Origin: an uncultured Verrucomicrobiae bacterium
GTDB lineage: Bacteria > Verrucomicrobiota > Verrucomicrobiia > Chthoniobacterales > Chthoniobacteraceae
Reading direction: 5' to 3'
NCBI GenBank assembly: GCA_963769025.1
Contig: CAVYKI010000003.1
Coordinates: 480,001 to 544,000 of the forward strand
DNA length: 64,000 nucleotides
Made by a program: the position numbers and the translations under genes. How positions within the stretch are numbered: position 1 is the stretch's first letter; every line of letters begins with the position of its first letter. The notes under the pieces were generated by a model. It was not told the origin of the DNA. It made no database searches and saw only the letters and a program-made list of their open reading frames with translations. Below are positions 1-64,000 of this stretch, one piece after another.

Positions 1-747
1 AATTTCGCCGCCACGTTCGCCGGGCATAACCGCTTCTGGTGGGCGAATGCCGACGGCTCGGCGTCGCGCGAGACCTACGACGAACCGACCGAGGCGCGGC
101 TTTACCCGGGTTCGTGGTCGCAGTCGAAATTCGAGCCGATGACCGATCTGCCCGTGCGCACCTGGAGCGCGATCGGGCCCTTCGGATTTTCAAGGCTGAC
201 GCAGCTCCGTCACGGCGAGGACCGGAAGGAAATCATCCGCACGCTGGAGGCCCTCAGCTTCCCGCCCGAGCAGGGCATCGACCTGGCCGCGACGTTCAAC
301 GGAGAACTCACACAGACGCGCAAAGGCAAACGCACGCTGAAATGGCGTCCCGCGAACATCAGCGGCGACCGGATTTCGTTCGATCCGGTGCTCGGCTGGA
401 AAGGCTACGAGGACGAAGGCACCGCCTACCTCGTGACCTGGGTGCAGGCGCCGCAGCCGGTGTCCGTGAAGCTGAAGGTGCTCGACGAACACGGGCACCA
501 CGCGGTGCGCGTATGGCTGGACGACAAAGCCCTGCCCGTCGTGCATCCCAAGAACCAACGGGCGACGGATCTCCATCACTCGCTCGATCCCACGATGCCC
601 GTCGAACTTCGCGCCGGATGGAACAAGCTGCTGCTCCGCTACGACCAGGTCTGGGGAAACAACGTCGTGGGCCTCGCCCTCGACGCCGCCCCCGAGGTGC
701 TCTGGTCGCTGAAATTTTCCGCGACGCCACCCGCGCCAGCGAAGTGA
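1..747 (+). CDS. C-terminal part of a large hypothetical (probably secreted, carbohydrate-related) protein; 5' end outside window
   Basis: Frame of ORF 139..747 is open from base 1 (NFAATFAGHNRFWWANADGSASRETYDEPTEARLYPGSW...); C-terminal beta-sandwich-like segment VRVWLDD...VELRAGWNKLLLR. Confidence 0.7.
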   Translation, partial: NFAATFAGHNRFWWANADGSASRETYDEPTEARLYPGSWSQSKFEPMTDLPVRTWSAIGPFGFSRLTQLRHGEDRKEIIRTLEALSFPPEQGIDLAATFNGELTQTRKGKRTLKWRPANISGDRISFDPVLGWKGYEDEGTAYLVTWVQAPQPVSVKLKVLDEHGHHAVRVWLDDKALPVVHPKNQRATDLHHSLDPTMPVELRAGWNKLLLRYDQVWGNNVVGLALDAAPEVLWSLKFSATPPAPAK

Positions 748-901
748 ATCCCAAGAGGCATCTGGCTGCTCGCATTTTGGCCTGAACCGGCCATCGTTTT
801 CACCAGCCTCCCCCGCCATCCGTCCGGCACGCCCCACGAACAACCAAAGGGAGCGCAGGTTCCGCGATTTTCATCCCAGCCAAACTCCGAAGCTCACGAC
901 C

Positions 902-2156
902 ATGAACATCAACCTCAAGCAGTCCCTTTCGCGCCGCGCATTTCTCCGAGGCACAGGCGTGACCCTCGCGCTGCCGCTGCTCGAAGCGATGCTGCCAGCC
1001 TTCGGCAAGGCGGCGCAGGCGGCGGTGCCGCGGCGAATGGTCGCCATCGAGACGAACATGGGCATCATGCCGCAGTTCTTTTTCCCGGAGAAGGCGGGCG
1101 CCGATTACGCGCTGACGCCGTATCTGGAAAAACTCGCGGCGCATCGGAAGAACATGACGGTGTTCTCCGGCGTGAGCCTGCCGGGCGTCACAGGCGGCCA
1201 TGCGGCGGAGAAATGTTTCCTCACCGGCACGCCGCATCCCGACCGCGGCGGATTCCGCAACTGGGTGTCGCTCGACCAGCTCGCGGCGGAGCACGTCGGC
1301 GTCGCCACGCGGTATTCGTCGATCCCTCTGTGCATGACGAGCGAAGGCGGGCGGACGCTGAGCTTCACGCGCAGCGGCGCGCCGATCCCCGCCGAGAACA
1401 GTCCGCGCAAGCTTTTCCAGAAGCTCTTCGTGCAGGGCAAGGCGAGCGAGGTGGAGGCGAATGTCGAGGCGCTGCGGCAGGGCCAGAGCATGCTCGATTT
1501 TGTCGGCGACCAGTCGAAGCGGCTGGACCGGATGCTCTCAAAGGCCGACCAGCGGCGCATGGACGAGTACTACACCTCCGTCCGCGAGCTGGAGAAGCGG
1601 CTGCACACCGCCGAGGAGTGGGAATACAAGCCGAAGCCCGTCGTGAAGGCGGAGCCGCCGACCGACATCGACGACTCGCGCGAATTCGTGGCGCGGACGA
1701 GGCTGATGTTCGACGTGATGAAGCTCGCCATCGAGACGGACTCGACGCGGATCCTCACGCTCTTCATCGACACGGTCGTCATCCACAACATCACGCACCA
1801 CGGCAACCGCCCGGAGGCCGTCGCGGAGCTGCGCGAGAAGGAAGAGGCGCAGTTTGCCGCGCTGAATGATTTCCTCACCGCACTCACGAACACCAAGGAG
1901 GAAGGCGAATCGCTGCTCGACCGCACGCAGGTGCTCTACGGCACGCCGATGGGCAGCGCAAATTCGCACAACAACGTGAACCTGCCCGGTGCTGCTCGCC
2001 GGCGGCGGCTTCCGGCACGGCCAGCACCTCGCCTTCGACACGAAGAACAACTACCCGCTGACCAATCTCTACCTCTCGATGCTCCAGCGGCTCGGGATCG
2101 AGACGGGCGAGTTCTCGACCGCGAAAGGAACGATGCGCGGGCTGGAGATGGCGTGA
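902..2156 (+). CDS. DUF1552 (HXXSHH-type) family protein, Tat-like leader; one frameshift near 1985
   Basis: [21 protein letters not shown] leader, [30 protein letters not shown]; continues in another frame [16 protein letters not shown]...TMRGLEMA* with TGA at 2154-2156 overlapping the next ATG. Confidence 0.85.
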
Positions 2157-4762
2157 TGAAACGGTTCGCCGCTGCCTCGCTTACGCTCGCAATCGGTGCC
2201 GCGCTCCAGGCCGTCGAGCCGGCGGCGTTTTTCGACGAACACTGCACGGACTGCCACGACGCGGAGACGAAGAAGGGCAATCTCGATCTCACGGCGCTGA
2301 AGCAGGACTTTGCGAATCCGGAGAACTTCGCCCGCTGGGTCAAGGTGCATGATCTCATCGTGTCCGGCGAGATGCCGCCGAAGAAGAAGGCGCGCCCGCC
2401 TGCGGACGATCGCAAGGCCATCACCGCATGGCTCAACGATTCGCTCACCAAGGCCGACCGGGCGCGCCTCGATGCGGAAAATCGCACGGGCGTGCGGAGG
2501 CTGACGCGCGGCGGAGTACGAGAACACGGTGCGCGATCTCTTCGACATGCCGGGGATCGCCTTGCAGAACGGCCTGCCTGCCGACGGCTCGGCGTACGGT
2601 TTCGACAAGAACAGCGACGCGCTCGACATCTCGCATGTGAACATGGCGAAGTACATCGAGGCCGCCGATCAGACGCTGGATCTCGCCATCGCGACGCGCC
2701 CGGACGCACCGGCGGTGCAGAAACGCCGGTTCTCGCTCATGAACCGCGGCGGCGGCGTCGCGCACATCGTGATGAATGGCGATGGGGTGCTGCTCAAGGA
2801 CAAGCAGCCCGATCCCGATTTTCCTCCTGCGGGCGAGCTGCCGCACATCGATCAGGGGTCGCACGAGCGCACGGGCGCCTTCGATACCGGCAGCAGCGTC
2901 GGACTTTTCCGGCACGAGGATGAGTCGGTGAGTCCGTACTTCATGGAGCACGTCACGATCTATCCCGGCCGCTACCGCGTGCGCACGTCGCTGTGGAGCT
3001 TCCAATGGGACAAGGGCAAGGTGCTCCCGGCGCGCGGCACGGAGGCGGCGCGGCTTTCCGTCGTGCAGCTCACCGGCGACGGCCGCGGCGGCCAGCACCC
3101 GAGCTACGTGCTCGGCTACTACGATGCGCCTTCGCTGGAATCCAAGGAGCACGAGCTCGTCACCTGGCTGAACCAGAACGAGATCATCGGCTACAACGTC
3201 GCGTCGCTCGCGCCCGTGGCGAACTACAACCGCAAGGGGCGCGCGATGGCGTTCACCGGGCCCGGGCATCGCCTGCGACTGGCTCGAGGTCGAGGGGCCG
3301 CTCCACGACATCTGGCCGCCGGCCGCGCATCGCGTGCTTTTCGGCGAACTGCCGCTCGCGCCAGTTCGTAGCCGCGGACAATCCCGGCGTTCGCGCGCCG
3401 GTGCGTCAGAAGGTCCGCCAGATCGGCGCAGGCAGAAACCGGCCCGATCCGGACAAGGGGCTGTGGACGGTCCAAAGCGGGAATCCGCTCGCCGACGCCG
3501 ACCGCCTGCTCGCGGGCTTCCTGCCGAAGGCGTTCCGCCGTCCCGTGGACGATGCCGTGCGCAAGAGCTACCTCGCGAAATTCGAGGAGCGCATGAAGGC
3601 CGGCGATCACTTCGAGACCGCGATGCGCTGGGTGTATCGCGCGGCGATGTGCTCGCCGGACTTCCTTTACCACATCGAACCCCCCGGCCGTCTCGACGAC
3701 TTCGCGCTCGCCTCACGCCTCTCGTATTTCCTCTGGAACTCGACGCCCGACGCCACGCTCACCGCGCTCGCGGCGGGCGGCAGACTCCGCGACCCAAAGG
3801 TGCTCGGCGAACAGGTCGAACGCCTGCTGAAGGACGCGAAGTCGCAGCGCTTCATCGAGGATTTCCTCGGCCAATGGCTGAAGCTGCGCTCCATCGCCGC
3901 GAACGATCCGGACAAGAAGCTCTACCCCGAGTTCAGCCCGTATCTGCAGGACTCCATGGTCGCCGAGACGCGCGCGTATTTCCGCGAACTCATCGACCGC
4001 AACCTCGACGCCGGACACCTCGTGCAGTCCGACTTTGCGATGCTGAATGAAAAGCTCGCGGTGCACTACGGCATCCCCGGCGTGAGCGGGCCGGCGATCC
4101 GGCGCGTGCAACTGCCGAAGGACTGCGCGCGCGGCGGATTCCTCACTCAGGCCTCGATTTTGAAAATCACCGCCAACGGCACGACGACATCGCCGGTGGT
4201 GCGCGGCGCGTTCGTGATGGACCGGCTGCTCGGCAAACCGCCCGAGCCGCAACCGCCGAACATCGCCGCCGTCGAGCCCGACGTGCAGGGGGCGACCACC
4301 ATCCGCGAGCTGCTCGCGAAGCACAGCACCGACGCCTCGTGCGCGTCGTGCCATGTGAACATCGACCCGCCCGGGTTTGCCCTCGAGTCGTTCGATGTCA
4401 TCGGCGGCCAGCGCGACCGCTACCGCAGCATCGGCGAAGGCGATCCCGCACCGCGCGGGAGCATCGACCCGTTCATCGGCATCAGCTTCAAGCTCGGGCC
4501 AAAGGTGGATGCGAGCGGCCAGTTGCACGACGAACGCAAGTTCACCGGCATCGCCGATTTCAAGACCCTGCTCACGACCGAGAACCGCCAGCTCCTGCTC
4601 AATCTCGCGCGCCAGTTCACCGTCTATGCCACGGGCCGCGACATCGCCTTCAGCGACCGCGCTGCGCTGGAGGACATCGTCGCGCGCACCGAAAAGCAGG
4701 GCGGCGGCATCCGCACGCTGCTGCACGAAGTCGCCCTGAGCGGCCTCTTCCAGACCCGCTAG
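2156..4762 (+). CDS. DUF1592/DUF1588 (PSD/PSCyt3-type) cytochrome c-containing protein; frameshifts near 2510, 3265 and 3360
   Basis: Signal peptide, CTDCH, GEMPP, RRLTR.EYENTVRDL, LASRLSYFLWNSTPD, TTTSPVVRG, CASCH..IDPPGFALESFD; pieces in ORFs 902..2923, 2529..3371, 2993..4762. Confidence 0.85.
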
Positions 4763-4771
4763 CCCACGGCC

Positions 4772-5338
4772 ATGAATCCCCTGCTCCACCTTCCGTCACT
4801 CGTCGCCGCCATCGCTTGCTCCGCGACCGGCATGCTGCGGGCAGAGGAGCAGGCATCCACGCATCGCATCGTCGGCATCAGCGAGCCTTCCCGCGCGGAA
4901 GACCTCCGTGCTCTGGTGAAGGCGATGCCCGATGTCGAGCTCGCGACACTCGACGCCGAGAGCACCGAGGCCACATTCCGCTACGACGTGGCGAAGCTGA
5001 TCGGCGGATACAATCCGAAGAAACCGCCGACCGCGGAAGCGATCGCGAAACGGCTCGAAGAACTCCTGAGAACCGCTTCGCAAGGAAGCTTCACGCTCAA
5101 GCCACCCGCGACACTCGCGAAGGACGAGATGCAGAAACTCGAGATCAAAGTCGGCGTCCTCGACTGCAAGGCCTGCCGTTACGCGGCCTACATCGCCATC
5201 GCCAAGCTCGACGGCGTCGAGCGGGCCAGCGTGAGCAATGCCAGCGTGGTCACGGCCTGGATCGATCCTGCAAAGACGAACCGCGAAGCACTCGAAGCCG
5301 CGCTGAAAAAGGCGCGCGTGGAACTGCCGGCACCGTAA
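4772..5338 (+). CDS. Secreted protein with two heavy-metal-associated (HMA)-like domains
   Basis: Signal peptide; second domain has LDCKAC...LDGVERASVS...IDPAKTNREALEAAL; first domain has the same pattern without CxxC. Confidence 0.7.
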   Translation: MNPLLHLPSLVAAIACSATGMLRAEEQASTHRIVGISEPSRAEDLRALVKAMPDVELATLDAESTEATFRYDVAKLIGGYNPKKPPTAEAIAKRLEELLRTASQGSFTLKPPATLAKDEMQKLEIKVGVLDCKACRYAAYIAIAKLDGVERASVSNASVVTAWIDPAKTNREALEAALKKARVELPAP

Positions 5339-5442
5339 GGCTGCAAGGCGCCCCCCACGCACCACGCCAGCTCCGCGGAATCGAAAGTTTTGCGCCCACA
5401 GCCACCCGTCGTCAACGTTCCCCTATCCCCCTTCCCCCGACC

Positions 5443-6279
5443 ATGAAATCCTTCCTCGCAATTCTCGCACTCGTCCCCTGCCTCGCGTTTGCACAGTCGC
5501 CCGACCTCACGCTCGCGCGCGACAAGAACTGGCTCGTCATCCAGGGCCCGCATCTGCCGAAAGGCGAGATCCGCATCAACTACCTCGAAGCGTATTGTCG
5601 CGCGAACTCGACGGCCGCGGACTGGCACGACACGACGCTCGGCCACACGACGGAACTCGTCTCGCTCAGCGACGACAAGAAGACGATGAAGCTGCGCTGT
5701 ACGGTGAAGGACGGCGTGGTGGTCGATCACACGATCACCGCGGGCACCGACGACGTGACTTTCGCCCTCACCGCGCACAATCCGAGCTCGCAGGAGTCCG
5801 GCGCGCACTGGGCGCAGCCGTGCATCCGGCTCGGCGACTTCACCGGCTACGACAACAAGGGCAAGGACCTCGATGACTACCTGCCGAAGTGCTTCGTCTT
5901 CCTCGACGGCAAGCTCGCGCGCATGCCCGACATCCGGCCGTGGGCCAAGGAGGCGCGCTACATTCCCGGCCAGGTCTGGTGCCCGAAGGACGTGCCGCGC
6001 ACCGACGTGAACCCGCGCCCGCTCAGCCCGCTGGTGCCGAGCAACGGCCTCATCGGCTGCTTCAGCGGCGATGAAAAACAGATCTTCGCCGTCGCCTTTG
6101 AGCCGTATCAGGAGCTGTTCCAAGGCGTCGCACGCTGCCTGCATTCCGACTTCCGCATCGGCGGCCTGAAGCCGGGCGAGACGAAACAGATCAAAGGCAA
6201 AATCTACATCGTTCAGAACGATGTCCCCGCGCTGCTGGCGCGGTACGCAAAGGATTTTCCGGAGCAGCAGCGGAAGTAA
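5443..6279 (+). CDS. Secreted hypothetical protein
   Basis: ATG 5443 MKSFLAILALVPCLAFAQ signal peptide in the frame of ORF 4339..6279; typical GC3-rich codon usage; YLEAYCR and CLHSDFRIGGL segments. Confidence 0.75.
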   Translation: MKSFLAILALVPCLAFAQSPDLTLARDKNWLVIQGPHLPKGEIRINYLEAYCRANSTAADWHDTTLGHTTELVSLSDDKKTMKLRCTVKDGVVVDHTITAGTDDVTFALTAHNPSSQESGAHWAQPCIRLGDFTGYDNKGKDLDDYLPKCFVFLDGKLARMPDIRPWAKEARYIPGQVWCPKDVPRTDVNPRPLSPLVPSNGLIGCFSGDEKQIFAVAFEPYQELFQGVARCLHSDFRIGGLKPGETKQIKGKIYIVQNDVPALLARYAKDFPEQQRK

Positions 6280-6405
6280 TTTTTGATGCTCGCCCCATCC
6301 ATTCATCCTCGCCCTGCCGGACGGAAGCCCTGCGGGGTGGACGCCGACATTCAACGCTTTCTCCGCCATCGAACTTTTTTTCACCCCCGCACCACGCCCC
6401 GATTT

Positions 6406-8470
6406 ATGATGTCCGTCCTTCGCCATTTCGTCCTCCTCGTCGGAGGGCTGTTCGCCCTTTCATCATCGGCCCGGGCGGCAACTGCGGCGGACGTGATCGT
6501 CTATGGCGCGACACCCGGCGGATTTTGCGCAGCCATCGCCGCCGCGCGGGAAGGAGCCTCGGTGATCCTGCTGGAGCCGAGCCCTCACGTCGGCGGCGTG
6601 AACACCGGTGGATTGTGCTTCAGCGACTCGAATCAGACGGTGCGCAGCACGGTGCTGGGGTTGTTTGAGGAATGGCATCTGCGCATCGAGAAGGACTACG
6701 GGCAGCGCGGCGTGAAGCTGCCTTATCAGGTCGGCGTGAAAGATCACACGCACTGGACTTACGAACCGCATGTGGCGGCGCGCGTGACGACGGCGATGCT
6801 CGAGGAGGCTGGCGTGAAGGTGCTGACGAAGCGCGTGCTGGAGAAGGTGACGAAGGACGGCACGCGCATCACGAAACTCACGACGGGCGACGGCGAGTTC
6901 ACGGCGAAGGTGTTCATCGACGGCACCTACGAGGGCGATCTGATGGCGGCGGCGGGAGTGAGCTGGACGATTGGCCGCGAGGGGCGCGCGGAGTTTGGCG
7001 AGTCGCTCGCCGGGAAGCAGTATCCGAAGGCGAAAATGGCGATCTCGGGCCTTGCTGCCGATGGCAAGCCGCTGCCGCTGATCACGACGACCGACGCCGG
7101 TCCGGAGGAGGCGGGCGACAAGAATGTGATGGTTTACAGCTTCCGGCTGGTCCTGACCACGAATCCCGAAAACCGCGTGCCGATGCCGAAGCCCGCGAAC
7201 TACGACCCCGCGCGTTTTGAAGTCGTTCGCAGGCATCTGCAAAATGGCGGACGCGGTGTGGGGATCGACCTCTATCCCCTGCCGGGCGGCAAGTTCGACG
7301 GGAACAATTCGATTGGCGGACAATTTTCCCTCGGCCTCGTCGGTGCCTGCAATGGCTGGAGCGAAGCGGATGCAGCGGGGCGGCAGCGCATCTGGGAAGC
7401 GCACAAGCAATACACCCTCGAGTTCCTCCACTTTCTCACCACCGATCCGGCCGTGCCGGAAGCCGATCGGAGGAAGTATGCCGCACTCGGCCTCTGCAGG
7501 GATGAGTTTCCGGAGCACGGCCACTTTTCACCCGCGCTCTATGTCCGCGAAGGCCGGCGCATGAAGGGCATGTATGTGGTCACCCAGAACGACATCTTGA
7601 AGACGCCGGAAAAGGACGACGCGATCGCGGTTTCATCGTTTCCCATCGACTCGCACGACTGCCAGCGCGTCGGAACCGCGGATAGCGTCATCGCCGAGGG
7701 CACGATCATGCCGGTGCGCATGGCGGGCCGGCGGCATGGGTATCCCTACCACATTCCCTATCGCGCCATTCTGCCGAGATCGGAGGAGTGCTCGAATCTC
7801 CTCGTGCCCGTCGCCCTGTCCTGCACGCATGTCGCCATCAGCTCGATCCGTGTCGAGCCGACGTGGATGATTCTCGGCCAGAGCGCGGGCGTCGCAGCGG
7901 CGCTGAGCGCGAAACAGAACGTCGGGGTGCAAGCGCTGCCGTATCCCGCCCTGCGCGAGCGCCTGCTGGCGCAAAAACAGGTGCTCGAACTCCCCGTGCT
8001 GACCACTTTGCCACCGCAGCCGAAGGGCGCGATGAACATCGATCCCGCCAGGCTGCCGGGCATCGTTCTGGATGACACGCAGGCCAGAGCTGAAAGGCCC
8101 GTGGAGCCGTTCCTCCAACTTCAAACCTCACATCGGCGACGGATATATCCACGACGACAAGCGGGGCGACGGCCAGTCCTCCGCGACGTTTCGCTTCAAG
8201 GTCCCGAAGACCGGCCGCTACGACCTGCGCATCGCCTACTCGCCCCACGAGACGCGCGCCAAGAAGGTGCCGCTCACGATCGTCAGCGGCGCTCAGCGCA
8301 CGGCCCTCACGTTTGACAAAACGCAGCCGCTTCCACAGGGCGACGCCTTTCGCAGCGCAGGCATCGTCCAGCTCACGGCCGACGTGGAAACCACGATCAC
8401 GCTGAGCAACGAAGGCACGGAAGGCTTCGTCATCGTGGATGCGATTCAGTTGATCGAAGCAAAGGAATGA
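6406..8470 (+). CDS. Secreted FAD-dependent oxidoreductase (FAD_oxidored family) with C-terminal beta-sandwich (golvesin/xanthan-lyase-CBD-like) module; frameshift near 8090
   Basis: DVIVYGATPGG, FIDGTYEGDL, YVREGRRM, IPYRAILP, SSIRVEPTWMILGQSAG; tail in ORF 8072..8470 (GDGYIHDD...GRYDLRIAY...GFVIVDAIQL). Confidence 0.8.
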
Positions 8471-8555
8471 CACAGCCTCGCCCAACCTCGCACGTGACCT
8501 CCGGCATCCGAAGCCAGGTGACCCGAGACCGAAACCTCCCCCTCACCACACATCC

Positions 8556-9997
8556 ATGAACTCCCATCCTTCGTCTCCCCTCCCGCGTCGCCATTTTCTC
8601 CGCCAGGCCGTGGGTGGCGCGACGGCGGCCGCGCTCGCTCCATCCCTCGCGCGGGCCGCGGATGCGCCGGCTTCGGCTCCCGGAAAGTTCGGCGAACCGG
8701 CGCGGGAGATTCCGCTGAACGATGACGCGGATGTGATCGTCTGCGGCGCGGGTCCCGCGGGGGTCTCCGCGGCCATCACGGCGGCGCGGGCGGGCGCGAA
8801 GGTGCGGCTCTTCGAGTGGCGCGGCTGCCTCGGCGGCGTGTGGACGGCGGGCCTGCTCGGCTACCTGCTCGATTTCGACAAGCCGGGCTTTGCCAGGGAG
8901 CTGGTCGGCCGGACTGGACGAGCGCGGCATCCGGCGCGGCACAAACCGCTCCAGCGTCTGCTACGAACCGGAGGGCATGAAGCTGCTGCTCGAGGATCTG
9001 TGCGTCGGAGGCGGGCGTGAAGTTCCAGTTTCACACGCGCGTCGCCGCCGCGTATCGCGACGGGCGGCGGCTCACGACCATCGTCACGGAGTCAAAGTCC
9101 GGGCGGCAGGCGTGGCGCGCGCCGGTGTTCATCGACACGACCGGCGACGGCGACCTCGGCGCGCTCGCCGGATGCGCCTGGGAGATCGGCGAGGCGAAGG
9201 ACTGCCCGTGCCAGCCGATGTCGCTCAACGCGCTGCTCGTCGTGAAGGACGCGGAGGCGCTGCGCGATTTCATCCGCATGGGCAAACCCGGTCCCGGAGA
9301 CGCGTCGAACGGGCAGAAGAAGAACCGCATCCGCGAGGAGATCGAGCGCACCGGCCACTTCCCCTCCTACAGCAAGCCCACGCTCTGGCAGGTGCGCGAC
9401 AACCTGATCCTCGCCATGATGAACCACGAATACGGCATCAAGCCCTTCGACGCCGCGCAGATCACCGAGGCCACGGTGCGCGCACGCGCGGAGATGAACC
9501 ACATGATCGACGGCCTGCGCAAACTCGGCGGACCGTGGGAGGGCATCCAGATCGTCGCCACCGCCGAGCAGATCGGCGTGCGCGATGGCCGCCGCATCGC
9601 GGGCCGCTACACCGTGAGCAAGGACGACGTGACCACCGGCGCGCGGCACGAGGACGGCGTGGTGCGCCCGACCTTCCCCGTCGACGTCCACGCCATGAGC
9701 GCCGAGCAAAACAGGACTTCGGCGTATTCAGACCAAGGCCTCAAGGTGAAGCCCTACGACATCCCGCTGCGCGCGCTCATCGCGAAGGACGTGGACGGCC
9801 TCATGATGGCCGGCCGCTGCATCAGCGGCGACTTCATCGCGCACTCCAGCTACCGCGTGACCGGCAACGCCGTCGCCATGGGCGAAGCCGCGGGCATCGT
9901 CAGCGCGCTCGCCGCACAGCGGAAAGCGCTCCCGCATGAAATTCCATGGGCCGACGCCGTCGCGGTCTTGGAAAAAGTCCGCGCCGGGCGCGCTTGA
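8556..9997 (+). CDS. Tat-exported FAD-dependent oxidoreductase; frameshifts near 8910 and 9015
   Basis: PRRHFL Tat motif, DVIVCGAGPAG, FIDTTGDGDL, YDIPLRALI, MAGRCISG, SSYRVTG. Confidence 0.8.
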
Positions 9998-10218
9998 GCT
10001 TCGCTGCGCAACGTGCGCGAACCCCGCTCGACCGCGTGTCTCGCATGATTCCGAAAATGCAGAGCCCATGAACGCGTTTCGCCGTTCTGCTGCCCGCTCC
10101 GCAGGCGCCGCTGCTCTCGCCGGAGTTTGCGGTGATGGAATGAGCGGCACTGCGCTTTTCAGCAGTTCCGCACCGTGGGGAAACTCTCCTTTTCCTGAAT
10201 CCCCGATCCCCTTGAACC

Positions 10219-12911
10219 ATGAAACTGATCCAACTCCTCCCGCTCTTCGCAGCCCTGCTCCAAGGCATCGGCGCCGCTGAAATCACGAGCCACGAGCCGC
10301 AGCGTCCGCTGCCTGTCGCAAGCAGTCGCCCGCTCCCCAAAGGCGAGATCCATGTCATCGACAACGCGCGCGGCGACGACGCGAACGCAGGCACCGAGGC
10401 CGCTCCGTGGCGCACGCTCGATCACGCCATCGCACGGATGCCGTCAGGGGGGACGCTCTGCCTGCGGGGTGGAGTGTACTACTCGCACAGTGTCATCCGC
10501 ACGAGCGCCAGCCGGGAGAAGCCGCTGATCATCCGCTCATGGCCCGGCGAACTCGCTGTGCTCGACGGCGGTGAAGCGGAGTTTGCATCGAGCCCGGAAA
10601 GCGCGTGGGAACCCCATGCCGACGGGGTGCCGGGTGAGTTTCGCTCGACGAAAGCCTATCCGCTCGCGCGCACGGAAGGCGAGCAGGATGGCGATGGCGA
10701 CGTGCTCGCGATGGGACGCTTCATTGACTCGATGATCCCGCTCCACGGGGCGAGGTTTCACGGCGATCTGCAATCGGACAATCCGTGGTGGAACATCAGT
10801 TCGAAGTCAGGCGGGCAGAGCTTCGTGTATTGCGGGCCCGCGGTGTGGCAGGATGGGAAGACGGGGCGCATCCACTGCCGGCTCGCGCACACGAAACTGC
10901 CCGGGCTCGGCGCGGACAACTACACAGGAATCACCGACGCGCGGAAGACGCCGCTGTGCATCGCCACGGTCGCCGCGGGGCCGGCGCTCACGCTCGCAAG
11001 GGGCGCGGCACATCGTGCTCCAGGATCTCGTGGTGCGCGGCAGCGCCACGGCCACCTTGCTCATCGAGGAATGCGCAGACATCACGCTCGACGGCGTGAC
11101 CATCTACGGCGGCGGAAAGGCGATGCAGGTCCGCGACACCGCCGGACTGCGCATGATCCACAGCGCGTGCCGCGGGCTTTCCGCGCCGTGGATGTATCGC
11201 GGCGCGCTGAAATATCGCAGCGTCGAGGCGCGGCTGCTTTCCGCGACATCCTGGATGCCGACGGGCGTGGACAATCGCGACTTCGAGATCGCGTACTGCG
11301 AGTTCACCGACTGCGAGGATGGCGTCTTCATCGGCAGCGTGCGCGGCGTGCGTTTCCATCACAGCCTCGTCGAAAATATGACGGACGACGGCGTTTTTGT
11401 CACGGCCACGAGCGGCTACGACGGCCACGTCGCGGGCGGCGATGTGCGCCTTTGGCAAAACCGCTTCTCGCGCTGCCTGACGACGCTTGCGTTTGGCGTC
11501 GGGCATGGGCGGCAGATCGCTCTGCCGGATCGCGTGCAGACCGGCGATGGAGTGTGGATCACGCGCAACGTTTTCGATTTCCGCCGCCCGGTCCACTACC
11601 ACTGGCCCAAGGATGCCGACGACAAACAGGAGCCGTATTATCGGGGACGCTTCGGCGGCGACCACGGCAGCCCGGCGTGGGAGCCGATGTGGATTTATCA
11701 CAACACGATCGTCGGCGGGCATGTGGAGCGCGCGGATTTCGGCAATCCCGGCCTCGGCGCGCGGCATGGGCAAAGGCACGACCCGCCATGTGCTGAACAA
11801 CATCCTCTGCACCGATGTCGGCGAGCCCGGAACCACGGTGCCGAAGGACAACGCGCGCTTCCACACAGGAGGAAACGTGCTGTGGTCATTCGATCCGGGC
11901 AATGCCGACGCGGCGGCATGGAAGGCAAAGCTCCAGCGCTCATCGCCGGACGCCGCGAAGACGAACCAGATCACGGACCCAGGCTTTCAGAGCTATTCGA
12001 CGGAATGGCGGAAGGACGTGGATCTGCGGGCGAGCGGTCCCGCGGTGGATGCAGGCGTCGCCATTCCAGCCGATTGGTTCGATCCCATCCGCTCGAAAGA
12101 AATCGGCGCTGTCCCCAAGGGCTCGCAGCCGTGGCGCATTGGCATTCACGGGCGGCTCGATGCCTTCGGACGCAAGGCCGAAAACGCGCCGCCGCCCGCT
12201 GCCTTTGCGTGGGCTTTCCCCGACGACCATCCGGCGCACGGCCCGCGGGCGGATGCACCTCGCGCGACGAGCATCCGCGGCTATCCCGCGTTCGACGCGC
12301 CGATCGTCGAATACCTTCTCCGCCGCCGGGGCGCGATCGTGGAAGTCCACGACCGCGAGCACGTCGCGCTCACTGCGGCCAACCTCGCGAAACAGAAACT
12401 CCTGATCTACGACGGCAGTCTCACGCGGGCGAAAATTCAGCCGGACACGCTTTCGGAATCCGACATCGCCGCGCTGGAGCCGTGGCTGCAAGCGGGCGGC
12501 ACGCTCCTCCTGTGCAGCCAGCGGGCGGACATTTTCAAAAGCGAACCCGGTCGCGCATTCCTCGAACGCCATCTCGGAACGCCGCCAAGATCGAAACCCG
12601 CGAGCCCCACGATCGCGCAGCCCAAGCATCCCTGGCTCGCGCATCTCAACTCGCCCACGCCATCGTGGCTCGCACCAAAGTCATCCCCGCTCGCGGCCAC
12701 GACCGGCGAAGCCATCATCTCGAACGGGCCGAACTTTTCCCAACTGTGGCAGACGAAGGCGGGACGCGGACGCATCATCTACATCGGCTGGAGCGTGGGC
12801 GGACAACTCACCGACAACCGCCGGGGCTCCGCCGTCGAAACCGACGCCGCGATGATCGAGCAGGTCCGGATCATTGGTGCCGTGCTCGATGATGTTCTGA
12901 AGCACAAGTAG
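10219..12911 (+). CDS. Large secreted parallel beta-helix (DUF1565/pectin-lyase-like) protein; frameshifts near 11000 and 11760
   Basis: Signal peptide; GDDANAGTEAAPWRTLDHA..TLCLRGGVY..LIIRSWPGE; beta-helix-like repeats in ORF 10853; SGPAVDAG and C-terminal domain in ORF 11487..12911. Confidence 0.65.
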
Positions 12912-13012
12912 TCCGGCGTTTTTACGCAGGCCGTCCATCACTCACCCAGACCGGCTAAGACTGACCGTGCCTCCGGGTCATTCCCTTGCTTCAAAATCCA
13001 ACCACATCCCCC

Positions 13013-14341
13013 ATGTTCACACGCCGAACTTTCATCCGCCGCACCACCGCCGCCGCAGCAGTGCTTTCATTTCCCGCCGTCGTCCGCTCGGCGAATCCGA
13101 ACTCGAATTTGCAGATCGTGTCCGTCGGCTCCGCCGGCAAGGGGCTGAGCGACATCGCCGAGAACGCTTCGCATCCGAAGGCGAAGTTCGTCGCGTTCTG
13201 CGACGTGGACACGGCTCGATTTGGAGAGGTGGACAAGAGATTCCCCGGCACGCCGCACTATCAGGACTGGCGCGAGATGTTCGCGAAGCTGAGCGGTACG
13301 TTCGACGCGGTGACAGTCTCGACGCCCGACCACTGGCACGCGCCGGTGGCGCTCGCGGCGATGAAGCTACGCAAGCATGTGTATTGCCAGAAGCCGCTCT
13401 CGCACACGGTCTGGGAGGCGCGGCAGATGCGGCGGCAGGCGGAAATTTCCAAGGTGATCACGCAGATGGGAAACCAGATCCACAGCCACGAGGCGTACCG
13501 CACTGCGGTGAAGCTGATCCGCGACGGCGTGATCGGGAAAATCAAGGCGGTGCATTCCTGGCAGCCGAATCCGGGCAACAAATACTCCGGGCTGTCGAAG
13601 CGGCCCGCGCCGTCCGGTGCCGTGGTGCCGGCATCGCTGAACTGGGATCTCTGGATCGGCCCCGCGCCGATGCGGCCGTACGAGCCGGACCTGTATCATC
13701 CCTTCAAGTGGCGCGACTGGATTGATTTCGGCAGCGGCACGATGGGCGACTTCGGATGCCACATCATGGACCCCGTTTTCACGGCGCTGGAACTAACCGC
13801 GCCCATCAGCCTGCGCGCAGAGAACACTGGTGTGAACGAGGAGACGTGGCCCGCGGCGGAGACGATCAGCTACGTTTTCCCCGGCACAAAATGGACGGCG
13901 GACAAGACGCTGCCGCTCACGTGGTATGACGGCGGACGGATGCCCGACCGCGCGCTCATGCAGGTTCCAGACGACGCGAAGGTCGCGGGCGCGGGCTCGC
14001 TGTTCATCGGTGAAGGCGGCACGATGATCCTGCCTCACGTCGCGCTGCCGAAGCTCTACCCGGTCGAGAAATTCGAGAAGTTCGAGATCGAGAAGGTTCC
14101 AAGCACGAGCCACTATCACGCGTGGGTGGAGGGCGCGATCGCGACGACCAGGACAACGGACAGCTTCCATTACGCCGGTCAGCTCACGGAGACCGTGCAA
14201 CTAGGGAACGTCGCCACGCGGGTGCCGGGCGAGACACTGATGTGGGATGCGGAGAATCTGCGCATCACAAACTCCGAGGCTGCGACGAAGCTGCTCACGA
14301 AGGCCTACCGCGACGGCTGGAAGCTCGAAGCGGCGAGCTGA
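13013..14341 (+). CDS. Tat-exported Gfo/Idh/MocA family oxidoreductase
   Basis: TRRTF Tat motif; DAVTVSTPDHWHA, HVYCQKPL, TQMGNQ, WDLWIGPAP, DFGSGTMGDFGCHIMD. Confidence 0.9.
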   Translation: MFTRRTFIRRTTAAAAVLSFPAVVRSANPNSNLQIVSVGSAGKGLSDIAENASHPKAKFVAFCDVDTARFGEVDKRFPGTPHYQDWREMFAKLSGTFDAVTVSTPDHWHAPVALAAMKLRKHVYCQKPLSHTVWEARQMRRQAEISKVITQMGNQIHSHEAYRTAVKLIRDGVIGKIKAVHSWQPNPGNKYSGLSKRPAPSGAVVPASLNWDLWIGPAPMRPYEPDLYHPFKWRDWIDFGSGTMGDFGCHIMDPVFTALELTAPISLRAENTGVNEETWPAAETISYVFPGTKWTADKTLPLTWYDGGRMPDRALMQVPDDAKVAGAGSLFIGEGGTMILPHVALPKLYPVEKFEKFEIEKVPSTSHYHAWVEGAIATTRTTDSFHYAGQLTETVQLGNVATRVPGETLMWDAENLRITNSEAATKLLTKAYRDGWKLEAAS

Positions 14342-14350
14342 CAGCGTTGA

Positions 14351-14490
14351 ATCCGCAGATTGCGCAGATTTTCTCATATGGAAGATCCGCTCGGCTCTAA
14401 CCGCAGCCAGCGTCGCCATCGTACGCACCGGATCAAGACGCGCCATCCCGTTTTCCTCCGACTCTGCGCGAATCTGCGAAATCTTCGGGT
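14351..14490. repeat. Intergenic inverted-repeat element with ~9-nt periodic arms (GCAGATT family), copy 1
   Basis: Left arm ATCCGCAGATTGCGCAGATTTTC; right arm TCTGCGCGAATCTGCGAAATCTTCGGGT; left arm matches 26387. Confidence 0.75.
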
Positions 14491-14548
14491 GACTTTCCTT
14501 CCGAGACACCTGCTCGACACGCGGTGACGTCCGCCGCTTGAATCGCCC

Positions 14549-16939
14549 ATGGCGAAAAAGCGCCCCAACGCGCAAACCCCAGATCCGATTCCTCCTGCGA
14601 CTCCACGGCGTTCGCCCGCGGGGGTGTTCGCATTTCTGGCCGTGGCTGTGCTCCTCGGCTCGGCGCTGGCGTGGTGGAAATTTTCGGGGCGTGGCGAGAC
14701 GCCCGCCGCAATTTCGGCGCACGCGGTGACGAACGCTTCACCCGTGCCCCCGTCAAAACCGACGCCCGCCCTGCCGCCGCTGCTCGAACCGGAGGCACAG
14801 GTCTTCGCGCGCTACGCGGGATCGCAGAGCTGCCGCGAATGTCATGCGGGGCAGTTCGAGTCCTGGGCAAAGTCGAATCACGGGATGGCCGAACGCAACG
14901 TGGATGCGGCGCTCGACACGGCGGCCTTCTCGCCGGAACGGACATTTCACCACGGCACACAGCAGTCCGTGGCGACGCAAGTGGACGGCAAACCCGCGGT
15001 GAAGACGCTGGGCTTTGGCGGAAAGACGGAGACGTATCCCGTTGCCCGCGTCATCGGGCACGATCCGCTGCGGCAGTATCTCGTCGAGGGGGAACGCGGA
15101 CGGTTTCACACGCTCGAAGTCGCGTATGATCCGAAGCGCAACGACTGGTTCGACGTGTACGGCGACGAGGATCGCAAGCCTGGCGAGTGGGGACACTGGA
15201 CGGGGCGCGGGATGGGCTGGAATGCAATGTGCGCGAGCTGCCACAACACGCGCCTTCGGAAAAACTACGACGAGGCGACGGACACCTATCGCACGACGAT
15301 GGCGGAGATGACCGTGGGCTGCGAGTCGTGCCACGGGCCGATGAAGGCGCACGTGGAATGGCGGAAGCAGTATCCGGCGAGCAAGGAGCCGGACCCGACG
15401 GTGAAAAAATTCACGCGCGATCAGACTTTCGACACGTGCGGCTCGTGTCACGCGCGGCGGCGCGAACTCACGGGCGACTTCGTGCCGGGCGATTCGTTCG
15501 GCCAGCATTTCCAGCTCACGACCGTGGACGAGAGCGACCTCTACTATCCCGACGGCCAGGTGCGCGACGAGCTCTACGAGTACGGCTCGTTTCACGGCAG
15601 CAAGATGCACACGGCGGGTGTGCGCTGCTCGGATTGCCACGACCCCCATGCCGCGAAGCCGCGCCTCATGGGCAATGCGCTGTGCGTGCGTTGCCACACC
15701 GGCGCGCCGGGGCAGATTCCCGGCAGCGCCGTGATCGCACCGGTGATCGATCCCGTCGCGCACAGCTTTCACAAGGCCGACAGCGCGGGCGCGCAATGCG
15801 TGGCCTGCCACATGCCGGTGACGACCTACATGCAGCGCCATCCGCGGCACGACCACAGCTTCTCCATTCCCGATCCGCTGCTCACCAAGCAGCACGGCGT
15901 GCCGAACGCGTGCAACAAATGCCACACGGACAAGGATGCCGACTGGTCGCTCACCGCGACGGAGAAGTGGTGGGGCGACAAGATGAAGCGCCCGTCGCGG
16001 GAACGCGCACAGGCCGTGGCCGCGGCGCGCGCAGGGACGCTCACTTCACCCGCGCCGCTGCTCACGCTGCTGCGGGCTGAGCCGAATGGATACTGGAAGG
16101 CTTCGCTGATCCGGCTGCTCGGCGCGTGGAGCGCGGATCCGGAGGTGTCGCGGGCATTCCTCGAATATGCGCAGCACCCCGACCCGCTCGTGCGCACGGC
16201 GGCGGTGCAGGGGCTGGAATCCGTCGGCGGCCAACTCCGTGCCGCCGCGCAGCAGATTCTCGCGCGTCGCATCGAAGACGCGGAGCGGACAGTCCGGGTT
16301 GCCGCTGCGTCCGCGATGCGTGCCGTGCCGGACTTGGCGTCGCGTGCTTACCGCGAACTGATGCACGCGCTCGACCTCTCGGCGGATCAGCCGACGGGCC
16401 AGCTTCAGAAAGGCGCGTGGGCGCATTCGCAAGGCGATGGAGCGGGAGCGCTCAGGCATTTTGAAAAAGCCGTTTCCTGGGATCCGAATTCCGGCGGCAT
16501 CCGGCACGAATACGCGGTGCTGCTCAGCTCACTCGGGCGCACGCAGGATGCGCTGAAGCAGATGGAGGAAGCCGTGCGGCTGGAACCGAAGCAGGCGGAG
16601 TTCCGCTTCAAACTCGCGCTCGCGTGGAACGAGGCGGGCAACATGCAGAACGCGGTGCGGGAATTTGAGGAGACGGTGCGGATCGACAAGCGGCACGCGC
16701 GCGCATGGTACAATCTCGGCCTCGCGCGCAATGCGCTCGGCAAACCCGCCGAGGCCATCGCCGCGCTCCGCGAAGCCGAGGCGGCGGAGCCGCGCGATGC
16801 GCGAATCCCGTATGCCCGCGCGACGATCCATGCGCGGCTCGGACAGCGAGCCGAAGCCCGCCAAGCCGCGCAGGCTGCGCTCGCGATTCAGCCGGATTAC
16901 CAGGAAGCGCGGCAATTGCTGCAGGCGCTCGGGCAGTAG
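14549..16939 (+). CDS. Membrane-anchored multiheme cytochrome c with HEAT-like and TPR repeats
   Basis: N-terminal TM; eight CxxCH (CRECH, CASCH, CESCH, CGSCH, CSDCH, CVRCH, CVACH, CNKCH); C-terminal TPRs ([10 protein letters not shown]). Confidence 0.9.
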
Positions 16940-17020
16940 CCGCTGACGGAAGGAAGCAGGCTGATCCTGATTTTTTGGCCACGTGCAAAAGATTGCCCGC
17001 CTCCTTCCGTCGGCGGCTAC
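16936..17020. repeat. GTAG-type REP doublet between convergent genes
   Basis: GTAGCCGCTGACGGAAGGAAGCAGGC ... GCCCGCCTCCTTCCGTCGGCGGCTAC inverted arms; related arm at 21748-21773. Confidence 0.75.
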
Positions 17021-17031
17021 GAATGGCGCGG

Positions 17032-17910
17032 CTACAGCGGGTGGCCCGTGAGCCGCTCGTAGGCGTCGAGGTATTTCGCGGCGGTCTCCCGGACGACTTC
17101 GTCGGGAAGTTGCGGGGCGGGCGGGGTCTTGTCCCAGTCGAGCGTTTCGAGGTAGTCGCGGACGAATTGCTTGTCGAAGCTCGGCGGCGAAATGCCGACG
17201 CGGTAGTCGGCGGCGGGCCAGTAGCGCGAGCTGTCGGGGGTCATCACTTCGTCGATCAAAATCACGCGGCCGTCGAGCACGCCAAACTCGAACTTGGTAT
17301 CCGCCAAAATGATCCCGCGTTCCGCGGCGTGCGCGCGGCCTTCCTCGTAGATGCGGATTGCGAGGTCGCGCGCCTGTGTCGCGACGCCCTCGCCGCAGAG
17401 GCGCACGCATTCGTCCCACGCGATGTTTTCGTCGTGGCCGGTCGCGGCCTTGGTCGCGGGGGTGAAGATCGTCTGCGGCAGCTTTTCCGCCTGCTGCAGG
17501 CCGGCGGGCAGCGCGATGCCGCACACGGCGCCGGTGCGCTGGTAGTCCTTCCAGCCGGAGCCGATGAGGTAGCCGCGCACGACGCATTCGACGGGCAGCG
17601 GCTTCGCCTTGCGCACGATCATCGAGCGGCCGCGGAGCTGCTGGTCGAACGGCTTCAGCGCGTCGGGGAAAATGTCGAAATCCACGGCGACGAGGTGATT
17701 CTCGACGAACTTCATTTTCCCAAACCAGAACGCGGAGAGCTGCGTGAGCACCTCGCCTTTGCGCGGGATGGCGTTGGGCAGGATGCAGTCGAAGGCCGAG
17801 ATGCGATCCGTCGCGACGAAGAGCAGGTGTTCGCCGAGGTCGAAGATCTCGCGCACTTTGCCGCTGGCGACTTTGCGGATGCCGGGAAGGTCGAGGGTGA
17901 GGATGTCCAT
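17032..17910 (-). CDS. purC: Phosphoribosylaminoimidazole-succinocarboxamide synthase
   Basis: [64 protein letters not shown]. Confidence 0.97.
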
Positions 17911-18102
17911 GCGCCGTGCGGGATGGCGGATGCGCAGCGTGTTGTCGAGCAAGCGCGCAGCGGAGCACGCGCGCGCATTCCGATACGGTGCCTGCATCCG
18001 GAACGTCCCTGCGGCGGGATCAAAGCCGAGCTTCCTGCGTCCGACGGACCCGAGCACCGGCACTTGCGTAGTTCGCGGAGTGGGACAACATCTGGCGTGC
18101 GA

Positions 18103-20003
18103 ATGCCCTCCGTTTTTTCAGCATCAGTATGTGTGTCGGTGATTGCGATCGCGCACCTCTCCGCCGGGCCCTCGCTGGACGAGGGGCGGAAGCACTGGGC
18201 CTTTCAGCCGCTGCGCGCCGATGCTCCCCCTGCGGTGCGCGACGCAGCGTGGGTGCGGAACGATGTGGATCGCTTCATCCTGGCAAAGCTCGAAGCCGCC
18301 GGACTGCGTCCTTCGCCGGAGGCGGATCGCGCGACGCTCATCCGACGCGTGACGCTCGACCTTATCGGCTTGCCGCCGACGCCGGAGGCAGATCGCCGCA
18401 TTTGCCGCGGATGAATCGCCGCAGGCCTGGGAGCGAGTGATCGATCGCCTGCTGGCGAGCCCGCACTACGGCGAACGTTGGGGGCGGCACTGGCTCGACC
18501 TCGCGCGCTACGCGGACAGCAGCGGCTTTCACAACGACCTCGACCGGCCGCACGCGTGGAAGTATCGCGACTACGTCATCCGCAGCTTCAACGAGGACAA
18601 GCCCTACGCGCGATTCGTCGCCGAGCAGCTCGCGGGCGATGAGGTGGACGGCGCGGACGAACAGTCGCTCATCGCCACGGGCTTCTGCCGCAACGGTCCG
18701 AGCAACGACGACAACATGGGCAAGACGCCCGAGGCGCTGGCCCAGTATCGCGCCGATCAGCTCGACGACGTCATCTCCACGACAGGCTCCGTCTTTCTCG
18801 GGGTCACGATCGGCTGCGCACGCTGCCACAATCACAAGACCGATCCGATCACCGCGAAGGACTACTATTCCCTGCTGGCGGTCTTCAACGGCACGCAGAA
18901 ATACGGGCTGGTGCCAGGCACGGAGGATGCGAACGGCAAGAAGGTGAAAACGGACCCGTCGGTGCAGATTCAAGGACTCGTCGAGAACGGTCCGAAAGTG
19001 CCGGCGACACACGTGCTGCGGCGCGGGCTGGCGACAAAGCCCGGCGATGAAGTCGGTCCCGCCGTGCCCGCAGTGCTCGCGCAGGAGCCGCTGCGCTTCC
19101 CCGAGCCGCGAGCGGACGCGAAGACCTCGCTGCGGCGCCGGACGCTCGCGGAGTGGATCACCGCACCGGAAAACGCGCTCACGTGGCGCGTGCTCGCGAA
19201 TCGCATGTGGCAGCATCATTTCGGGAAGGGCATCGTCGCCACGCCGAGCAACTTTGGCTTCACTGGCGCGGTGCCCACGCATCCCGAATTGCTCGACTAT
19301 CTCGCGAGGCAGCTCATCGCGAATGGCGGACATTTGAAGCCGCTGCACAAGCTGCTGCTCATGTCGGCGACCTATCGGCAATCGGCGCAGCACCGCGCGG
19401 ATGCCGTCGCAAGCGATCCGTCGAACAGTCTGCTCTCCCGCATGAATCTTCGCCGAATGGAAGCCGAAGTGGTGCGCGACAGCATCCTCGCCGCGAGCGG
19501 GAAGCTGAACCCGAAGGCGGGCGGGCCGGGCATCAAGCCGCGCCTCCGCCCGGAACTGCTCCCCGCGAGCCAGCGCAACAAGTGGCCGGTGATCGACAAG
19601 GAAGACGCGCGGCACTGGCGGCGCAGCGTTTACATCTACACGAAGCGCCAGCTCCTCATGCCGATGATGGAGCTGTTTGACGCGCCGACGACGACGGACA
19701 GTTGCGCCGCGCGGCTCGCGAGCGTCGTGCCGACGCAGGCGCTCGTGCTGATGAACGACGAGTTTGTCGAGGAGCAGGCGGCGTTCCTCGCGGAGCGCGC
19801 GGCTCGCGAGGCGGGCGACGAACCGCGCCGCGCCATCGAGCGCATGTTCGTGCTCACGTTGGCGCGCGCGCCTGGCGCGGAGCGGGTGCAGGAGGCGCTG
19901 GCCTTCGTGCAATCGCGCGAGGCGGAATGCGGACCGGGCGGGCGCGCTGGCCGATCTCGCCCACGTGCTGTTGAACAGCAGCGAATTCATCTACATCGAA
20001 TGA
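18103..20003 (+). CDS. DUF1549/DUF1553 (PSCyt2/PSD1) protein; frameshifts near 18400 and 19940
   Basis: [92 protein letters not shown]. Confidence 0.85.
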
Positions 20004-21449
20004 CCGCGCCCGTTTTCACCCGCAGACATTTTCTCCAGCGCGCCGGCGGCGGCTTTGGCGCACTCGCGCTCCAATCGCTGCTCTCGCGCGCAGGGCTGCT
20101 CGCATCCGAAAATCCGCAATCCGCGAATCCCCTCGCGCCGCGCAAGCCGCACTTCGCGCCGCAGGCGCAGCTCGGTGATCTTCCTCTTCATGTACGGCGG
20201 GCCGAGCCACGTCGATTTGTTCGACCCGAAGCCCGCGCTCGCGAAATGGAACGGCAAGCCGATTCCCGTCTGGAAACAGGAGGACGCCTTCATGGGCGCG
20301 AAGACGAAGAACGTGGCGATGGCCAGCCCCTACACGTTCGCGAAGCACGGGCAGGCGGGCATCGACATCGCGGAGACGTTTCCGAACCTCGCGCGCCACG
20401 CGGACAAGCTGTGCGTCATCCGCTCGATGCACGCGGAGAGCAACAACCACGGGCCGGCGCTCTTCCAGATGAACACCGGCTCCATCCTGCGCGGGCCGGC
20501 CGAGCATGGGCTCGTGGGTCACGTACGGCCTCGGCTCCGAGAGCGAAAACCTGCCCGCGTTCGTCGTGCTGCTCGATCACCAGGGCGCGCCGGTGAACGG
20601 CGCGCTGAACTGGTCGAACGGCTTCATGCCCGCCGTCGTATCAGGGCGTGCCGTTCCGCAGCAGCGGCGAGCCGATCGCGTATCTCACGCCGCCGAAAAG
20701 CGTGACCGCGCAGCGGCAGCGCGCGCGGCTCGATCTGCTGAAGCAGTGGAACACCGACTACGCCGCCGCGCATCCCGCCGAGAGCGAGTCTCGCCGCGCG
20801 CATCAACGCCTACGAACTCGCCTTCCGCATGCAGATGAGCGCGACGGAATGCACGGATCTCGGCCCGCGAGCCGGAATCGGTCCGCCAGAGCTCTACGGC
20901 CTCGACGACAAGGTCACCGCGCACTTCGGCCAGAACTGCCTGCTCGCGCGCCGGCTCGTCGAGCGCGGCGTGCGCTTCGTGCAGGTCTACAGCGGCGGCA
21001 ACGAAGGCCCGAAGGCCTGGGACGCGCACGACGACCTGAAGAAGAATCACGACCTGCACTGCGCCGAGACCGACCGGCCCGATCGCCGCGCTGCTCGACG
21101 ATCTGCAAGTCGCGCGGCCTGCTCGACACGACGCTCGTCGTCTGGGGCGGCGAGTTCGGCCGCTCGCCCGTCGCCGGAGAACGGCAAGGGCCGCGACCAT
21201 CATCCCGAAGGGCTTCACGATGTGGATGGCCGGCGGCGGCATCAAAGGCGGCATGATCCACGGCGCGACCGACGAGTTCGGCTACGACGCCATCGAGGAC
21301 AAGGTCTCCGTGCCCGACCTGCACGCCACGATGCCTGCACCTGCTCGGCCTCGATCACGAGGAGCTGACGTATCGCTATCACGGGCCGCGATTTCCGCCT
21401 CACGGACGTGAGCGGCGAGGTGCTGAAAAGCGTGCTCGCCGCGCGGTAG
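20000..21449 (+). CDS. DUF1501 family protein, Tat-like leader; many frameshifts
   Basis: [98 protein letters not shown] overlap with upstream gene. Confidence 0.85.
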
Positions 21450-21470
21450 CGCGCGGCTCGCGCAGCGGAT

Positions 21471-21680
21471 TCAGAAGCGCGTCTTGATCTTGCACGCGCG
21501 CAGCACGCACCAGCCGCGCACGGTCTCGACGGTTCCGACGAGGCCGGCAATCGCGAGCATCAGCGCGAGCCAGCGGACGCCTGCGCGATACGCGAAGACG
21601 GCTGCGGCGAACAGGACCACGGCCATGACGCCGCGAAAGATGCGGCCGCGGCGGTCAATGTTGGGAGTCCAGAAGCCCAT
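21471..21680 (-). CDS. Small membrane protein, DUF2892/YgaP-like
   Basis: NIDRRGRIFR + two TM segments + GWC..RACKIKT. Confidence 0.7.
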   Translation of the reverse strand: MGFWTPNIDRRGRIFRGVMAVVLFAAAVFAYRAGVRWLALMLAIAGLVGTVETVRGWCVLRACKIKTRF

Positions 21681-21747
21681 GGGTTTGGAATGACTGTGAT
21701 TCGGGTTGAGAGCAATGCGGCGGTGGAGGCGCCGAGACCGAAGAAAT

Positions 21748-21773
21748 GCCCGCCTCCTTCCATCGGCGGCTAC
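21748..21773 (-). repeat. Single GTAG-type REP arm, same family as 16936-17020
   Basis: GCCCGCCTCCTTCCATCGGCGGCTAC differs from 16995-17020 at one position; its GTAG contains the ABC gene stop codon. Confidence 0.7.
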
Positions 21774-23549
21774 GTGCCGAGGTTTGCCGAGCGGTAGAGC
21801 TGCGCGTAGCGTCCGCCACGCTCGACGAGTTCGGGGCCTTTGCCTTCCTCCAGCACGGTGCCGTCGCCGAGCACGACGATCTTATCCACCCGGTGCACGG
21901 TCGCGATGCGATGCGTGATGATGAGCGTGGTGCGTCCGCGCATGAGTTCCTCGAGCGTGGTCATGATGGCGGCCTCGGTCGTCGGGTCGAGTGCGCTGGT
22001 CGGCTCGTCGAGGATGAGGATCGGCGCGTTCTTCAAAAATGCGCGTGCGATGCCGATGCGCTGACGCTGGCCGACGCTGAGATGGCCGCCGCGTTCGCCG
22101 ACCTGGCTGCGGTAGCCGTCGGGCATCTCGGTGATGAAGTCGTGCGCCTGCGCGCGCTTCGCGGCCTCGATGATTTCCTCCTCGGTCGCGTCGGGGCGGC
22201 CGTAGGCGATGTTCTCGCGCACGGTCGTGGAGAAGAGCAGCGTGTCCTGGAGCACGATGCTGATGTGGTTGCGGAGCGACTTCTTGGTGAACTCGCGAAG
22301 GTCGTGCCCGTCAATCAGCACGCGGCCCGCGGTCGGATCGTAGAAACGCGGCACGAGCGAGAGCAGCGTGCTTTTTCCCGCGCCGGTGCCGCCGACGAAT
22401 GCGACCGTCTGCCCCGGCTCGATACGCACATTCACCCGCTGCAAAATGGGACGATCTGCGCTGTAGCCAAACGCCACATCCTCGAACACGAGTTCACCGC
22501 GCGTCTCGGTGAGTGTCTTCGCATCGGGTGCGTCGGGCACGTCGTTTTGCCGGTCGAGCACCTCGAAGCAGCGCTGCACGCCCGCCGCCGCGCCCTGCAG
22601 CGCCCATGCGATGTGCGTGAGCGCTTCGAGCGGCTGGTAGAGCATGAGCAGCAGCGTGCTGAGAGTACCAGATCTGCCCGATGGTGAGCGTGCCCTCCAT
22701 CACGTGCCGGGCACCGACGTAGAACATCGCCGCCGAACTCGCCGCGATGAGCGTGCCGACAAGCAGCGCGCTTTTCATCGAGGTCGCGTTCAGCCGCAGG
22801 TTTGCCTCGAGGCTGCCGTGTGCGCGCTTTTTGAACTGCCCCACCTCGTGCTCCTCGCGGCCGAATGCCTGCACCATTTTCACCGAGCTGAGCCCCTCCT
22901 GCGCGACCATGAGCACGCCGCTCTCCTGCTCGGCGATCTCGGTCGAGTGGTCGCGGATGCGTTTTGCGTAGAGGTAAATCGCGAGCACCATGAACGGCAC
23001 CACGAGCAGCGAGAGCAGCGCGATCTGCCAGTCGAACGCCCACATCGTGGCGAACGTCGCGACGAGCGTGATCGTGCTTTGGAAAATGAAGAACCACTTG
23101 CTGTACACCGCCTGGATGCTCTGCGAGTCGTAGGCCACGCGGAAGCTGCTGTCCGCGCTGCGGCGCTCATCGTGGAATTTCAGCGGGAGCGACTGGAGAT
23201 ACGCGTACAGCTCCGTGCGCAGCCGCAGCAGCGAGTGCAGGCTCACGCGTAGCGTCATGATGCTCGTGAGATAGCCGATGCCGCCGGCGAGGATGTGCAG
23301 GATCACCATGAGCCCGCACACCGCCGCGAGGATCGCCGGGAGGCTCCACGCGCCGAGATCGTATCCCCAGATGGAAAGCCCGCGGCCATCGGCGTGCGCG
23401 GAAGCAGGGAGCAGCTTGTCCACGATGAAGGCGAGCGGCCACGGGCGCAGCAGATTGAACGCATTCGCCACGAGCGTCAGCGCCATCGCCCCGGCGGTCG
23501 GCCCGAGGTAGGGACGGAAATAGGCAAACGCTCGGCGATGGACGGACAT
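21770..23549 (-). CDS. ABC exporter, fused permease/ATP-binding subunit; frameshift near 22660
   Basis: TM domain in ORF 22494..23633; Walker A GGTGAGKS, LSVGQRQR, ILILDEPTSALD in ORF 21770..22645. Confidence 0.9.
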
Positions 23550-23617
23550 TCGTGCGGATAGGATCACGTCCGGGGCGCCCTTGGCAATCGCGGAGGCGGT
23601 GAAGGCGTGCCTTAATT

Positions 23618-23689
23618 GAACCACGGAGATCACGGAGAGCGCGGAGCCCGAATCAATCCTCTCCTCGTCCTCCGTAAACTCTGTGGTTC
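23618..23689. repeat. Inverted-repeat element with ~9-nt periodic arms (CACGGAG family) between divergent genes
   Basis: GAACCACGGAGATCACGGAG ... CTCCGTAAACTCTGTGGTTC (17/20 complementary by eye). Confidence 0.65.
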
Positions 23690-23776
23690 GGTAAAAACGC
23701 GAGTTTCAGCAGCTTGCGCTTCCCGTTGCGATTCGCGGTTGATTGATGCGCGGCGCTCGGCTACGAGCACGGCCAA

Positions 23777-24364
23777 ATGATTGCCGGACTCGTTCTCTTC
23801 GCCGCCGTAGTTGTGTTTCGCCTGCTGCCCGTCTTCCTCGGGATGACGGTGCACCAGCCTGGGTGGCTGCCGAATTTCTCGCCCATGGCGGCGCTCTGCC
23901 TGTGCGGCGCGGCGTTCCTCCCGCGGCGACTCGCCATCGCGGTGCCGCTCGTGGCGCTGCTCGGCACGGACCTCGTGCTGAACGCGCACTTCGGCTTCCC
24001 GCTTTTCACGATCGAGTTTTTTGCAAAGACGGTTGCCTTCGCCGCCGTGATCGCGCTCGGCTGGAAGCTGCGGAAGAGCGCCCGCCCCGGTGTGATTCTG
24101 CCCGCCGTGCTCGGCGGTTCGCTGTTCTTCTACATCGCGACCAACACGGCCTCCTGGCTCTACGAGCCAGGCTACGCAAAGTCCGCCGCCGGCTGGCTGC
24201 AGGCGATGACGACCGGTCTCCCCGGCTTCCCGCCGACGTGGGTTTTCTATCGCAACACGCTCGCAGGCGACGTGCTCTTCGCCGCGCTCTTCCTCGCGTG
24301 CATGCACTGGAGCCGCCGGCCCTCGGCGGCGGCTGCGCCCGATCCGGTCGGAGCGATCCGCTAG
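23777..24364 (+). CDS. Integral membrane protein, DUF6580-like putative transport component
   Basis: NFSPMAALCLCGA, SLFFYIATN, FYRNTLAGD; 5-6 TM segments. Confidence 0.65.
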   Translation: MIAGLVLFAAVVVFRLLPVFLGMTVHQPGWLPNFSPMAALCLCGAAFLPRRLAIAVPLVALLGTDLVLNAHFGFPLFTIEFFAKTVAFAAVIALGWKLRKSARPGVILPAVLGGSLFFYIATNTASWLYEPGYAKSAAGWLQAMTTGLPGFPPTWVFYRNTLAGDVLFAALFLACMHWSRRPSAAAAPDPVGAIR

Positions 24365-24507
24365 CGCGGAGCGTCGCAGCTTTCGGATGCTGCGCTCTTA
24401 GCCGAACTCTGTTCGCAATCCTGTTCCCGAACGCCGTCTGCACGGCCCGGGATTAGGATTCAGATTGCGAATAAGATGAAGTGGGAAATCACGGCTGAGG
24501 CCAGCCA

Positions 24508-24536
24508 TTGACGCCACGTCGAAGGGCCACCATATT
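24508..24536 (+). promoter_or_regulatory. Putative sigma70 promoter for lepA
   Basis: TTGACG (24508-24513), 17 bp spacer, CATATT (24531-24536), shortly upstream of ATG 24564. Confidence 0.55.
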
Positions 24537-24563
24537 CCGCCCCCTTTTTTCCAAAGACTCTCC

Positions 24564-26366
24564 ATGCCGGCAAACACGCGCAATTTCTGCATCATCGCCC
24601 ACATCGACCACGGCAAGACAACCCTGTCTGACCGCCTGCTCGAATTCACCGGGACGATCCAAAAGCGCGAATCGCAGGAGCAGCTCCTGGATGCGATGGA
24701 TCTTGAACGCGAGCGCGGCATCACCATCAAGGCGCATCCCGTCCGCATGATGTACAAGGCGCGCGACGGAAAGGTGTACAAGCTCAATCTCATGGACACG
24801 CCGGGGCACGTGGACTTCGCCTATGAAGTCTCGCGTTCGCTCGCGGCGTGCGAAGGTGCGTTGCTTATCGTGGACGCGGCGCAGGGCGTCGAGGCGCAGA
24901 CGGTGGCGAATGTCCACCTCGCCGAGAAGCAGAAGCTCAAGCTGATCCCGGTGATCAACAAAATCGATCTTCCGAACTCCGACCTGCCCAGCGTGTGCCG
25001 GCAGCTCGAAGAGATCCTCGCGATTCCCGCGGAAGAGGCGATCCTCGCGAGCGCGAAGCAGGGCATCGGGATCGAGGACATCCTTGAGGCCGTCATCGCG
25101 CGCATCCCCGCGCCGCCGGACAACCGCAACGAACGCCTGCGCGCACTCGTGTTCGATTCGACCTTCGACACCTACCGCGGAGTGGTCGTGTACGTGCGCG
25201 TCGTGGATGGCGCGATCAAGGCCGGCGACATGGTGCGCCTCATGGCGACGAACAGCTCTTACGAGGTGAAGGAGGTCGGCATCTTCCGTCCGCAGACCCC
25301 GAAATTTGTGCCGCAGGACGAACTCGGGCCCGGCGATGTCGGCTATGTGATCGCAAACATGAAGACCGTCACCGAAGTGAAAGTTGGCGACACGCTCACG
25401 GCCACACGCCTGCCGGCGACCGAGCCGCTGGCGGGATTCCAGGAACTGCAGCCGATGGTCTTCAGCGGCATCTACCCGATCAACACGGCGGACTTCGAGC
25501 ACCTCAAGGCCGCGATGGGCAAGCTCCAGCTCAATGACGCAGCGTTCCATTTCATGGCGGAAAGTTCCGTCGCGCTCGGCTTCGGTTTCCGCTGCGGTTT
25601 CCTCGGGCTGCTGCACATGGAGATCGTGATCGAACGTCTGAAACGCGAGTTCAACATGGACATCATCGCCACGTATCCGTCGGTCATTTACGAGGTGGTG
25701 AAGACAAATGGCGAAATCATCCGCGTGGACAATCCGGAGAATCTCCCCGACCCGTCGGTCATCGAGGAAATGCGCGAGCCCATCGTGCGCTGCTTCATCA
25801 TGATCCCGAACGAATTCATCTCGCCGATGCTCCAGCTCATCATGGACAAGCGCGGCCTCGTGGATCACACGGAGACGCTCGACCCGCGCCGCGTCATGCT
25901 CAGCGTGGATCTCCCGCTGAATGAAATCCTCGTGGATTTCGTGGACAAGATGAAGAGCATCACCCGCGGCTACGGATCGATGGACTACGAGCATGCCGGC
26001 TACCGCGCCGACAAACTCGTGAAGCTCGACATGCTCGTGAACGGCGAAATCGTGGACGCATTTTCCTGCATCGTGCATCGCGACAAGGCCGACAGCCGCG
26101 GCCGTGCGCTCGCCGCGAAGCTCAAGGAAGTCATCCCCACGCAGCTTTTCCAGATCGCGATCCAGGCCGCCATCGGCGGGAAAATCATCGCCCGCGAGAG
26201 CGTGAGCGCGATGCGGAAAAACGTGACGGCCAAGTGCTACGGCGGCGACATTTCGCGCAAGCGCAAGCTCCTCGAAAAGCAGAAGGAGGGAAAGAAGCGC
26301 ATGAAGGCCATCGGCAACGTGAACATCCCGCAGGAGGCGTTCATCGAGGTGCTGAAGACGAACTGA
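24564..26366 (+). CDS. lepA: Elongation factor 4 (LepA)
   Basis: [70 protein letters not shown]; intact. Confidence 0.98.
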
Positions 26367-26386
26367 GGCTGAACGCTCCAGCAGTT

Positions 26387-26521
26387 ATCCGCAGATTGCG
26401 CAGATTTTCGCAGAGGAAGACCCGCAGAATCCACCGCAGGCAGCGATGCAAACGGCACGCCGAATCAAGAGGGCCAGCCCCTTTTCTTCTGAATCTGCGC
26501 CAATCTGCGAAATCTGCGGAT
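26387..26521. repeat. Intergenic inverted-repeat element, GCAGATT family, copy 2
   Basis: ATCCGCAGATTGCGCAGATTTTCGCAGA ... AATCTGCGCCAATCTGCGAAATCTGCGGAT between lepA and valS. Confidence 0.8.
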
Positions 26522-26603
26522 TCACCTGCCTAGTTCCAAATCCTCTCCGAGCACGACTGGCTTGCCAGCGCGTCCGCACACGGCATCTTCGCCGCCCGCT
26601 TTT

Positions 26604-29536
<2,933 letters not shown>

Positions 29537-29612
29537 AAAACGCCTGACTGTGGAGCGCTCCCCGAGGCTCCGCCCGCTTGCTTCGCCGTTCCATCGCGTT
29601 ACAAACGCCCGC

Positions 29613-30606
29613 ATGAAAATTCTCCTCCCGCTACTGGCCCTGCCGGCTTTCGCGTTTGGCGTTGATGCGCCGGAATTCAAAGGCTCCATCGAGCGATTCG
29701 ACGCCGCGTTCGACAAGCTCGTCGCGCCCGGCACAAAGATCGAGAGGCTCGCCGGCGACTTCAAGTGGTCCGAGGGGCCGGTGTGGCTCGGTGACGGCAT
29801 CGTCTTTTCCGACGTGCCGATGAACATCGCTTACCGCTGGAAGGATGGCATGGCGAACGCCGAGGTGTTTCTCCAACCGAGCGGCGCGACCGGTGAACCC
29901 GCGAGCGCCCGTCCGCAGGGCAGCAACGGACTCGCGCGCGACGCGAAGGGACAACTGATCCTCTGCCAGCACGGCGACCGCCGCGTGGCGCGGATGACTG
30001 CGCCGGGGACGTTTGAGACCATCGCGGACAAATTCGACGGCAAGCGCTTCATCGTCGCCGAACGACCTCGCGATCCGGAAGAACGGCGACATCTACTTCA
30101 CCGATCCGCCGTACGGACTGAACGGGCTGAATGCTTCGCCGATGAAGGAGATTCCGTTCAACGGCGTCTATCGCGTGACACCCGACGGCAAAGTGACGCT
30201 GCTCACGAAGGATCTCACCTTTCCAAACGGCATCGCCTTTTCGCCCGACGAGAAGATCCTCTACGTGGCGATCAGCGATCCGAAACACACCCGCGTCGCG
30301 GCATTCGACGTGAAGGATGACGGCACGATTGCAAACGAGCGGACGTTTTTCGACGCGGAGGCGGTGAAGAAACCCGGCCTCAAGGGTGCGTGCGACGGCC
30401 TGAAAACGGACGCGGACGGCAACGTCTGGACCACCGGTCCCGGCGGCGTGCTCGTGGTTTCGCCCGAGGGAAAGCTGCTCGGGCGCATCAATACCGGACA
30501 GCCGACGGCGAACTGCAACTGGGGCGGCGACGGCTCCACGCTCTACATCACGGCGAACATGTTCCTCGTCCGCGTGAAGACGCTGACGAAGGGCGCGGGC
30601 TGGTAA
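29613..30606 (+). CDS. Secreted SMP-30/gluconolactonase family protein; frameshift near 30050
   Basis: WSEGPVW, FSDVP, GSNGL, SPNDL, YFTDPPYG, PNGIAFSPDEK, DGLKTDADGN. Confidence 0.9.
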
Positions 30607-30633
30607 CCAACCCATCACCTCGATCCCGAATCC

Positions 30634-31260
30634 ATGAAAACACTGCTCACCGCCCTCCTGGGCCTCACCGCAAACTGCCTCGCGGCAACGACCGTCGAGG
30701 TCTCCGTGAAATTCGCCGACGTACCGGCAGGCACCGAGGTGCCCTCGAAGCCGGAATTGCTGGCGAAGACGAAGGGCATCGACGTGCTCAGTACGCCGCG
30801 CGTCACCACACTCCCCGGAAAAAGCGCGACCATCGAAGTGGTTCAGGAACTTGCCGCGCCCGACGGTTCGGCGACCCCGCTCGGCGTGACGCTGACGATC
30901 AAGCCGTCGCTCACGGAGAAGGGCTCGATCGCGTTCAGCGGCAAGGCGACCGACCGCTTCAAGCACGGCCAGCGCGCCGGGGAATCGCTGTCTGTCCTCT
31001 CATGCGTCGCGCGCGAGATTTACTTCAAAGGCGTGACGACGAGCGGCTCCACGGTCGTCCTCAAGGGTGGCCCCACCACGGCCTCCACGACGAAGAAGGA
31101 CGACACGACCGTGGTGAAAAACCGCGATCTGGTGATCTACCTGACGTTCAAGAAAATCACGTCCGAGCCGGTGAAGAAAAAACCGACCCCCACGACGAAG
31201 TCCACGAAGTCCGCAAAACCGTCCACATCGGCGACGAAGAAGAAGTCCTCGAAGAAGTAG
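30634..31260 (+). CDS. Secreted hypothetical protein with secretin-like segment and Lys/Thr-rich tail
   Basis: Signal peptide; DVLSTPRVTTLPGKSATIEV, GVTLTIKP, RDLVIYLT. Confidence 0.65.
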   Translation: MKTLLTALLGLTANCLAATTVEVSVKFADVPAGTEVPSKPELLAKTKGIDVLSTPRVTTLPGKSATIEVVQELAAPDGSATPLGVTLTIKPSLTEKGSIAFSGKATDRFKHGQRAGESLSVLSCVAREIYFKGVTTSGSTVVLKGGPTTASTTKKDDTTVVKNRDLVIYLTFKKITSEPVKKKPTPTTKSTKSAKPSTSATKKKSSKK

Positions 31261-31291
31261 CCGGACTCAATCGGCAGCCGCGCGGCCTCGA

Positions 31292-32257
31292 TCAAAAAAC
31301 CTCGGGCCGGCCTTCGAGCATCACCGCCACCTTTTCGCTCAGCCCGCAGCGACGCGCGCCGACGAGCAGGCGGCGCAGCGGTTCCTCCATCGGCTCGTAA
31401 CTCAGGCGGAAGCTGCCGTAGTGCATCGGCACGAATGTCTTTGCGCCGAGATCCGCGAACGCGCGCAGCGCCTCCTCGGGATTCATGTGGACCTCGCGCC
31501 CGCTCGGCGGATCGTACGCGCCGATGGGCAGCAACGCCACGTCCACATTGAAGCGCTTTGCGATCTCCTTGAACCCACCGAAATACGCCGTGTCCCCGCA
31601 GTGGTAGATCGTCCGCCCTTCGTGCTCGATGATGAAGCCGCCGAACCCGCGGTGCGAATCGTGCAGCACCCGCGCTCCCCAGTGCGCGCAGGGCGTGAGC
31701 GTCACCGTCAGCGGGCCGAGCTTGTAGCTTTCCCAATAGCCCAGTTCGTGGACGCTGCGGAAGCCGAGGTCATGCACGAGATTCCCGACTTCAAACGGCA
31801 CGACGATCGGCTGGTCCGCGGCGACCTGACGCAGCGTCTTGCGGTCGAGGTGATCGAAATGCGCGTGCGTCACGAGCACGAGGTCGATGTCCGGCAGTTC
31901 GTGCAGATGCATGCCGGGCATCTTCAGCCGCTTCACGACCTTCAGCCAGCGCGCCCAGTTCGGATCCACGAGCACGTTGTGTTTCCCGAATTGCAGCAGG
32001 AACGACGCGTGGCCGATCCAAGTCACACCCATTTGTCCGTTGGTCAGCTCGGGAAATTGCGGAGTCACCACCTGTCCGGCGCGGCGCCGGAACAGCGACG
32101 GGAGCAGCACACCCGTGAGGAAATTCCGCTTCCCCCATCCGCCCTTCGGCTTCAGCCCGACCTTATGCGCACCTGCGTCGGGGTGATGGTGCCCGTTGGC
32201 AGACTTCTGAATACTCGCCTTGGGAGGCTTCGCTTTTCGGATGAAAAGTCGTGGCAC
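31292..32257 (-). CDS. MBL-fold metallo-hydrolase (NAPE-PLD/RomA-like)
   Basis: TWIGHASFL, VTHAHFDHLD, YHCGDT, LLPIGAY, PMHYG. Confidence 0.88.
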   Translation of the reverse strand: MPRLFIRKAKPPKASIQKSANGHHHPDAGAHKVGLKPKGGWGKRNFLTGVLLPSLFRRRAGQVVTPQFPELTNGQMGVTWIGHASFLLQFGKHNVLVDPNWARWLKVVKRLKMPGMHLHELPDIDLVLVTHAHFDHLDRKTLRQVAADQPIVVPFEVGNLVHDLGFRSVHELGYWESYKLGPLTVTLTPCAHWGARVLHDSHRGFGGFIIEHEGRTIYHCGDTAYFGGFKEIAKRFNVDVALLPIGAYDPPSGREVHMNPEEALRAFADLGAKTFVPMHYGSFRLSYEPMEEPLRRLLVGARRCGLSEKVAVMLEGRPEVF

Positions 32258-32335
32258 GGTTTGAAGAATAGGGTCTTCGGGATTCAGCGCAATTCTTTCG
32301 TTCGGTCGGCGGGATCAGGCTATATGCCAACTGTC

Positions 32336-32893
32336 ATGCGTTCCAAAATCGAAGTCCGCCGGGACATCAGCGCCATCCTCCGGTTCCCGCCGGATGTCCG
32401 TGCCGAAAAAAGCACCCGGCTGTGCGCGGCGATCGCGGATTCGGCTGCGTGGCAGGCAGCACGGGCGGTTGCGATTTTTGCGCCGCAGGCGCGCGAGCCC
32501 GATGTGGAGATGCTCTGGGCCCGCGCGAGTGGGAAATCCATCGCCTACCCACGCGTCGCGGACGACCGCCTCGATCTCTACCGCGCTGAGTCCCTCTACG
32601 ATCTCGCCCCCGGATCCTTCGGAGTCCGCGAGCCCGCGGCGAATCCCGCGCACGCCGTCGCTCCCGACACGCTCGATCTCATCCTCGTGCCGGGCGTTGC
32701 ATTTTCACCGGGCGGCGCGCGGCTCGGGCGCGGCGGCGGATACTACGATCGGCTGCTCGCCTCGCTGCCGGCGCACACCTGCAAGATCGGCGTCTGCTTC
32801 GACCCGCAAATTCTCGCCGAACTTCCCCTCGAACCGCACGACCAGCACGTGGATTTCATCGCGACCGAAGGCGGAATCCGGCCGGTCCGCTGA
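32336..32893 (+). CDS. 5-formyltetrahydrofolate cyclo-ligase
   Basis: FGVREP, DLILVPGVAF, RLGRGGGYYDR, EPHDQHVDFIATE. Confidence 0.9.
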   Translation: MRSKIEVRRDISAILRFPPDVRAEKSTRLCAAIADSAAWQAARAVAIFAPQAREPDVEMLWARASGKSIAYPRVADDRLDLYRAESLYDLAPGSFGVREPAANPAHAVAPDTLDLILVPGVAFSPGGARLGRGGGYYDRLLASLPAHTCKIGVCFDPQILAELPLEPHDQHVDFIATEGGIRPVR

Positions 32894-33287
32894 GCCTCAC
32901 GAATTCTTCGCCGGCAGCCTTCATCTCGAACCGCGGGATGCGCACCAGCACCGGCAACACCTTCTTCCGTCGTTCCGATGTAGGCACCCTCCGCCACGCT
33001 GTCCGAGCCGATCGTGTGGTAGCTGTTGTAGGAAAAATGTTCGCCCGGTTCGAGCCGCGGAAATTTTCCCACCACGCCGTCGCCCTCGACCACCTGCGTG
33101 TCGCCGCCCGCATCCGTCACCACCCACTTCCGGCCCTTGATGGTCACCGTCTCGTCCGAGTCGTTGTGGATCGTGATGAAATACACGAACGGAAACGGCC
33201 GCTCCTCCGGCGCCTGGAGCTGCGGCATGAACGTCACCCGTCCACCGTCACGCGGAGACCGTCGAGTTCGGCAATGGAGTTCGACAT
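32856..33287 (-). CDS. apaG: ApaG domain protein; frameshifts near 33240 and 32965
   Basis: FVYFITIHN, RKWVVTD, VEGDGVVG..P.LEPGE.FSYNS, IPRF. Confidence 0.8.
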
Positions 33288-33488
33288 CTGCGCCGAGAAT
33301 AGTCCCGTGCTCCGCCTACGCGAGGCCGAACTCCGCGGCAAATCCTCAAATCATCCCGTCGCAGGGCTCAGTCCCGCAGCCAGACTGTCGTTTCGGGTAG
33401 GATTGCGCGTGGGATTGGGATTAAGAAGGAGCGCACCGCCCGCCCGCCGTTTCCTCATCACGCCCGACCTTCACCGCACCACCCCGCC

Positions 33489-34309
33489 ATGAATCTTCCC
33501 GTCGTCCTCACCATCGCCGGCTCCGACAACAGCGCAGGCGCGGGCGCGCAGGCGGATCTCAAGACCATCAGCGCGCTCGGCGGATACGGCGTCACCGCCA
33601 TCACCTGCGTCGTCGCCGAGGTGCCGGGAAAAGTCAGCGCCGTGCATGCCATCCCGCCCGCGATTCGTCGCCGAGCAGATCCGCCTGCTCTTCGGTGCGT
33701 TCCCCATCGGTGCGATCAAGACCGGCATGCTCTACTCGACCGGAATCATCGACACCGTCGCCGACACGCTCGATCAGTTCCGCGCTCAGAATCCGGAGTC
33801 CAAAATCCCGCTCATCGTGGATCCCGTCATGGTCGCCACGAGCGGCGACCCGCTGCTGCTCCCCGATGCCGTCGCGCTCTACCGCGAGCGCCTCTTTCCC
33901 GCCGCAACCCTCGTCACGCCAAATCTCGACGAAGTCCGCACGCTCACCGGCCGCGACCATCACCAGCATCGCCGAAATGCGCGAAGCCGGCCTCGAACTC
34001 GCCGCACGTCACGGCACCGCATTCCTCGTCAAAGGCGGCCACCTGCGCGAAGCCGTCGCCACCGACCTCCTCGTACTGCCCGACGGCACCGTCCACACCT
34101 TCGAGGCCCCATTCGTCCCCGGCGTGAACACCCACGGCACCGGCTGCACCTACAGCGCCGCCATCGCCACCGGCCTCGCACGCGGACTCGACCTCCCCGC
34201 CGCAGTCGGCGAGGCGAAAAAGTTCGTCACCGCCGCCATTAAGAATTTTCTCCGCTGGGAGCGGGACGGCCGCACCACCGACGCGCTGCATCACTTTGCG
34301 AAAGGCTGA
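33489..34309 (+). CDS. thiD: Hydroxymethylpyrimidine/phosphomethylpyrimidine kinase; frameshifts near 33660 and 33950
   Basis: LTIAGSDNSAGAGAQADLKT, IKTGML, VDPVMVATSG, TPNLDE, VKGGH, NTHGTGCTYSAAI. Confidence 0.92.
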
Positions 34310-34322
34310 AAAGACTCCCCCC

Positions 34323-35828
34323 ATGAACCTCACCTGCACCACCGAATCCCTCCTCAAGCGTACCACCTCGCGCTGCCCCGTGTGCCATGCTTCGGTGCCC
34401 GCCGAGGTTTGGAAGGTGAGCGAGGGCTGTGGCGGGGATTCCGCCGCGCCGGCCGCGCGCGTCTTTCTCCGCCGCACCTGCCCCGAGCATGGAAAGGCCG
34501 AGGCGTGCATCGCGAGCGACGCGCGCTTCTACTGGCTCGCCCAGGGCGACCCGAAGAACCAGTGCTGTGGCGGCACCTGCCACGCCGCCGAGGGCGACGC
34601 CACCGGCACGCTCGGCCGCAACGCCTCCGCCTCTCAACCCTCAACCCTCAACTCTCAACCAGCCGCCGAGCGGCTCAGCACCTGCCTCGCGCTGATCGAG
34701 ATCGTGAATTCCTGCAACCTCGCCTGCCCCACGTGCTACGCGGATTCGCCCATGGGCGCCGGTGGCACTGTGGACGCCGTGCCGCTCGCCGACGTGCAGC
34801 GGCGCATCCAGGGCGTGATTGACCGCAAGGGCCGCATCGAAATCCTCCAGCTCTCCGGCGGCGAGCCGACGCTGCATCCGCAGTTCTTCGAACTGCTCGC
34901 GTGGCTGCACGCGCACCCCGGCATTGACTACGTGCTGCTGAACACCAACGGCGTCCGCATCGCGAACGACGACGCATTCCTCGACTCGCTCGGGAAGACA
35001 TTCCGCGCGGGAAAATTCCAGCTCTACCTGCAATTCGACGGCGTGCAGGAAGCCGCGCAGCGCGCCCTCCGCGGCGGCGATCTGCGCGAGATGCGCAAGC
35101 GCGCCATCGAGCGCTGCGGCACGCTGAACATCCCCATCACCCTCGCGATGACGGTGACGCCGGAAAACCTCCCGCACCTGTGGGACACGGTGGAGTTCGG
35201 CCTCGGCTTCGACCACGTGCGCGGCGTGAGCTTCCAGCCGATGTTCACCGAGCGGACGCGACTCCGAGCCTCTCAACTCGTCCAAGGCGCGCATCAACCG
35301 GCTCAACTCGATCTCAACACCGCCGACGTCATCCTCGCCCTCGTCGCCCAGTCCGCAGTCCCGCCTCCGCTTCGAGGACTTCACCCCGCTGCCCTGCGGC
35401 GATCCGAACTGCGCGACCATCGGCTACCTTTTGAAAATCGGCGGCACCGGCGGGCAGACGCGCTCGATCAGCGACTTCGTGGACTTCCGCCAGGTGCAGG
35501 ATTTCCTCCGCGACAAAGTCCGCTACACCCCCGAAGACCTCGCCCGCTGCGGCTGCGAAAGCGAACCCCTCGGCGAACTGCTGCACGAGCTGGAGACGGG
35601 AATGCGGAGTGCGGAACGCGGAGCGGGGATTGATGGCGCTGCCTCGGATTCCGCATTCCGCACTCCGCACTCCGCACTCGCCGCTCGGCCTTCCGCCTTT
35701 TCATCAAGCCCTTCATGGACGCGTGGACGTGGGACGAAGACCGCATCGACCGCTGCTGCACGCACGTCATCCGCCCGGATGGGAAGCTGGATTCGTTCTG
35801 CCGATACTACAGCACACAGCGCGGATGA
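34323..35828 (+). CDS. Radical SAM enzyme of the Tes/MJ0619 (tetraether lipid synthase-like) family; frameshifts near 35360 and 35690
   Basis: N-terminal TTSRCPVC...LRRTCPEHG; CNLACPTC; SGGEPTLHP; NTNG; YLQFDG; GVSFQP; PLPCGDPNC; C-terminal KPFMDAWTWDEDRIDRCCTHVIRPDGKLDSFCRYY, TGA at 35826-35828. Confidence 0.82.
34632..34659 (+). repeat. Four tandem heptamers (YCTCAAC) within the radical SAM gene
   Basis: TCTCAAC CCTCAAC CCTCAAC TCTCAAC; reverse complement of the run at 46279-46299. Confidence 0.8.
35599..35678. repeat. Inverted heptamer element (TCCGCAY family) within the radical SAM gene
   Basis: GGAATGC GGAGTGC GGAACGC ... TTCCGCA TTCCGCA CTCCGCA CTCCGCA. Confidence 0.8.
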
Positions 35829-35940
35829 AAAAGCTCAGGCCAACTCTACTCGGAGCGGCGCAACGACGCGTAGCGTCCGCCCCAATAATAGCCCTGAGCC
35901 CCGACCGCATGGGAAGCTGGATTCATTCTGCCGATACCAC
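35779..35940 (+). repeat. 32-bp direct repeat of the radical SAM 3' coding end (35779-35810 and 35909-35940)
   Basis: ATGGGAAGCTGGATTCGTTCTGCCGATACTAC vs ATGGGAAGCTGGATTCATTCTGCCGATACCAC, two mismatches, 130 bp apart. Confidence 0.9.
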
Positions 35941-35954
35941 TCGCGTCCAAGTTT

Positions 35955-36269
35955 ATGAAAGGGAAATTTCCGAACGTCAGATGGTTGACGCTCTTTTTTC
36001 TACCTGCGCTGATCGGCGTTCTCATTATGCTCTCAAGCCCAAAAGTCCGCGCTGCGACTATCTGTCTGTGGCTGCTTTTGTCGGCCTGCTACTTTTTCGT
36101 GTTGTTGCTTGTCTATTGCGTAAGGAACGAGCAACGCGGGATTGAACTCGCGGTCTATTCCGTTGTGGGGACTTTGTCTTTGTTGTCCGCGAACTTTTTC
36201 GTGTGCCTCACGCTCTACTACGCAGGCTGCGCGTGTGCGGCGTCGGGGATCGGCCGGATCGCTCCTTGA
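35955..36269 (+). CDS. Small 3-TM membrane protein, AT-richer than its neighbours, with C-terminal YAGC
   Basis: Three hydrophobic segments; ATGA overlap at the start and TTGA overlap with the next gene; visibly more T-rich sequence. Confidence 0.7.
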   Translation: MKGKFPNVRWLTLFFLPALIGVLIMLSSPKVRAATICLWLLLSACYFFVLLLVYCVRNEQRGIELAVYSVVGTLSLLSANFFVCLTLYYAGCACAASGIGRIAP

Positions 36270-36986
36270 AATCCTCCCCTTACAGCTGGCTGCTTCTCGT
36301 CGCCATCGCCGCGAGCCTTTTCACATGGACGCGGCTCGCGCGACGCGATCCCCGGCTGGTGATGATTTACGTCGCGGCGCTGCTCAGCGCGTTCATCGGG
36401 GCGAAGCTCGTCTATGTGCTCGCCGAGGGCTGGCTCGACTGGCCGCTGCCCGACCGCTGGCTCCGGCTCGCGACGGGCAAATCCGTGCTCGGCGCGCTGC
36501 TCGGCGGCTACGCCGGGGTGGAACTCGCGAAGCACGCGCTCGGCCACCGCGCCGCCACGGGCGATCTGTTCGCGCTGGTCGCGCCGCTCGGCATCGGGAT
36601 CGGCAGGATCGGCTGCCTGCTGCACGGCTGCTGCCTCGGCGAGCGCATGCGCGCCCGCGTGGTGGACGCTTCGCGATGCGCAGGGCGTCGCGCGCTGGCC
36701 CGCGGTGCCGTTGGAGCTGGCGTTCAACATCGCGGCCATCGTGATTTTCCTCCTCCTGCGCCGGCGCGGCTTGAAGGGAGTCCGCGACGGCCTGCGCGGC
36801 CAGCACTTCCACCTCTACCTCATCGCCTACGGCGCATTCCGTTTCGCGCACGAATGGATGCGCGCGACGCCGAAGATCGCCGGCGTGATCTCCGGCTACC
36901 AGCTAGCCGCGCTCGCGTGCGTGGCGCTCGGCGTGTGGGGATTCCGCCGACGCGCGCGGCTTGAGCGTGCAGCCGCCGCCCCGTAG
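36266..36986 (+). CDS. Prolipoprotein diacylglyceryl transferase (Lgt)-like protein, non-canonical; frameshift near 36645
   Basis: FIGAKLVYV, GKSVLGALLGG, GDLFA, IGRIGCLLHGCCLG, WPAVPLE, YGAFRFAHEWMR, SGYQ. Confidence 0.8.
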
Positions 36987-36997
36987 CGTCCGCGCGA

Positions 36998-37762
36998 ATG
37001 GAGCTCCGGAAATTCAACGTCCTCGGCGTCGCGATGAGCGCGATGAATCTCGACATCGCCACGCAGGCCGTGCTCGAGGCATGCGCGGCGCGGCGCAAGG
37101 GCTACGTGTGCGTGACGGGCGTCCACGGCATCACCGAGGCGCAGTCGGACGGTGCATTCCGCCGCATTTTGAACGGTGCATTCCTCAACACCTGCGACGG
37201 CATGCCGCTCGTGTGGGAGGGCCGGCGCGCGCATGGCGCGTGGGTGGATCGCGTGTATGGGCCCGACCTCATGCTCCGCATCATGGACGCGACGCGCGAC
37301 GGAAAGCTCACGCACTACTTCTACGGCGGCGCGCCCGGCGTGGCCAACCAGCTCAAGGCTGCGATGGAGCCGCGCTTCCCCGGCGTGCGAATCCTCGGCA
37401 CGCATTGCCCGCCCTTTCGTCCGCTCGATGAAACGGAGCGCGCCGCACTCGCCGCGGAGATCGCGGAGAAAAAACCCGACCTGTTCTGGGTCGGGCTCAG
37501 CACGCCGAAGCAGGAGCGCTTCATGGCCGAGTTCCTCCCGCTGCTGGACACGACGGTGATGCTCGGCGTCGGCGCGGCGTTCGACTTCCACACGGGCCGC
37601 ATGAAGGAGGCCCCGCGCTGGATGATGCGCTGCGGCCTGCAATGGCTCCACCGCCTGTGCAGCGATCCGAAGCGACTGTGGCGGCGCTACGGCATCATCG
37701 TGCCGAGCTACCTCTTCCGCATTTTCCTCCAGCGCACCGGGCTGAAAAAATACCCGCTCTGA
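36998..37762 (+). CDS. WecB/TagA/CpsF family glycosyltransferase
   Basis: CDGMPLVW, RVYGPDLM, WVGLSTPKQE, GVGAAFDF, GLQWLHRL..DPKRLWRRY. Confidence 0.92.
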   Translation: MELRKFNVLGVAMSAMNLDIATQAVLEACAARRKGYVCVTGVHGITEAQSDGAFRRILNGAFLNTCDGMPLVWEGRRAHGAWVDRVYGPDLMLRIMDATRDGKLTHYFYGGAPGVANQLKAAMEPRFPGVRILGTHCPPFRPLDETERAALAAEIAEKKPDLFWVGLSTPKQERFMAEFLPLLDTTVMLGVGAAFDFHTGRMKEAPRWMMRCGLQWLHRLCSDPKRLWRRYGIIVPSYLFRIFLQRTGLKKYPL

Positions 37763-37849
37763 GTTGCGCAGGCACTCTCCGCTTGCGCACGCGGGCGGAT
37801 TGCCGAGAGTTGCGGCCCTTTTCCAGACCCCGAACCCTTTCCAGACAGC

Positions 37850-38857
37850 ATGAACAAAGTCCTCGTTTGCGGCGCCGGCGGATTCATCGGCGGACACCTC
37901 GTGGCAGACCTCCGCCGCCAGGGCGTGAAGCACATCCGCGCCGTGGACCACAAGCCGGTCGGGCAGTGGTATCAGCGCTTCGACGACGTGGAAAATCTCC
38001 GGCTCGACCTGCAGGAAAAGGACGCCTGCGAGACGGCGGTGAAAGGCTGCGACTGGGTCTACAACCTCGCCGCGGACATGGGCGGAATGGGCTTCATCGA
38101 GCTGAACAAGGGCCTGTGCATGCTGAGCGTGCTCATCAACACGCACCTGCTCATGGCTGCGCGCAAGTGCGGCGGCGTCGAGCGGTTTTTCTACGCGTCG
38201 AGCGCGTGCGTTTATAACGCGGCGAAGCAGACCAACCCGAACATTACCGCGCTCGCCGAAGAGGACGCTTACCCGGCGATGCCCGAGGACGGCTACGGCT
38301 GGGAGAAGCTTTTCAGCGAGCGCATGTGCCGCCACTTTCGCGAGGACTTCGGCATCCAGACGCGCATCGCCCGCTACCACAATGTCTATGGCCCGAACGG
38401 CACCTACGACGGCGGACGCGAGAAGGCGCCCGCCGCAGTCTGCCGCAAGGTGATCGCCGCGAAGCTGGACGGGAAACACGAAATCGAAATCTGGGGCGAC
38501 GGGCAGCAGACGCGCTCGTTCATGTACATCGACGACTGCCTGCACGGCACGCAGATGCTCACGCGCTCGGATTTCATCGAGCCGATCAACATCGGCAGCT
38601 CGGAGAAAGTGAGCATCAACCAGCTCGTGGATCTCGTGGAGGAAATCGCGGGGATCAAACTTGAGCGCCGCTACAAGCTCGACGCGCCGAAGGGCGTCAA
38701 CGGACGGAACTCCGACAACACGCTGATCCAAAAAACATTCGGCTGGCAGCCGAACATCCGGCTGCGCGACGGCCTCGCAAAGACCTACGCATGGATCCAC
38801 GACGAGATGGTCTCCACGCGAAAGACCGGCCGCGCGAGCGTGGTGAACGTCGCGTAG
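37850..38857 (+). CDS. NAD-dependent epimerase, GDP-mannose 3,5-epimerase-like
   Basis: GAGGFIG, NLAADMGGMGFI, YASSACVY, PEDGYGWEKL, GGREKAPAAVCRK, GVNGRNSDN. Confidence 0.9.
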   Translation: MNKVLVCGAGGFIGGHLVADLRRQGVKHIRAVDHKPVGQWYQRFDDVENLRLDLQEKDACETAVKGCDWVYNLAADMGGMGFIELNKGLCMLSVLINTHLLMAARKCGGVERFFYASSACVYNAAKQTNPNITALAEEDAYPAMPEDGYGWEKLFSERMCRHFREDFGIQTRIARYHNVYGPNGTYDGGREKAPAAVCRKVIAAKLDGKHEIEIWGDGQQTRSFMYIDDCLHGTQMLTRSDFIEPINIGSSEKVSINQLVDLVEEIAGIKLERRYKLDAPKGVNGRNSDNTLIQKTFGWQPNIRLRDGLAKTYAWIHDEMVSTRKTGRASVVNVA

Positions 38858-38869
38858 CCGGCGACGGGA

Positions 38870-40244
38870 TCAGCGGACGAATTTTCCGGGATTCAGAATC
38901 CCCTTCGGGTCGAGCGCGGCCTTGAGCGCGGAGTGCGCGTCGCGACCGACCTTGTCCACGGCCTGCGACCACCATGGCTTCTTCGCGAGGCCGATGCCGT
39001 GCTCGCCGGTGATGACGCCGCCGATCTTCAGGATCCATGTGAAAAGCTCGTCGAGCGCGCGGTCCACCTTCGCCTTTACGCGGCGATCCCCGTGGTAGTT
39101 CGCGGCCATGATGTTCACGTGGATGTTTCCGTCGCCCGCGTGGCCGAAGCACGCGACCGGATAGCCGTATTTCTTCGCGAGGTGTTCGCCGAACTCGGCC
39201 AGCTCCACGAGCTTCCCGCGCGGGACGACGACATCCTCGTTGAGCTTCGTGAGCCCGGTTGCTTTGAGCGACGCGCTGTACGCGCGGCGCAGGCCCCAGA
39301 GCTTTTCGCATTCCTCCTCTCCGAATGCCGTGAGCACGCGGATCGTGTTGAGCTTGCGGAGCAGTTTCGCGAGCGCGGCGCACTCGCCTTTCACCGACTC
39401 CGCCTGGCCGTCGAGTTCGACCAGCACGAGCGACCTGCGCGCCGGGAGCGATCTCGCGGCCGAGAAATTCGCGCGCACTTTTCAACGTGAACGGGTCGGC
39501 GATCTCCATGGCGCACGGCAGGAAGCCCGCGGCGAAAATCCGCTGCACGGCATCCGCCGCCTCGCGGAAACTGCGGAAGCTCACGGCCAGCGTGGCGCGC
39601 GCGGGAGGATGCGGCAGCAGGCGCAGCGTCGCCTCCGTCACCACGCCGAGCAGCCCTTCGCTGCCGACGAACAGGCCCGCGAGATCGAAGCCCTGCTTGT
39701 TCTTGTGCGTGCGCCCGCCGCAGCGCAGCACGCGGCCGTCGGCGAGGACGACCTCGAGGCCGAGCACATAGTTGCGCGTCACGCCGTATTTCAGGCAGCG
39801 CGGCCCGCCGGCGTTCGTGGCGATATTGCCGCCGATGCTGCATTCCTTCAGCGACGCGGGATCGGGTGGATAGAAGAGCCCGACCTTGCGCACCTCCGCC
39901 TGAAGGTGGCCGGTGATCACGCCCGGCTGCACCACGGCGACGCCGTCGGAAAAATGGATCTCCTTGATGCGATTCATGCGCGCCACGCTCAGCGCGATGC
40001 CGCCGCGCACGGGCACGCAGCCGCCGACGTAGCCCACGCCGGAGCCGCGCGGCGTCACCGGGATGCCGTGGCGATTCGCGAAGCGCAGGGTTTTTTCCAC
40101 GTGCGCGCGCGTGCGCGCCAGCACCACGACGTCCGGATCCCGCGAGGCAAACCAGCGGTCAGCCGCATGCGCGGTGATCGTGGGCTTGTCGGTGAAGACA
40201 ACCCCGGGTCCCAGAATCCGAGCGAGCGAGGCTGCGGTGTTCAC
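38870..40244 (-). CDS. FAD-linked oxidase, GlcD/D-lactate dehydrogenase-like; frameshift near 39440
   Basis: YPPDPAS, IGGNIATNAGG, KYGVTR, GSEGLLG, FGHAGDGNIH, ITGEHGIG, DPKGILNPGK. Confidence 0.88.
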
Positions 40245-40378
40245 CGGGCGAAGGTGGTCACGGCCGTCGGCGAAGTTCCGCACGATGCCGATGAAATCGA
40301 CGGAAAACAGGAAACGCATGATGGACTTCTGATAACGCCGGCGATCAGCCGACGCAAGCTGCGGTCCGGTTGCGCCCG

Positions 40379-41098
40379 TCACCGCGGCGGGTTCGATGGC
40401 TTCAGCTCCTCCCCACCAAAGATGCGCCTGAGCACGTTTGGCTTGGGAGTTGGCGTCGGACGCGCCGCGCGACCGGCTGCGGGCTGGGAACGCCCGGCCG
40501 CAGGCGTACGGCCTGCAGCAGCAGTCCGGGACGAGGCGACGGATGCCGGCATTACCGAACTCAGGAATTCCGCCGAAGGCTCCTTTTCAAAGCCGTCGTG
40601 CGCCAGAATCTCGCCCTTGAGCGCGTGAATCGTCACGACGCCCAACTGGTCGCCAATGGGGTCCAGCACCGTCGCCCGCCAGACGGGAACATTCGCAGCC
40701 AGATCCTTCGCCATCTCGAAATTGAGTGACCCGACCTTGGCGCCGTTCGCCGCGGCAAAAAGCGCCGCGACTCGCGCGACGACGTCGGAATCGATCTTCA
40801 CCGCATCATTTCCCACGACATCAGCCGCGCTCACGGACTCGGCGAATTGCGACAGCTCGCGCGAAGCCACGACTCTGCCCCCGGCAACGACAAACTCACG
40901 CATCCCGTCCGCCAACACGGGATCATGCACGATGAAATACCACCGCTCCGGAGTGGCCACGGCGTCCCGGCCCTCGATACGGGCCAGCCGCTTCGCGGCG
41001 CCCTGGGGGATCAATTTGAGCGCACCGAGCGCAGTGCCATCGCCCTGGGCGCTGGCGACGGAAACAAATGCGAGAAAGAGAAAGCCACGGAAATTCAC
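40379..41098 (-). CDS. Secreted hypothetical protein
   Basis: GTG start with signal peptide FRGFLFLAFVSVASAQ in the C-terminal part of ORF 40379..42874; low-complexity tail. Confidence 0.65.
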   Translation of the reverse strand: MNFRGFLFLAFVSVASAQGDGTALGALKLIPQGAAKRLARIEGRDAVATPERWYFIVHDPVLADGMREFVVAGGRVVASRELSQFAESVSAADVVGNDAVKIDSDVVARVAALFAAANGAKVGSLNFEMAKDLAANVPVWRATVLDPIGDQLGVVTIHALKGEILAHDGFEKEPSAEFLSSVMPASVASSRTAAAGRTPAAGRSQPAAGRAARPTPTPKPNVLRRIFGGEELKPSNPPR

Positions 41099-41194
41099 AG
41101 GCCTGCATCTTACCGGCTGCGGCGGCGTTTTCCAGAGATCATCCTCGCGGAAAATTTCTCGACGCCACGCGCGTGGCTCGCCCACGGTTGCGGC

Positions 41195-42385
41195 ATGATC
41201 ATCAAGCCGAAGATTCGTGGTTTCATCTGCATCACCGCCCATCCGGATGGCTGCGCGGCGCATGTGCGGCAGCAGGTGGATTACGTGAAGCAAAAGGGTG
41301 CGATTGCGGGTGCGCCGAAGCGCGTGCTCGTCATCGGCGCGAGCACCGGCTACGGGCTGGCTTCGCGCATCGTGCCGGCATTCGCCGGCGGCGCGGCGAC
41401 GATTGGCGTGTTTTTTGAAAAGCCCAGCGAGGCGGACCGGTGCGGCTCGGCCGGGTGGTACAATTCCGTGGCATTCGAGCGCGAGGCGCACGCCGCCGGG
41501 CTGTATGCGAAGAGCATCAACGGCGATGCATTTTCCGACGCGGTGAAAGAGCAGGTGATCGCGATGATCAAGGCCGACCTCGGCACCGTGGACGCGGTCA
41601 TCTACTCGCTTGCTTCGCCGCGGCGCACGCATCCGAAGACGGGCACCGTTCACAAGAGCACGTTGAAGCCGCTCGGGGAGGCATACACGAACAAGACGGT
41701 GGACACGGACAAGGGCACTGTGAGCGAAATCACCATCGAGCCTGCGAACGACGCGGAGATCGCGGACACGGTCGCGGTGATGGGCGGCGAGGATTGGGAG
41801 CTGTGGATGGACGCGCTTGATGCGGCGGGCGCGCTCGCGCCGGGCGTCGTCACGGTCGCCTACAGCTACATCGGGCCGGATCTCACGTGGGCGATTTATC
41901 GCAACGGCACCATTGGACGCGCGAAGGAGCATCTCGAGGAAACGGCGGATCGCATCACGGCGAAGCTCGCGAAGCACGAGGGCCACGCGTGGGTGAGCGT
42001 GAACAAGGCGCTCGTCACGCAGGCCAGCAGCGCGATTCCCGTCGTGCCGCTCTACATTTCGCTGCTCTACAAGGTGATGAAGGCAAAGGGCCTTCACGAA
42101 GGGTGCATCGAGCAGATCTACCGGCTCTTCGCCGAGCGCCTCGCGCCGTCCGCAAAGCCGCAGCCGGACGAGGAGGGGCGCATCCGCATCGATGATTGGG
42201 AAATGCGCGCCGACGTGCAGGCGGAGGTCGCGGCGCTGTGGCCAAAGCTCACGACCGAGACGCTGCCGACGCTCAGCGACATCGCCGGCTACCGCTCGGA
42301 GTTTCTCCGCCTCTTCGGCTTCGGCATCCCAGGCATCGACTACGACGCCGAGGCCGAACCGCTCCAGCCGATGCCGAGCGCGTAG
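41195..42385 (+). CDS. fabV: Enoyl-ACP / trans-2-enoyl-CoA reductase FabV
   Basis: MIIKPKIRGFICITAHPDGC, GASTGYGLASR, INGDAFS, YSLASPRR, VMGGEDW, KALVTQASSAIP, LFGF. Confidence 0.95.
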   Translation: MIIKPKIRGFICITAHPDGCAAHVRQQVDYVKQKGAIAGAPKRVLVIGASTGYGLASRIVPAFAGGAATIGVFFEKPSEADRCGSAGWYNSVAFEREAHAAGLYAKSINGDAFSDAVKEQVIAMIKADLGTVDAVIYSLASPRRTHPKTGTVHKSTLKPLGEAYTNKTVDTDKGTVSEITIEPANDAEIADTVAVMGGEDWELWMDALDAAGALAPGVVTVAYSYIGPDLTWAIYRNGTIGRAKEHLEETADRITAKLAKHEGHAWVSVNKALVTQASSAIPVVPLYISLLYKVMKAKGLHEGCIEQIYRLFAERLAPSAKPQPDEEGRIRIDDWEMRADVQAEVAALWPKLTTETLPTLSDIAGYRSEFLRLFGFGIPGIDYDAEAEPLQPMPSA

Positions 42386-42467
42386 CCGCGGCGGCGGATT
42401 TCCCGCGCAAATCTTCCCACGGTTGCTGAGCCTCGCGGGTTCTCGTTTCACCAAACATCCCGCAGCC

Positions 42468-43784
42468 ATGACACACCGCACCGCACCGCTTTTCGTCGCC
42501 AGCCTCCTCTGCACCTCTGCATTTGCCGCTGAATGGCCGGAGTGGCGCGGCCCCGGCGGACAGGGCCACGCACCCGCCAAAAACCTGCCCGTGTCATGGA
42601 GCGACACGACCGCATTTGCGTGGAAAACCGAGATACCAGGGCGCGGGTGGTCTTCGCCCGTGATCGAGGGGAAGCAGATCTGGATGACGACCGCCATCGA
42701 GACTCCCGCTTCGCCCGAGGACGCCGCGCGCCGCCTGAAGGCAAACACCGGCGGCCAGCCGGTGACGCTTCTCGAGAAGGTGGACTTCCGCGCCGTGTGC
42801 GTGGATCGCGACACCGGCCGCATCGTGCGCGACATCCTGCTCTTCACCGAACGCGAGCCGCAGTGGGTCCACAAGATGAACAGCTACGCATCGCCGACGC
42901 CGGTCATCGAAAATGGGCGGCTCTACTGCCACTTCGGCGCCTCCGGCACCGCGTGTGTGGATGTGGAGAAAGGCGCGGTCCTCTGGAAGAACTCCGACCT
43001 CCGGGTGAACCACGAGAACGGCCCCGGAAGTTCGCCCATCGTCTGGAAGGACCTCGTGATTTTCCACCTCGACGGAAGCGACAGCCAGTTCATCGCCGCG
43101 CTCGAAAAGGCGACCGGCAAGCTCGCGTGGAAAACGGATCGCACCGGCAAGATGAACGACAATCCGCAGCTCAAGAAATCCTACGGCACGCCGCTCGTCG
43201 TCGAAGCCGGCGGAAAGCCGCAGCTCATTTCCCCGGCGGCGGACTGGCTCTACGCATACGACCCCGCGACAGGCCGCGAGCTGTGGAAGCTCCCCTACGG
43301 CCACACGGGATTTTCCATTTCGCCGCGACCGGTCGCGGGCCACGGGATGATCTACATGAGCACCGCATTCATGAAACCCGAGGTGATCGCCGTGAAATAC
43401 GAAGGCGTGAAGGAGCCGGAAATCGCGTGGCGCTATTCCAAGGGCGCGCCGAACATCCCGTCGCCGCTGCTCGTCGGCGACGAACTTTACCTCGTGAACG
43501 ACGGCGGATTCCTCACCTGCCTCGACGCGAAGACCGGCACCGAGCACTTCCGCGAGCGGCTCGGCGGCAACTACAATTCGTCCCCCATGTTTGCCGACGG
43601 GAAAATCTACATCTCCAGCCGCGAGGGGCTCACGACCATCGTGAAGCCGGGCAAGACCTTCGCGCCGGTCTCCAAGAATCAGATCTCCGGGCAGATCTAC
43701 GCCACGCCGGCGGCGCTGGACGGCGCGCTTTTCCTCCGAACGGACACGGCCATCTACCGCATCAACGCAGCCCCCGCTCCGTAG
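42468..43784 (+). CDS. Secreted PQQ-binding-like beta-propeller protein
   Basis: EWPEWRGPGGQG, IPGRGWSSPV, NSYASPTP, GSSPI, PSPLL repeats. Confidence 0.85.
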   Translation: MTHRTAPLFVASLLCTSAFAAEWPEWRGPGGQGHAPAKNLPVSWSDTTAFAWKTEIPGRGWSSPVIEGKQIWMTTAIETPASPEDAARRLKANTGGQPVTLLEKVDFRAVCVDRDTGRIVRDILLFTEREPQWVHKMNSYASPTPVIENGRLYCHFGASGTACVDVEKGAVLWKNSDLRVNHENGPGSSPIVWKDLVIFHLDGSDSQFIAALEKATGKLAWKTDRTGKMNDNPQLKKSYGTPLVVEAGGKPQLISPAADWLYAYDPATGRELWKLPYGHTGFSISPRPVAGHGMIYMSTAFMKPEVIAVKYEGVKEPEIAWRYSKGAPNIPSPLLVGDELYLVNDGGFLTCLDAKTGTEHFRERLGGNYNSSPMFADGKIYISSREGLTTIVKPGKTFAPVSKNQISGQIYATPAALDGALFLRTDTAIYRINAAPAP

Positions 43785-43832
43785 CGCTCCCGCGTCACAA
43801 ACATCTCGGCGTTGCCCGCCGGCCAACTCCTC

Positions 43833-44387
43833 ATGTCCACGCCAAACCTGCGATCTGCCTCCACGAAAATCCGGGATGCCTTTCAGGCGTTCGCAATCGC
43901 GCTTCTGCTCGCCCTTTCGCCCGGTGCCCTGCATGCCGAGCTTCCGGATATGATCAAGCGCATGGCGGACCAGTACGACAGCTCGATGAAATCCTACGAT
44001 GTCAGCATCGAGACGCAGCAGAAGCTCGCGCGCGATGCGTATTCACGAACCCTCGAAATTGAACGGAAACGGGCTGTGGCCACCAAACGTCCGGTGGCCT
44101 TGAATGCAATCGATGCCGAGATCGCAGCATTGAAAGCCGGGCCGCTCCCTGCCCAGTCAGCCGAGGGGCTGCCTCAGACGCTTGCGACCAACAGGACCGC
44201 ATTCCTTGCCGCGATGGACCGTGCGACAATCTCCGTCGAACGCGCCCGGAGGAACGCGAGAGAGAGCTATCTCAAATGGCTCAACAATCTCGAGGCGACC
44301 GTGAAGGGCCGCGACAAGACGACCGAGGACGCGGTCGCCAGCGAGCGGAAACGCATCACTCCGGCACAGGCTAGCGACGCCAAGTAG
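43833..44387 (+). CDS. Secreted all-alpha hypothetical protein
   Basis: Hydrophobic leader FAIALLLALSPGALHA then helical charged sequence; start codon uncertain. Confidence 0.55.
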   Translation: MSTPNLRSASTKIRDAFQAFAIALLLALSPGALHAELPDMIKRMADQYDSSMKSYDVSIETQQKLARDAYSRTLEIERKRAVATKRPVALNAIDAEIAALKAGPLPAQSAEGLPQTLATNRTAFLAAMDRATISVERARRNARESYLKWLNNLEATVKGRDKTTEDAVASERKRITPAQASDAK

Positions 44388-44417
44388 CATCTCTCCGGAC
44401 GGGTTTCCCGGGTAATC

Positions 44418-44440
44418 GGGCGACCCCGCGGGGGTCGCCC
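44418..44440. terminator. Perfect 10-bp hairpin between convergent genes (terminator or REP remnant)
   Basis: GGGCGACCCC-GCG-GGGGTCGCCC. Confidence 0.5.
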
Positions 44441-44466
44441 TTCAACTACAGCCCGTCAATTCCCGC

Positions 44467-45499
<1,033 letters not shown>

Positions 45500-45578
45500 G
45501 GTGGAAGGTTGTTCGAGAGGGCGCGGAGGCTACCCTCGGGCACCTGCGAGGCAATGCGAAATTCGCCCCGCGCCGGGC

Positions 45579-46274
45579 CTACGCGTCGAGCCGGTATCCG
45601 AGTCCATGCACCGTCAGGACATGCCGCGGCTCTCCGGGTTCGTCCTCGATCTTCTGCCGCAGCTTCACGACCAGCTGATCGAGCGTGCGCGTGGTGCCGT
45701 AGTATTCGATGCCCCAGACTTCGTTCAAAATGCGATCCCGTGACACGGCGTTGCCCAGCTCGCGGTGCAGCAGCGCGAGCACGCTCAGTTCGCGCGGCGT
45801 GAGCTCGAACTTTTCCTTCCCGCGCGTGCCGCGCAGCGCTTTCGTATCGACGCGCACTTTGCCAAACTTGATCTCCTCCGGCACTTCGCTCGCGGGCGCG
45901 GTTGCAAAATCCGCACGCCGCAGCAGCGCCTGCACGCGCGCGAGAAGCTCGCGGAGCGAAAACGGCTTCGTCACGTAGTCATCCGCGCCGAGTTCGAGGC
46001 CGACGACCTTATCGATCTCCTGCCCCTTTGCGCTGAGCATGAGGATGGGCACGCGGCTCTTCGTCGCGCGGATTTCGCGGCAGATGTCGTAGCCACTCTT
46101 GCCGGGGAGCATGATGTCGAGCACGACGAGGTCGGGCTTGCGCTGCTTGAAGAGCGGCAGCGCCTCGCTGCCCGAGCAACAGTCGGTGACATCGTAGCTT
46201 TCCGCGCGCAGCGCCTCGCACAGCCCGAGCCGGATGTGGGCGTCGTCCTCGACGATCATGACGTGCTTTTTCAA
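45579..46274 (-). CDS. OmpR-family response regulator
   Basis: IVEDD, VVLDIMLP, GADDYVTKPF, RTLD...LRQKIE, TVHGLGYR. Confidence 0.95.
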   Translation of the reverse strand: MKKHVMIVEDDAHIRLGLCEALRAESYDVTDCCSGSEALPLFKQRKPDLVVLDIMLPGKSGYDICREIRATKSRVPILMLSAKGQEIDKVVGLELGADDYVTKPFSLRELLARVQALLRRADFATAPASEVPEEIKFGKVRVDTKALRGTRGKEKFELTPRELSVLALLHRELGNAVSRDRILNEVWGIEYYGTTRTLDQLVVKLRQKIEDEPGEPRHVLTVHGLGYRLDA

Positions 46275-46278
46275 AACA

Positions 46279-46440
46279 GTTGAGAGTTGAGGGTTGAGAA
46301 TTGGGAGGCACTGCCAGTTCGCAAGCGCAGGCCGGTCGCCGTCCTGATCTCGATTGAACTGTGAGCGGGGAAAATTGCACGCATGGCTTCAGACAGCTTT
46401 CTACTCTCAGCACTCAGCTCGTAACACTCAACTTTTCAGC
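46279..46440. repeat. Inverted heptamer element (GTTGAGR / YCTCARC) between histidine kinase and regulator
   Basis: GTTGAGA GTTGAGG GTTGAGA at 46279-46299; degenerate complementary arm CTCTCAGCACTCAGC...ACTCAAC at ~46404-46432. Confidence 0.6.
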
Positions 46441-48942
46441 CAGCGGCAGCCGCAGGGTAAACCGGCTGCCGCCGCCTTCGCGACGCTCAAATTTGATCGT
46501 GCCGCCATGCTCGTGGGCGACGCGCTGAGCGAGCGTGAGGCCGAGGCCGCTGCCCTGGATGCCGCTGTTGAGCGAATCGTGTGCGCGGTAAAACGCCTCG
46601 AAGATTTTTCGGTCGTCGCCATTCGGAACGCCCATGCCGCGGTCCATCACGGCGATGTCCACGTGGTCGTCGTCGAACCACGTGTGCAGTTCCACCTCCT
46701 TGCGCTCCGTGGAGTATTTCTCAGCATTCGAGATGAGATTCACGAGCACCTGCGCCAGCGCGTCGTCGTCGCCGAGCACGGGATACGGCCCCGGCGCTGC
46801 TTCCCAGCGGGTTGTGAAACCCGCCTCGCGCAAGTGCAGTTCCTGGCTCTCCCACACGCGCGCCACGAGCTCGTGCAAATCGAGCGGCTTCTTTTCGTAC
46901 CGCCGCTGCTTGCGCCCGATTTTCGCAAAATCGAGCACGTTGTTGATCAGCCGCGTGAGCCGCTCGGCCTCGACGGTGATGATGCGCAGATACTGGCTCT
47001 GCTTTTCCACCGGCTGCGGGCGGTCGTGCATCAGCTCGGCGAACATGCGGATGCTCGTGAGCGGCGTCTTCAGCTCGTGCGACACGTTCGAGACGAAATC
47101 CGTCTTCTGCTGCGCGAGCGCGAGCTGCCGGCGCGCATCGGCGACGACGAGCCATCCGCCAAACGCGATGAGCGCCACTGCGCCGGCGATGGTGAAAGCA
47201 AGCGTGCGCCACAATCCGCGCGCGCTGTCGGCGAGCGCCGTCGGGCTCGCGAGGTAGAGCGCCGCCTCCCAGTGCGGGAGCGCCTCGCCGATCTCGCTCG
47301 CGACGAACGGATGCTTCCACTCGCGCACCGAGGCGGACGCAGGCTGCGTCGCCGCGGGCCGCCCGCGGTCGTCCAGAAGCGCGAGCACGAATTCCGGCTG
47401 CTCATCCAGGCTCGCATAGCTGCCGCGGGAGGACGACCGCTGGCGCTCGAGCACATCCTTCCACAGGTCGTCAAAATGGCTGGCCTCGATGAGGCAGCCG
47501 AAGACCATCTCCGGCGCCTCGGGCGGGCGCAGCCAGAAGATGAGGGTCAGCTTGTCCTGCACAAAGCGCGCGACCAGCCCCTCGTCGCCCTCCTCGGTGA
47601 GGTTCCGGAATTCCGCCGTCTCCGGCATGATCGTGGACAGCGCGGCTCCGGGCGCGTTGAGAAGCTGCTGCGGCTCGACCTGGCGGTTCACCGCGGAGAG
47701 CGTGTTTTTTTCCATCTCCGCGGCCTTCTGGGCGTAGTCACGATCGGCTTCGCTCTTGCCCATTGGATCACTCGGACCCTGCAGTTTCTTCGTCGCCGTC
47801 TGCGGCATTGGTTCCGGGGCCTGCGGAGTGCTTTTCCGCGCCGCCGCCACCGTCGGCAACGGAGCGGCTGCTTGCGCTTCCTTGCGAAGCTCGCTTTCGT
47901 CCCCGGAGACGCGCGGCTGGGGTTTCGGATGCGGCGCTGCGCCACCCGCCGCCCTCTCAGCGGGCACGCGCTCCCGCTTCAGTTCATCGAGCTTCACAAC
48001 CGCCGCACCCGCGACTGGCGCACCCGCACCTCCGGGCCTTGCGGAAAGTCCCAATCCATCTTGAACCGGAGCGCTGGCCGCCGTCTCCAACCTTGCCTTC
48101 GCCCTTTCCTCCATCGGCGGTGTAGGAGCCTTTGGCGCGGCTGCGTCCATGAATGGAGTCGTGACGGGCTGCGTTTCCGCGGCTGCCAGTTTCATGGGCG
48201 CGGGAGCCAGGCCGCCCTCCGTCCGGGTGACCCGTTCCGGCCATGCTTCGGTCGCCGGTGTCATCTGGGCCTGCGCAGTCAGCCCGCGGTCAGCGCCGTC
48301 GCTTTGCTTGTCCTGCGCCAGCATTCCACCTGCATAGCCATTTGCCTTCGCCAGCTTGCCACCGCTCCCAGCGGCGGGTTTCGGATCGGATGGCACGTCC
48401 TTCCCCGCCAGTTTCATCGGGGTGTCGTCGTTCCGGTTCGCCGGGAAATCGGTGCTTGCGTAACTCTTCATCCGCGACGCATCGCCCTTGCTCCGGACCT
48501 GATTGTCACCCTGCCAGTTGTAAACGATCGCCGGCTCCGAACTGGTGAGGAACGACTTGTTGCCCAGCAAGAATTCCCGCCATTCCGGATTCTTCGACGA
48601 CGCCGTGGCCGAGGGCGAAACCAGCTTGCCGTCCTTGTTGATCGCAAATCCCACCGCCTTCACTGGCCACGCATCGGTCAGCGTATTCGTAAAATCGCGC
48701 GCAAGCGCCGCTGCATCACCCTTCGCGAGCAGCCGGTGGACCGTCTCGCCGAAGACGCGCCGTTCCGCCTCCACGGTGTCGCGCACTGCAGCCGCGAGCG
48801 ACTCGGTTTCCTTTTGGTAAAGCTCCGCCGTCCGCCGCTCAAAGACGATCTGCTGCTCCTCCGCGCTGCGCAGCGCGAGCCAGCCGAGCACGACGCTCGG
48901 CAGCAGGACCGCGAAGAGGAATATCCAGACGCTTTTTTTCAT
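46414..48942 (-). CDS. Sensor histidine kinase with a long extracytoplasmic region
   Basis: Two TM segments; FVSNVSHELKTPL H-box, NLISNAEKY, DRGMG, GSGLGL. Confidence 0.93.
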   Translation of the reverse strand: MKKSVWIFLFAVLLPSVVLGWLALRSAEEQQIVFERRTAELYQKETESLAAAVRDTVEAERRVFGETVHRLLAKGDAAALARDFTNTLTDAWPVKAVGFAINKDGKLVSPSATASSKNPEWREFLLGNKSFLTSSEPAIVYNWQGDNQVRSKGDASRMKSYASTDFPANRNDDTPMKLAGKDVPSDPKPAAGSGGKLAKANGYAGGMLAQDKQSDGADRGLTAQAQMTPATEAWPERVTRTEGGLAPAPMKLAAAETQPVTTPFMDAAAPKAPTPPMEERAKARLETAASAPVQDGLGLSARPGGAGAPVAGAAVVKLDELKRERVPAERAAGGAAPHPKPQPRVSGDESELRKEAQAAAPLPTVAAARKSTPQAPEPMPQTATKKLQGPSDPMGKSEADRDYAQKAAEMEKNTLSAVNRQVEPQQLLNAPGAALSTIMPETAEFRNLTEEGDEGLVARFVQDKLTLIFWLRPPEAPEMVFGCLIEASHFDDLWKDVLERQRSSSRGSYASLDEQPEFVLALLDDRGRPAATQPASASVREWKHPFVASEIGEALPHWEAALYLASPTALADSARGLWRTLAFTIAGAVALIAFGGWLVVADARRQLALAQQKTDFVSNVSHELKTPLTSIRMFAELMHDRPQPVEKQSQYLRIITVEAERLTRLINNVLDFAKIGRKQRRYEKKPLDLHELVARVWESQELHLREAGFTTRWEAAPGPYPVLGDDDALAQVLVNLISNAEKYSTERKEVELHTWFDDDHVDIAVMDRGMGVPNGDDRKIFEAFYRAHDSLNSGIQGSGLGLTLAQRVAHEHGGTIKFERREGGGSRFTLRLPLAEKLSVTS

Positions 48943-48955
48943 CGTTCTGCGTCAC

Positions 48956-48984
48956 AATATGCCCGCCGGCGACCGGCGTGTCAG
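48956..48984 (-). promoter_or_regulatory. Putative sigma70 promoter for the histidine kinase
   Basis: On minus strand CTGACA, 17 bp, CATATT; same -10 as the lepA candidate. Confidence 0.45.
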
Positions 48985-49044
48985 GCAGGGGTGCGGAGAA
49001 TGTAAAAGAATTGTTCCGCCCCGCGCGGTGCGTCCCCGGTCCGT

Positions 49045-50457
49045 TCAGGCTTTCGCGGCGGCCGCTTCCTTCGCCGGCTTGCGGCGCAGCGAATGGCGGA
49101 CGAGCTGCGTGCCGAAATCCCAAATGGGGCCGGGGAAACGGCGGCATTCCTGCAGCACCGAATCGAGCGCGCTCACAAAACGTTCGATCTCCTTTTCGCC
49201 CGAGATGAGCGGCGGGAGGATCTTCAGCACGTCCATCGAGTGCCCGGCGATCTGCGTGAGGATGCGGTGCTTCTTGAAAAGCGTGGTGACGACCATCTGC
49301 GCGAAGAGCTCCGACTCCACCATGTGCAGGAGCTTCCAGCCCATCTTGGCGGCAAACTCCTTCGGCTGGTGAAACTCGATCGCGATCATCATGCCGAGGC
49401 CGCGCACTTCCTTGATGAGCGAGTGCTTCTCCTTCAGCGCGTCGAGGCGGCGGCGCAGTTCCTCGCCGTTCTCGCGCGCGCGCTCGACGAGCTTCTCGTC
49501 GTCCATCACCTGCAGCGTCGCGAGGCCGCACGCCATCGCGAGATTGTTGCGGCCAAAGGTGGATGAATGCACCACGCAGCGATCCAGCCGGCTGAAGGTC
49601 TTCTGGTACACCTCGCGCCGCGCGACGATCGCCGCGCACGGCACGTAGCCGCCGCTCAGCGATTTCGCGACCGTGATGATGTCCGGCTCCAGCCCCCAGT
49701 GCTCGAAGCCCCACCAGCGGCCCGTGCGGCCGAGGCCGGTCTGCACTTCGTCGCAGATGAACAGCGTGCCCGTCTCGCGGCAGAGCTGCTGCGCCTTCAC
49801 GTAAAAGTCGTCCTTCGGGAACTGCACGCCCTTGCCCTGCACCGGCTCGACGATGAATGCGGCGACGTCGCGCTTTTCGAGCTTCGCCTTGAGCGCGGCG
49901 AGGTCGCCCATCGCGATGCGCGCGCAGTTCTCGAGCAGCGGGCCAAAGCCTTCCTGAAAATGCACGTCGCCCATCACCGAGAGCGAACCGTTCGTGAGAC
50001 CGTGAAAGGCCTTCTCGATGGAGACGAGCCCCGTCCGGCCCGTCGCCGCGCGCGCAAATTTGATCGCGCCCTCCATCGCCTCGGTGCCCGAGTTGCAGAA
50101 GAAGACCGCGTTCAAATGCGGTGGCAGCTTTTTCAGCAGCGCCTCGGCGAGCAGGCCGCTGAGCAGCGAGCAATCCATCTGCACCATGTTCGGCAGATCC
50201 ATCTCCAGCACGTCGCGGATCGCCTGCTGCACGGCGGGATGGTTGCGCCCGATGTTGAAGACGCTGTAGCCGCTGAGAAAATCGAGGTAGTCGTGCCCGT
50301 CGCGATCGTAGAGATAGCGCCCCGCGCGCCCGGGCATACACGTGGTCGAAGCCGATGATCCGCTGGACGGAGACGAGCGTGGAATTCAGGTGCCGCTCGT
50401 GGAGTTCGTAGTTTTCGCCGAGACGGGTGGTGATGAGTTCTTGAGATCGAGCGGCAT
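49045..50457 (-). CDS. Class III aminotransferase, HpnO-like; frameshifts near 50440 and 50325
   Basis: ENYELHERHLN...IGFD; YLDFLSGYSVFNIGRNHP; DLPNMVQMD; DEVQTGLGRTG; VAKSLSGG; RLDRCVVHSSTF. Confidence 0.8.
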
Positions 50458-50510
50458 CGGGCGCGGACTCTACGCAGGCAGGGTGACAATGCGAGCGGCT
50501 TTTCGGCGCG

Positions 50511-52021
50511 CTACTTCGCCGGGATCTCGTTCAGCGTGTAGTAGCCGACAGGGTGCAGCACAGGCCGGCCGTCGGCGGATTTCACGCCGTCGAGATGCAC
50601 CTCGTGGATGTCGCCCTGCGTGAGCTTTGTCGAAAGTCAGCCGCACGGATTTCCCGTCGGCACCGACGGTGGCCTTCGTGATTTTCGCGACTTTGCCGTC
50701 CACCTCCGGGCCGCCGTATTCCTCGCGATAGGCATAGGTGAAGGCGCGCGCCGAGTAGCTCGCGACATCGCCGGCAGTCTTCGGGTCCACGGGCTCGGTG
50801 AAGGTCAGCTCGAAGCCGTCGGGCTTCGCGCGCATCTCGTGGACTTCAAAGGGCACCTTGCCGGTCCAGTCCACGCGCTCGAATGAAAACGGCTTGCCGC
50901 CCTTCGCGCCCCAGCCGCGGTCGCTGCCGCCGGCGAAGAGTTGCCCGCGCTCGTTCATGCGTCCGCCGATGAGGCCGGACTTGAAGCCCTTGAGGAACGG
51001 AAACACGACACCCTGCTTGATGCCGTTCACCTCCTCGATGAAGACGCGCGAGAGGTTGCTGTGGCTCTGGTCGGCGATGAAGAGCTGCTTTTGAAAACGG
51101 CCCGAATTTCCCGCCGCTCAGATCGGGCACGATGAACGACGACGAGTTGCCGATTTTTCCGTGCACCATGTACACGACGGGCGGCACGAGTTCCTTGATG
51201 CGCTTGCGCTCGGCATCCATGCGACCCGGATCCGGACGGTCGGATTTTTCGCCGCGCTTCTTGCTGCCCTGGAACGCCTCCGGGATCGGTTCGACCGGAC
51301 GCGGCCCCATGTTCGGCGCGAGGTCATACCATTTGTTGCCGCCGGGGTGACCTTGGAACGATCCGGGAACGAGGTGCTGCAGCGTACACGCGCCGTGCCA
51401 CGGGCCCTGATTGTCGGTGTAATAGACCTCGTTGTCGTAGTTCACGACGATGCCGCCGGGCGAGCGCACGCCGCTGGTCGTCGGCACCATCGTGCCGTCG
51501 GGCTTCACGCGCACGCACCAGCCGCGGAACGGCACCTGGCTGCTGAATGAACCCGTGAGGCAGAGCACGACCCAGATGTCGCCATCCTTGTCGAAGCGCG
51601 AGCCGAACGAATACTCGTGGTAGTCGCCGCTCACGCCCCACTTGTCGCACACGGTGTCAAATTTGTCCGCGCGTCCGTCGCCGTCCGAGTCCTTCAGCCG
51701 CGCGACTTCGTAGCGGTTCGTCATGAATAGCGCGCCGTCCTTGTACGCGAGGCCCATCACCTCGTGCTGGCCGGATGCGAAGAGCTGATATTTCACGTTC
51801 GCCGGATCGCTGTCGGCGTTGCTCACCGTCCAGATTTCGCCGCGGCGCGTGCCGAGCGAAAGTTTGCCGTCGGGGAGCACTTCGATGGAGCTGACCTCCA
51901 TCGCCGTTTCCTTCGGCGTCTCGAAGGTGGTGATTTTGTAGTAGTCGGACTCCACCGGGTCGGCGGCGCGGACAGCCGCGGTGGCGAGGAGGATGCCGCA
52001 GAGGATTCGGAGCGTTTTCAT
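50511..52021 (-). CDS. Secreted beta-propeller protein (sorbosone-dehydrogenase-like, PVC type); frameshifts near 51090 and 50630
   Basis: Signal peptide; LKDSDGDGRAD, GDYHEY, GVRSPGG, TDNQG; GFELTFTEPVD; YYTLNEIPAK*. Confidence 0.75.
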
Positions 52022-52055
52022 GGTCGGGAAAAATTTCGGTTTGCGGTGACTCAGT

Positions 52056-53704
52056 TCACTTCGCGTGCGCGTGCTGCCCGTGCGCGGCCGGCCACGAGTA
52101 GGAGACTTTGATTTCCGCGCGCAGCGGCACGAGCAGATCCTTGCCCGAGACCGTCGCGCCCTCCGCGGAGACTTGAACAGATTCTCGAAGTCCGCGCCCG
52201 TCGAGCGTGAGCTTCCCGCGCATTCACGGCGAAGCCGCCATTCACCGGCTTGATCGTCGCCGCTCGCCACGCGGCAGCACCGCACCTGCGGGGATTTTGC
52301 CGTCGAGCTTCAGCACGCGCACGAGACTTGCCCCTGCCCGGCGAACGCATCGCCCTCGACCTCGTAACGCTCGGCCACTTTCACGCCCTGCCACTCGTAG
52401 TGGAAGGTCGGGTAGCGCTTCGCGTCGAGTTCGTAGCCCTTCCACACGTAGCCCTCGGCGCGCTCGCCCTTCGGCACGACTCGGCCAGATGCTGCCCGGC
52501 GCGCGGATTGATGGCAAATGGCAGCGTAGCATCGCCCGCAGGGCGGATGACATCAAAGCCGAGCGGGAGCTGGGCCCCGCCGCCGCGGCCGTTCCAGTGC
52601 CGCGCCGCGTCGATGAACGCACCGCGCCACGCGACCGCGAGGCCGAAGTATTCCGCGCTCCACGCGATGTTCGCATTGCCCGGATAGCCCACGCCGATGC
52701 CGCGGTTCCCGCCGCCGGCGATGAAATTGCGATACACGAGCGGCTCCTGCGCGACCACGAGCGGCATGCCGGTCGTCTCGGCGTTTTTCTTCTTCGGTTT
52801 CGCGCGCTTCCTTCGCATGCGGGATGCACCCATTTCGAGAGCGGCGTGCTCGCAAATCCCGGGCCGCACCACGCGGCGAAAAGCTCCGCCTGCGCCCGCC
52901 GCCTGGAAGTACTCGAGGCGGAATTCGTGCACGCCCTTCTTCAGCTTCACCTTGCCCTCCGCGATCGTGCGTCGAAGGGTGGATGCCGTCGTTGCTCCAC
53001 GACCTGCTTTCCATCGACCGAGATGCGCGCCGCCGTCATCCGACGCGAGCTGGAAAACGTATTCGCCGTCCTTCGGCGCATCGAGCTTGCCGGTGAAGAC
53101 GATGCCGAACTGGTTCTTGTAATCGTCCAGCTTGAGCTGCACGAGATTGTCCTCCACCGCGCCCTCGCGGTGCGGCTTCAGCTCGGAAAAATTCGGCAGC
53201 TTCTTCCAGTCGCCGAGGTAGAGCTGGAACTTCAGATCCGTCGAGCCCCGGCCCCGGTCGCCGCCACGTTCATCTTCCCCTGCATGATCGCCGCGTGGCC
53301 CGGAAAGGTGCAGGCATACGGATAGACGCCCGGCTTCTCCGGCGCGGTGAATTCCATCGTGTCGCTCTCCTTCGGATTCAGCGGCTTCGAGTGCAGCCAG
53401 ATGCTCTTGTCGTCCGGCAGCCAGTTGCGCTTCAGCGCCTCCTCCGGCTTTTCCATCTGCTTGTTCGCCACCGCGACCACATCGGTCCCGGGCTGGAAAA
53501 AGCAGAGATTGTGCGGCATGTCGTCCTCGTTCAGCGAGGACGAGCTTCACCTTCTGCCCCGGCCGCACCTCGATGTCCGGTCACGTCGTAGCGCATCTGC
53601 GCGCGCAGCGTCTTGATGGTGATGGTCTCCACCTCCGCCGCAAAGGCGCCGGTGGCGAAAAGGCCCGCGAGGAGCGAGGGAATCGAGCGAATGATCGTGT
53701 TCAT
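52056..53704 (-). CDS. Secreted cupredoxin (azurin/auracyanin-like)-PA14 fusion protein; many frameshifts
   Basis: QMRYD..., MPHNL, YPYACTFPGHAAIM type-1 Cu ligands; FGIVFTGKL...YVFQLASDDG...HEFRLEYFQ PA14; WRGAFIDAARHW. Confidence 0.75.
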
Positions 53705-53771
53705 GGAAAGTCGGAGTGTGACGAAAAGGGCGCGGAGTCTTGGCGGGAAAGCCGCGATTTACGAGACAGGC

Positions 53772-54621
53772 TTACTTTTTCGCCGGCGGCGGCGTGCCCT
53801 CGCTGTCCGGGTCGGTGAGATTGATCGGGCGCACCCAGATGTTGCGGTAGCGCACGGGATTCCCGTGGTCCTGCAGGCCGAGGTCGCCTTCCTGCGCGCC
53901 GGAGTCAAACTCGCGGCCCCACTGCACCACGATGCCGTTGTGAATCACCGAAAGGCGCGCCTTCTTCACCACCTTGCCCGTCTCGTCCTTGCTGCTGGCG
54001 CTCGACGATGATGTCGTAAGTCTGCCACTCGCCCGGCTTGCGCGACGCATTCACCATCGGCGGATAGCTCCCGTAAAGCCCCGCCGCCTGCCCGTCGGGA
54101 TACGTGTCATTTTCAAACGAATCCAGCACCTGCACCTCCGGAAATCCGCCGATGAACACGCCGCTGTTCCCGCGCCCCTGGCTGTTGCCCTTCACCTCGC
54201 TCGGCGCGGCCCACTCGATGTGCCACTGCGTGTCGCCCGCGATTTTCTCCCGCGTGCGGATCGAGCCGCTCTTCGGCACGATTTCAAAGTAACCGTTCTC
54301 GACCTTCCACAGCGCCTTGTCGTCCCCGTCCTCGGCGGCCTTCTTTCCGTCGCGTTTCCATTTGGAAAGATCCGTCCCTCCGAAAAGCACGATCGCATCC
54401 GAAGGCGGCTGCCCCGGCGCGGCCTGCGTGCTCATCCCCGGCGGCGTGATCACGCGCGGACGCGGGCGCGCCATGTCGCCATGCTTCCACTTCCCGCCCG
54501 GCGCGAGGTTTTCCTTCTTCGGCTCCGCAGCCTTCGGCGCGGGCTCGGCGGCAGTGCAGGTGAAGATGGATCCGGCGAGGGCCGCCACAGACGCGAGGAT
54601 GAGGGAACGGGGATGTGTCAT
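53772..54621 (-). CDS. DUF1080 (3-keto-disaccharide hydrolase/lyase family) protein; frameshift near 53995
   Basis: PPSDAIVLF, HIEW, GNSGVF, EVQVLDS, PGEWQTYDI, LQDHGNPVRYRNIW. Confidence 0.88.
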
Positions 54622-54796
54622 GACGATTCGGGGTTGCCCGCGGACAACTGCGCACTGCGCCAGCCATTAGGGGAATTCCCGCCCCGCCGCACACTGAGGG
54701 AGTCGAGGGAACGCCTACGCCTTTCATCATCGCCGTCGCCCACGGGCATGTGCCTCCACGCGGCCTGCCCTTTGCGGAGAGAAACCGGGAAACCGT

Positions 54797-54825
54797 TTGA
54801 CGGTCCGCCCGTCCTCTCCGACTCT
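54797..54825 (+). promoter_or_regulatory. Putative sigma70 promoter for the 54914 ORF
   Basis: TTGACG, 17 bp, GACTCT; -35 identical to the lepA candidate, -10 weak. Confidence 0.4.
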
Positions 54826-54832
54826 CCGCCTG

Positions 54833-54913
54833 TGAGCTAGGCGACTCAATTTTCAGAACACTGCACCAACACCGCAGAAGCGGTGTGCCTCGGCGCAGGC
54901 CGGGCAGTGTTCT
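54833..54913 (+). ncRNA. Candidate structured RNA leader (small hairpin plus three-way junction)
   Basis: AGAACACTGC (54855-64) pairs perfectly with GCAGTGTTCT (54904-13); inner ACACCGC-AGAA-GCGGTGT and TCGGC-GCAG-GCCGG hairpins. Confidence 0.5.
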
Positions 54914-55525
54914 ATGACAACACCAAAGCAAGATGGCCTCAACGGCCACACTCACGACCTCAACGGTCGTAGCGGTTCCCGGCAATGCTGGGAAATCACC
55001 AAGCTCCGCCGCGTGTCAGGTGACCCGGCGGCGTGGAAAGGCAGCACGGCGGACGGCCTTCCCGTCCACGTGAGCCACGTCCACGGCAACCTGCGCATCG
55101 AGATCGCGGAACCTTCGCGAACGCAACCGGGAGGCATCGGTTGGCGCGACCTGCTGGTCGTGCGCCCGGACTACATCGAGCTGGAACTCGATCTCCTGCG
55201 CGGCCGCAGCCAGCCGCCCGGCGGCGGCAAGCGCTCGGCGTCGGCCACACGGCGCGAGCGGTGCGAGCGGCAAAGGGTCGCCGACTGGTTCATCCTCGGC
55301 GAATGCAAGTCCGACCGCCGGACGAAGACGCCACGGATGAACTTCCGGCGGCTCTGCGCCGTGCTGGAGGCGCGCGAGGAGCACCTCGCCCACATGCTGC
55401 GCGCCGGAGTCGCGGGCGAGCCCGTGCGGGTCACCGTCTCGGCGCTCGTCGAGGGCGATCCGCTGCCGGGTGAAAGGCGCACGGAAGAGCCACGCTTCTT
55501 CCCGCGCAGCGGGGATGCCCGCTAA
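54914..55525 (+). CDS. Orphan hypothetical protein
   Basis: 203-aa ATG ORF on the strand opposite to its neighbours, filling the gap; no family recognised. Confidence 0.55.
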   Translation: MTTPKQDGLNGHTHDLNGRSGSRQCWEITKLRRVSGDPAAWKGSTADGLPVHVSHVHGNLRIEIAEPSRTQPGGIGWRDLLVVRPDYIELELDLLRGRSQPPGGGKRSASATRRERCERQRVADWFILGECKSDRRTKTPRMNFRRLCAVLEAREEHLAHMLRAGVAGEPVRVTVSALVEGDPLPGERRTEEPRFFPRSGDAR

Positions 55526-55543
55526 ACGCCGCGGCTGAGACAT

Positions 55544-55574
55544 GCCTGCCCCGCCCCGCAAGGGCGGGGCAGGC
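55544..55574. terminator. Perfect 13-bp GC hairpin between convergent genes
   Basis: GCCTGCCCCGCCC-CGCAA-GGGCGGGGCAGGC; no U-tract. Confidence 0.5.
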
Positions 55575-55625
55575 CCGGCCTTCTGGCCCGGGTGTCGCGG
55601 CCCGCGCCTGCGCGCAGGAGCCCCG

Positions 55626-58394
55626 TCACGGCTCGCTGAATCGCACGCGGAAAAAATGGTCCGCGCCGTTCAGGGGAACGGTGATGGTGCGCAGGGTGTC
55701 AGCGGCGGGATAGGTGGGCAGATTGCCGGGAGCGTTCCAAGTGTGCCACTCGCCCAGGTCGCCGCTGGCCTCGATGATTGCAGAGCGGTTTGCCGGCTGG
55801 GTGAACTGGACTTGCAGACTGCCGCCGAGGATCTGCATCGCGCCGTAGTTCCAAATGCTGGAAGCCGAGTTCGGATTTGTGCGGGTGAAATATTCCAGCT
55901 CATTCGTGCGCCCGTCGCGATCGGGATCGTCGCCCGCTGCGCCGACGGGTGGTGACTGCGCGGCGAGCCATTGCGCGAAACTCTGCCGCGTGGTCAGCGA
56001 GGCGATCCAGTCGGTCATGAGCTGCTCGTTCGCGAGATCGCGTTCGTTTGTCGCCAGTGGCGGCATGCGCGGGACGCCGTTGCCCTGCTGGCGCTTGAGC
56101 ACCATCGAATGCGCCGCGTCGCCGGGAACCGCGAAACGATTGTCTGCGTCGCCGCCGTCATTGATGAGGAGACCGTTGATCAGATTCGCGGCGTCCGTTT
56201 TCGTGCCGTGGCGCGCGTCCCATGCGCCTTGCGAAGGGCCGCCGGGCTGGTGGCACTGCACGCAGTTCACCGCGAGATAGGAGCGCACGCGCCACTCGAG
56301 CGACTGCGTGGTGTCCGTCGCGGGCGCGAAGGCCGGGAGGTTGTTCACGCCGCTGACCAGCGCGCTGAAGTAGCCCGCGTTGCTCAGCGCCTGGATCTGA
56401 TTTTGCGAGGTGCCGCCGAAGTCATGCGCGCGGTTCATCTGCGGCGTGTTGAAGCTGAGTGCGTGGCCGCCCGCCTGCGTGTGGCAGGTGAGGCACTCGC
56501 CACGGCTCGGATACCGCCACGTCTGCGAAGGGCTGCTGCTCGGGATCGCTTCGGAAAGGCCGGACTCGGCCACGAGATCGGCGTCGCTTTGATCCGTGCG
56601 CCACTTGTAGCTCAGGCCATACACGTCCGTCGCCGTCTTCACGAGGAAGCGCGTCTCCAGCTTGCGCCGCGTCGCGGGGACTCCGCGCGTGGTCTCGATG
56701 TCGAAGTGCTTCACCCACACCATGCCGCCGGGGAACGACCAGTTGCCGGCGCTGTTGAAAGTGATCGTGTCCGTCAGGTTCCTGATGCCAAACCAGCGCC
56801 TCTTGATCGCGTAGTCGCTCCAGAAATCCACATTCGGCGCGTATGCCACGATGCCGGCGTTCGGTGCGAGCGTCGTCAGGTTTGAAAATGCGCCCGTCGC
56901 GGAGAGGGTCGCCGGTGGCGCGGTGCCGCTGGTGCCGCTGCGGGAGATTTTATAAATGGTGCCCAGGAGGCTGCACAGCAGCGGTTCGCCGTCGCGCGGG
57001 TCCGTGCCGTAGTCCACGATCTGCGCCCGCGTGGTGAGGTATTGCGCGGACCACACGCCCGGGCTCGCCTCGGTGAGCGCCGCGATGATGCCGCCGTTGC
57101 CGTAGATGTCGCCGAAGATATATTTTCCCTGCAACTCGGTGAGCTGGTTGCCGCGATACACGATGCCTCCGCAGACCGAGACGCCGTAGATGGGGCCGCC
57201 CGCCGCGTTGTCGCTCACATACTCGAAGATGGGATCGATGGGACTGAAGCCGGTCGCGGGCGGCGCGTTGGTGTTGCCGGGCGAATTGTCCGGGAACCGC
57301 GGCGGCACGGTGGCGGATTGGTAGTAGGCGTGCTTCCCTTCGCGCCAGCTCCAGCCGTAGTCGCCGCCCTTCACGACGATGTCCACCTCCTCCCAGTCGA
57401 GCTGCCCCACATCGCCGAGGAAGATGCGCCCAGTCGGCGGATCGATCGTGAAGCGGAACGGATTGCGGAAGCCCGTGGCGAAAATTTCCGTGCGCACCGT
57501 CGTGGGATCGATCGTCTGGCCGTGCCAGCTTGTGAAGCCGATGAACGGATTGTCCGCAGGCACCCGGTAGGCGCCCGCGTGGATGGCGCTCGGGTGGCTG
57601 GTGGAGTTCGTCTGCGTGTGGGTATTCGGAAGGAGGTTCGCGGGGTCGCCGTCCACATCCAGCCGCAGCATCTGACCCCAGAAGTTTTTGTTGATGAAGC
57701 GCGCGTTGTTGTACTGGTCGCCGCCGCCGCCCTCATCGCCGAGCGAGAGGTAAAGATAGCCGTCCGCGCCGAACGCAAGGTCGCCGCCATTGTGGTTGCC
57801 CGCCGCATCGCGAATCGTGAGCAGGGGCGCCATCGTCGCCGGGTTCGCGCTGGCCGCCGCGTTGTAGTTCTCGGTCGCCGGATTCGAGTCCGGATCGGTT
57901 GCCTGAAAGCGCGCGAGCCTCTGATGCAACTGGCCGCCGACGGTGATGCTGAACCATAGGTAAAAGTAGCCGTTCTTGTTGTACGCCGGATGAAACACCA
58001 TGCTCAGCAGGCCATTCTCGCTGTCCGTCGGGAGCGGCGTGCCCTGCGCCGTGAGATACGTCGCCAGATCCATGAAGGTCGCCTGCGATGGATTCGCCGT
58101 GCCCAGATTGTTCACCACCCGCACCACGCCTGCGCGCTGTGCCACATGGAGCCGGTTCGTTTCGCCGGCCGGAAAGGCCGTACACATCGGACTCGCGAAA
58201 GTCATCGGAGTGCCGTTGGAATAATTGATGGCACTCGTGGTGGTGTATCCGGTCGCGACCGGCAGGCCGGCGGGGAGGTTCAGCGTGGTGGCGGCTTCAC
58301 GCACGAGCTGGCCGGTTGCCGGGGAGTTCATTCCTGCGGCGAGGCAAAGGACCATCGCAAGAATACGGGAGCGGGGCGAGGATGTGGGATTCAT
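55626..58394 (-). CDS. Secreted glucose/sorbosone dehydrogenase-like propeller fused to a diheme cytochrome c domain
   Basis: ENGLLSMVFHP, NHNGGDLAFGADGYLY, GFRNPFRF, GDVG..WEE; WSDYAIKRRW, LETRFLV, CLTCH, CVQCH, RMPP. Confidence 0.87.
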   Translation of the reverse strand: MNPTSSPRSRILAMVLCLAAGMNSPATGQLVREAATTLNLPAGLPVATGYTTTSAINYSNGTPMTFASPMCTAFPAGETNRLHVAQRAGVVRVVNNLGTANPSQATFMDLATYLTAQGTPLPTDSENGLLSMVFHPAYNKNGYFYLWFSITVGGQLHQRLARFQATDPDSNPATENYNAAASANPATMAPLLTIRDAAGNHNGGDLAFGADGYLYLSLGDEGGGGDQYNNARFINKNFWGQMLRLDVDGDPANLLPNTHTQTNSTSHPSAIHAGAYRVPADNPFIGFTSWHGQTIDPTTVRTEIFATGFRNPFRFTIDPPTGRIFLGDVGQLDWEEVDIVVKGGDYGWSWREGKHAYYQSATVPPRFPDNSPGNTNAPPATGFSPIDPIFEYVSDNAAGGPIYGVSVCGGIVYRGNQLTELQGKYIFGDIYGNGGIIAALTEASPGVWSAQYLTTRAQIVDYGTDPRDGEPLLCSLLGTIYKISRSGTSGTAPPATLSATGAFSNLTTLAPNAGIVAYAPNVDFWSDYAIKRRWFGIRNLTDTITFNSAGNWSFPGGMVWVKHFDIETTRGVPATRRKLETRFLVKTATDVYGLSYKWRTDQSDADLVAESGLSEAIPSSSPSQTWRYPSRGECLTCHTQAGGHALSFNTPQMNRAHDFGGTSQNQIQALSNAGYFSALVSGVNNLPAFAPATDTTQSLEWRVRSYLAVNCVQCHQPGGPSQGAWDARHGTKTDAANLINGLLINDGGDADNRFAVPGDAAHSMVLKRQQGNGVPRMPPLATNERDLANEQLMTDWIASLTTRQSFAQWLAAQSPPVGAAGDDPDRDGRTNELEYFTRTNPNSASSIWNYGAMQILGGSLQVQFTQPANRSAIIEASGDLGEWHTWNAPGNLPTYPAADTLRTITVPLNGADHFFRVRFSEP

Positions 58395-58578
58395 GGGGAA
58401 GAGCGGAGCGGCCTGAAAGCGGGTCCGATCCAGATCGGGAAAAATGGACACCCGGTTCGCAGGAGCCGCAAGGGAAGCCGGGTGCAATCCGACACGCTCG
58501 CAGGCAGGACAGGCTCGAACCTGACTCTTCACAGTGGGTCCTGGCAGCCTTCCAGAAACTGCCGCCACCGCACGGACC

Positions 58579-60015
58579 TTACGCGAGGATTTCCTTTACG
58601 ATCTCGCCGTACACATCCGTCAGCCGGATGTCGCGGCCGCTGAAGCGGAAGGTGAGCTTCGTGTGATCGATGCCGAGCAGGTGCAGCATCGTCGCGTGCA
58701 GGTCGTGGATGGCCACCTTGTTCTCGACGGCCTTGTAGCCGTAGTCGTCCGTCGCGCCGTAGGTCACGCCGCCCTTCACGCCGCCGCCGGCGAGCCACAT
58801 GGTGAAGCCGAACGGATTGTGATCGCGCCCGTCCTTGCCCTGCGCGAACGGCGTGCGGCCGAATTCGCCGCCCCACACGACGAGCGTGCTGTCGAGCAGG
58901 CCGCGGGACTTGAGATCCTTCAGCAGCCCGGCGATCGGCTGATCCACGGCGCGCGCGTTCTTCTCGTGGCCGTCCTTGAGGTCGCCGTGCTGATCCCAGC
59001 GGTCGCCTGCGCCGTTCGGGCAGGTGAGCTCGATGAACCGCACGCCGCGCTCGACGAGCCGCCGCGCGAGCAGGCACTGCGCGCCGAAGGTCTGCGTCTG
59101 CGGCAGCTTCGCGTCCAGCCGTAGAGTTCGCGCGTCGCGGCGGTCTCCCCGTCGAGCGTCCATGAGTTCCGGCACGGCGGACTGCATGCGGTAGGCGAGT
59201 TCGTAGTTGGCGATCGCACTTTCCAGCGCATCGAGCTTTCCAAAGCGCGAGACGACTCCGCGATCGAGCTTCCGCATCAGCGCGAGCTTGTGCTTTTGCA
59301 GCGCGGCGCTCGCCTCGGTCGGCGTGACGTTCGCGACGGCATTCGCGCCCGTCTTGAAAATCGAGCCCTGATACGTCGCCGGCAGGAAGCCGCTGTTGAA
59401 GTTGTCGAGCCCGCCCGGCGGGATGAGCCCGCCATTCAGCACGACGAAGCCCGGCAGGTCCGCATTCTCGCTGCCGAGCCCGTAGCCGACCCACGCGCCC
59501 ATGCTCGGCCGACCTTGCAGGCCGCTGCCGGTGTGCAGGAAGTAATTCGCGTTCGTGTGCTCGGAGAACTCGCTCGTCATCGAGCGCACGATCGCGAGGT
59601 CGTCGACGCACTGCGCGACGTGCGGGAACAGCTCGCTGACCGGCGCGCCGCACTGCCCGTACTGCTGGAACTTCCACGGCGAGCCGAGCGTGCTGCCGTT
59701 GTTGTTGAACTGCGTCGGCTCCATCTTCATCCCGAACGGCTTGCCGTTCTCCGCGGTCAGCCGCGGCTTCGGGTCGAACGTGTCGACCTGCGACGGCCCG
59801 CCGTCCATGTAGAGGAAGATGACGCTCTTCGCCTTCGCCGGAAAATGCGTCGGGCGCGGCGCGAGCGGATTGTGCGGCTCCGCGCGGACGACTCCGCCGA
59901 ACGCCTTGTCAGCCATCAGCGCCGTGAGCGCGATGGCACCGAAGCCGTTCGCGCAACGCGCGAGCATTTCGCGCCGCGAGAGCGCGCGTGGGGAAAAGTT
60001 TCCGCAGTGGTGCAT
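58579..60015 (-). CDS. DUF1501 family protein (short compensating frameshift near 59120-59155)
   Basis: [66 protein letters not shown]. Confidence 0.92.
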   Translation of the reverse strand: MHHCGNFSPRALSRREMLARCANGFGAIALTALMADKAFGGVVRAEPHNPLAPRPTHFPAKAKSVIFLYMDGGPSQVDTFDPKPRLTAENGKPFGMKMEPTQFNNNGSTLGSPWKFQQYGQCGAPVSELFPHVAQCVDDLAIVRSMTSEFSEHTNANYFLHTGSGLQGRPSMGAWVGYGLGSENADLPGFVVLNGGLIPPGGLDNFNSGFLPATYQGSIFKTGANAVANVTPTEASAALQKHKLALMRKLDRGVVSRFGKLDALESAIANYELAYRMQSAVPELMDARRGDRRDARTLRLDAKLPQTQTFGAQCLLARRLVERGVRFIELTCPNGAGDRWDQHGDLKDGHEKNARAVDQPIAGLLKDLKSRGLLDSTLVVWGGEFGRTPFAQGKDGRDHNPFGFTMWLAGGGVKGGVTYGATDDYGYKAVENKVAIHDLHATMLHLLGIDHTKLTFRFSGRDIRLTDVYGEIVKEILA

Positions 60016-60018
60016 GGG

Positions 60019-63000
60019 TCAGTTGAGGTAGATGAATTCCTTCACGTTGAACAGCACGTGCGCGAAGTCAGCCCATGCGCGGTCGTCGCCTTTGGGATCC
60101 TTTGCGCCGTAAAGCGCGCGCTGTTCGGCGAGGAAGGTGTTGGCGTCGGCGAGCTCCTCCGGCGTCGGTGGCCGGCTGAATGCGGCGAGATACATCTGCC
60201 GCACGCGCTGCGTCGGGTCCGTGCTCGCGGGCGTCCGCTGCGCCCACAGCTTCGCCTGCTCCACGACGAACGGATCGTTCATCAGGATCAGCGCCTGCGC
60301 GGGGACGTTCGAGACGTTGCGTCGGCCCACCGAGTTGAACGGAATCGGCGTGTCGAAGGCGAGCATCATGGACGGCAGGAAATTGCGGCGCACGGCGGTG
60401 TAGATGCTGCGGCGACCGTCGCCGTCGAGCGGACCGCTGCGGCTCGGCTTGCCGCGGCCATCCATGAATGCGCTGAGGAAAACCGGCACGGGCGGGCCGC
60501 CGAGCTTCGGATCGAGCCGCCCGGAAATGGCGAGCATCGCGTCGCGGATGGCCTCGCCTTCGAGGCGGCGGAGGTTGGCTCGGTGCAGGAGGACATTCTC
60601 CGGATCGGCCTGCTCGGCGGCGGAGTCCGCCGGCGCGCTCGACATCGCAAAAGTGCGCGAGAGCACGAGCTCGCGGATGAGCTTCTTCACCGACCAGCCC
60701 TGCTCCTTCACGAAACGCGCGGCGAGATGGTCGAGCAGCTCGGGGTGCAACGGCGGCTGGCCGAGCACACCGAGGTTGTCCATCGAGGCGACGATGCCGC
60801 GTCCGAAGAGGTGATGCCACACACGGTTCACGATGACTCTCGATGTGAGTGGATTCGCAGGATCGATGATCCGTTGCGCGAGTCCCAGGCGTCCGCTGCC
60901 GCTCTTGGGTTCCGGCTGGTTCGGGCCGGCGATGGCTTCGAGGAATCCCCGCGGCACCATCGCGGCGGGCACCTTTGCCTGGCCGCGCACGAGCAGGAAT
61001 TCATTGATGCCGCTCCCCTCGAACATCGCGGGCGCGGTCTGCGATGTCGGGCGGATCTTCGCAGTCAGTTCGGATTGCTGCGCGACGAGCGGCTGCACGT
61101 TCTCGACGAGCTGACGCCGCGCGGGGCTGCCTGCCGGCGCGAAGAGGACGAGCTTCCGCACGAGCCAGTCCGCGAGCACCGCCTCGTCGCCGATCTTGTC
61201 GTTGCGGATTTTTTCACACACGCCGGCGAGCGCGCGCTGCGTCGCCTCGGCGAGTGTGAGCGGTGAAGTGACCTTCGCATCGTGCAGCGCGGAGAGCAGC
61301 ACCGTGCTTGTGGCATCCGGCAGAGGCGGCCTTTCCGCAGACTGCACGACCATCGCGATGGCGAGATCGCTGGCGCCCACGGGGCTGAATTCCACATGGA
61401 GCCGGTGCCCGGTGTAGGCCGTGAGCGGATGCTCCACCCACTGCCAGTCATCGTTCTTGGCCTTCCATTCCTTCAGCAGCGCGCCGTGCAGAGGGCCGCG
61501 GACGATGAGATGCGAATCCACTGCCGCATAAGCGCGGCCCGCGCCCTTCACGAGATACCACAGGCGCTCACCGGCGAGCTTCACATCCGGCGTGCGCAGC
61601 GTCTGCTCGGAACGCTCCCACGCGCCGAGCGTGCCCACGTCGCGCTCGACACCTTTGGTCGCGAGCGATTTCCACGCCGCGTCGCGCACGGCTGCTGCGC
61701 GCACGGCGATGCCGAGGAGCGGCTGGTCGGCGGTGCCGCCGAAAATCGGATCGCCCGCGTGCAGCGGACGCTGTCCGAAGCTGAAGCCATCCTGCATCCA
61801 CGGCGTGGCTCCGGTGCGCGTGTAGTCGGCGACGATCTGCTCGGGCGAAAACTTGAGTACGCCCGTCACCTCGCGTTTCTCCATTTCCGCGAGCACCGGC
61901 GCGAAGGCCTTCGCAAATGCCTGCGCTTCGTCCGCCTTCGGATCCGCCGCGATTTTCGCAAATGCGTGAAGCGGATTCTGCGCGTCACCCTTCGCGGCCT
62001 TCAGTTCGGCGGCGAGACTCGCGATGAATGCCGAATCATTCGCGCCTTCGTCCGGCGGCGGCGTGCCGTTCGGGACGCGCAGCACGCCGCGCGCGGCCAT
62101 GAGCGCATCAGCCAGCCGCGAAACGCGCGGCTCGATCGCATCGGCCACATTTTTCAAAAGCGCCGAGCGTGTCGCGGTGCGCACGCGGTCGAGCTGCTGC
62201 GCGATTTCCCGGTGCGGCTCCAGCGTCTCGAAGCGCGCCTGCCGGTAGCCGCTGCTGATGAGGTAGCCCTGCAGCGCGTAGAAATCGCGCTGCGAGATGG
62301 CGTCAAACTTGTGGTCGTGGCAGCGCGCGCAGGCGATGGTCACGCCGAGGAACGCCTTGCCCATCACGTCGATCCGGTTGTCCATGCGGTCGGCCTCGTC
62401 CTGCCGGATGTCCACTGGCGAATGGACCTCCTCACCGAGGAACCAGAAGCCCGTGCCGATGATCGATTCATTCGCGCCGGTCTGGGCGTTCATGCGCGGC
62501 GGGAGAAGGTCGCCCGCGATGTGCTCGGCGGCGAATCGGTCGTAAGGCACGTCGGCGTTCAGCGCGCGCACGACGTAATCGCGATACTGCCAGGCGTTCG
62601 GAATTTCCGGATCGAATTCGTGCCCGCGCGTCTCGGCGTAGCGCACGAGGTCGAGCCAGTGCCGAGCCCAGCGTTCGCCGAAATGCGGAGAGGCGAGGAG
62701 GCGATCCACAGTTGCCTCCAGCGGTGACTGCTGACTGGTGACCTTTGACTGGTATTCGCGCACGAACGCCTCCACTTCCCCGGCTGTCGGCGGAAGGCCC
62801 GTGATGGCGAAAGTGAGGCGTCGGAGCAAAGTCGCGGCGTCAGTGTCCGGCGCGGGCTTCAGCCCTTTCTCCTCCAGCTTCGCGAGGATGAAACGGTCGG
62901 CATCCGTGCGCGGCCATTCCGCAAATTTAGAATCCTTCACAGCGGGCACCGGTGGATTCACCACCGGCTGCCAGCACCAGTGCTCCTGCTTTCGCTTTGC

Positions 63001-63459
63001 GAGATCGAAAATCTCCTTCGTCGTCACCTTCGCACCCGCCTCCTGCGGCCACGGCGCGCCCGCCTTCACCCAGGCCTCGATGTCTGCGATCTGCTGCGGC
63101 GCGAGCGCCTTTTTCGGCGGCATCTGCATGTCGGAGTTCTTCCAGCGGATGGCCTCGACGAGCAGGCTCTTCTCCGGATCGCCGGGCGTGATGGCCGGGC
63201 CGGTGTCGCCGCCCTTGAGCCACGCCTCGCGGCTGTCGAGCATCAGCCCGCCCTTGAGCTTTTCCGAAGTCGAGCTGTGGCACTTGTAGCACTGCTCCGA
63301 GAGCACCGGCCGGATGCGCTTCTCGAAAAACTCCACGCTCTCCGCAGGCTCCGCCGCAAGCGAGACGCCGCAGGCGAAGATCGAAACCATCGCGCCGAGG
63401 ATGCCGGCGGTACGCAGTTGGTTCAGGATGAAAGTCACGGTTGAAGGTAACCCTCGCAC
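60019..63459 (-). CDS. Planctomycete cytochrome c + DUF1549/DUF1553 protein (start uncertain; 63438 or 63390 possible)
   Basis: FFEKRIRPVL..CYKCH, MPP, HWCWQP, FGERWARHWLDLVRYAET, CARCHDHKFD, HPELLD, RRSIY, HVLFNVKEF. Confidence 0.92.
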   Translation of the reverse strand: MRGLPSTVTFILNQLRTAGILGAMVSIFACGVSLAAEPAESVEFFEKRIRPVLSEQCYKCHSSTSEKLKGGLMLDSREAWLKGGDTGPAITPGDPEKSLLVEAIRWKNSDMQMPPKKALAPQQIADIEAWVKAGAPWPQEAGAKVTTKEIFDLAKRKQEHWCWQPVVNPPVPAVKDSKFAEWPRTDADRFILAKLEEKGLKPAPDTDAATLLRRLTFAITGLPPTAGEVEAFVREYQSKVTSQQSPLEATVDRLLASPHFGERWARHWLDLVRYAETRGHEFDPEIPNAWQYRDYVVRALNADVPYDRFAAEHIAGDLLPPRMNAQTGANESIIGTGFWFLGEEVHSPVDIRQDEADRMDNRIDVMGKAFLGVTIACARCHDHKFDAISQRDFYALQGYLISSGYRQARFETLEPHREIAQQLDRVRTATRSALLKNVADAIEPRVSRLADALMAARGVLRVPNGTPPPDEGANDSAFIASLAAELKAAKGDAQNPLHAFAKIAADPKADEAQAFAKAFAPVLAEMEKREVTGVLKFSPEQIVADYTRTGATPWMQDGFSFGQRPLHAGDPIFGGTADQPLLGIAVRAAAVRDAAWKSLATKGVERDVGTLGAWERSEQTLRTPDVKLAGERLWYLVKGAGRAYAAVDSHLIVRGPLHGALLKEWKAKNDDWQWVEHPLTAYTGHRLHVEFSPVGASDLAIAMVVQSAERPPLPDATSTVLLSALHDAKVTSPLTLAEATQRALAGVCEKIRNDKIGDEAVLADWLVRKLVLFAPAGSPARRQLVENVQPLVAQQSELTAKIRPTSQTAPAMFEGSGINEFLLVRGQAKVPAAMVPRGFLEAIAGPNQPEPKSGSGRLGLAQRIIDPANPLTSRVIVNRVWHHLFGRGIVASMDNLGVLGQPPLHPELLDHLAARFVKEQGWSVKKLIRELVLSRTFAMSSAPADSAAEQADPENVLLHRANLRRLEGEAIRDAMLAISGRLDPKLGGPPVPVFLSAFMDGRGKPSRSGPLDGDGRRSIYTAVRRNFLPSMMLAFDTPIPFNSVGRRNVSNVPAQALILMNDPFVVEQAKLWAQRTPASTDPTQRVRQMYLAAFSRPPTPEELADANTFLAEQRALYGAKDPKGDDRAWADFAHVLFNVKEFIYLN

Positions 63460-63534
63460 AGTCCGTTACGGAGGACCAATTTCCACCAATTCTCACCGCC
63501 TTCGAGCAGCGCGAGGGAACACCACGTCCCCCCG

Positions 63535-64000
63535 CTACTTCATCGGCGCCCCATCGAGCGGCGTGCCGTTGGTGTCGAGGATCTGGAATTCGTGGATGCC
63601 GCCCTTTTTCTCCCGCTCAAAGGTCCACACGACCTTCTTGTCGCGCGTGACTTCGAGCAGCTTCACCTTCTGGTCGCCCGCGCCGTAGCTGGTGATGACC
63701 GTGTTGCCGTTTGGCAGGCGCTGCGCGCCGCACGGGTCCTTGAGCAGCGGTGCAGGAAGGTCGGCGTTGGTGAGTTGCCAGACGATCTTCGCGGATGCGT
63801 CCACCTCGACGACCGTATTGCCGTTCGTAAGGGTCACGAGCGTGTTGCCATCGGGCAGGCGGATGGCGGTGAAAGGCCACGAGTTCTTCGGCTCCTCGGG
63901 CGACTTGAATTCCCACACGATTTTCCCCTCGGGCGTGTATTCGCGCACGACCTTGTCGTGGAGCTGCGGCACGAGGTAGTTGCCGTTCGCGAGCTTGCGC
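63535..64000 (-). CDS. C-terminal part of a beta-propeller protein; 5' end outside window
   Basis: Repeats RKLANGNYLV, RLPDGNTLV, RLPNGNTVI each followed by E....GK.VW. Confidence 0.75.
   Translation of the reverse strand, partial: RKLANGNYLVPQLHDKVVREYTPEGKIVWEFKSPEEPKNSWPFTAIRLPDGNTLVTLTNGNTVVEVDASAKIVWQLTNADLPAPLLKDPCGAQRLPNGNTVITSYGAGDQKVKLLEVTRDKKVVWTFEREKKGGIHEFQILDTNGTPLDGAPMK

Follow-up and report, generated by a model that had tools for sequence, protein, structure and literature searches.

A radical SAM enzyme, an Lgt paralogue and Cys-tail membrane proteins travel together in Verrucomicrobia and suggest an unknown lipid-protein modification

Three gene families, encoding a radical SAM enzyme (rSAM), a paralogue of Lgt, and membrane proteins with a Cys close to their C terminus (Cys-tail proteins), travel together in Verrucomicrobia, and both this Cys and a Cys triad in the Lgt paralogue are conserved. 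In the window (the whole stretch of 64,000 nucleotides that was analysed), the trio is real and consists of an rSAM gene, a gene for a 104-aa membrane protein, and an Lgt-like gene, all on the plus strand, and it recurs in related genomes beyond chance. The three families very probably constitute one functional module in which the Cys-tail proteins are dedicated partners, and this module suggests an unknown lipid-protein modification. No description of the module, which is conserved in Verrucomicrobia, was found in Pfam, NCBIfam or the literature searched. Lgt moves diacylglyceryl from phosphatidylglycerol onto the Cys of a lipobox, and is seen as an essential enzyme that serves one purpose only, N-terminal lipoprotein maturation. 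The locus contains the following features:

34323..35828, plus strand: gene for a radical SAM enzyme, MJ0619/GDGT-MAS (HMPTM) superfamily, from the ATG at 34323 to the TGA at 35826-35828 (Pfam PF23545 and PF04055; tblastn frames)
35593..35686, no strand: TCCGCAY heptads forming an imperfect palindrome, inserted into the rSAM gene at its variable linker (repeat search)
35901..35940, plus strand: 40-nt second copy of the 3' end of the rSAM coding sequence (repeat search, sequence reading)
35955..36269, plus strand: 104-aa Cys-tail membrane protein with three hydrophobic segments (family HMM)
36266..36986, plus strand: Lgt paralogue (Pfam LGT on two pieces)

A previous sequence-only reading of this DNA had proposed three co-oriented genes with their motifs, and all these features lie at the positions it gave. 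The same applies to the overlap that it reported between the stop of the small ORF (TGA, 36267-36269) and the TTG at 36266 with which the Lgt-like frame starts, a frame whose beginning (MKSSPYSW...) matches that of Chthoniobacter flavus (MRSTAYGW...). According to tblastn, rSAM is read in frame 0 up to 35357, in frame 1 from 35359 to ~35600, and in frame 0 again from ~35690, with a single extra base at 35358 and the return from frame 1 to frame 0 located within the palindrome stretch. A further compensated pair of breaks is likely at 35247-35318, because the invariant SGR motif shows up in frame 1 only. The Lgt-like gene holds one break, from frame 2 to frame 0, at ~36640-36655. Near the locus, ThiD is broken across three frames, while an SGL gluconolactonase and an FAD-linked oxidase are each in two frames. 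Since these unrelated neighbours carry frame breaks too, those of rSAM and the Lgt-like gene are likely assembly errors. Alternatively, the breaks could be real mutations and the locus a group of pseudogenes, leaving a dead module in this genome; the two to four breaks in rSAM and the one in the Lgt-like gene would fit, as would indels located away from simple homopolymers, such as that at 35358. Nevertheless, the three broken neighbours lie within 12 kb, long open and well-conserved stretches remain (GC3 0.84-0.91), the rSAM shifts compensate each other (+1, then net +20), and the 1.38 Mb contig points, as a guess, to a long-read assembly, which makes this alternative very unlikely.

The TCCGCAY pattern occurs five times, always inside 35599-35680, versus 0.11 occurrences expected by chance. 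The palindrome is not present in the closest relative (locus L001), with respect to which the window shows there a net gain of 20 nt. The second copy at 35901..35940 is 90% identical to 35771-35810 (the last 40 nt of the rSAM coding sequence), and its frame stops at a TGA overlapping the ATG of the small ORF. DNA similarity to L001 was not found in 35830-36280 except at this piece; in the rSAM core, both loci show ~95% DNA identity. In our reading, the duplicated rSAM 3' end may be the footprint of an imported cassette.

Gene linkage was studied in 80 rSAM loci (the best 80 of 256 matches), in all of which rSAM identity is at least 58%, so a single clade was sampled. Of the 69 Verrucomicrobiota loci with 1000 nt or more of downstream sequence, 66 have an Lgt-like gene directly 3' of rSAM, on the same strand; when 2500 nt or more are required, the proportion is 56 of 59. 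The gap between the rSAM stop and the Lgt-like start ranges from -4 to ~1800 nt. In L049, L056 and L059, an adjacent Lgt-like gene was not found. The linkage of rSAM with Lgt, which the sequence-only reading had put forward, therefore holds, and it extends to natural fusions, which account for 72 of the 94 protein clusters that match the Lgt part of P0154. These Lgt-rSAM fusions, of ~660-710 aa, combine the Pfam domains LGT, Zn_ribbon_HMPTM and Radical_SAM, and 72 of 73 conserve a Cys triad of the form R-x-[GA]-C-x4-CC; the four with a named source belong to Planctomycetes, Thermoguttaceae and Pirellulales. As the Lgt part is N-terminal, rSAM comes after the cytoplasmic end of Lgt. In eight loci, a gene for a PF00144 beta-lactamase-fold serine hydrolase lies 3' of the Lgt-like gene, and of the 10 longer proteins that were found, 9 are fusions of this hydrolase with the Lgt-like protein. 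The cultured, non-pathogenic Chthoniobacter flavus Ellin428 holds a compact operon of four Cys-tail genes, rSAM, the Lgt paralogue and the PF00144 hydrolase. Conservation across the loci does not extend to any transporter or protease.

The third partner is more variable. In the small protein of the window, the last helix ends in YAGC (C92, codon 36228-36230) and is followed by a 12-residue tail ending in GRIAP, so that, contrary to the earlier reading, the protein does not finish in LYYAGCAC; with the twelve residues beyond this first Cys, its end reads ACAASGIGRIAP. The product matches no Pfam or NCBIfam family. The ORF is found by an HMM derived from ORFs in the gaps of related loci (E 2e-17; 3.6e-10 after one iteration), and its GC3 peaks in the coding frame at 0.68, far under the 0.83-0.91 of its neighbours. 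An alignment of Cys-tail proteins (A3) shows no variation at the Cys, at the initiator Met or at one Pro of TM1, while the Gly at -1 and an Asn in TM3 are conserved at 90% or more. The common pattern is F-x-G-C at the end of the last helix, followed by a tail of 2-20 residues. All 121 matches to the family HMM are on the rSAM strand, in an ORF set with 4370 plus-strand and 4353 minus-strand members, and 108 of them hold [GAS]C within their last 20 residues. A scan for the motif alone recovered 134 of 1207 same-strand ORFs up to 1.5 kb from rSAM, versus none of 5042 elsewhere (0/1340 near on the opposite strand, 0/1912 far on the same strand, and 0/1790 far on the opposite strand). Among the 52 loci with full flanks, HMM and motif identify a Cys-tail copy in 43, and eight of the other nine have one by eye. 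Each locus holds 0-5 detected copies, some in tandem, located upstream of rSAM as often as between rSAM and the Lgt-like gene. The linkage to a small Cys-bearing gene that had been proposed is hence partly confirmed: the Cys is invariant in a family that travels with both enzymes, but this is a variable family and not one fixed gene. Members with N-terminal zinc ribbons or eight TM helices have only the last helix and the tail in common with the rest, tails fall into recurring types (...GRIAP, ...G[YF]xLN[FM]H), and the closest relatives of the window, L001 and L009, encode small proteins without G-C (that of L001 ends in YVLCSNTRF).

Like the substrates of Lgt, these proteins keep the architecture of n-region, h-region, small residue and Cys, as their last helix consists of a positively charged segment, ~22 uncharged residues and F-x-G-C. 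Unlike those substrates, the candidate motif has no N-terminal signal peptide position; it comes 2-20 residues before the C terminus of a protein that is polytopic, past the final one of its 2-8 TM helices, and shows F at -3 (46 of 109), together with G at -1 (94 of 109, where G, A or S was the selection rule) and S or A at +2. A strict lipobox ([LVI][ASTVI][GAS]C) is found in 16 of the 109 tails and a relaxed one in 75; the low strict fit is an observation that counts against the explanation proposed below. The sums of Lys and Arg residues in 21 three-TM members (N terminus, 58; loop 1, 19; loop 2, 50; tail, 11) indicate an N-in, C-out topology by the positive-inside rule, and the Cys of the small protein is accordingly predicted to face the outer side of the membrane, where Lgt acts. 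Variable proteins that share a C-terminal helix and a short motif, encoded beside a dedicated membrane enzyme, are also known from the sortase/LPXTG, exosortase/PEP-CTERM and archaeosortase/PGF-CTERM systems. The logic is the same, but the enzymes are unrelated, and in those systems the motif precedes a helix that is removed, whereas the Cys follows the helix here.

The variability of the family brings up a pathway similar to those of RiPPs, in which each Cys-tail protein would be a precursor, its three TM helices serving as "leader" and its C-terminal part as "core". In this pathway, rSAM would modify the peptide and the Lgt paralogue would lipidate the Cys, after which signal peptidase II, or a different hydrolase, would cut just ahead of the Cys and release a diacylglyceryl lipopeptide of 3-21 residues. 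This fits the multiple and sometimes tandem copies, the recurring tail types, and the fast turnover, given that the small genes of the window and L001 are unrelated despite the near identity of their rSAM cores. It also fits the duplicated rSAM 3' end and the low GC3 of the small ORF, the Gly at -1 and Ser/Ala at +2 (compatible with signal peptidase II sites), and the PF00144 hydrolase encoded after, or fused to, the Lgt-like protein. However, rSAM does not belong to the peptide maturases of the SPASM/twitch type, and the relative with a solved structure is a lipid binder. The predicted position of the tail is extracytoplasmic, at a distance from rSAM, conservation spans the whole three-TM body (the TM1 Pro and the TM3 Asn) and not just a leader-like recognition stretch, and the loci lack a conserved transporter or protease. 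On balance, this pathway is unlikely.

The proposal that the Lgt-like gene encodes a non-canonical Lgt paralogue is supported by its sequence, as scores fall below the TIGR00544 cut-off and key residues are changed. With Pfam LGT (PF01790), the two gene pieces in the window reach 49.7 and 35.1 bits and full-length relatives 94 bits, while three full-length paralogues reach 47.3, 44.5 and 41.9 bits on TIGR00544 (cut-off 118.9). An AF2 model of the C. flavus paralogue (pLDDT 91.4) has seven TM helices and matches significantly a single PDB entry, 5azb (E 9.6e-8, TMq 0.63); identity is 23% to E. coli Lgt in the Foldseek alignment, and 37% to the fused Lgt domain (E 2e-25). The paralogue thus shares with E. 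coli Lgt (5azb/5azc) the fold and the seven helices, and the equivalents of Y26, D129, G142, R143, G145, G154, Y235, R239, E243 and R246 are invariant. According to an excerpt of PMC13251419, six residues are absolutely required in E. coli Lgt (Y26, H103, R143, N146, G154 and R239). Four of them are kept as invariant Y6, R114, G125 and R186, whereas H103 is replaced by Leu and N146 by the invariant C117; this alteration of two required residues also counts against the explanation given below. E151 and L152 are likewise replaced by Cys, completing the invariant triad (motif GRIGCLLHGCCLG at 36602-36640), which is predicted from the model to lie at the outer-face end of TM4, and the head domain is reduced to ~25 residues. 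N146C has also been reported in the Lgt of Leptospira interrogans and in MSMEG_5408, and in the former a disulfide with a nearby Cys has been suggested (excerpt of PMC13251419).

These data bear on the simplest possibility, namely that this is an ordinary lgt, with a meaningless rSAM neighbourhood and a small ORF that arose by chance. The protein is certainly a Pfam LGT member that keeps most of the conserved residues, and the excerpt of PMC13251419 places N146C variants among accepted Lgt proteins. Contrary to canonical Lgt, however, the paralogue is linked to rSAM or fused to it (72 clusters) and scores 42-47 bits where the NCBIfam cut-off is 118.9, and the motif enrichment is tied to strand and place. 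Moreover, in Table 1 of PMC10260701, the Lgt of another verrucomicrobium, Methylacidiphilum fumariolicum, shares 39% identity with the E. coli enzyme, with an E value of 4e-54, while the paralogue of the module reaches only 6e-8. This possibility is largely refuted and must be considered extremely improbable.

Regarding rSAM, it contains CPVC...CPEH at the N terminus (~34353-34517; Zn_ribbon_HMPTM, PF23545, 50.6 bits; rubredoxin-like), CNLACPTC in the core (~34695-35198; Radical_SAM, PF04055, 69.3 bits), QLYLQFDG and FIKPFMDAWTWDEDRIDRCCTHVIRPDGKLDSFCRYY, and a C-terminal FMD...CC.H...FC block (35691-35825) that is conserved in the clade as FMD...RCC.H...FC. This domain order (CX2C...CX2H, CX3CX2C core, and C-terminal FMD...CC...C cluster domain) is shared with GDGT-MAS/Tes, the archaeal tetraether-lipid synthase (MJ0619; PDB 7tol and 7tom; NF045702). 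The best solved relative is 7tol (E 1.2e-38, with the relative P0056 as query), to whose C9X2C12...C33X2H36 (motif from PMC9433317) the CPVC...CPEH aligns. The Tes/GDGT-MAS layout that had been recognized is consequently correct for the superfamily, as indicated by Pfam and 7tol, but not for the Tes family. The N-terminal piece from the window scores 113.6 bits on Tes (NF045702, cut-off 450) and 163 on TrsS (NF045646, cut-off 490), and eight full-length relatives obtain 140-160 and 194-227 bits, respectively, which makes TrsS, a radical SAM (seleno)protein, the highest-scoring named family. None of the 85 full-length relatives from a representative search reaches the Tes cut-off (maximum 417). 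In an unrooted FastTree of 88 rows, in which no protein reaches that cut-off, 16 proteins scoring at least 490 on TrsS form one clade (support 99), and the eight Verrucomicrobiota relatives form a separate one (100), nested together with the Lgt-fused P0154 in a group of 27 rows (98). Membership in Tes was rejected owing to scores far under the cut-off and the separate clade, so that the tree placement, named beforehand as a test of the Tes claim, went against it. TrsS was also rejected, with scores under 490 and a position outside its clade. TrsS has reportedly been described by Haft and Tolstoy in 2025. True TrsS proteins occur as fusions with enzymes of the DVU_1551, DVU_1553 or DVU_1556 families or with DUF5714, not with Lgt; this different gene context of the closest named family is a further observation against the explanation. 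TrsS also appears in a table row of PMC13188914.

Other differences from GDGT-MAS concern the active site. In the phmmer alignment to 7tol, the stretch of the rSAM clade that corresponds to the [Fe4S4]N ligands (C73, C77 and C80) has no Cys, while an invariant CCGGxxC, present in 20 of 20 relatives ~15 residues upstream of the aligned site, may replace them. In addition, Met439 (chain offset 20) aligns to an invariant Lys of the clade, adjoining a 2-residue gap. Passages from PMC9433317 report that GDGT-MAS binds lipids and abstracts H from the terminal lipid carbon, and these together with passages from PMC13459092 describe a subsequent carbon-sulfur(cluster) intermediate and the formation of a C-C bond. 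As rSAM is outside the Tes equivalog, such lipid-tail chemistry is for rSAM only an analogy. Mss from Thermotoga, a radical SAM enzyme that couples bacterial fatty-acid tails into a membrane-spanning lipid according to extracts of PMC13459092, illustrates a chemistry that rSAM might perform. The same extracts do not mention an Lgt partner for Mss, nor do those from the Tes literature mention pairing or fusion with Lgt, the arrangement found here.

The most likely interpretation, as we infer it, is that the Lgt paralogue uses Cys-tail proteins as substrates, with the lipid modified by a docked rSAM. The folds and families of the two enzymes are those expected, and the Cys falls, by the predicted topology, on the side where Lgt acts. 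The last TM helix of the substrates would work as a lipoprotein signal peptide placed at the C terminus. The Lgt paralogue, which appears to keep the residues that hold the phosphate of phosphatidylglycerol, would attach a glyceryl-lipid to the tail Cys at the outer face of the inner membrane, and the cytoplasmic rSAM would dock on the cytoplasmic C terminus of the paralogue, where its radical chemistry would target hydrocarbon tails, either in the donor lipid or in the product after lipidation. A direct reaction of rSAM with the Cys is unlikely, since rSAM is cytoplasmic and a periplasmic position is predicted for the Cys; the role of rSAM therefore needs the lipid as go-between. Other observations against the explanation are the small proteins of L001 and L009 that lack G-C, the three loci in which no adjacent Lgt-like gene was found, the position of rSAM outside the Tes equivalog, the lack of Cys at the aligned [Fe4S4]N site, and the single clade covered by the loci. 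We infer in the same way the lipidation of the tail Cys, the action of rSAM on lipid, the nature of the product and the cross-linking of lipid tails. Lipidation of the Cys by the paralogue combined with rSAM action on the lipid is possible but doubtful as a specific chemistry; the whole explanation, a three-part inner-membrane modification module with its chemistry included, comes as a blended estimate slightly short of an even chance.

A competing proposal is that the enzyme pair makes a modified lipid, such as a tail-coupled or membrane-spanning glycerolipid, and that Cys-tail proteins are small subunits or scaffolds instead of substrates, their Cys forming a disulfide or metal site with the triad of the paralogue. 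The Lgt-rSAM fusions need no third domain, the triad is predicted at the outer-face end of TM4, adjoining the predicted site of the single invariant Cys of the partner, and the excerpted sources mention the N146C disulfide suggested for L. interrogans (PMC13251419) and Planctomycetota Tes homologues as candidates for brGDGT genes (PMC11868695). However, such variation in sequence, copy number and added domains exceeds what would be expected of a fixed subunit, and the charged segment, helix, small residue and Cys are those of an Lgt substrate, making this proposal rather improbable.

Returning to Cys-tail proteins as substrates, an extended version can be envisaged in which a protein or short lipopeptide becomes covalently tied to a bolaform lipid across the inner membrane, as a membrane-spanning anchor. 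The Lgt paralogue would move the diacylglyceryl of an outer-leaflet phospholipid onto the tail Cys, and the Tes-like rSAM, docked or fused beneath Lgt, would join the ends of its acyl tails to those of an inner-leaflet lipid. This version is decidedly improbable.

If the explanation is true, the Cys-triad Lgt paralogue, its C-terminally tagged proteins and their rSAM partner would represent a second, unexplored branch of bacterial protein lipidation. The membrane-spanning anchor, if true, would constitute a new class of protein lipidation in PVC bacteria, and many bacterial "Tes homologues" of environmental surveys would not be tetraether-lipid genes. According to PMC11868695, such homologues are used as genomic markers for producers of the palaeoclimate lipids brGDGTs, and were found in 110 of 684 Planctomycetota MAGs. 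Since the Lgt-fused proteins include those of Planctomycetes, some of the surveyed Tes homologues may be Lgt-fused enzymes that act with Cys-tail proteins, and, if so, they would change the reading of brGDGT gene surveys.

The three co-oriented, tightly packed genes that the sequence-only reading placed at 34323-36986 are present, in a region with a G+C content of 65%. They are listed here with the neighboring genes.

Genes of the locus and its surroundings in the window
29586-30603: SGL gluconolactonase, split over two frames
33489-34306: ThiD, split over three frames (Pfam profile positions 1-41, 44-136 and 137-238)
34323 (ATG) to 35826-35828 (TGA), plus strand: radical SAM gene (Zn_ribbon_HMPTM and Radical_SAM)
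35955-36269, plus strand: small ORF of 104 aa with three hydrophobic segments, the last helix ending in YAGC
36266 (TTG) onwards, plus strand: Lgt-like gene (Pfam LGT on two pieces, 49.7 and 35.1 bits)
36998-37762: WecG-type glycosyltransferase, intact
37850-38857: epimerase, intact
38873-40382, minus strand: FAD-linked oxidase, split over two frames

As noted earlier, the TTG of the Lgt-like gene overlaps the TGA of the small ORF. The description of the small protein as ending in LYYAGCAC is slightly off, because YAGC does close the last helix, but twelve further residues come after the Cys.

Several reading frames in this region are broken. Translation of the radical SAM gene follows frame 0 as far as 35357, frame 1 from 35359 on, and frame 0 once more from about 35690. 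Comparison with L001, the related locus closest to the window, reveals a single additional base at 35358 and, in 35604-35690, a net gain of 20 nt, and therefore these two shifts compensate each other. Since the invariant SGR motif around 35250 is seen in frame 1 only, a further compensated pair of shifts is likely in this gene. In the Lgt-like gene, the frame shifts at about 36640-36655. One explanation for these breaks would be that the locus is decaying in this genome; the breaks extend beyond the genes of the module, as the split ThiD, gluconolactonase, and FAD-linked oxidase all lie within 12 kb (29586-40382), and the simplest reading is an assembly error.

No Rfam match was obtained in the whole window, and a promoter and terminator scan of 33300-38000 yielded nothing exceeding shuffled sequences. 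An imperfect palindrome of TCCGCAY heptads is located at 35593-35686, within the radical SAM coding region, in a linker whose length varies among relatives; this pattern is confined to that position within the 64 kb (5 matches versus 0.11 expected). Upstream, a 208-aa ORF (30634-31260) begins like a signal peptide (MKTLLTALLGLTANC...), ends in a tail rich in Lys, Ser, and Thr, and scores 26.0 bits against Pfam Secretin, below the cut-off of 27.5.

The radical SAM protein holds a CPVC...CPEH site (Zn_ribbon_HMPTM, 50.6 bits), the motifs CNLACPTC (Radical_SAM, 69.3 bits) and QLYLQFDG, and the C-terminal block FIKPFMDAWTWDEDRIDRCCTHVIRPDGKLDSFCRYY. Its best solved relative is the tetraether-lipid synthase GDGT-MAS/Tes (MJ0619; PDB 7tol; E 1.2e-38), and the match spans the rubredoxin-like site, the core, and the C-terminal block, so that the proposed Tes layout is correct on sequence features. 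Membership of the Tes family itself did not hold: its cut-off is 450, whereas the score is 114 bits for the window's piece and 140-160 bits for eight full-length relatives. Against TrsS, a named radical SAM family, these proteins score higher (163 bits for the window's piece and 194-227 bits for the eight relatives), with all these values far below the TrsS cut-off of 490. A search of 1.84 billion proteins supplied 85 full-length sequences among its top 150 representatives; when these were scanned, 16 reached the TrsS cut-off and none that of Tes. Tree placement separates the enzyme from TrsS: in a FastTree of 88 rows, of unknown root and with no row reaching the Tes cut-off, the Verrucomicrobiota proteins form a clade of their own, nested in a 27-row group with 98% support, and the TrsS clade lies apart from that group. 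While GDGT-MAS has Cys ligands for [Fe4S4]N, this clade holds no Cys at the aligned site, and an invariant CCGGxxC is found upstream of it.

Four true TrsS proteins (P0229, P0247, P0256, and P0262, at or above the NCBIfam cut-off) are themselves fusions, with a DVU_1551-family NTP transferase, a DVU_1556-family methyltransferase, a DVU_1553-family AMP-dependent ligase, or DUF5714 as partner. This context of the sister family TrsS, also uncharacterised, is different from that of the Lgt module.

A scan of 185,579 species genomes identified 256 relatives of the radical SAM gene. The best 80 of these 256 loci, which were retained, are mostly from Verrucomicrobiota by record title and include the isolate Chthoniobacter flavus Ellin428. 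The linkage between both genes is conserved, with an Lgt-like gene downstream on the same strand in 66 of the 69 loci whose downstream sequence extends for 1000 nt or more; in the other three, unrelated genes follow the radical SAM gene. Moreover, fusions of Lgt, Zn-ribbon, and radical SAM domains occur among the 85 full-length representatives, namely P0154 and P0238. With the Lgt part of P0154 as query, 94 matches were obtained, 72 of which combine the three Pfam domains in a single protein of about 660-710 aa. The source names on four of these 72 are Planctomycetes, Thermoguttaceae, and Pirellulales. The alternative that the two genes are neighbors only incidentally is largely refuted.

Because the Lgt part is N-terminal in the fusions, a topology like that of E. 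coli Lgt would put the radical SAM domain at the cytoplasmic end. The C-terminal end of the E. coli enzyme is cytoplasmic, in agreement with the seven helices of the model predicted for the paralogue.

An additional Cys-rich motif, W-C-C-P-x-C-R-P, is common to the Planctomycete fusions (alignment A4), where it follows the last Lgt helix and precedes the rubredoxin-like site. The separate Lgt paralogues of Verrucomicrobiota do not have it. Another candidate fusion, P0276, was rejected as a database artefact, because the middle of its sequence resembles the product of a wrong reading frame, a situation also seen in the window. Among the loci L006-L080, several metagenome-assembled genome records with the verrucomicrobial-type locus bear the titles Bifidobacteriaceae, Klebsiella, Akkermansia, Saccharimonadales, Sulfotelmatobacter, or Binatia; these titles are probably due to binning or labelling errors.

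The Lgt-like gene is non-canonical, as had been proposed, its full-length relatives scoring 94 bits on Pfam LGT and 42-47 bits versus a cut-off of 118.9 on TIGR00544. The AlphaFold2 model of the paralogue (pLDDT 91.4, pTM 0.87, seven TM helices) has E. coli Lgt (5azb; TMq 0.63) as its sole significant PDB match, with about 25 residues in place of the head domain of the E. coli protein. The equivalents of Y26, D129, G142, R143, G145, G154, Y235, R239, E243, and R246 are invariant in 46 aligned sequences. In contrast, H103 is replaced by Leu, and N146, E151, and L152 give way to a triad of invariant Cys (motif GR[IV]GC..xGCCLG), which is also found in 72 of 73 fusion proteins. This triad is unusual but not unprecedented, since a disulfide has been suggested in Leptospira Lgt (PMC13251419). 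The match of the paralogue to E. coli Lgt reaches only E 6e-8, whereas the Lgt of another verrucomicrobium is 39% identical to the E. coli protein (PMC10260701), which argues that the gene is probably an extra lgt copy.

When the window's small protein was used in tblastn, one weak match was obtained in the 80 loci. However, the gaps between the radical SAM and Lgt-like genes contain ORFs of ~100 aa with three TM helices, ending in F-x-G-C and a short tail, and the family of these Cys-tail proteins was detected only after collecting the gap ORFs and building an HMM from them. This HMM matched 121 ORFs, all on the radical SAM strand, and 118 of the 120 in-locus ORFs lie within 1.5 kb of the radical SAM gene, many of them just upstream. 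Some variants have an N-terminal zinc ribbon and others 8 TM helices, with the last helix and the tail common to all. A model-free pattern (18 uncharged hydrophobic residues, GC, then 2-20 residues) was found in 134 of 1207 same-strand ORFs near the radical SAM gene, versus 0 of 5042 ORFs that lie farther away or on the opposite strand. Among 52 loci whose flanks are complete, HMM plus motif identified a copy in 43, and in eight more, missed by the HMM, a copy was recognized by eye.

Every sequence of the Cys-tail alignment has the Cys, the initiator Met, and a TM1 Pro, and nearly all have Gly at position -1 and a TM3 Asn. An uncharged stretch, with a median length of 22 residues, precedes the Cys and itself follows a segment with a mean net charge of +1.5. 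Lys and Arg counts predict an N-in, C-out topology, and therefore the tail Cys is predicted where a lipobox Cys meets Lgt. A strict lipobox fits 16 of 109 tails only, and the nearest relatives of the window's locus (L001 and L009) encode variants without G-C. A rival reading of these proteins is a lipid-only pathway, of which they would be subunits.

The small genes turn over fast. While the window and L001 share about 95% DNA identity in the radical SAM core, their small-gene regions have nothing in common except a 37-40-nt second copy of the radical SAM 3' end (L001:8581-8617). In the window, the last 40 nt of the radical SAM coding sequence occur twice, at 35771-35810 and 35901-35940, 130 nt apart and with 90% identity, and the stop of the second copy overlaps the ATG of the small ORF. 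The GC3 of this ORF is 0.68 versus 0.83-0.91 in its neighbors. Because of the lack of similarity to L001, the duplicated 3' end, and the low GC3, the small gene looks like a cassette imported by recombination between conserved flanks.

The fullest version of the locus is that of the cultured isolate C. flavus Ellin428 (L032), where several gene starts and stops overlap or abut.

Locus of C. flavus Ellin428 (L032, 5943-11459)
5943-6146: Cys-tail gene
6672-6977: Cys-tail gene
about 7001-8464: radical SAM gene
8461-8766: Cys-tail gene
8771-9634: Cys-tail gene (287 aa, 8 TM)
9635-10348: Lgt paralogue
10422-11459: PF00144 gene

A beta-lactamase-fold serine hydrolase (PF00144) is encoded directly downstream of the Lgt paralogue in eight loci, C. 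flavus included (L005, L010, L028, L032, L040, L045, L048, and L060). In nine protein clusters (P0271-P0275 and P0277-P0280) it is fused to the C-terminus of the paralogue, with one additional hydrophobic segment in between; the window has no such hydrolase. The hydrolase in these 8 loci and 9 fusion clusters, together with the multiple, rapidly changing small genes, favors another rival, a RiPP-like lipopeptide pathway.

With gene association, fusion, conserved residues, folds, and predicted topology shown, the most likely reading is a single module of Cys-tail proteins, Lgt paralogue, and radical SAM enzyme, for which we infer the following chemistry. The Cys-tail proteins would be substrates of the Lgt paralogue, which would transfer a glyceryl-lipid onto the tail Cys at the outer face of the membrane. 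The Tes-like radical SAM enzyme, docked or fused to the paralogue, would then modify the hydrocarbon tails from the cytoplasmic side.

NCBIfam has no specific model scoring above cut-off for the window's radical SAM clade or Lgt clade, and neither Pfam nor NCBIfam holds a family for the Cys-tail proteins; an ESM Atlas search with one from C. flavus matched only unnamed clusters. A full-text literature search for Lgt paired with radical SAM, Tes, or lipobox, with most subscription journals outside its scope, returned no paper on the pair. The terms Lgt, diacylglyceryl, and lipoprotein do not appear in a 2026 review of lipid-modifying radical SAM enzymes (PMC13459092). Tes homologues in Planctomycetota have already been counted as candidate brGDGT genes in surveys (PMC11868695). 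The Lgt-radical SAM fusions suggest that some of these surveyed "Tes homologues" belong instead to this different system.

What the first reader, a model, noticed from the sequence alone, without database searches (positions are those of the whole stretch)
35779..36269. Duplicated radical SAM 3' end marks an exchanged small-gene cassette
Seen: 32 bp encoding GKLDSFCRY(Y/H) occur twice, 130 bp apart. The first copy ends the gene (...YYSTQRG*) with an ATGA overlap into a stretch reading MKKLRPTLLGA. The second reads PHGKLDSFCRYHSRPSL* and also has an ATGA overlap, into the AT-richer 35955 gene. Inference: a fragment carrying another allele's rSAM tail plus its coupled small gene recombined in and displaced the resident small gene. 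That would make the middle gene a variable module, as with precursor or immunity cassettes.
Basis: partly seen in the sequence, partly recalled or inferred. Interest (0 to 1): 0.75.

Follow-up and report, generated by a model that had tools for sequence, protein, structure and literature searches.

The report
Recombination scar in swappable small-gene slot
A leftover second copy of a gene's last 40 bases marks a spot, between two lipid-enzyme genes of a soil/freshwater Verrucomicrobium, where a small membrane-protein gene has been swapped; near-identical relatives carry entirely different small genes at this spot.

Summary
A 40-nt repeat (35771-35810 / 35901-35940, 36/40 identical, none expected by chance) duplicates the 3' end of a Tes/TrsS-like radical SAM gene. 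Each copy is followed 15 nt later by an ATGA stop/start overlap. The slot between this gene and an Lgt-like gene is a recombination hot spot. Relatives whose flanks are 90-100% identical to the window lose all similarity exactly between 35810 and about 36270. Of 116 related loci, 74 carry an insert, and these inserts fall into 56 DNA types. Five of about 141 loci bear similar scars (duplicated rSAM tail or Lgt head). One metagenome contig has the same junction: spacer piece, tail copy, then a homologue of the window's small gene. The small gene (35955-36269) is a divergent member of the Cys-tailed small membrane-protein family that normally sits upstream of the rSAM, and is probably the enzymes' substrate (inferred). 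I could not resolve which side was incoming, nor show that the MKKLRPTLLGA stretch is a remnant of a gene. This scan had already noted the three-part module in at least 20 other genomes. The swappable slot and its scars are the new part. No raw reads of the source were available.

The parts
34323..35828 (+). Radical SAM gene of the Tes/TrsS-like clade. As assembled it is broken by a +1 shift near 35356 and a shift back near 35690.
   Evidence: Pfam Radical_SAM 68.7 bits and Zn_ribbon_HMPTM 49.8 bits. NCBIfam best hits are TrsS 162 bits (cut-off 490) and Tes 112.5 bits (cut-off 450). Frames were read. Contigs of related strains lack one base at 35356/7.
35771..35810 (+). Tail copy 1: the functional 3' end of the radical SAM gene (..RPDGKLDSFCRYY). 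DNA homology to all relatives ends at 35810.
   Evidence: identity 0.97-0.98 to G042/L087 in the 35740-35799 window, then random.
35811..35828 (+). Slot-specific last codons of the rSAM (STQRG) plus its stop. These codons differ with every insert type.
   Evidence: Tails listed; junctions.
35825..35900 (+). Spacer between the copies. It has an ATGA-coupled start reading MKKLRPTLLGA... (origin undetermined). 35865-35893 matches the left end of a 233-nt palindromic spacer in metagenome contig L050.
   Evidence: 26/29 identical to L050 628-656; alignment. 35811-35864 has no significant match (179-263 of 500 shuffles reach the score for three targets, 21 of 500 for the shared ATGAAAAAG start).
35901..35958 (+). 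Tail copy 2: an orphan rSAM 3' end (..RPHGKLDSFCRYHSRPSL*), not joined to an rSAM body. Its stop overlaps the small gene's ATG.
   Evidence: tblastn with the G014 tail, E 5e-4.
35955..36269 (+). Small membrane-protein gene, 104 aa, with three hydrophobic stretches. It ends ..SANFFVCLTLYYAGCACAASGIGRIAP. It is a divergent ('B-type') member of the Cys-tailed family of this module.
   Evidence: No Pfam or NCBIfam hit. Two homologues at 64% and 59% identity conserve N80 and YYAGCACAASGI. hhalign against the family alignment gives probability 92.6%, E 4.6e-7, 91 columns. GC3 is 0.676.
36265..36986 (+). Lgt-like (prolipoprotein diacylglyceryl transferase paralogue) gene. The likely TTG start overlaps the small gene's stop (TTGA). 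As assembled it has a +1 shift near 36647.
   Evidence: Pfam LGT 50.5 and 34.2 bits for the two halves. The housekeeping Lgt lies elsewhere (C9, 207.6 bits). Related contigs lack one base at 36647. Start read.

Best explanation
The duplicated 40 nt is a scar of inter-allelic recombination at a cassette slot. The slot runs from the codon after ...RYY of a Tes/TrsS-like radical SAM gene (35810) to about the fourth codon of the adjacent Lgt-like gene (about 36278). In Chthoniobacterales the two enzyme genes either abut or enclose one or two small genes, and closely related strains hold unrelated DNA there. In the window's lineage, two alleles of the slot were joined by an exchange that was homologous in one conserved flank and illegitimate at the other end (homology-facilitated illegitimate recombination, as proposed for orphan modules of Rhs, CDI and T6SS loci). 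The result is that a second rSAM 3' end, still coupled by ATGA to its small gene, lies 130 nt behind the functional one. Shown here: the repeat, the exact homology breaks, the diversity of inserts on near-identical flanks, recurrent scars elsewhere, and the same junction in an independent contig. Inferred: the recombination mechanism. Not resolved: which side was incoming. The small gene encodes a three-helix membrane protein whose last helix ends in a lipobox-like AGC followed by a short tail. It is a divergent member of the family that accompanies this enzyme pair. It is most likely the substrate: the Lgt-like enzyme lipidates the cysteine and the Tes-like enzyme remodels the lipid tails. 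That last step is inference only.
For: Repeat. Homology breaks: no relative's match covers query 1516-1970 (window 35811-36265). In 60-nt windows, identity of WIN to G042 (L022) and to L087 is 0.9-1.0 over most of the rSAM and Lgt-like genes (dips at REP-like inserts) and 0.17-0.52 for 35800-36279. Diversity: of 116 loci with both flanks, 74 have a gap of at least 170 nt, and these fall into 56 DNA clusters. Of 48 locus pairs with at least 90% identity over at least 250 of the first 300 nt of Lgt, 35 share no gap similarity at E<=1e-3 (the pairs are not independent). The group {WIN, L082, L087, L057/L067, L059/75/89/98} has Lgt heads 94-99% identical and five different inserts. Scars: a second rSAM tail in WIN, L050 and L168, and a second Lgt head in L017(=L102), L085 and L050. 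That is 5 scarred loci among 157 sequences searched, which are at most 141 distinct loci. The tail copies differ mostly at synonymous sites (L168: 7 synonymous and 1 replacement in 28 codons; L050: 2 synonymous and 0 replacements in 18 codons, read), so they come from two once-functional alleles. Same junction elsewhere: L050 has a spacer piece (26/29 identical to window 35865-35893), a tail copy, and an ATGA-coupled homologue of the window's small gene. Patchy distribution: the B-type gene is found in 2 of 151 genomes of the family, the window's own and G434 of another genus, where it follows an intact rSAM with no duplication. Foreign-like composition: GC3 is 0.50-0.69 in middle genes, 0.85-0.92 in the flanking enzymes, and 0.82-0.85 in two of G014's three upstream family genes (0.69 in the third, L013_up3) and in the orphan copy on C10. 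Family membership and substrate idea: hhalign; an invariant Cys in 15/15 family sequences; family genes directly upstream of the rSAM in most loci; [GAS]C in the last 22 residues of 26/33 distinct middle proteins against 20% of 11209 control ORFs. Environmental contigs stop matching at 35810 and continue with at least three different sequences, and one joins 35810 to 36281 with 701 other letters between.
Against: No read or contig spans both copies, and raw reads of the source were not available. The direction of the event is open. The 54 nt after copy 1 match nothing, so no displaced resident gene is demonstrated. Copy 2 carries two replacements at residues that do not vary in the tails examined. 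It has therefore decayed, or it carries assembly errors, and its donor allele cannot be recognised. As assembled, the rSAM and Lgt-like genes are frameshifted, so the module may be dead in this genome. The HMM of the canonical family does not detect the window's small protein (E 0.05); only profile-profile comparison does, and membrane proteins inflate such scores. 7 of 33 middle proteins lack the terminal Cys motif, and some inserts are unrelated genes (toxin-antitoxin-like pairs, a GIY-YIG protein, reverse-strand secreted proteins). No biochemical evidence exists for lipidation.
Confidence: 0.72

Rival explanations
1. Local tandem duplication: a 130-nt segment (rSAM tail plus the start of the small gene) was duplicated in situ by slippage. 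The copies then diverged, with no DNA from another allele.
For: The two copies have the same layout: repeat, 5 codons, a stop that overlaps an ATG 15 nt after the repeat. Both following ORFs start with MK.
Against: The repeat copies are 90% identical, but the sequence right behind them is unalignable. In L168 and L050 the two tails differ almost only at synonymous sites, as expected of two functional alleles. The B-type gene with its own tail copy recurs in L050 behind a different first gene.
Confidence: 0.07
2. Assembly artefact: the second copy results from mis-joining reads of two strains in a metagenome-assembled genome.
For: The genome is a 13-contig assembly with 83% completeness. It has single-base frame breaks in thiD, the rSAM and Lgt, so its base-level quality is poor. 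No laid contig spans 35911-36192.
Against: The copies differ at 4 of 40 positions and are separated by unique sequence. The same kind of scar is present in three independent assemblies (L050, L168, L085), and L050 shares the very junction. One run has contigs at low depth on 35817-35910, behind copy 1. A chimera of two strains would have to join twice within 130 nt.
Confidence: 0.05
3. Site-specific cassette system: the small genes are mobile cassettes inserted by a dedicated recombinase at a site in the rSAM 3' end (integron-like or island-like). The repeat would then be an att duplication.
For: Insertion is always at the same two boundaries. There are direct repeats of the target gene's 3' end, as with islands that integrate into gene ends. 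Arrays of two small genes occur (L024, L083, L085).
Against: No recombinase gene lies beside the slot in the window (thiD upstream, WecG-type transferase downstream) or in the loci read. The repeat lengths and end points differ between scarred loci (13, about 20 and 31 codons of tail; 19 to 46 codons of Lgt head). No shared inverted repeat was seen at insert ends. The boundaries coincide with the ends of coding conservation.
Confidence: 0.06
4. The exchange is real, but the small proteins are not substrates. They could be accessory membrane subunits, regulators or unrelated passengers that tolerate rapid change, and the terminal Cys would have another role (for example metal binding with the Cys-rich GCxxHGCC motif of the Lgt-like enzyme).
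For: The Lgt-like enzyme has lost two residues of the canonical catalytic motif (N146->C, E151->C by alignment to 5AZB). 7 of 33 middle proteins lack the Cys motif. Unrelated genes also occupy the slot.
Against: The Cys is invariant in 15/15 family sequences and sits behind a hydrophobic helix and a small residue, like a lipobox. Family genes are translationally coupled to the enzymes in most loci. R143, Y26, R239 and E243 equivalents of Lgt are kept.
Confidence: 0.3

Closest known systems
C-terminal displacement / orphan-module arrays of Rhs, CDI and T6SS effector-immunity loci (Kirchberger et al. 2017, Sci Rep 7:45133, PMC5361080; passages read)
   Same: A conserved upstream gene acts as the homologous anchor. 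A variable 3' end plus a small coupled gene are exchanged between strains. Older modules stay behind as orphans preceded by a short stretch of the conserved gene. The proposed mechanism is homology-facilitated illegitimate recombination, with clean replacement by ordinary homologous recombination being more frequent.
   Different: The variable part here is not a toxin domain with its immunity gene. It is the last 2-20 codons of a radical SAM enzyme plus a small Cys-tailed membrane protein, and the downstream anchor is an Lgt-like gene. Arrays are short (one or two genes). No antagonistic function is known.
Homology-facilitated illegitimate recombination in transformable bacteria (de Vries & Wackernagel 2002; Prudhomme et al. 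2002; Meier & Wackernagel 2003; seen only as references and summary in PMC5361080, and in the abstract of PMC3240628)
   Same: One homologous end and one illegitimate end. It yields insertions with partial duplications or deletions at the illegitimate junction, as in WIN, L050, L168, L085 and L017.
   Different: Nothing is known of competence or DNA uptake in these Chthoniobacterales. The mechanism is inferred from structure alone.
Module 'Lgt-like + Tes-like radical SAM + Cys-tailed small membrane protein' noted earlier by this scan in other genomes
   Same: The same three components, translational coupling, and a lipobox-like terminal cysteine. I reached the same reading before the look-up.
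   Different: Those notes describe the module itself. Here the small-protein gene sits between the two enzymes in a slot that is exchanged between close relatives and bears recombination scars.
Lgt, phosphatidylglycerol:prolipoprotein diacylglyceryl transferase (E. coli, PDB 5AZB/5AZC; Pfam PF01790)
   Same: Pfam LGT is matched over its full length in the intact relative (89.9 bits). Equivalents of Y26, R143, G154, R239 and E243 are kept (E. coli residue numbers recalled, the chain being offset by one).
   Different: It is below the NCBIfam Lgt cut-offs (41.9 against 118.9 bits). The motif G-R-x-G-N-x-x-N-G-E is replaced by an invariant G-R-V-G-C-L-L-H-G-C-C. A housekeeping Lgt exists elsewhere in the genome.
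Tetraether lipid synthase Tes / GDGT-MAS and radical SAM (seleno)protein TrsS (NCBIfam NF045702, NF045646; Zeng et al. 2022, PMC8941075, seen as search listing and abstract only)
   Same: Same N-terminal zinc ribbon (PF23545) plus radical SAM core, and the best NCBIfam matches.
   Different: Scores are far below both equivalog cut-offs (205 against 490; 143 against 450). It is always paired with an Lgt-like gene. The substrate is unknown.
RiPP clusters with several, hypervariable precursor genes
   Same: Small coupled genes next to a radical SAM enzyme, several paralogues per locus, and one short conserved recognition or modification motif in an otherwise free sequence.
   Different: The small proteins are polytopic membrane proteins of about 100 aa with the conserved motif at the C-terminus. 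No protease or exporter lies in the locus. Lipid rather than peptide chemistry is suspected.

Membership tests
Orphan/displaced-module arrays (Rhs/CDI/T6SS type) | Variable region begins at a fixed point at the 3' end of a conserved gene | tested here: met
   Homology ends right after the RYY codons in all relatives.
Orphan/displaced-module arrays (Rhs/CDI/T6SS type) | Orphan copy = short piece of the conserved gene plus variable end plus small coupled gene, downstream of the intact gene | tested here: met
   WIN 35901-36269; L050 and L168 have the same layout.
Orphan/displaced-module arrays (Rhs/CDI/T6SS type) | Different modules on closely related backgrounds (horizontal exchange) | tested here: met
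   35 of 48 pairs with at least 90% identical Lgt heads share no insert similarity. The B-type gene is in 2 of 151 family genomes.
Orphan/displaced-module arrays (Rhs/CDI/T6SS type) | Variable part is a toxin domain with a cognate immunity protein | tested here: not met
   The variable end of the rSAM is 2-20 residues. The small proteins have no toxin or immunity family hit.
Cys-tailed small membrane proteins of the Lgt-like/Tes-like module | About 100 aa, hydrophobic helices, N-terminal W-x-W-L-L-L..P motif, last helix with N then [AG]-C and a short tail | tested here: met
   hhalign A1 against A2: probability 92.6%, E 4.6e-7; it aligns both the W..LFFLP and the N...AGC motifs. The window's protein has 4 extra residues between N and C.
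Cys-tailed small membrane proteins of the Lgt-like/Tes-like module | Detected by the family HMM | tested here: not met
   E 0.05, 5.3 bits with the HMM of A2. No hit at E<=1 with the first 7-sequence HMM.
Cys-tailed small membrane proteins of the Lgt-like/Tes-like module | Encoded beside and coupled to the enzyme pair | tested here: met
   A TTGA overlap with the Lgt-like start; the ATGA overlap is with the orphan tail, not with the intact rSAM.
Lgt (PF01790 / TIGR00544) | Full-length match above the curated cut-off | tested here: inconclusive
   The Pfam cut-off is passed (89.9 bits in G014; 50.5 + 34.2 in the split window gene). NCBIfam equivalogs are failed (41.9 against 118.9; 54.1 against 334).
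Lgt (PF01790 / TIGR00544) | Catalytic motif G-R-x-G-N-x-x-N-G-E-x-x-G | tested here: not met
   It aligns to G-R-V-G-C-L-L-H-G-C-C-L-G. R and the last G are kept; N, N and E are replaced by C, H and C, invariant in 19/19. The role of these E. coli residues is recalled, not tested.
Tes / GDGT-MAS (NF045702) and TrsS (NF045646) | Score above the equivalog cut-off | tested here: not met
   Intact G014 protein: TrsS 205.1 against 490; Tes 143.2 against 450.
Tes / GDGT-MAS (NF045702) and TrsS (NF045646) | Zinc ribbon + radical SAM core architecture | tested here: met
   PF23545 and PF04055.
Integron-type cassettes | Integrase next to the array and attC-like inverted repeats at cassette ends | tested here: not met
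   No recombinase in the ORFs beside the slot. No shared repeat at insert ends in 9 junctions. This was not an exhaustive motif search.

The most novel reading that the evidence does not exclude
The slot is a polymorphic-substrate locus. Chthoniobacterales strains trade small 'precursor' genes whose products are lipidated on the terminal cysteine by the Lgt-like enzyme, tail-modified by the Tes-like enzyme, and perhaps cleaved to strain-specific lipopeptides (the 3-15 residues after the Cys). Under this reading the turnover reflects diversifying selection on a surface or signalling molecule. It would be a lipid-based counterpart of polymorphic toxin/immunity or RiPP precursor cassettes.
Probability: 0.15. 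Interest if true: 0.85.

Novelty: new variant of a known kind. Interest (0 to 1): 0.6.

Why it matters
The enzyme pair (an extra Lgt and a bacterial cousin of the archaeal tetraether synthase) has no described function. My searches found no paper that links the two. The third component turns over by recombination between near-identical strains while one cysteine-bearing helix stays fixed. This tells where the constraint lies and points to the small protein as the thing acted upon. It also extends the 'conserved anchor, swappable 3' module, orphan left behind' pattern, known from toxin loci, to a biosynthetic operon. Chthoniobacter flavus Ellin428, a cultured strain, carries the module with two middle genes (L127 = L024), so the idea can be tested at the bench.

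Tried and rejected
(1) Complex prediction of the G014 Lgt-like protein with its middle small protein (alignments A4, A2) returned 'no answer', score 0.00 in two runs. This is no evidence either way.
(2) The protein-atlas search with the window's small protein had recognition below the useful level, and the nearest clusters are unnamed. Nothing learned.
(3) One search was my mistake: the query was one base out of frame. Its counts are not used.
(4) Reads: the look-up of sequencing runs found no run holding half of the sampled words (best share 0.28). The four runs laid are Logan contigs of related strains. They do not cover 35911-36192, and that proves nothing about the source.
(5) Origin of 35811-35864: local alignment against L050's first small gene and Lgt head, the window's own Lgt head, the window's Lgt 3' end and the L014 small gene gave no score above shuffles, except the shared ATGAAAAAG start (21 of 500 shuffles). 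My passing idea that the spacer derives from an Lgt 3' end or head is dropped.
(6) Looking for the B-type gene in the genus: none in the other 29 genomes.
(7) Earlier-findings look-ups by place and by sequence returned nothing.
(8) I considered low G+C as a mere effect of membrane-protein composition. I rejected this because third positions are also low (0.50-0.69), whereas the orphan family gene on C10 and two of G014's three upstream family genes have host-like GC3 of 0.82-0.85 (the third upstream gene, L013_up3, has 0.69).
(9) My genome-wide GC3 baseline is unreliable because spurious ORFs were included. Only the neighbouring genes are used as reference.
Full report
OBSERVATION. The window holds, on the + strand: thiD (33489-34309, in three frames as assembled), a radical SAM (rSAM) gene (34323-35828), a 104-aa ORF (35955-36269), an Lgt-like gene (36265-36986) and a WecG-type glycosyltransferase (36998-37762).

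The repeat finder reports a 40-nt direct repeat, 35771-35810 and 35901-35940, 36/40 identical. A 29-nt pattern from it occurs twice in the window and never in 100 shuffles. Copy 1 ends the rSAM (..RPDGKLDSFCRYYSTQRG*). Copy 2 reads ..RPHGKLDSFCRYHSRPSL*. In both, the stop overlaps an ATG 15 nt behind the repeat.

G+C drops to 0.50 over 35925-36225. GC3 of the small ORF is 0.676, against 0.87-0.91 in the neighbouring genes. The four differences between the copies are two synonymous changes and two replacements (D->H, Y->H). The replaced residues do not vary in any tail listed.

THE GENES. The rSAM has a Zn_ribbon_HMPTM domain plus the radical SAM core. Its best NCBIfam hits are TrsS and Tes, far below both cut-offs. 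For the intact orthologue of relative G014 the scores are 205 against 490 and 143 against 450.

The downstream gene passes Pfam LGT (89.9 bits in G014) but fails the NCBIfam Lgt equivalogs. The housekeeping Lgt lies on another contig (207.6 bits). Aligned to E. coli Lgt (5AZB), the paralogue keeps the equivalents of Y26, R143, G154, R239 and E243. The motif G-R-x-G-N-x-x-N-G-E, however, reads G-R-V-G-C-L-L-H-G-C-C, invariant in 19 of 19 sequences. The E. coli residue numbers and their roles are recalled, not tested.

As assembled, the rSAM shifts frame near 35356 and back near 35690, and the Lgt-like gene shifts near 36647. Contigs of related strains in four metagenome runs lack one base at 35356/7 and, in three of the four runs, at 36647. 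thiD is also split. The genome has 13 contigs and 83% completeness. I therefore think assembly indel errors are more likely than decay, but this is not shown.

THE SLOT. A DNA search of 41 relatives found the two enzyme genes in several species of the genus. No match covered query 1516-1970, which is window 35811-36265. In seven fetched loci homology stops after the RYY codons and resumes at the Lgt start. The interval is 250-1300 nt of unrelated, lower-G+C DNA.

An order-wide protein search found the rSAM in 34 of 401 genomes; this tally includes the unpublished G183, from which I took nothing else. In 30 of 31 fetched loci an Lgt-like gene follows on the same strand; one is cut by a contig end, one (L040) retains only the last 57 residues, and L027 has none within 3.7 kb.

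I enlarged the sample with a metagenome scan for the tail motif (45 loci) and a scan of GTDB species with an Lgt-like alignment. That scan matched 357 stretches, of which the best 80 were kept. Their record titles are mostly Verrucomicrobiota (many Chthoniobacteraceae or Chthoniobacterales), with a few mislabelled or unclassified.

Of 116 loci with both flanks, 42 have the two genes abutting (gap under 170 nt) and 74 have an insert. The 74 inserts fall into 56 DNA clusters. Of 48 locus pairs whose first 300 nt of Lgt are at least 90% identical over at least 250 nt, 35 share no insert similarity at E<=1e-3 (the pairs are kin, not independent).

The window's nearest relatives are G042 = L022/L098 and contigs L059, L075, L089, L082, L087 and L057/L067. 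Their Lgt heads are 94-99% identical to the window's, yet the group carries five different inserts. In 60-nt windows, identity of the window to G042 and to L087 is 0.9-1.0 through most of the rSAM and Lgt, with dips at REP-like inserts. It is 0.17-0.52 from 35800 to 36279.

The left boundary lies right after RYY. The right boundary is within the first three or four codons of Lgt, so the rSAM's last residues and the Lgt start codon change with the insert. Environmental contigs behave the same way. They stop matching at 35810, continue with at least three different sequences, and one joins 35810 to 36281 with 701 other letters between.

WHAT THE INSERTS ENCODE. Most inserts encode one or two membrane proteins of 88-136 aa, some of about 285 aa, on the + strand, coupled to the neighbours by overlapping stop and start codons. 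Their last helix typically reads ..LLxN x8-9 [AG]-C followed by 3-15 residues.

[GAS]C occurs in the last 22 residues of 26 of 33 distinct middle proteins, against 20% of 11209 control ORFs of 80-140 aa from the own genome. The exceptions are L019, L022=L059, L026, L068, L070, L083_m1 and L087.

An HMM of seven such proteins hits ORFs directly upstream of the rSAM in most loci. G014 and G004 have three in tandem, the last overlapping the rSAM start. In a 15-sequence alignment the cysteine is invariant. The small protein is therefore the third component of the module, and it can sit before the rSAM or between the enzymes.

The window has none upstream, because thiD abuts the rSAM. It has one orphan family gene elsewhere (C10:477790-478098, E 3e-15) in an unrelated context.

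The window's middle protein is missed by the family HMM (E 0.05). Two homologues from metagenomes (64% and 59% identity) conserve W10, LFFLPALI, N80 and YYAGCACAASGI. Profile-profile comparison with the family gives 92.6% probability and E 4.6e-7 over 91 columns, and aligns both terminal motifs. I take it as a divergent 'B-type' member.

Other inserts are unrelated: reverse-strand secreted proteins (L016/L056, L018, L071), toxin-antitoxin-like pairs (L017, L057/L067) and a GIY-YIG protein (L039).

SCARS ELSEWHERE.
- The window: a tail of 13 codons.
- L050: a second tail and a 46-codon Lgt head fragment.
- L168: a tail of 31 codons.
- L017 = L102 (G009): a 19-residue Lgt head, followed by a toxin-antitoxin-like pair.
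- L085: a 23-residue Lgt head between two small genes.

L050, a 1109-nt metagenome contig, reads in this order: tail 1, a small family gene lacking the Cys, an Lgt head of 46 codons, a 233-nt palindromic spacer, tail 2, then an ATGA-coupled homologue of the window's B-type gene. Window 35865-35893 matches the left end of that spacer at 26 of 29 positions. The block 'spacer piece, tail copy, B-type gene' therefore exists in two independent assemblies behind different upstream sequence.

L168 reads: tail 1, a frameshifted small gene of 0.44 G+C, tail 2, an intact small gene of 0.66 G+C, then Lgt. Its two tails differ at 7 synonymous codons and 1 replacement in 28 codons. L050's differ at 2 synonymous codons in 18 (read). 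Tails that differ at silent sites come from two once-functional alleles, not from in-situ duplication and decay.

The B-type gene occurs in 2 of 151 genomes of the family: the window's own and G434 of another genus. In G434 it follows an intact rSAM with no duplication. That contig is 2.5 kb in a bin with 6% contamination, so its taxonomic assignment is weak.

MECHANISM. The structures fit recombination that is homologous in one conserved flank and illegitimate at the other end. Kirchberger et al. proposed this for T6SS effector-immunity arrays and for Rhs C-terminal displacement, with clean homologous replacement being the commoner event (PMC5361080, passages read). Most slots here are indeed clean, and about 5 of about 141 show scars.

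The structure does not tell which side was incoming. An anchor in the rSAM would bring in tail 1 plus the start of another small gene. Both give the same map. Tail 1 is contiguous with an rSAM that is 97-98% identical to the nearest relatives, and tail 2 is 90% identical to it, which mildly favours tail 2 as foreign or older. In L168, composition favours the rSAM-proximal gene as the newcomer. The 54 nt after tail 1 match nothing, so a displaced resident gene is not demonstrated.

FUNCTION (inference). By eye the small protein has a basic N-terminus, three hydrophobic stretches, a charged loop (RNEQRG) before the last helix, and then A-G-C. That is the layout of a lipoprotein signal peptide placed at the C-terminus. 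I think the Lgt-like enzyme most likely transfers a diacylglyceryl group to this cysteine and the Tes-like enzyme then acts on the lipid tails (about 0.35-0.4). The altered catalytic motif leaves room for other chemistry. A complex prediction gave no answer.

COMPARISON AND NOVELTY. The look-up of this scan's earlier findings returned 23 notes, in at least 20 genomes, on the same three-part module, all calling it undescribed. I had reached that reading independently, and the look-up is not independent evidence. My paper searches for Tes with Lgt, or for an Lgt paralogue with a radical SAM enzyme, found nothing that links them. The TrsS search found only a table entry in a selenoprotein review.

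The new elements here are three: the position of the small gene between the enzymes as a slot exchanged among near-identical strains, its foreign-like composition, and the orphan tails and heads. This is a new variant of the anchor-and-orphan pattern, in a biosynthetic operon of unknown function.

LIMITS.
- No raw reads of the source were available.
- Metagenome contigs have no taxonomy.
- Locus pairs are not independent.
- Several counts rest on ORFs picked by simple rules.
- Topology is judged by eye.
- Supplements of the cited papers were not opened.

Noticed in passing
window 34625-34660 and 35593-35686: REP-like elements lie inside the rSAM coding region. One is a CTCAACC-type repeat run whose copies are scattered through genomes of the genus (many short hits to query 330-365). 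The other is a G+C-rich hairpin with 24-nt arms, 92% complementary. Some environmental relatives lack the hairpin: contigs skip 89-100 nt between about 35587-35601 and 35688-35691. Relatives carry other in-frame low-complexity inserts at the same loops.
   Followed up: partly
window 33489-34309, ~35356, ~35690, ~36647, 38697-40382: Several genes (thiD, the rSAM, the Lgt-like gene and a FAD-linked oxidase-like ORF pair) are split between frames. Related contigs lack one base at 35356/7 and 36647. This is probably indel error of the assembly, but pseudogenes are not excluded.
   Followed up: partly
G000 C10:477790-478098 (L049 4291-4599): An orphan, host-like (GC3 0.845) member of the Cys-tailed small-protein family lies far from the enzyme pair, among DUF1501, DUF1565 and BamB-like genes.
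   Followed up: partly
L017 (G009:C174, reverse strand), oriented 3298-3920: A duplicated Lgt 5' end (19 residues) is followed by a small antitoxin-like ORF and a ParE/RelE-like ORF, inserted in front of the real Lgt-like gene. The names are by eye, not by a family scan.
   Followed up: no
L127 = L024 (Chthoniobacter flavus Ellin428, NZ_ABVL01000005.1): The cultured type strain carries the module with two middle genes (101 aa and 287 aa, both ending in the GC motif) and further family genes upstream. L024 and L127 are identical over 5284 nt.
   Followed up: partly
Alignment A4 (Lgt-like proteins), positions 115-127 of the G014 protein: An invariant Cys-rich motif G-R-x-G-C-x-x-x-G-C-C-x-G replaces the canonical Lgt N/E motif. 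This might bind a metal or form a thioester or disulfide relay.
   Followed up: no
L040 (G392:C2, reverse strand): Behind the rSAM stop only the last 57 residues of the Lgt-like protein are matched (query 178-234). This is a possible internal deletion of the Lgt-like gene in that genome.
   Followed up: no
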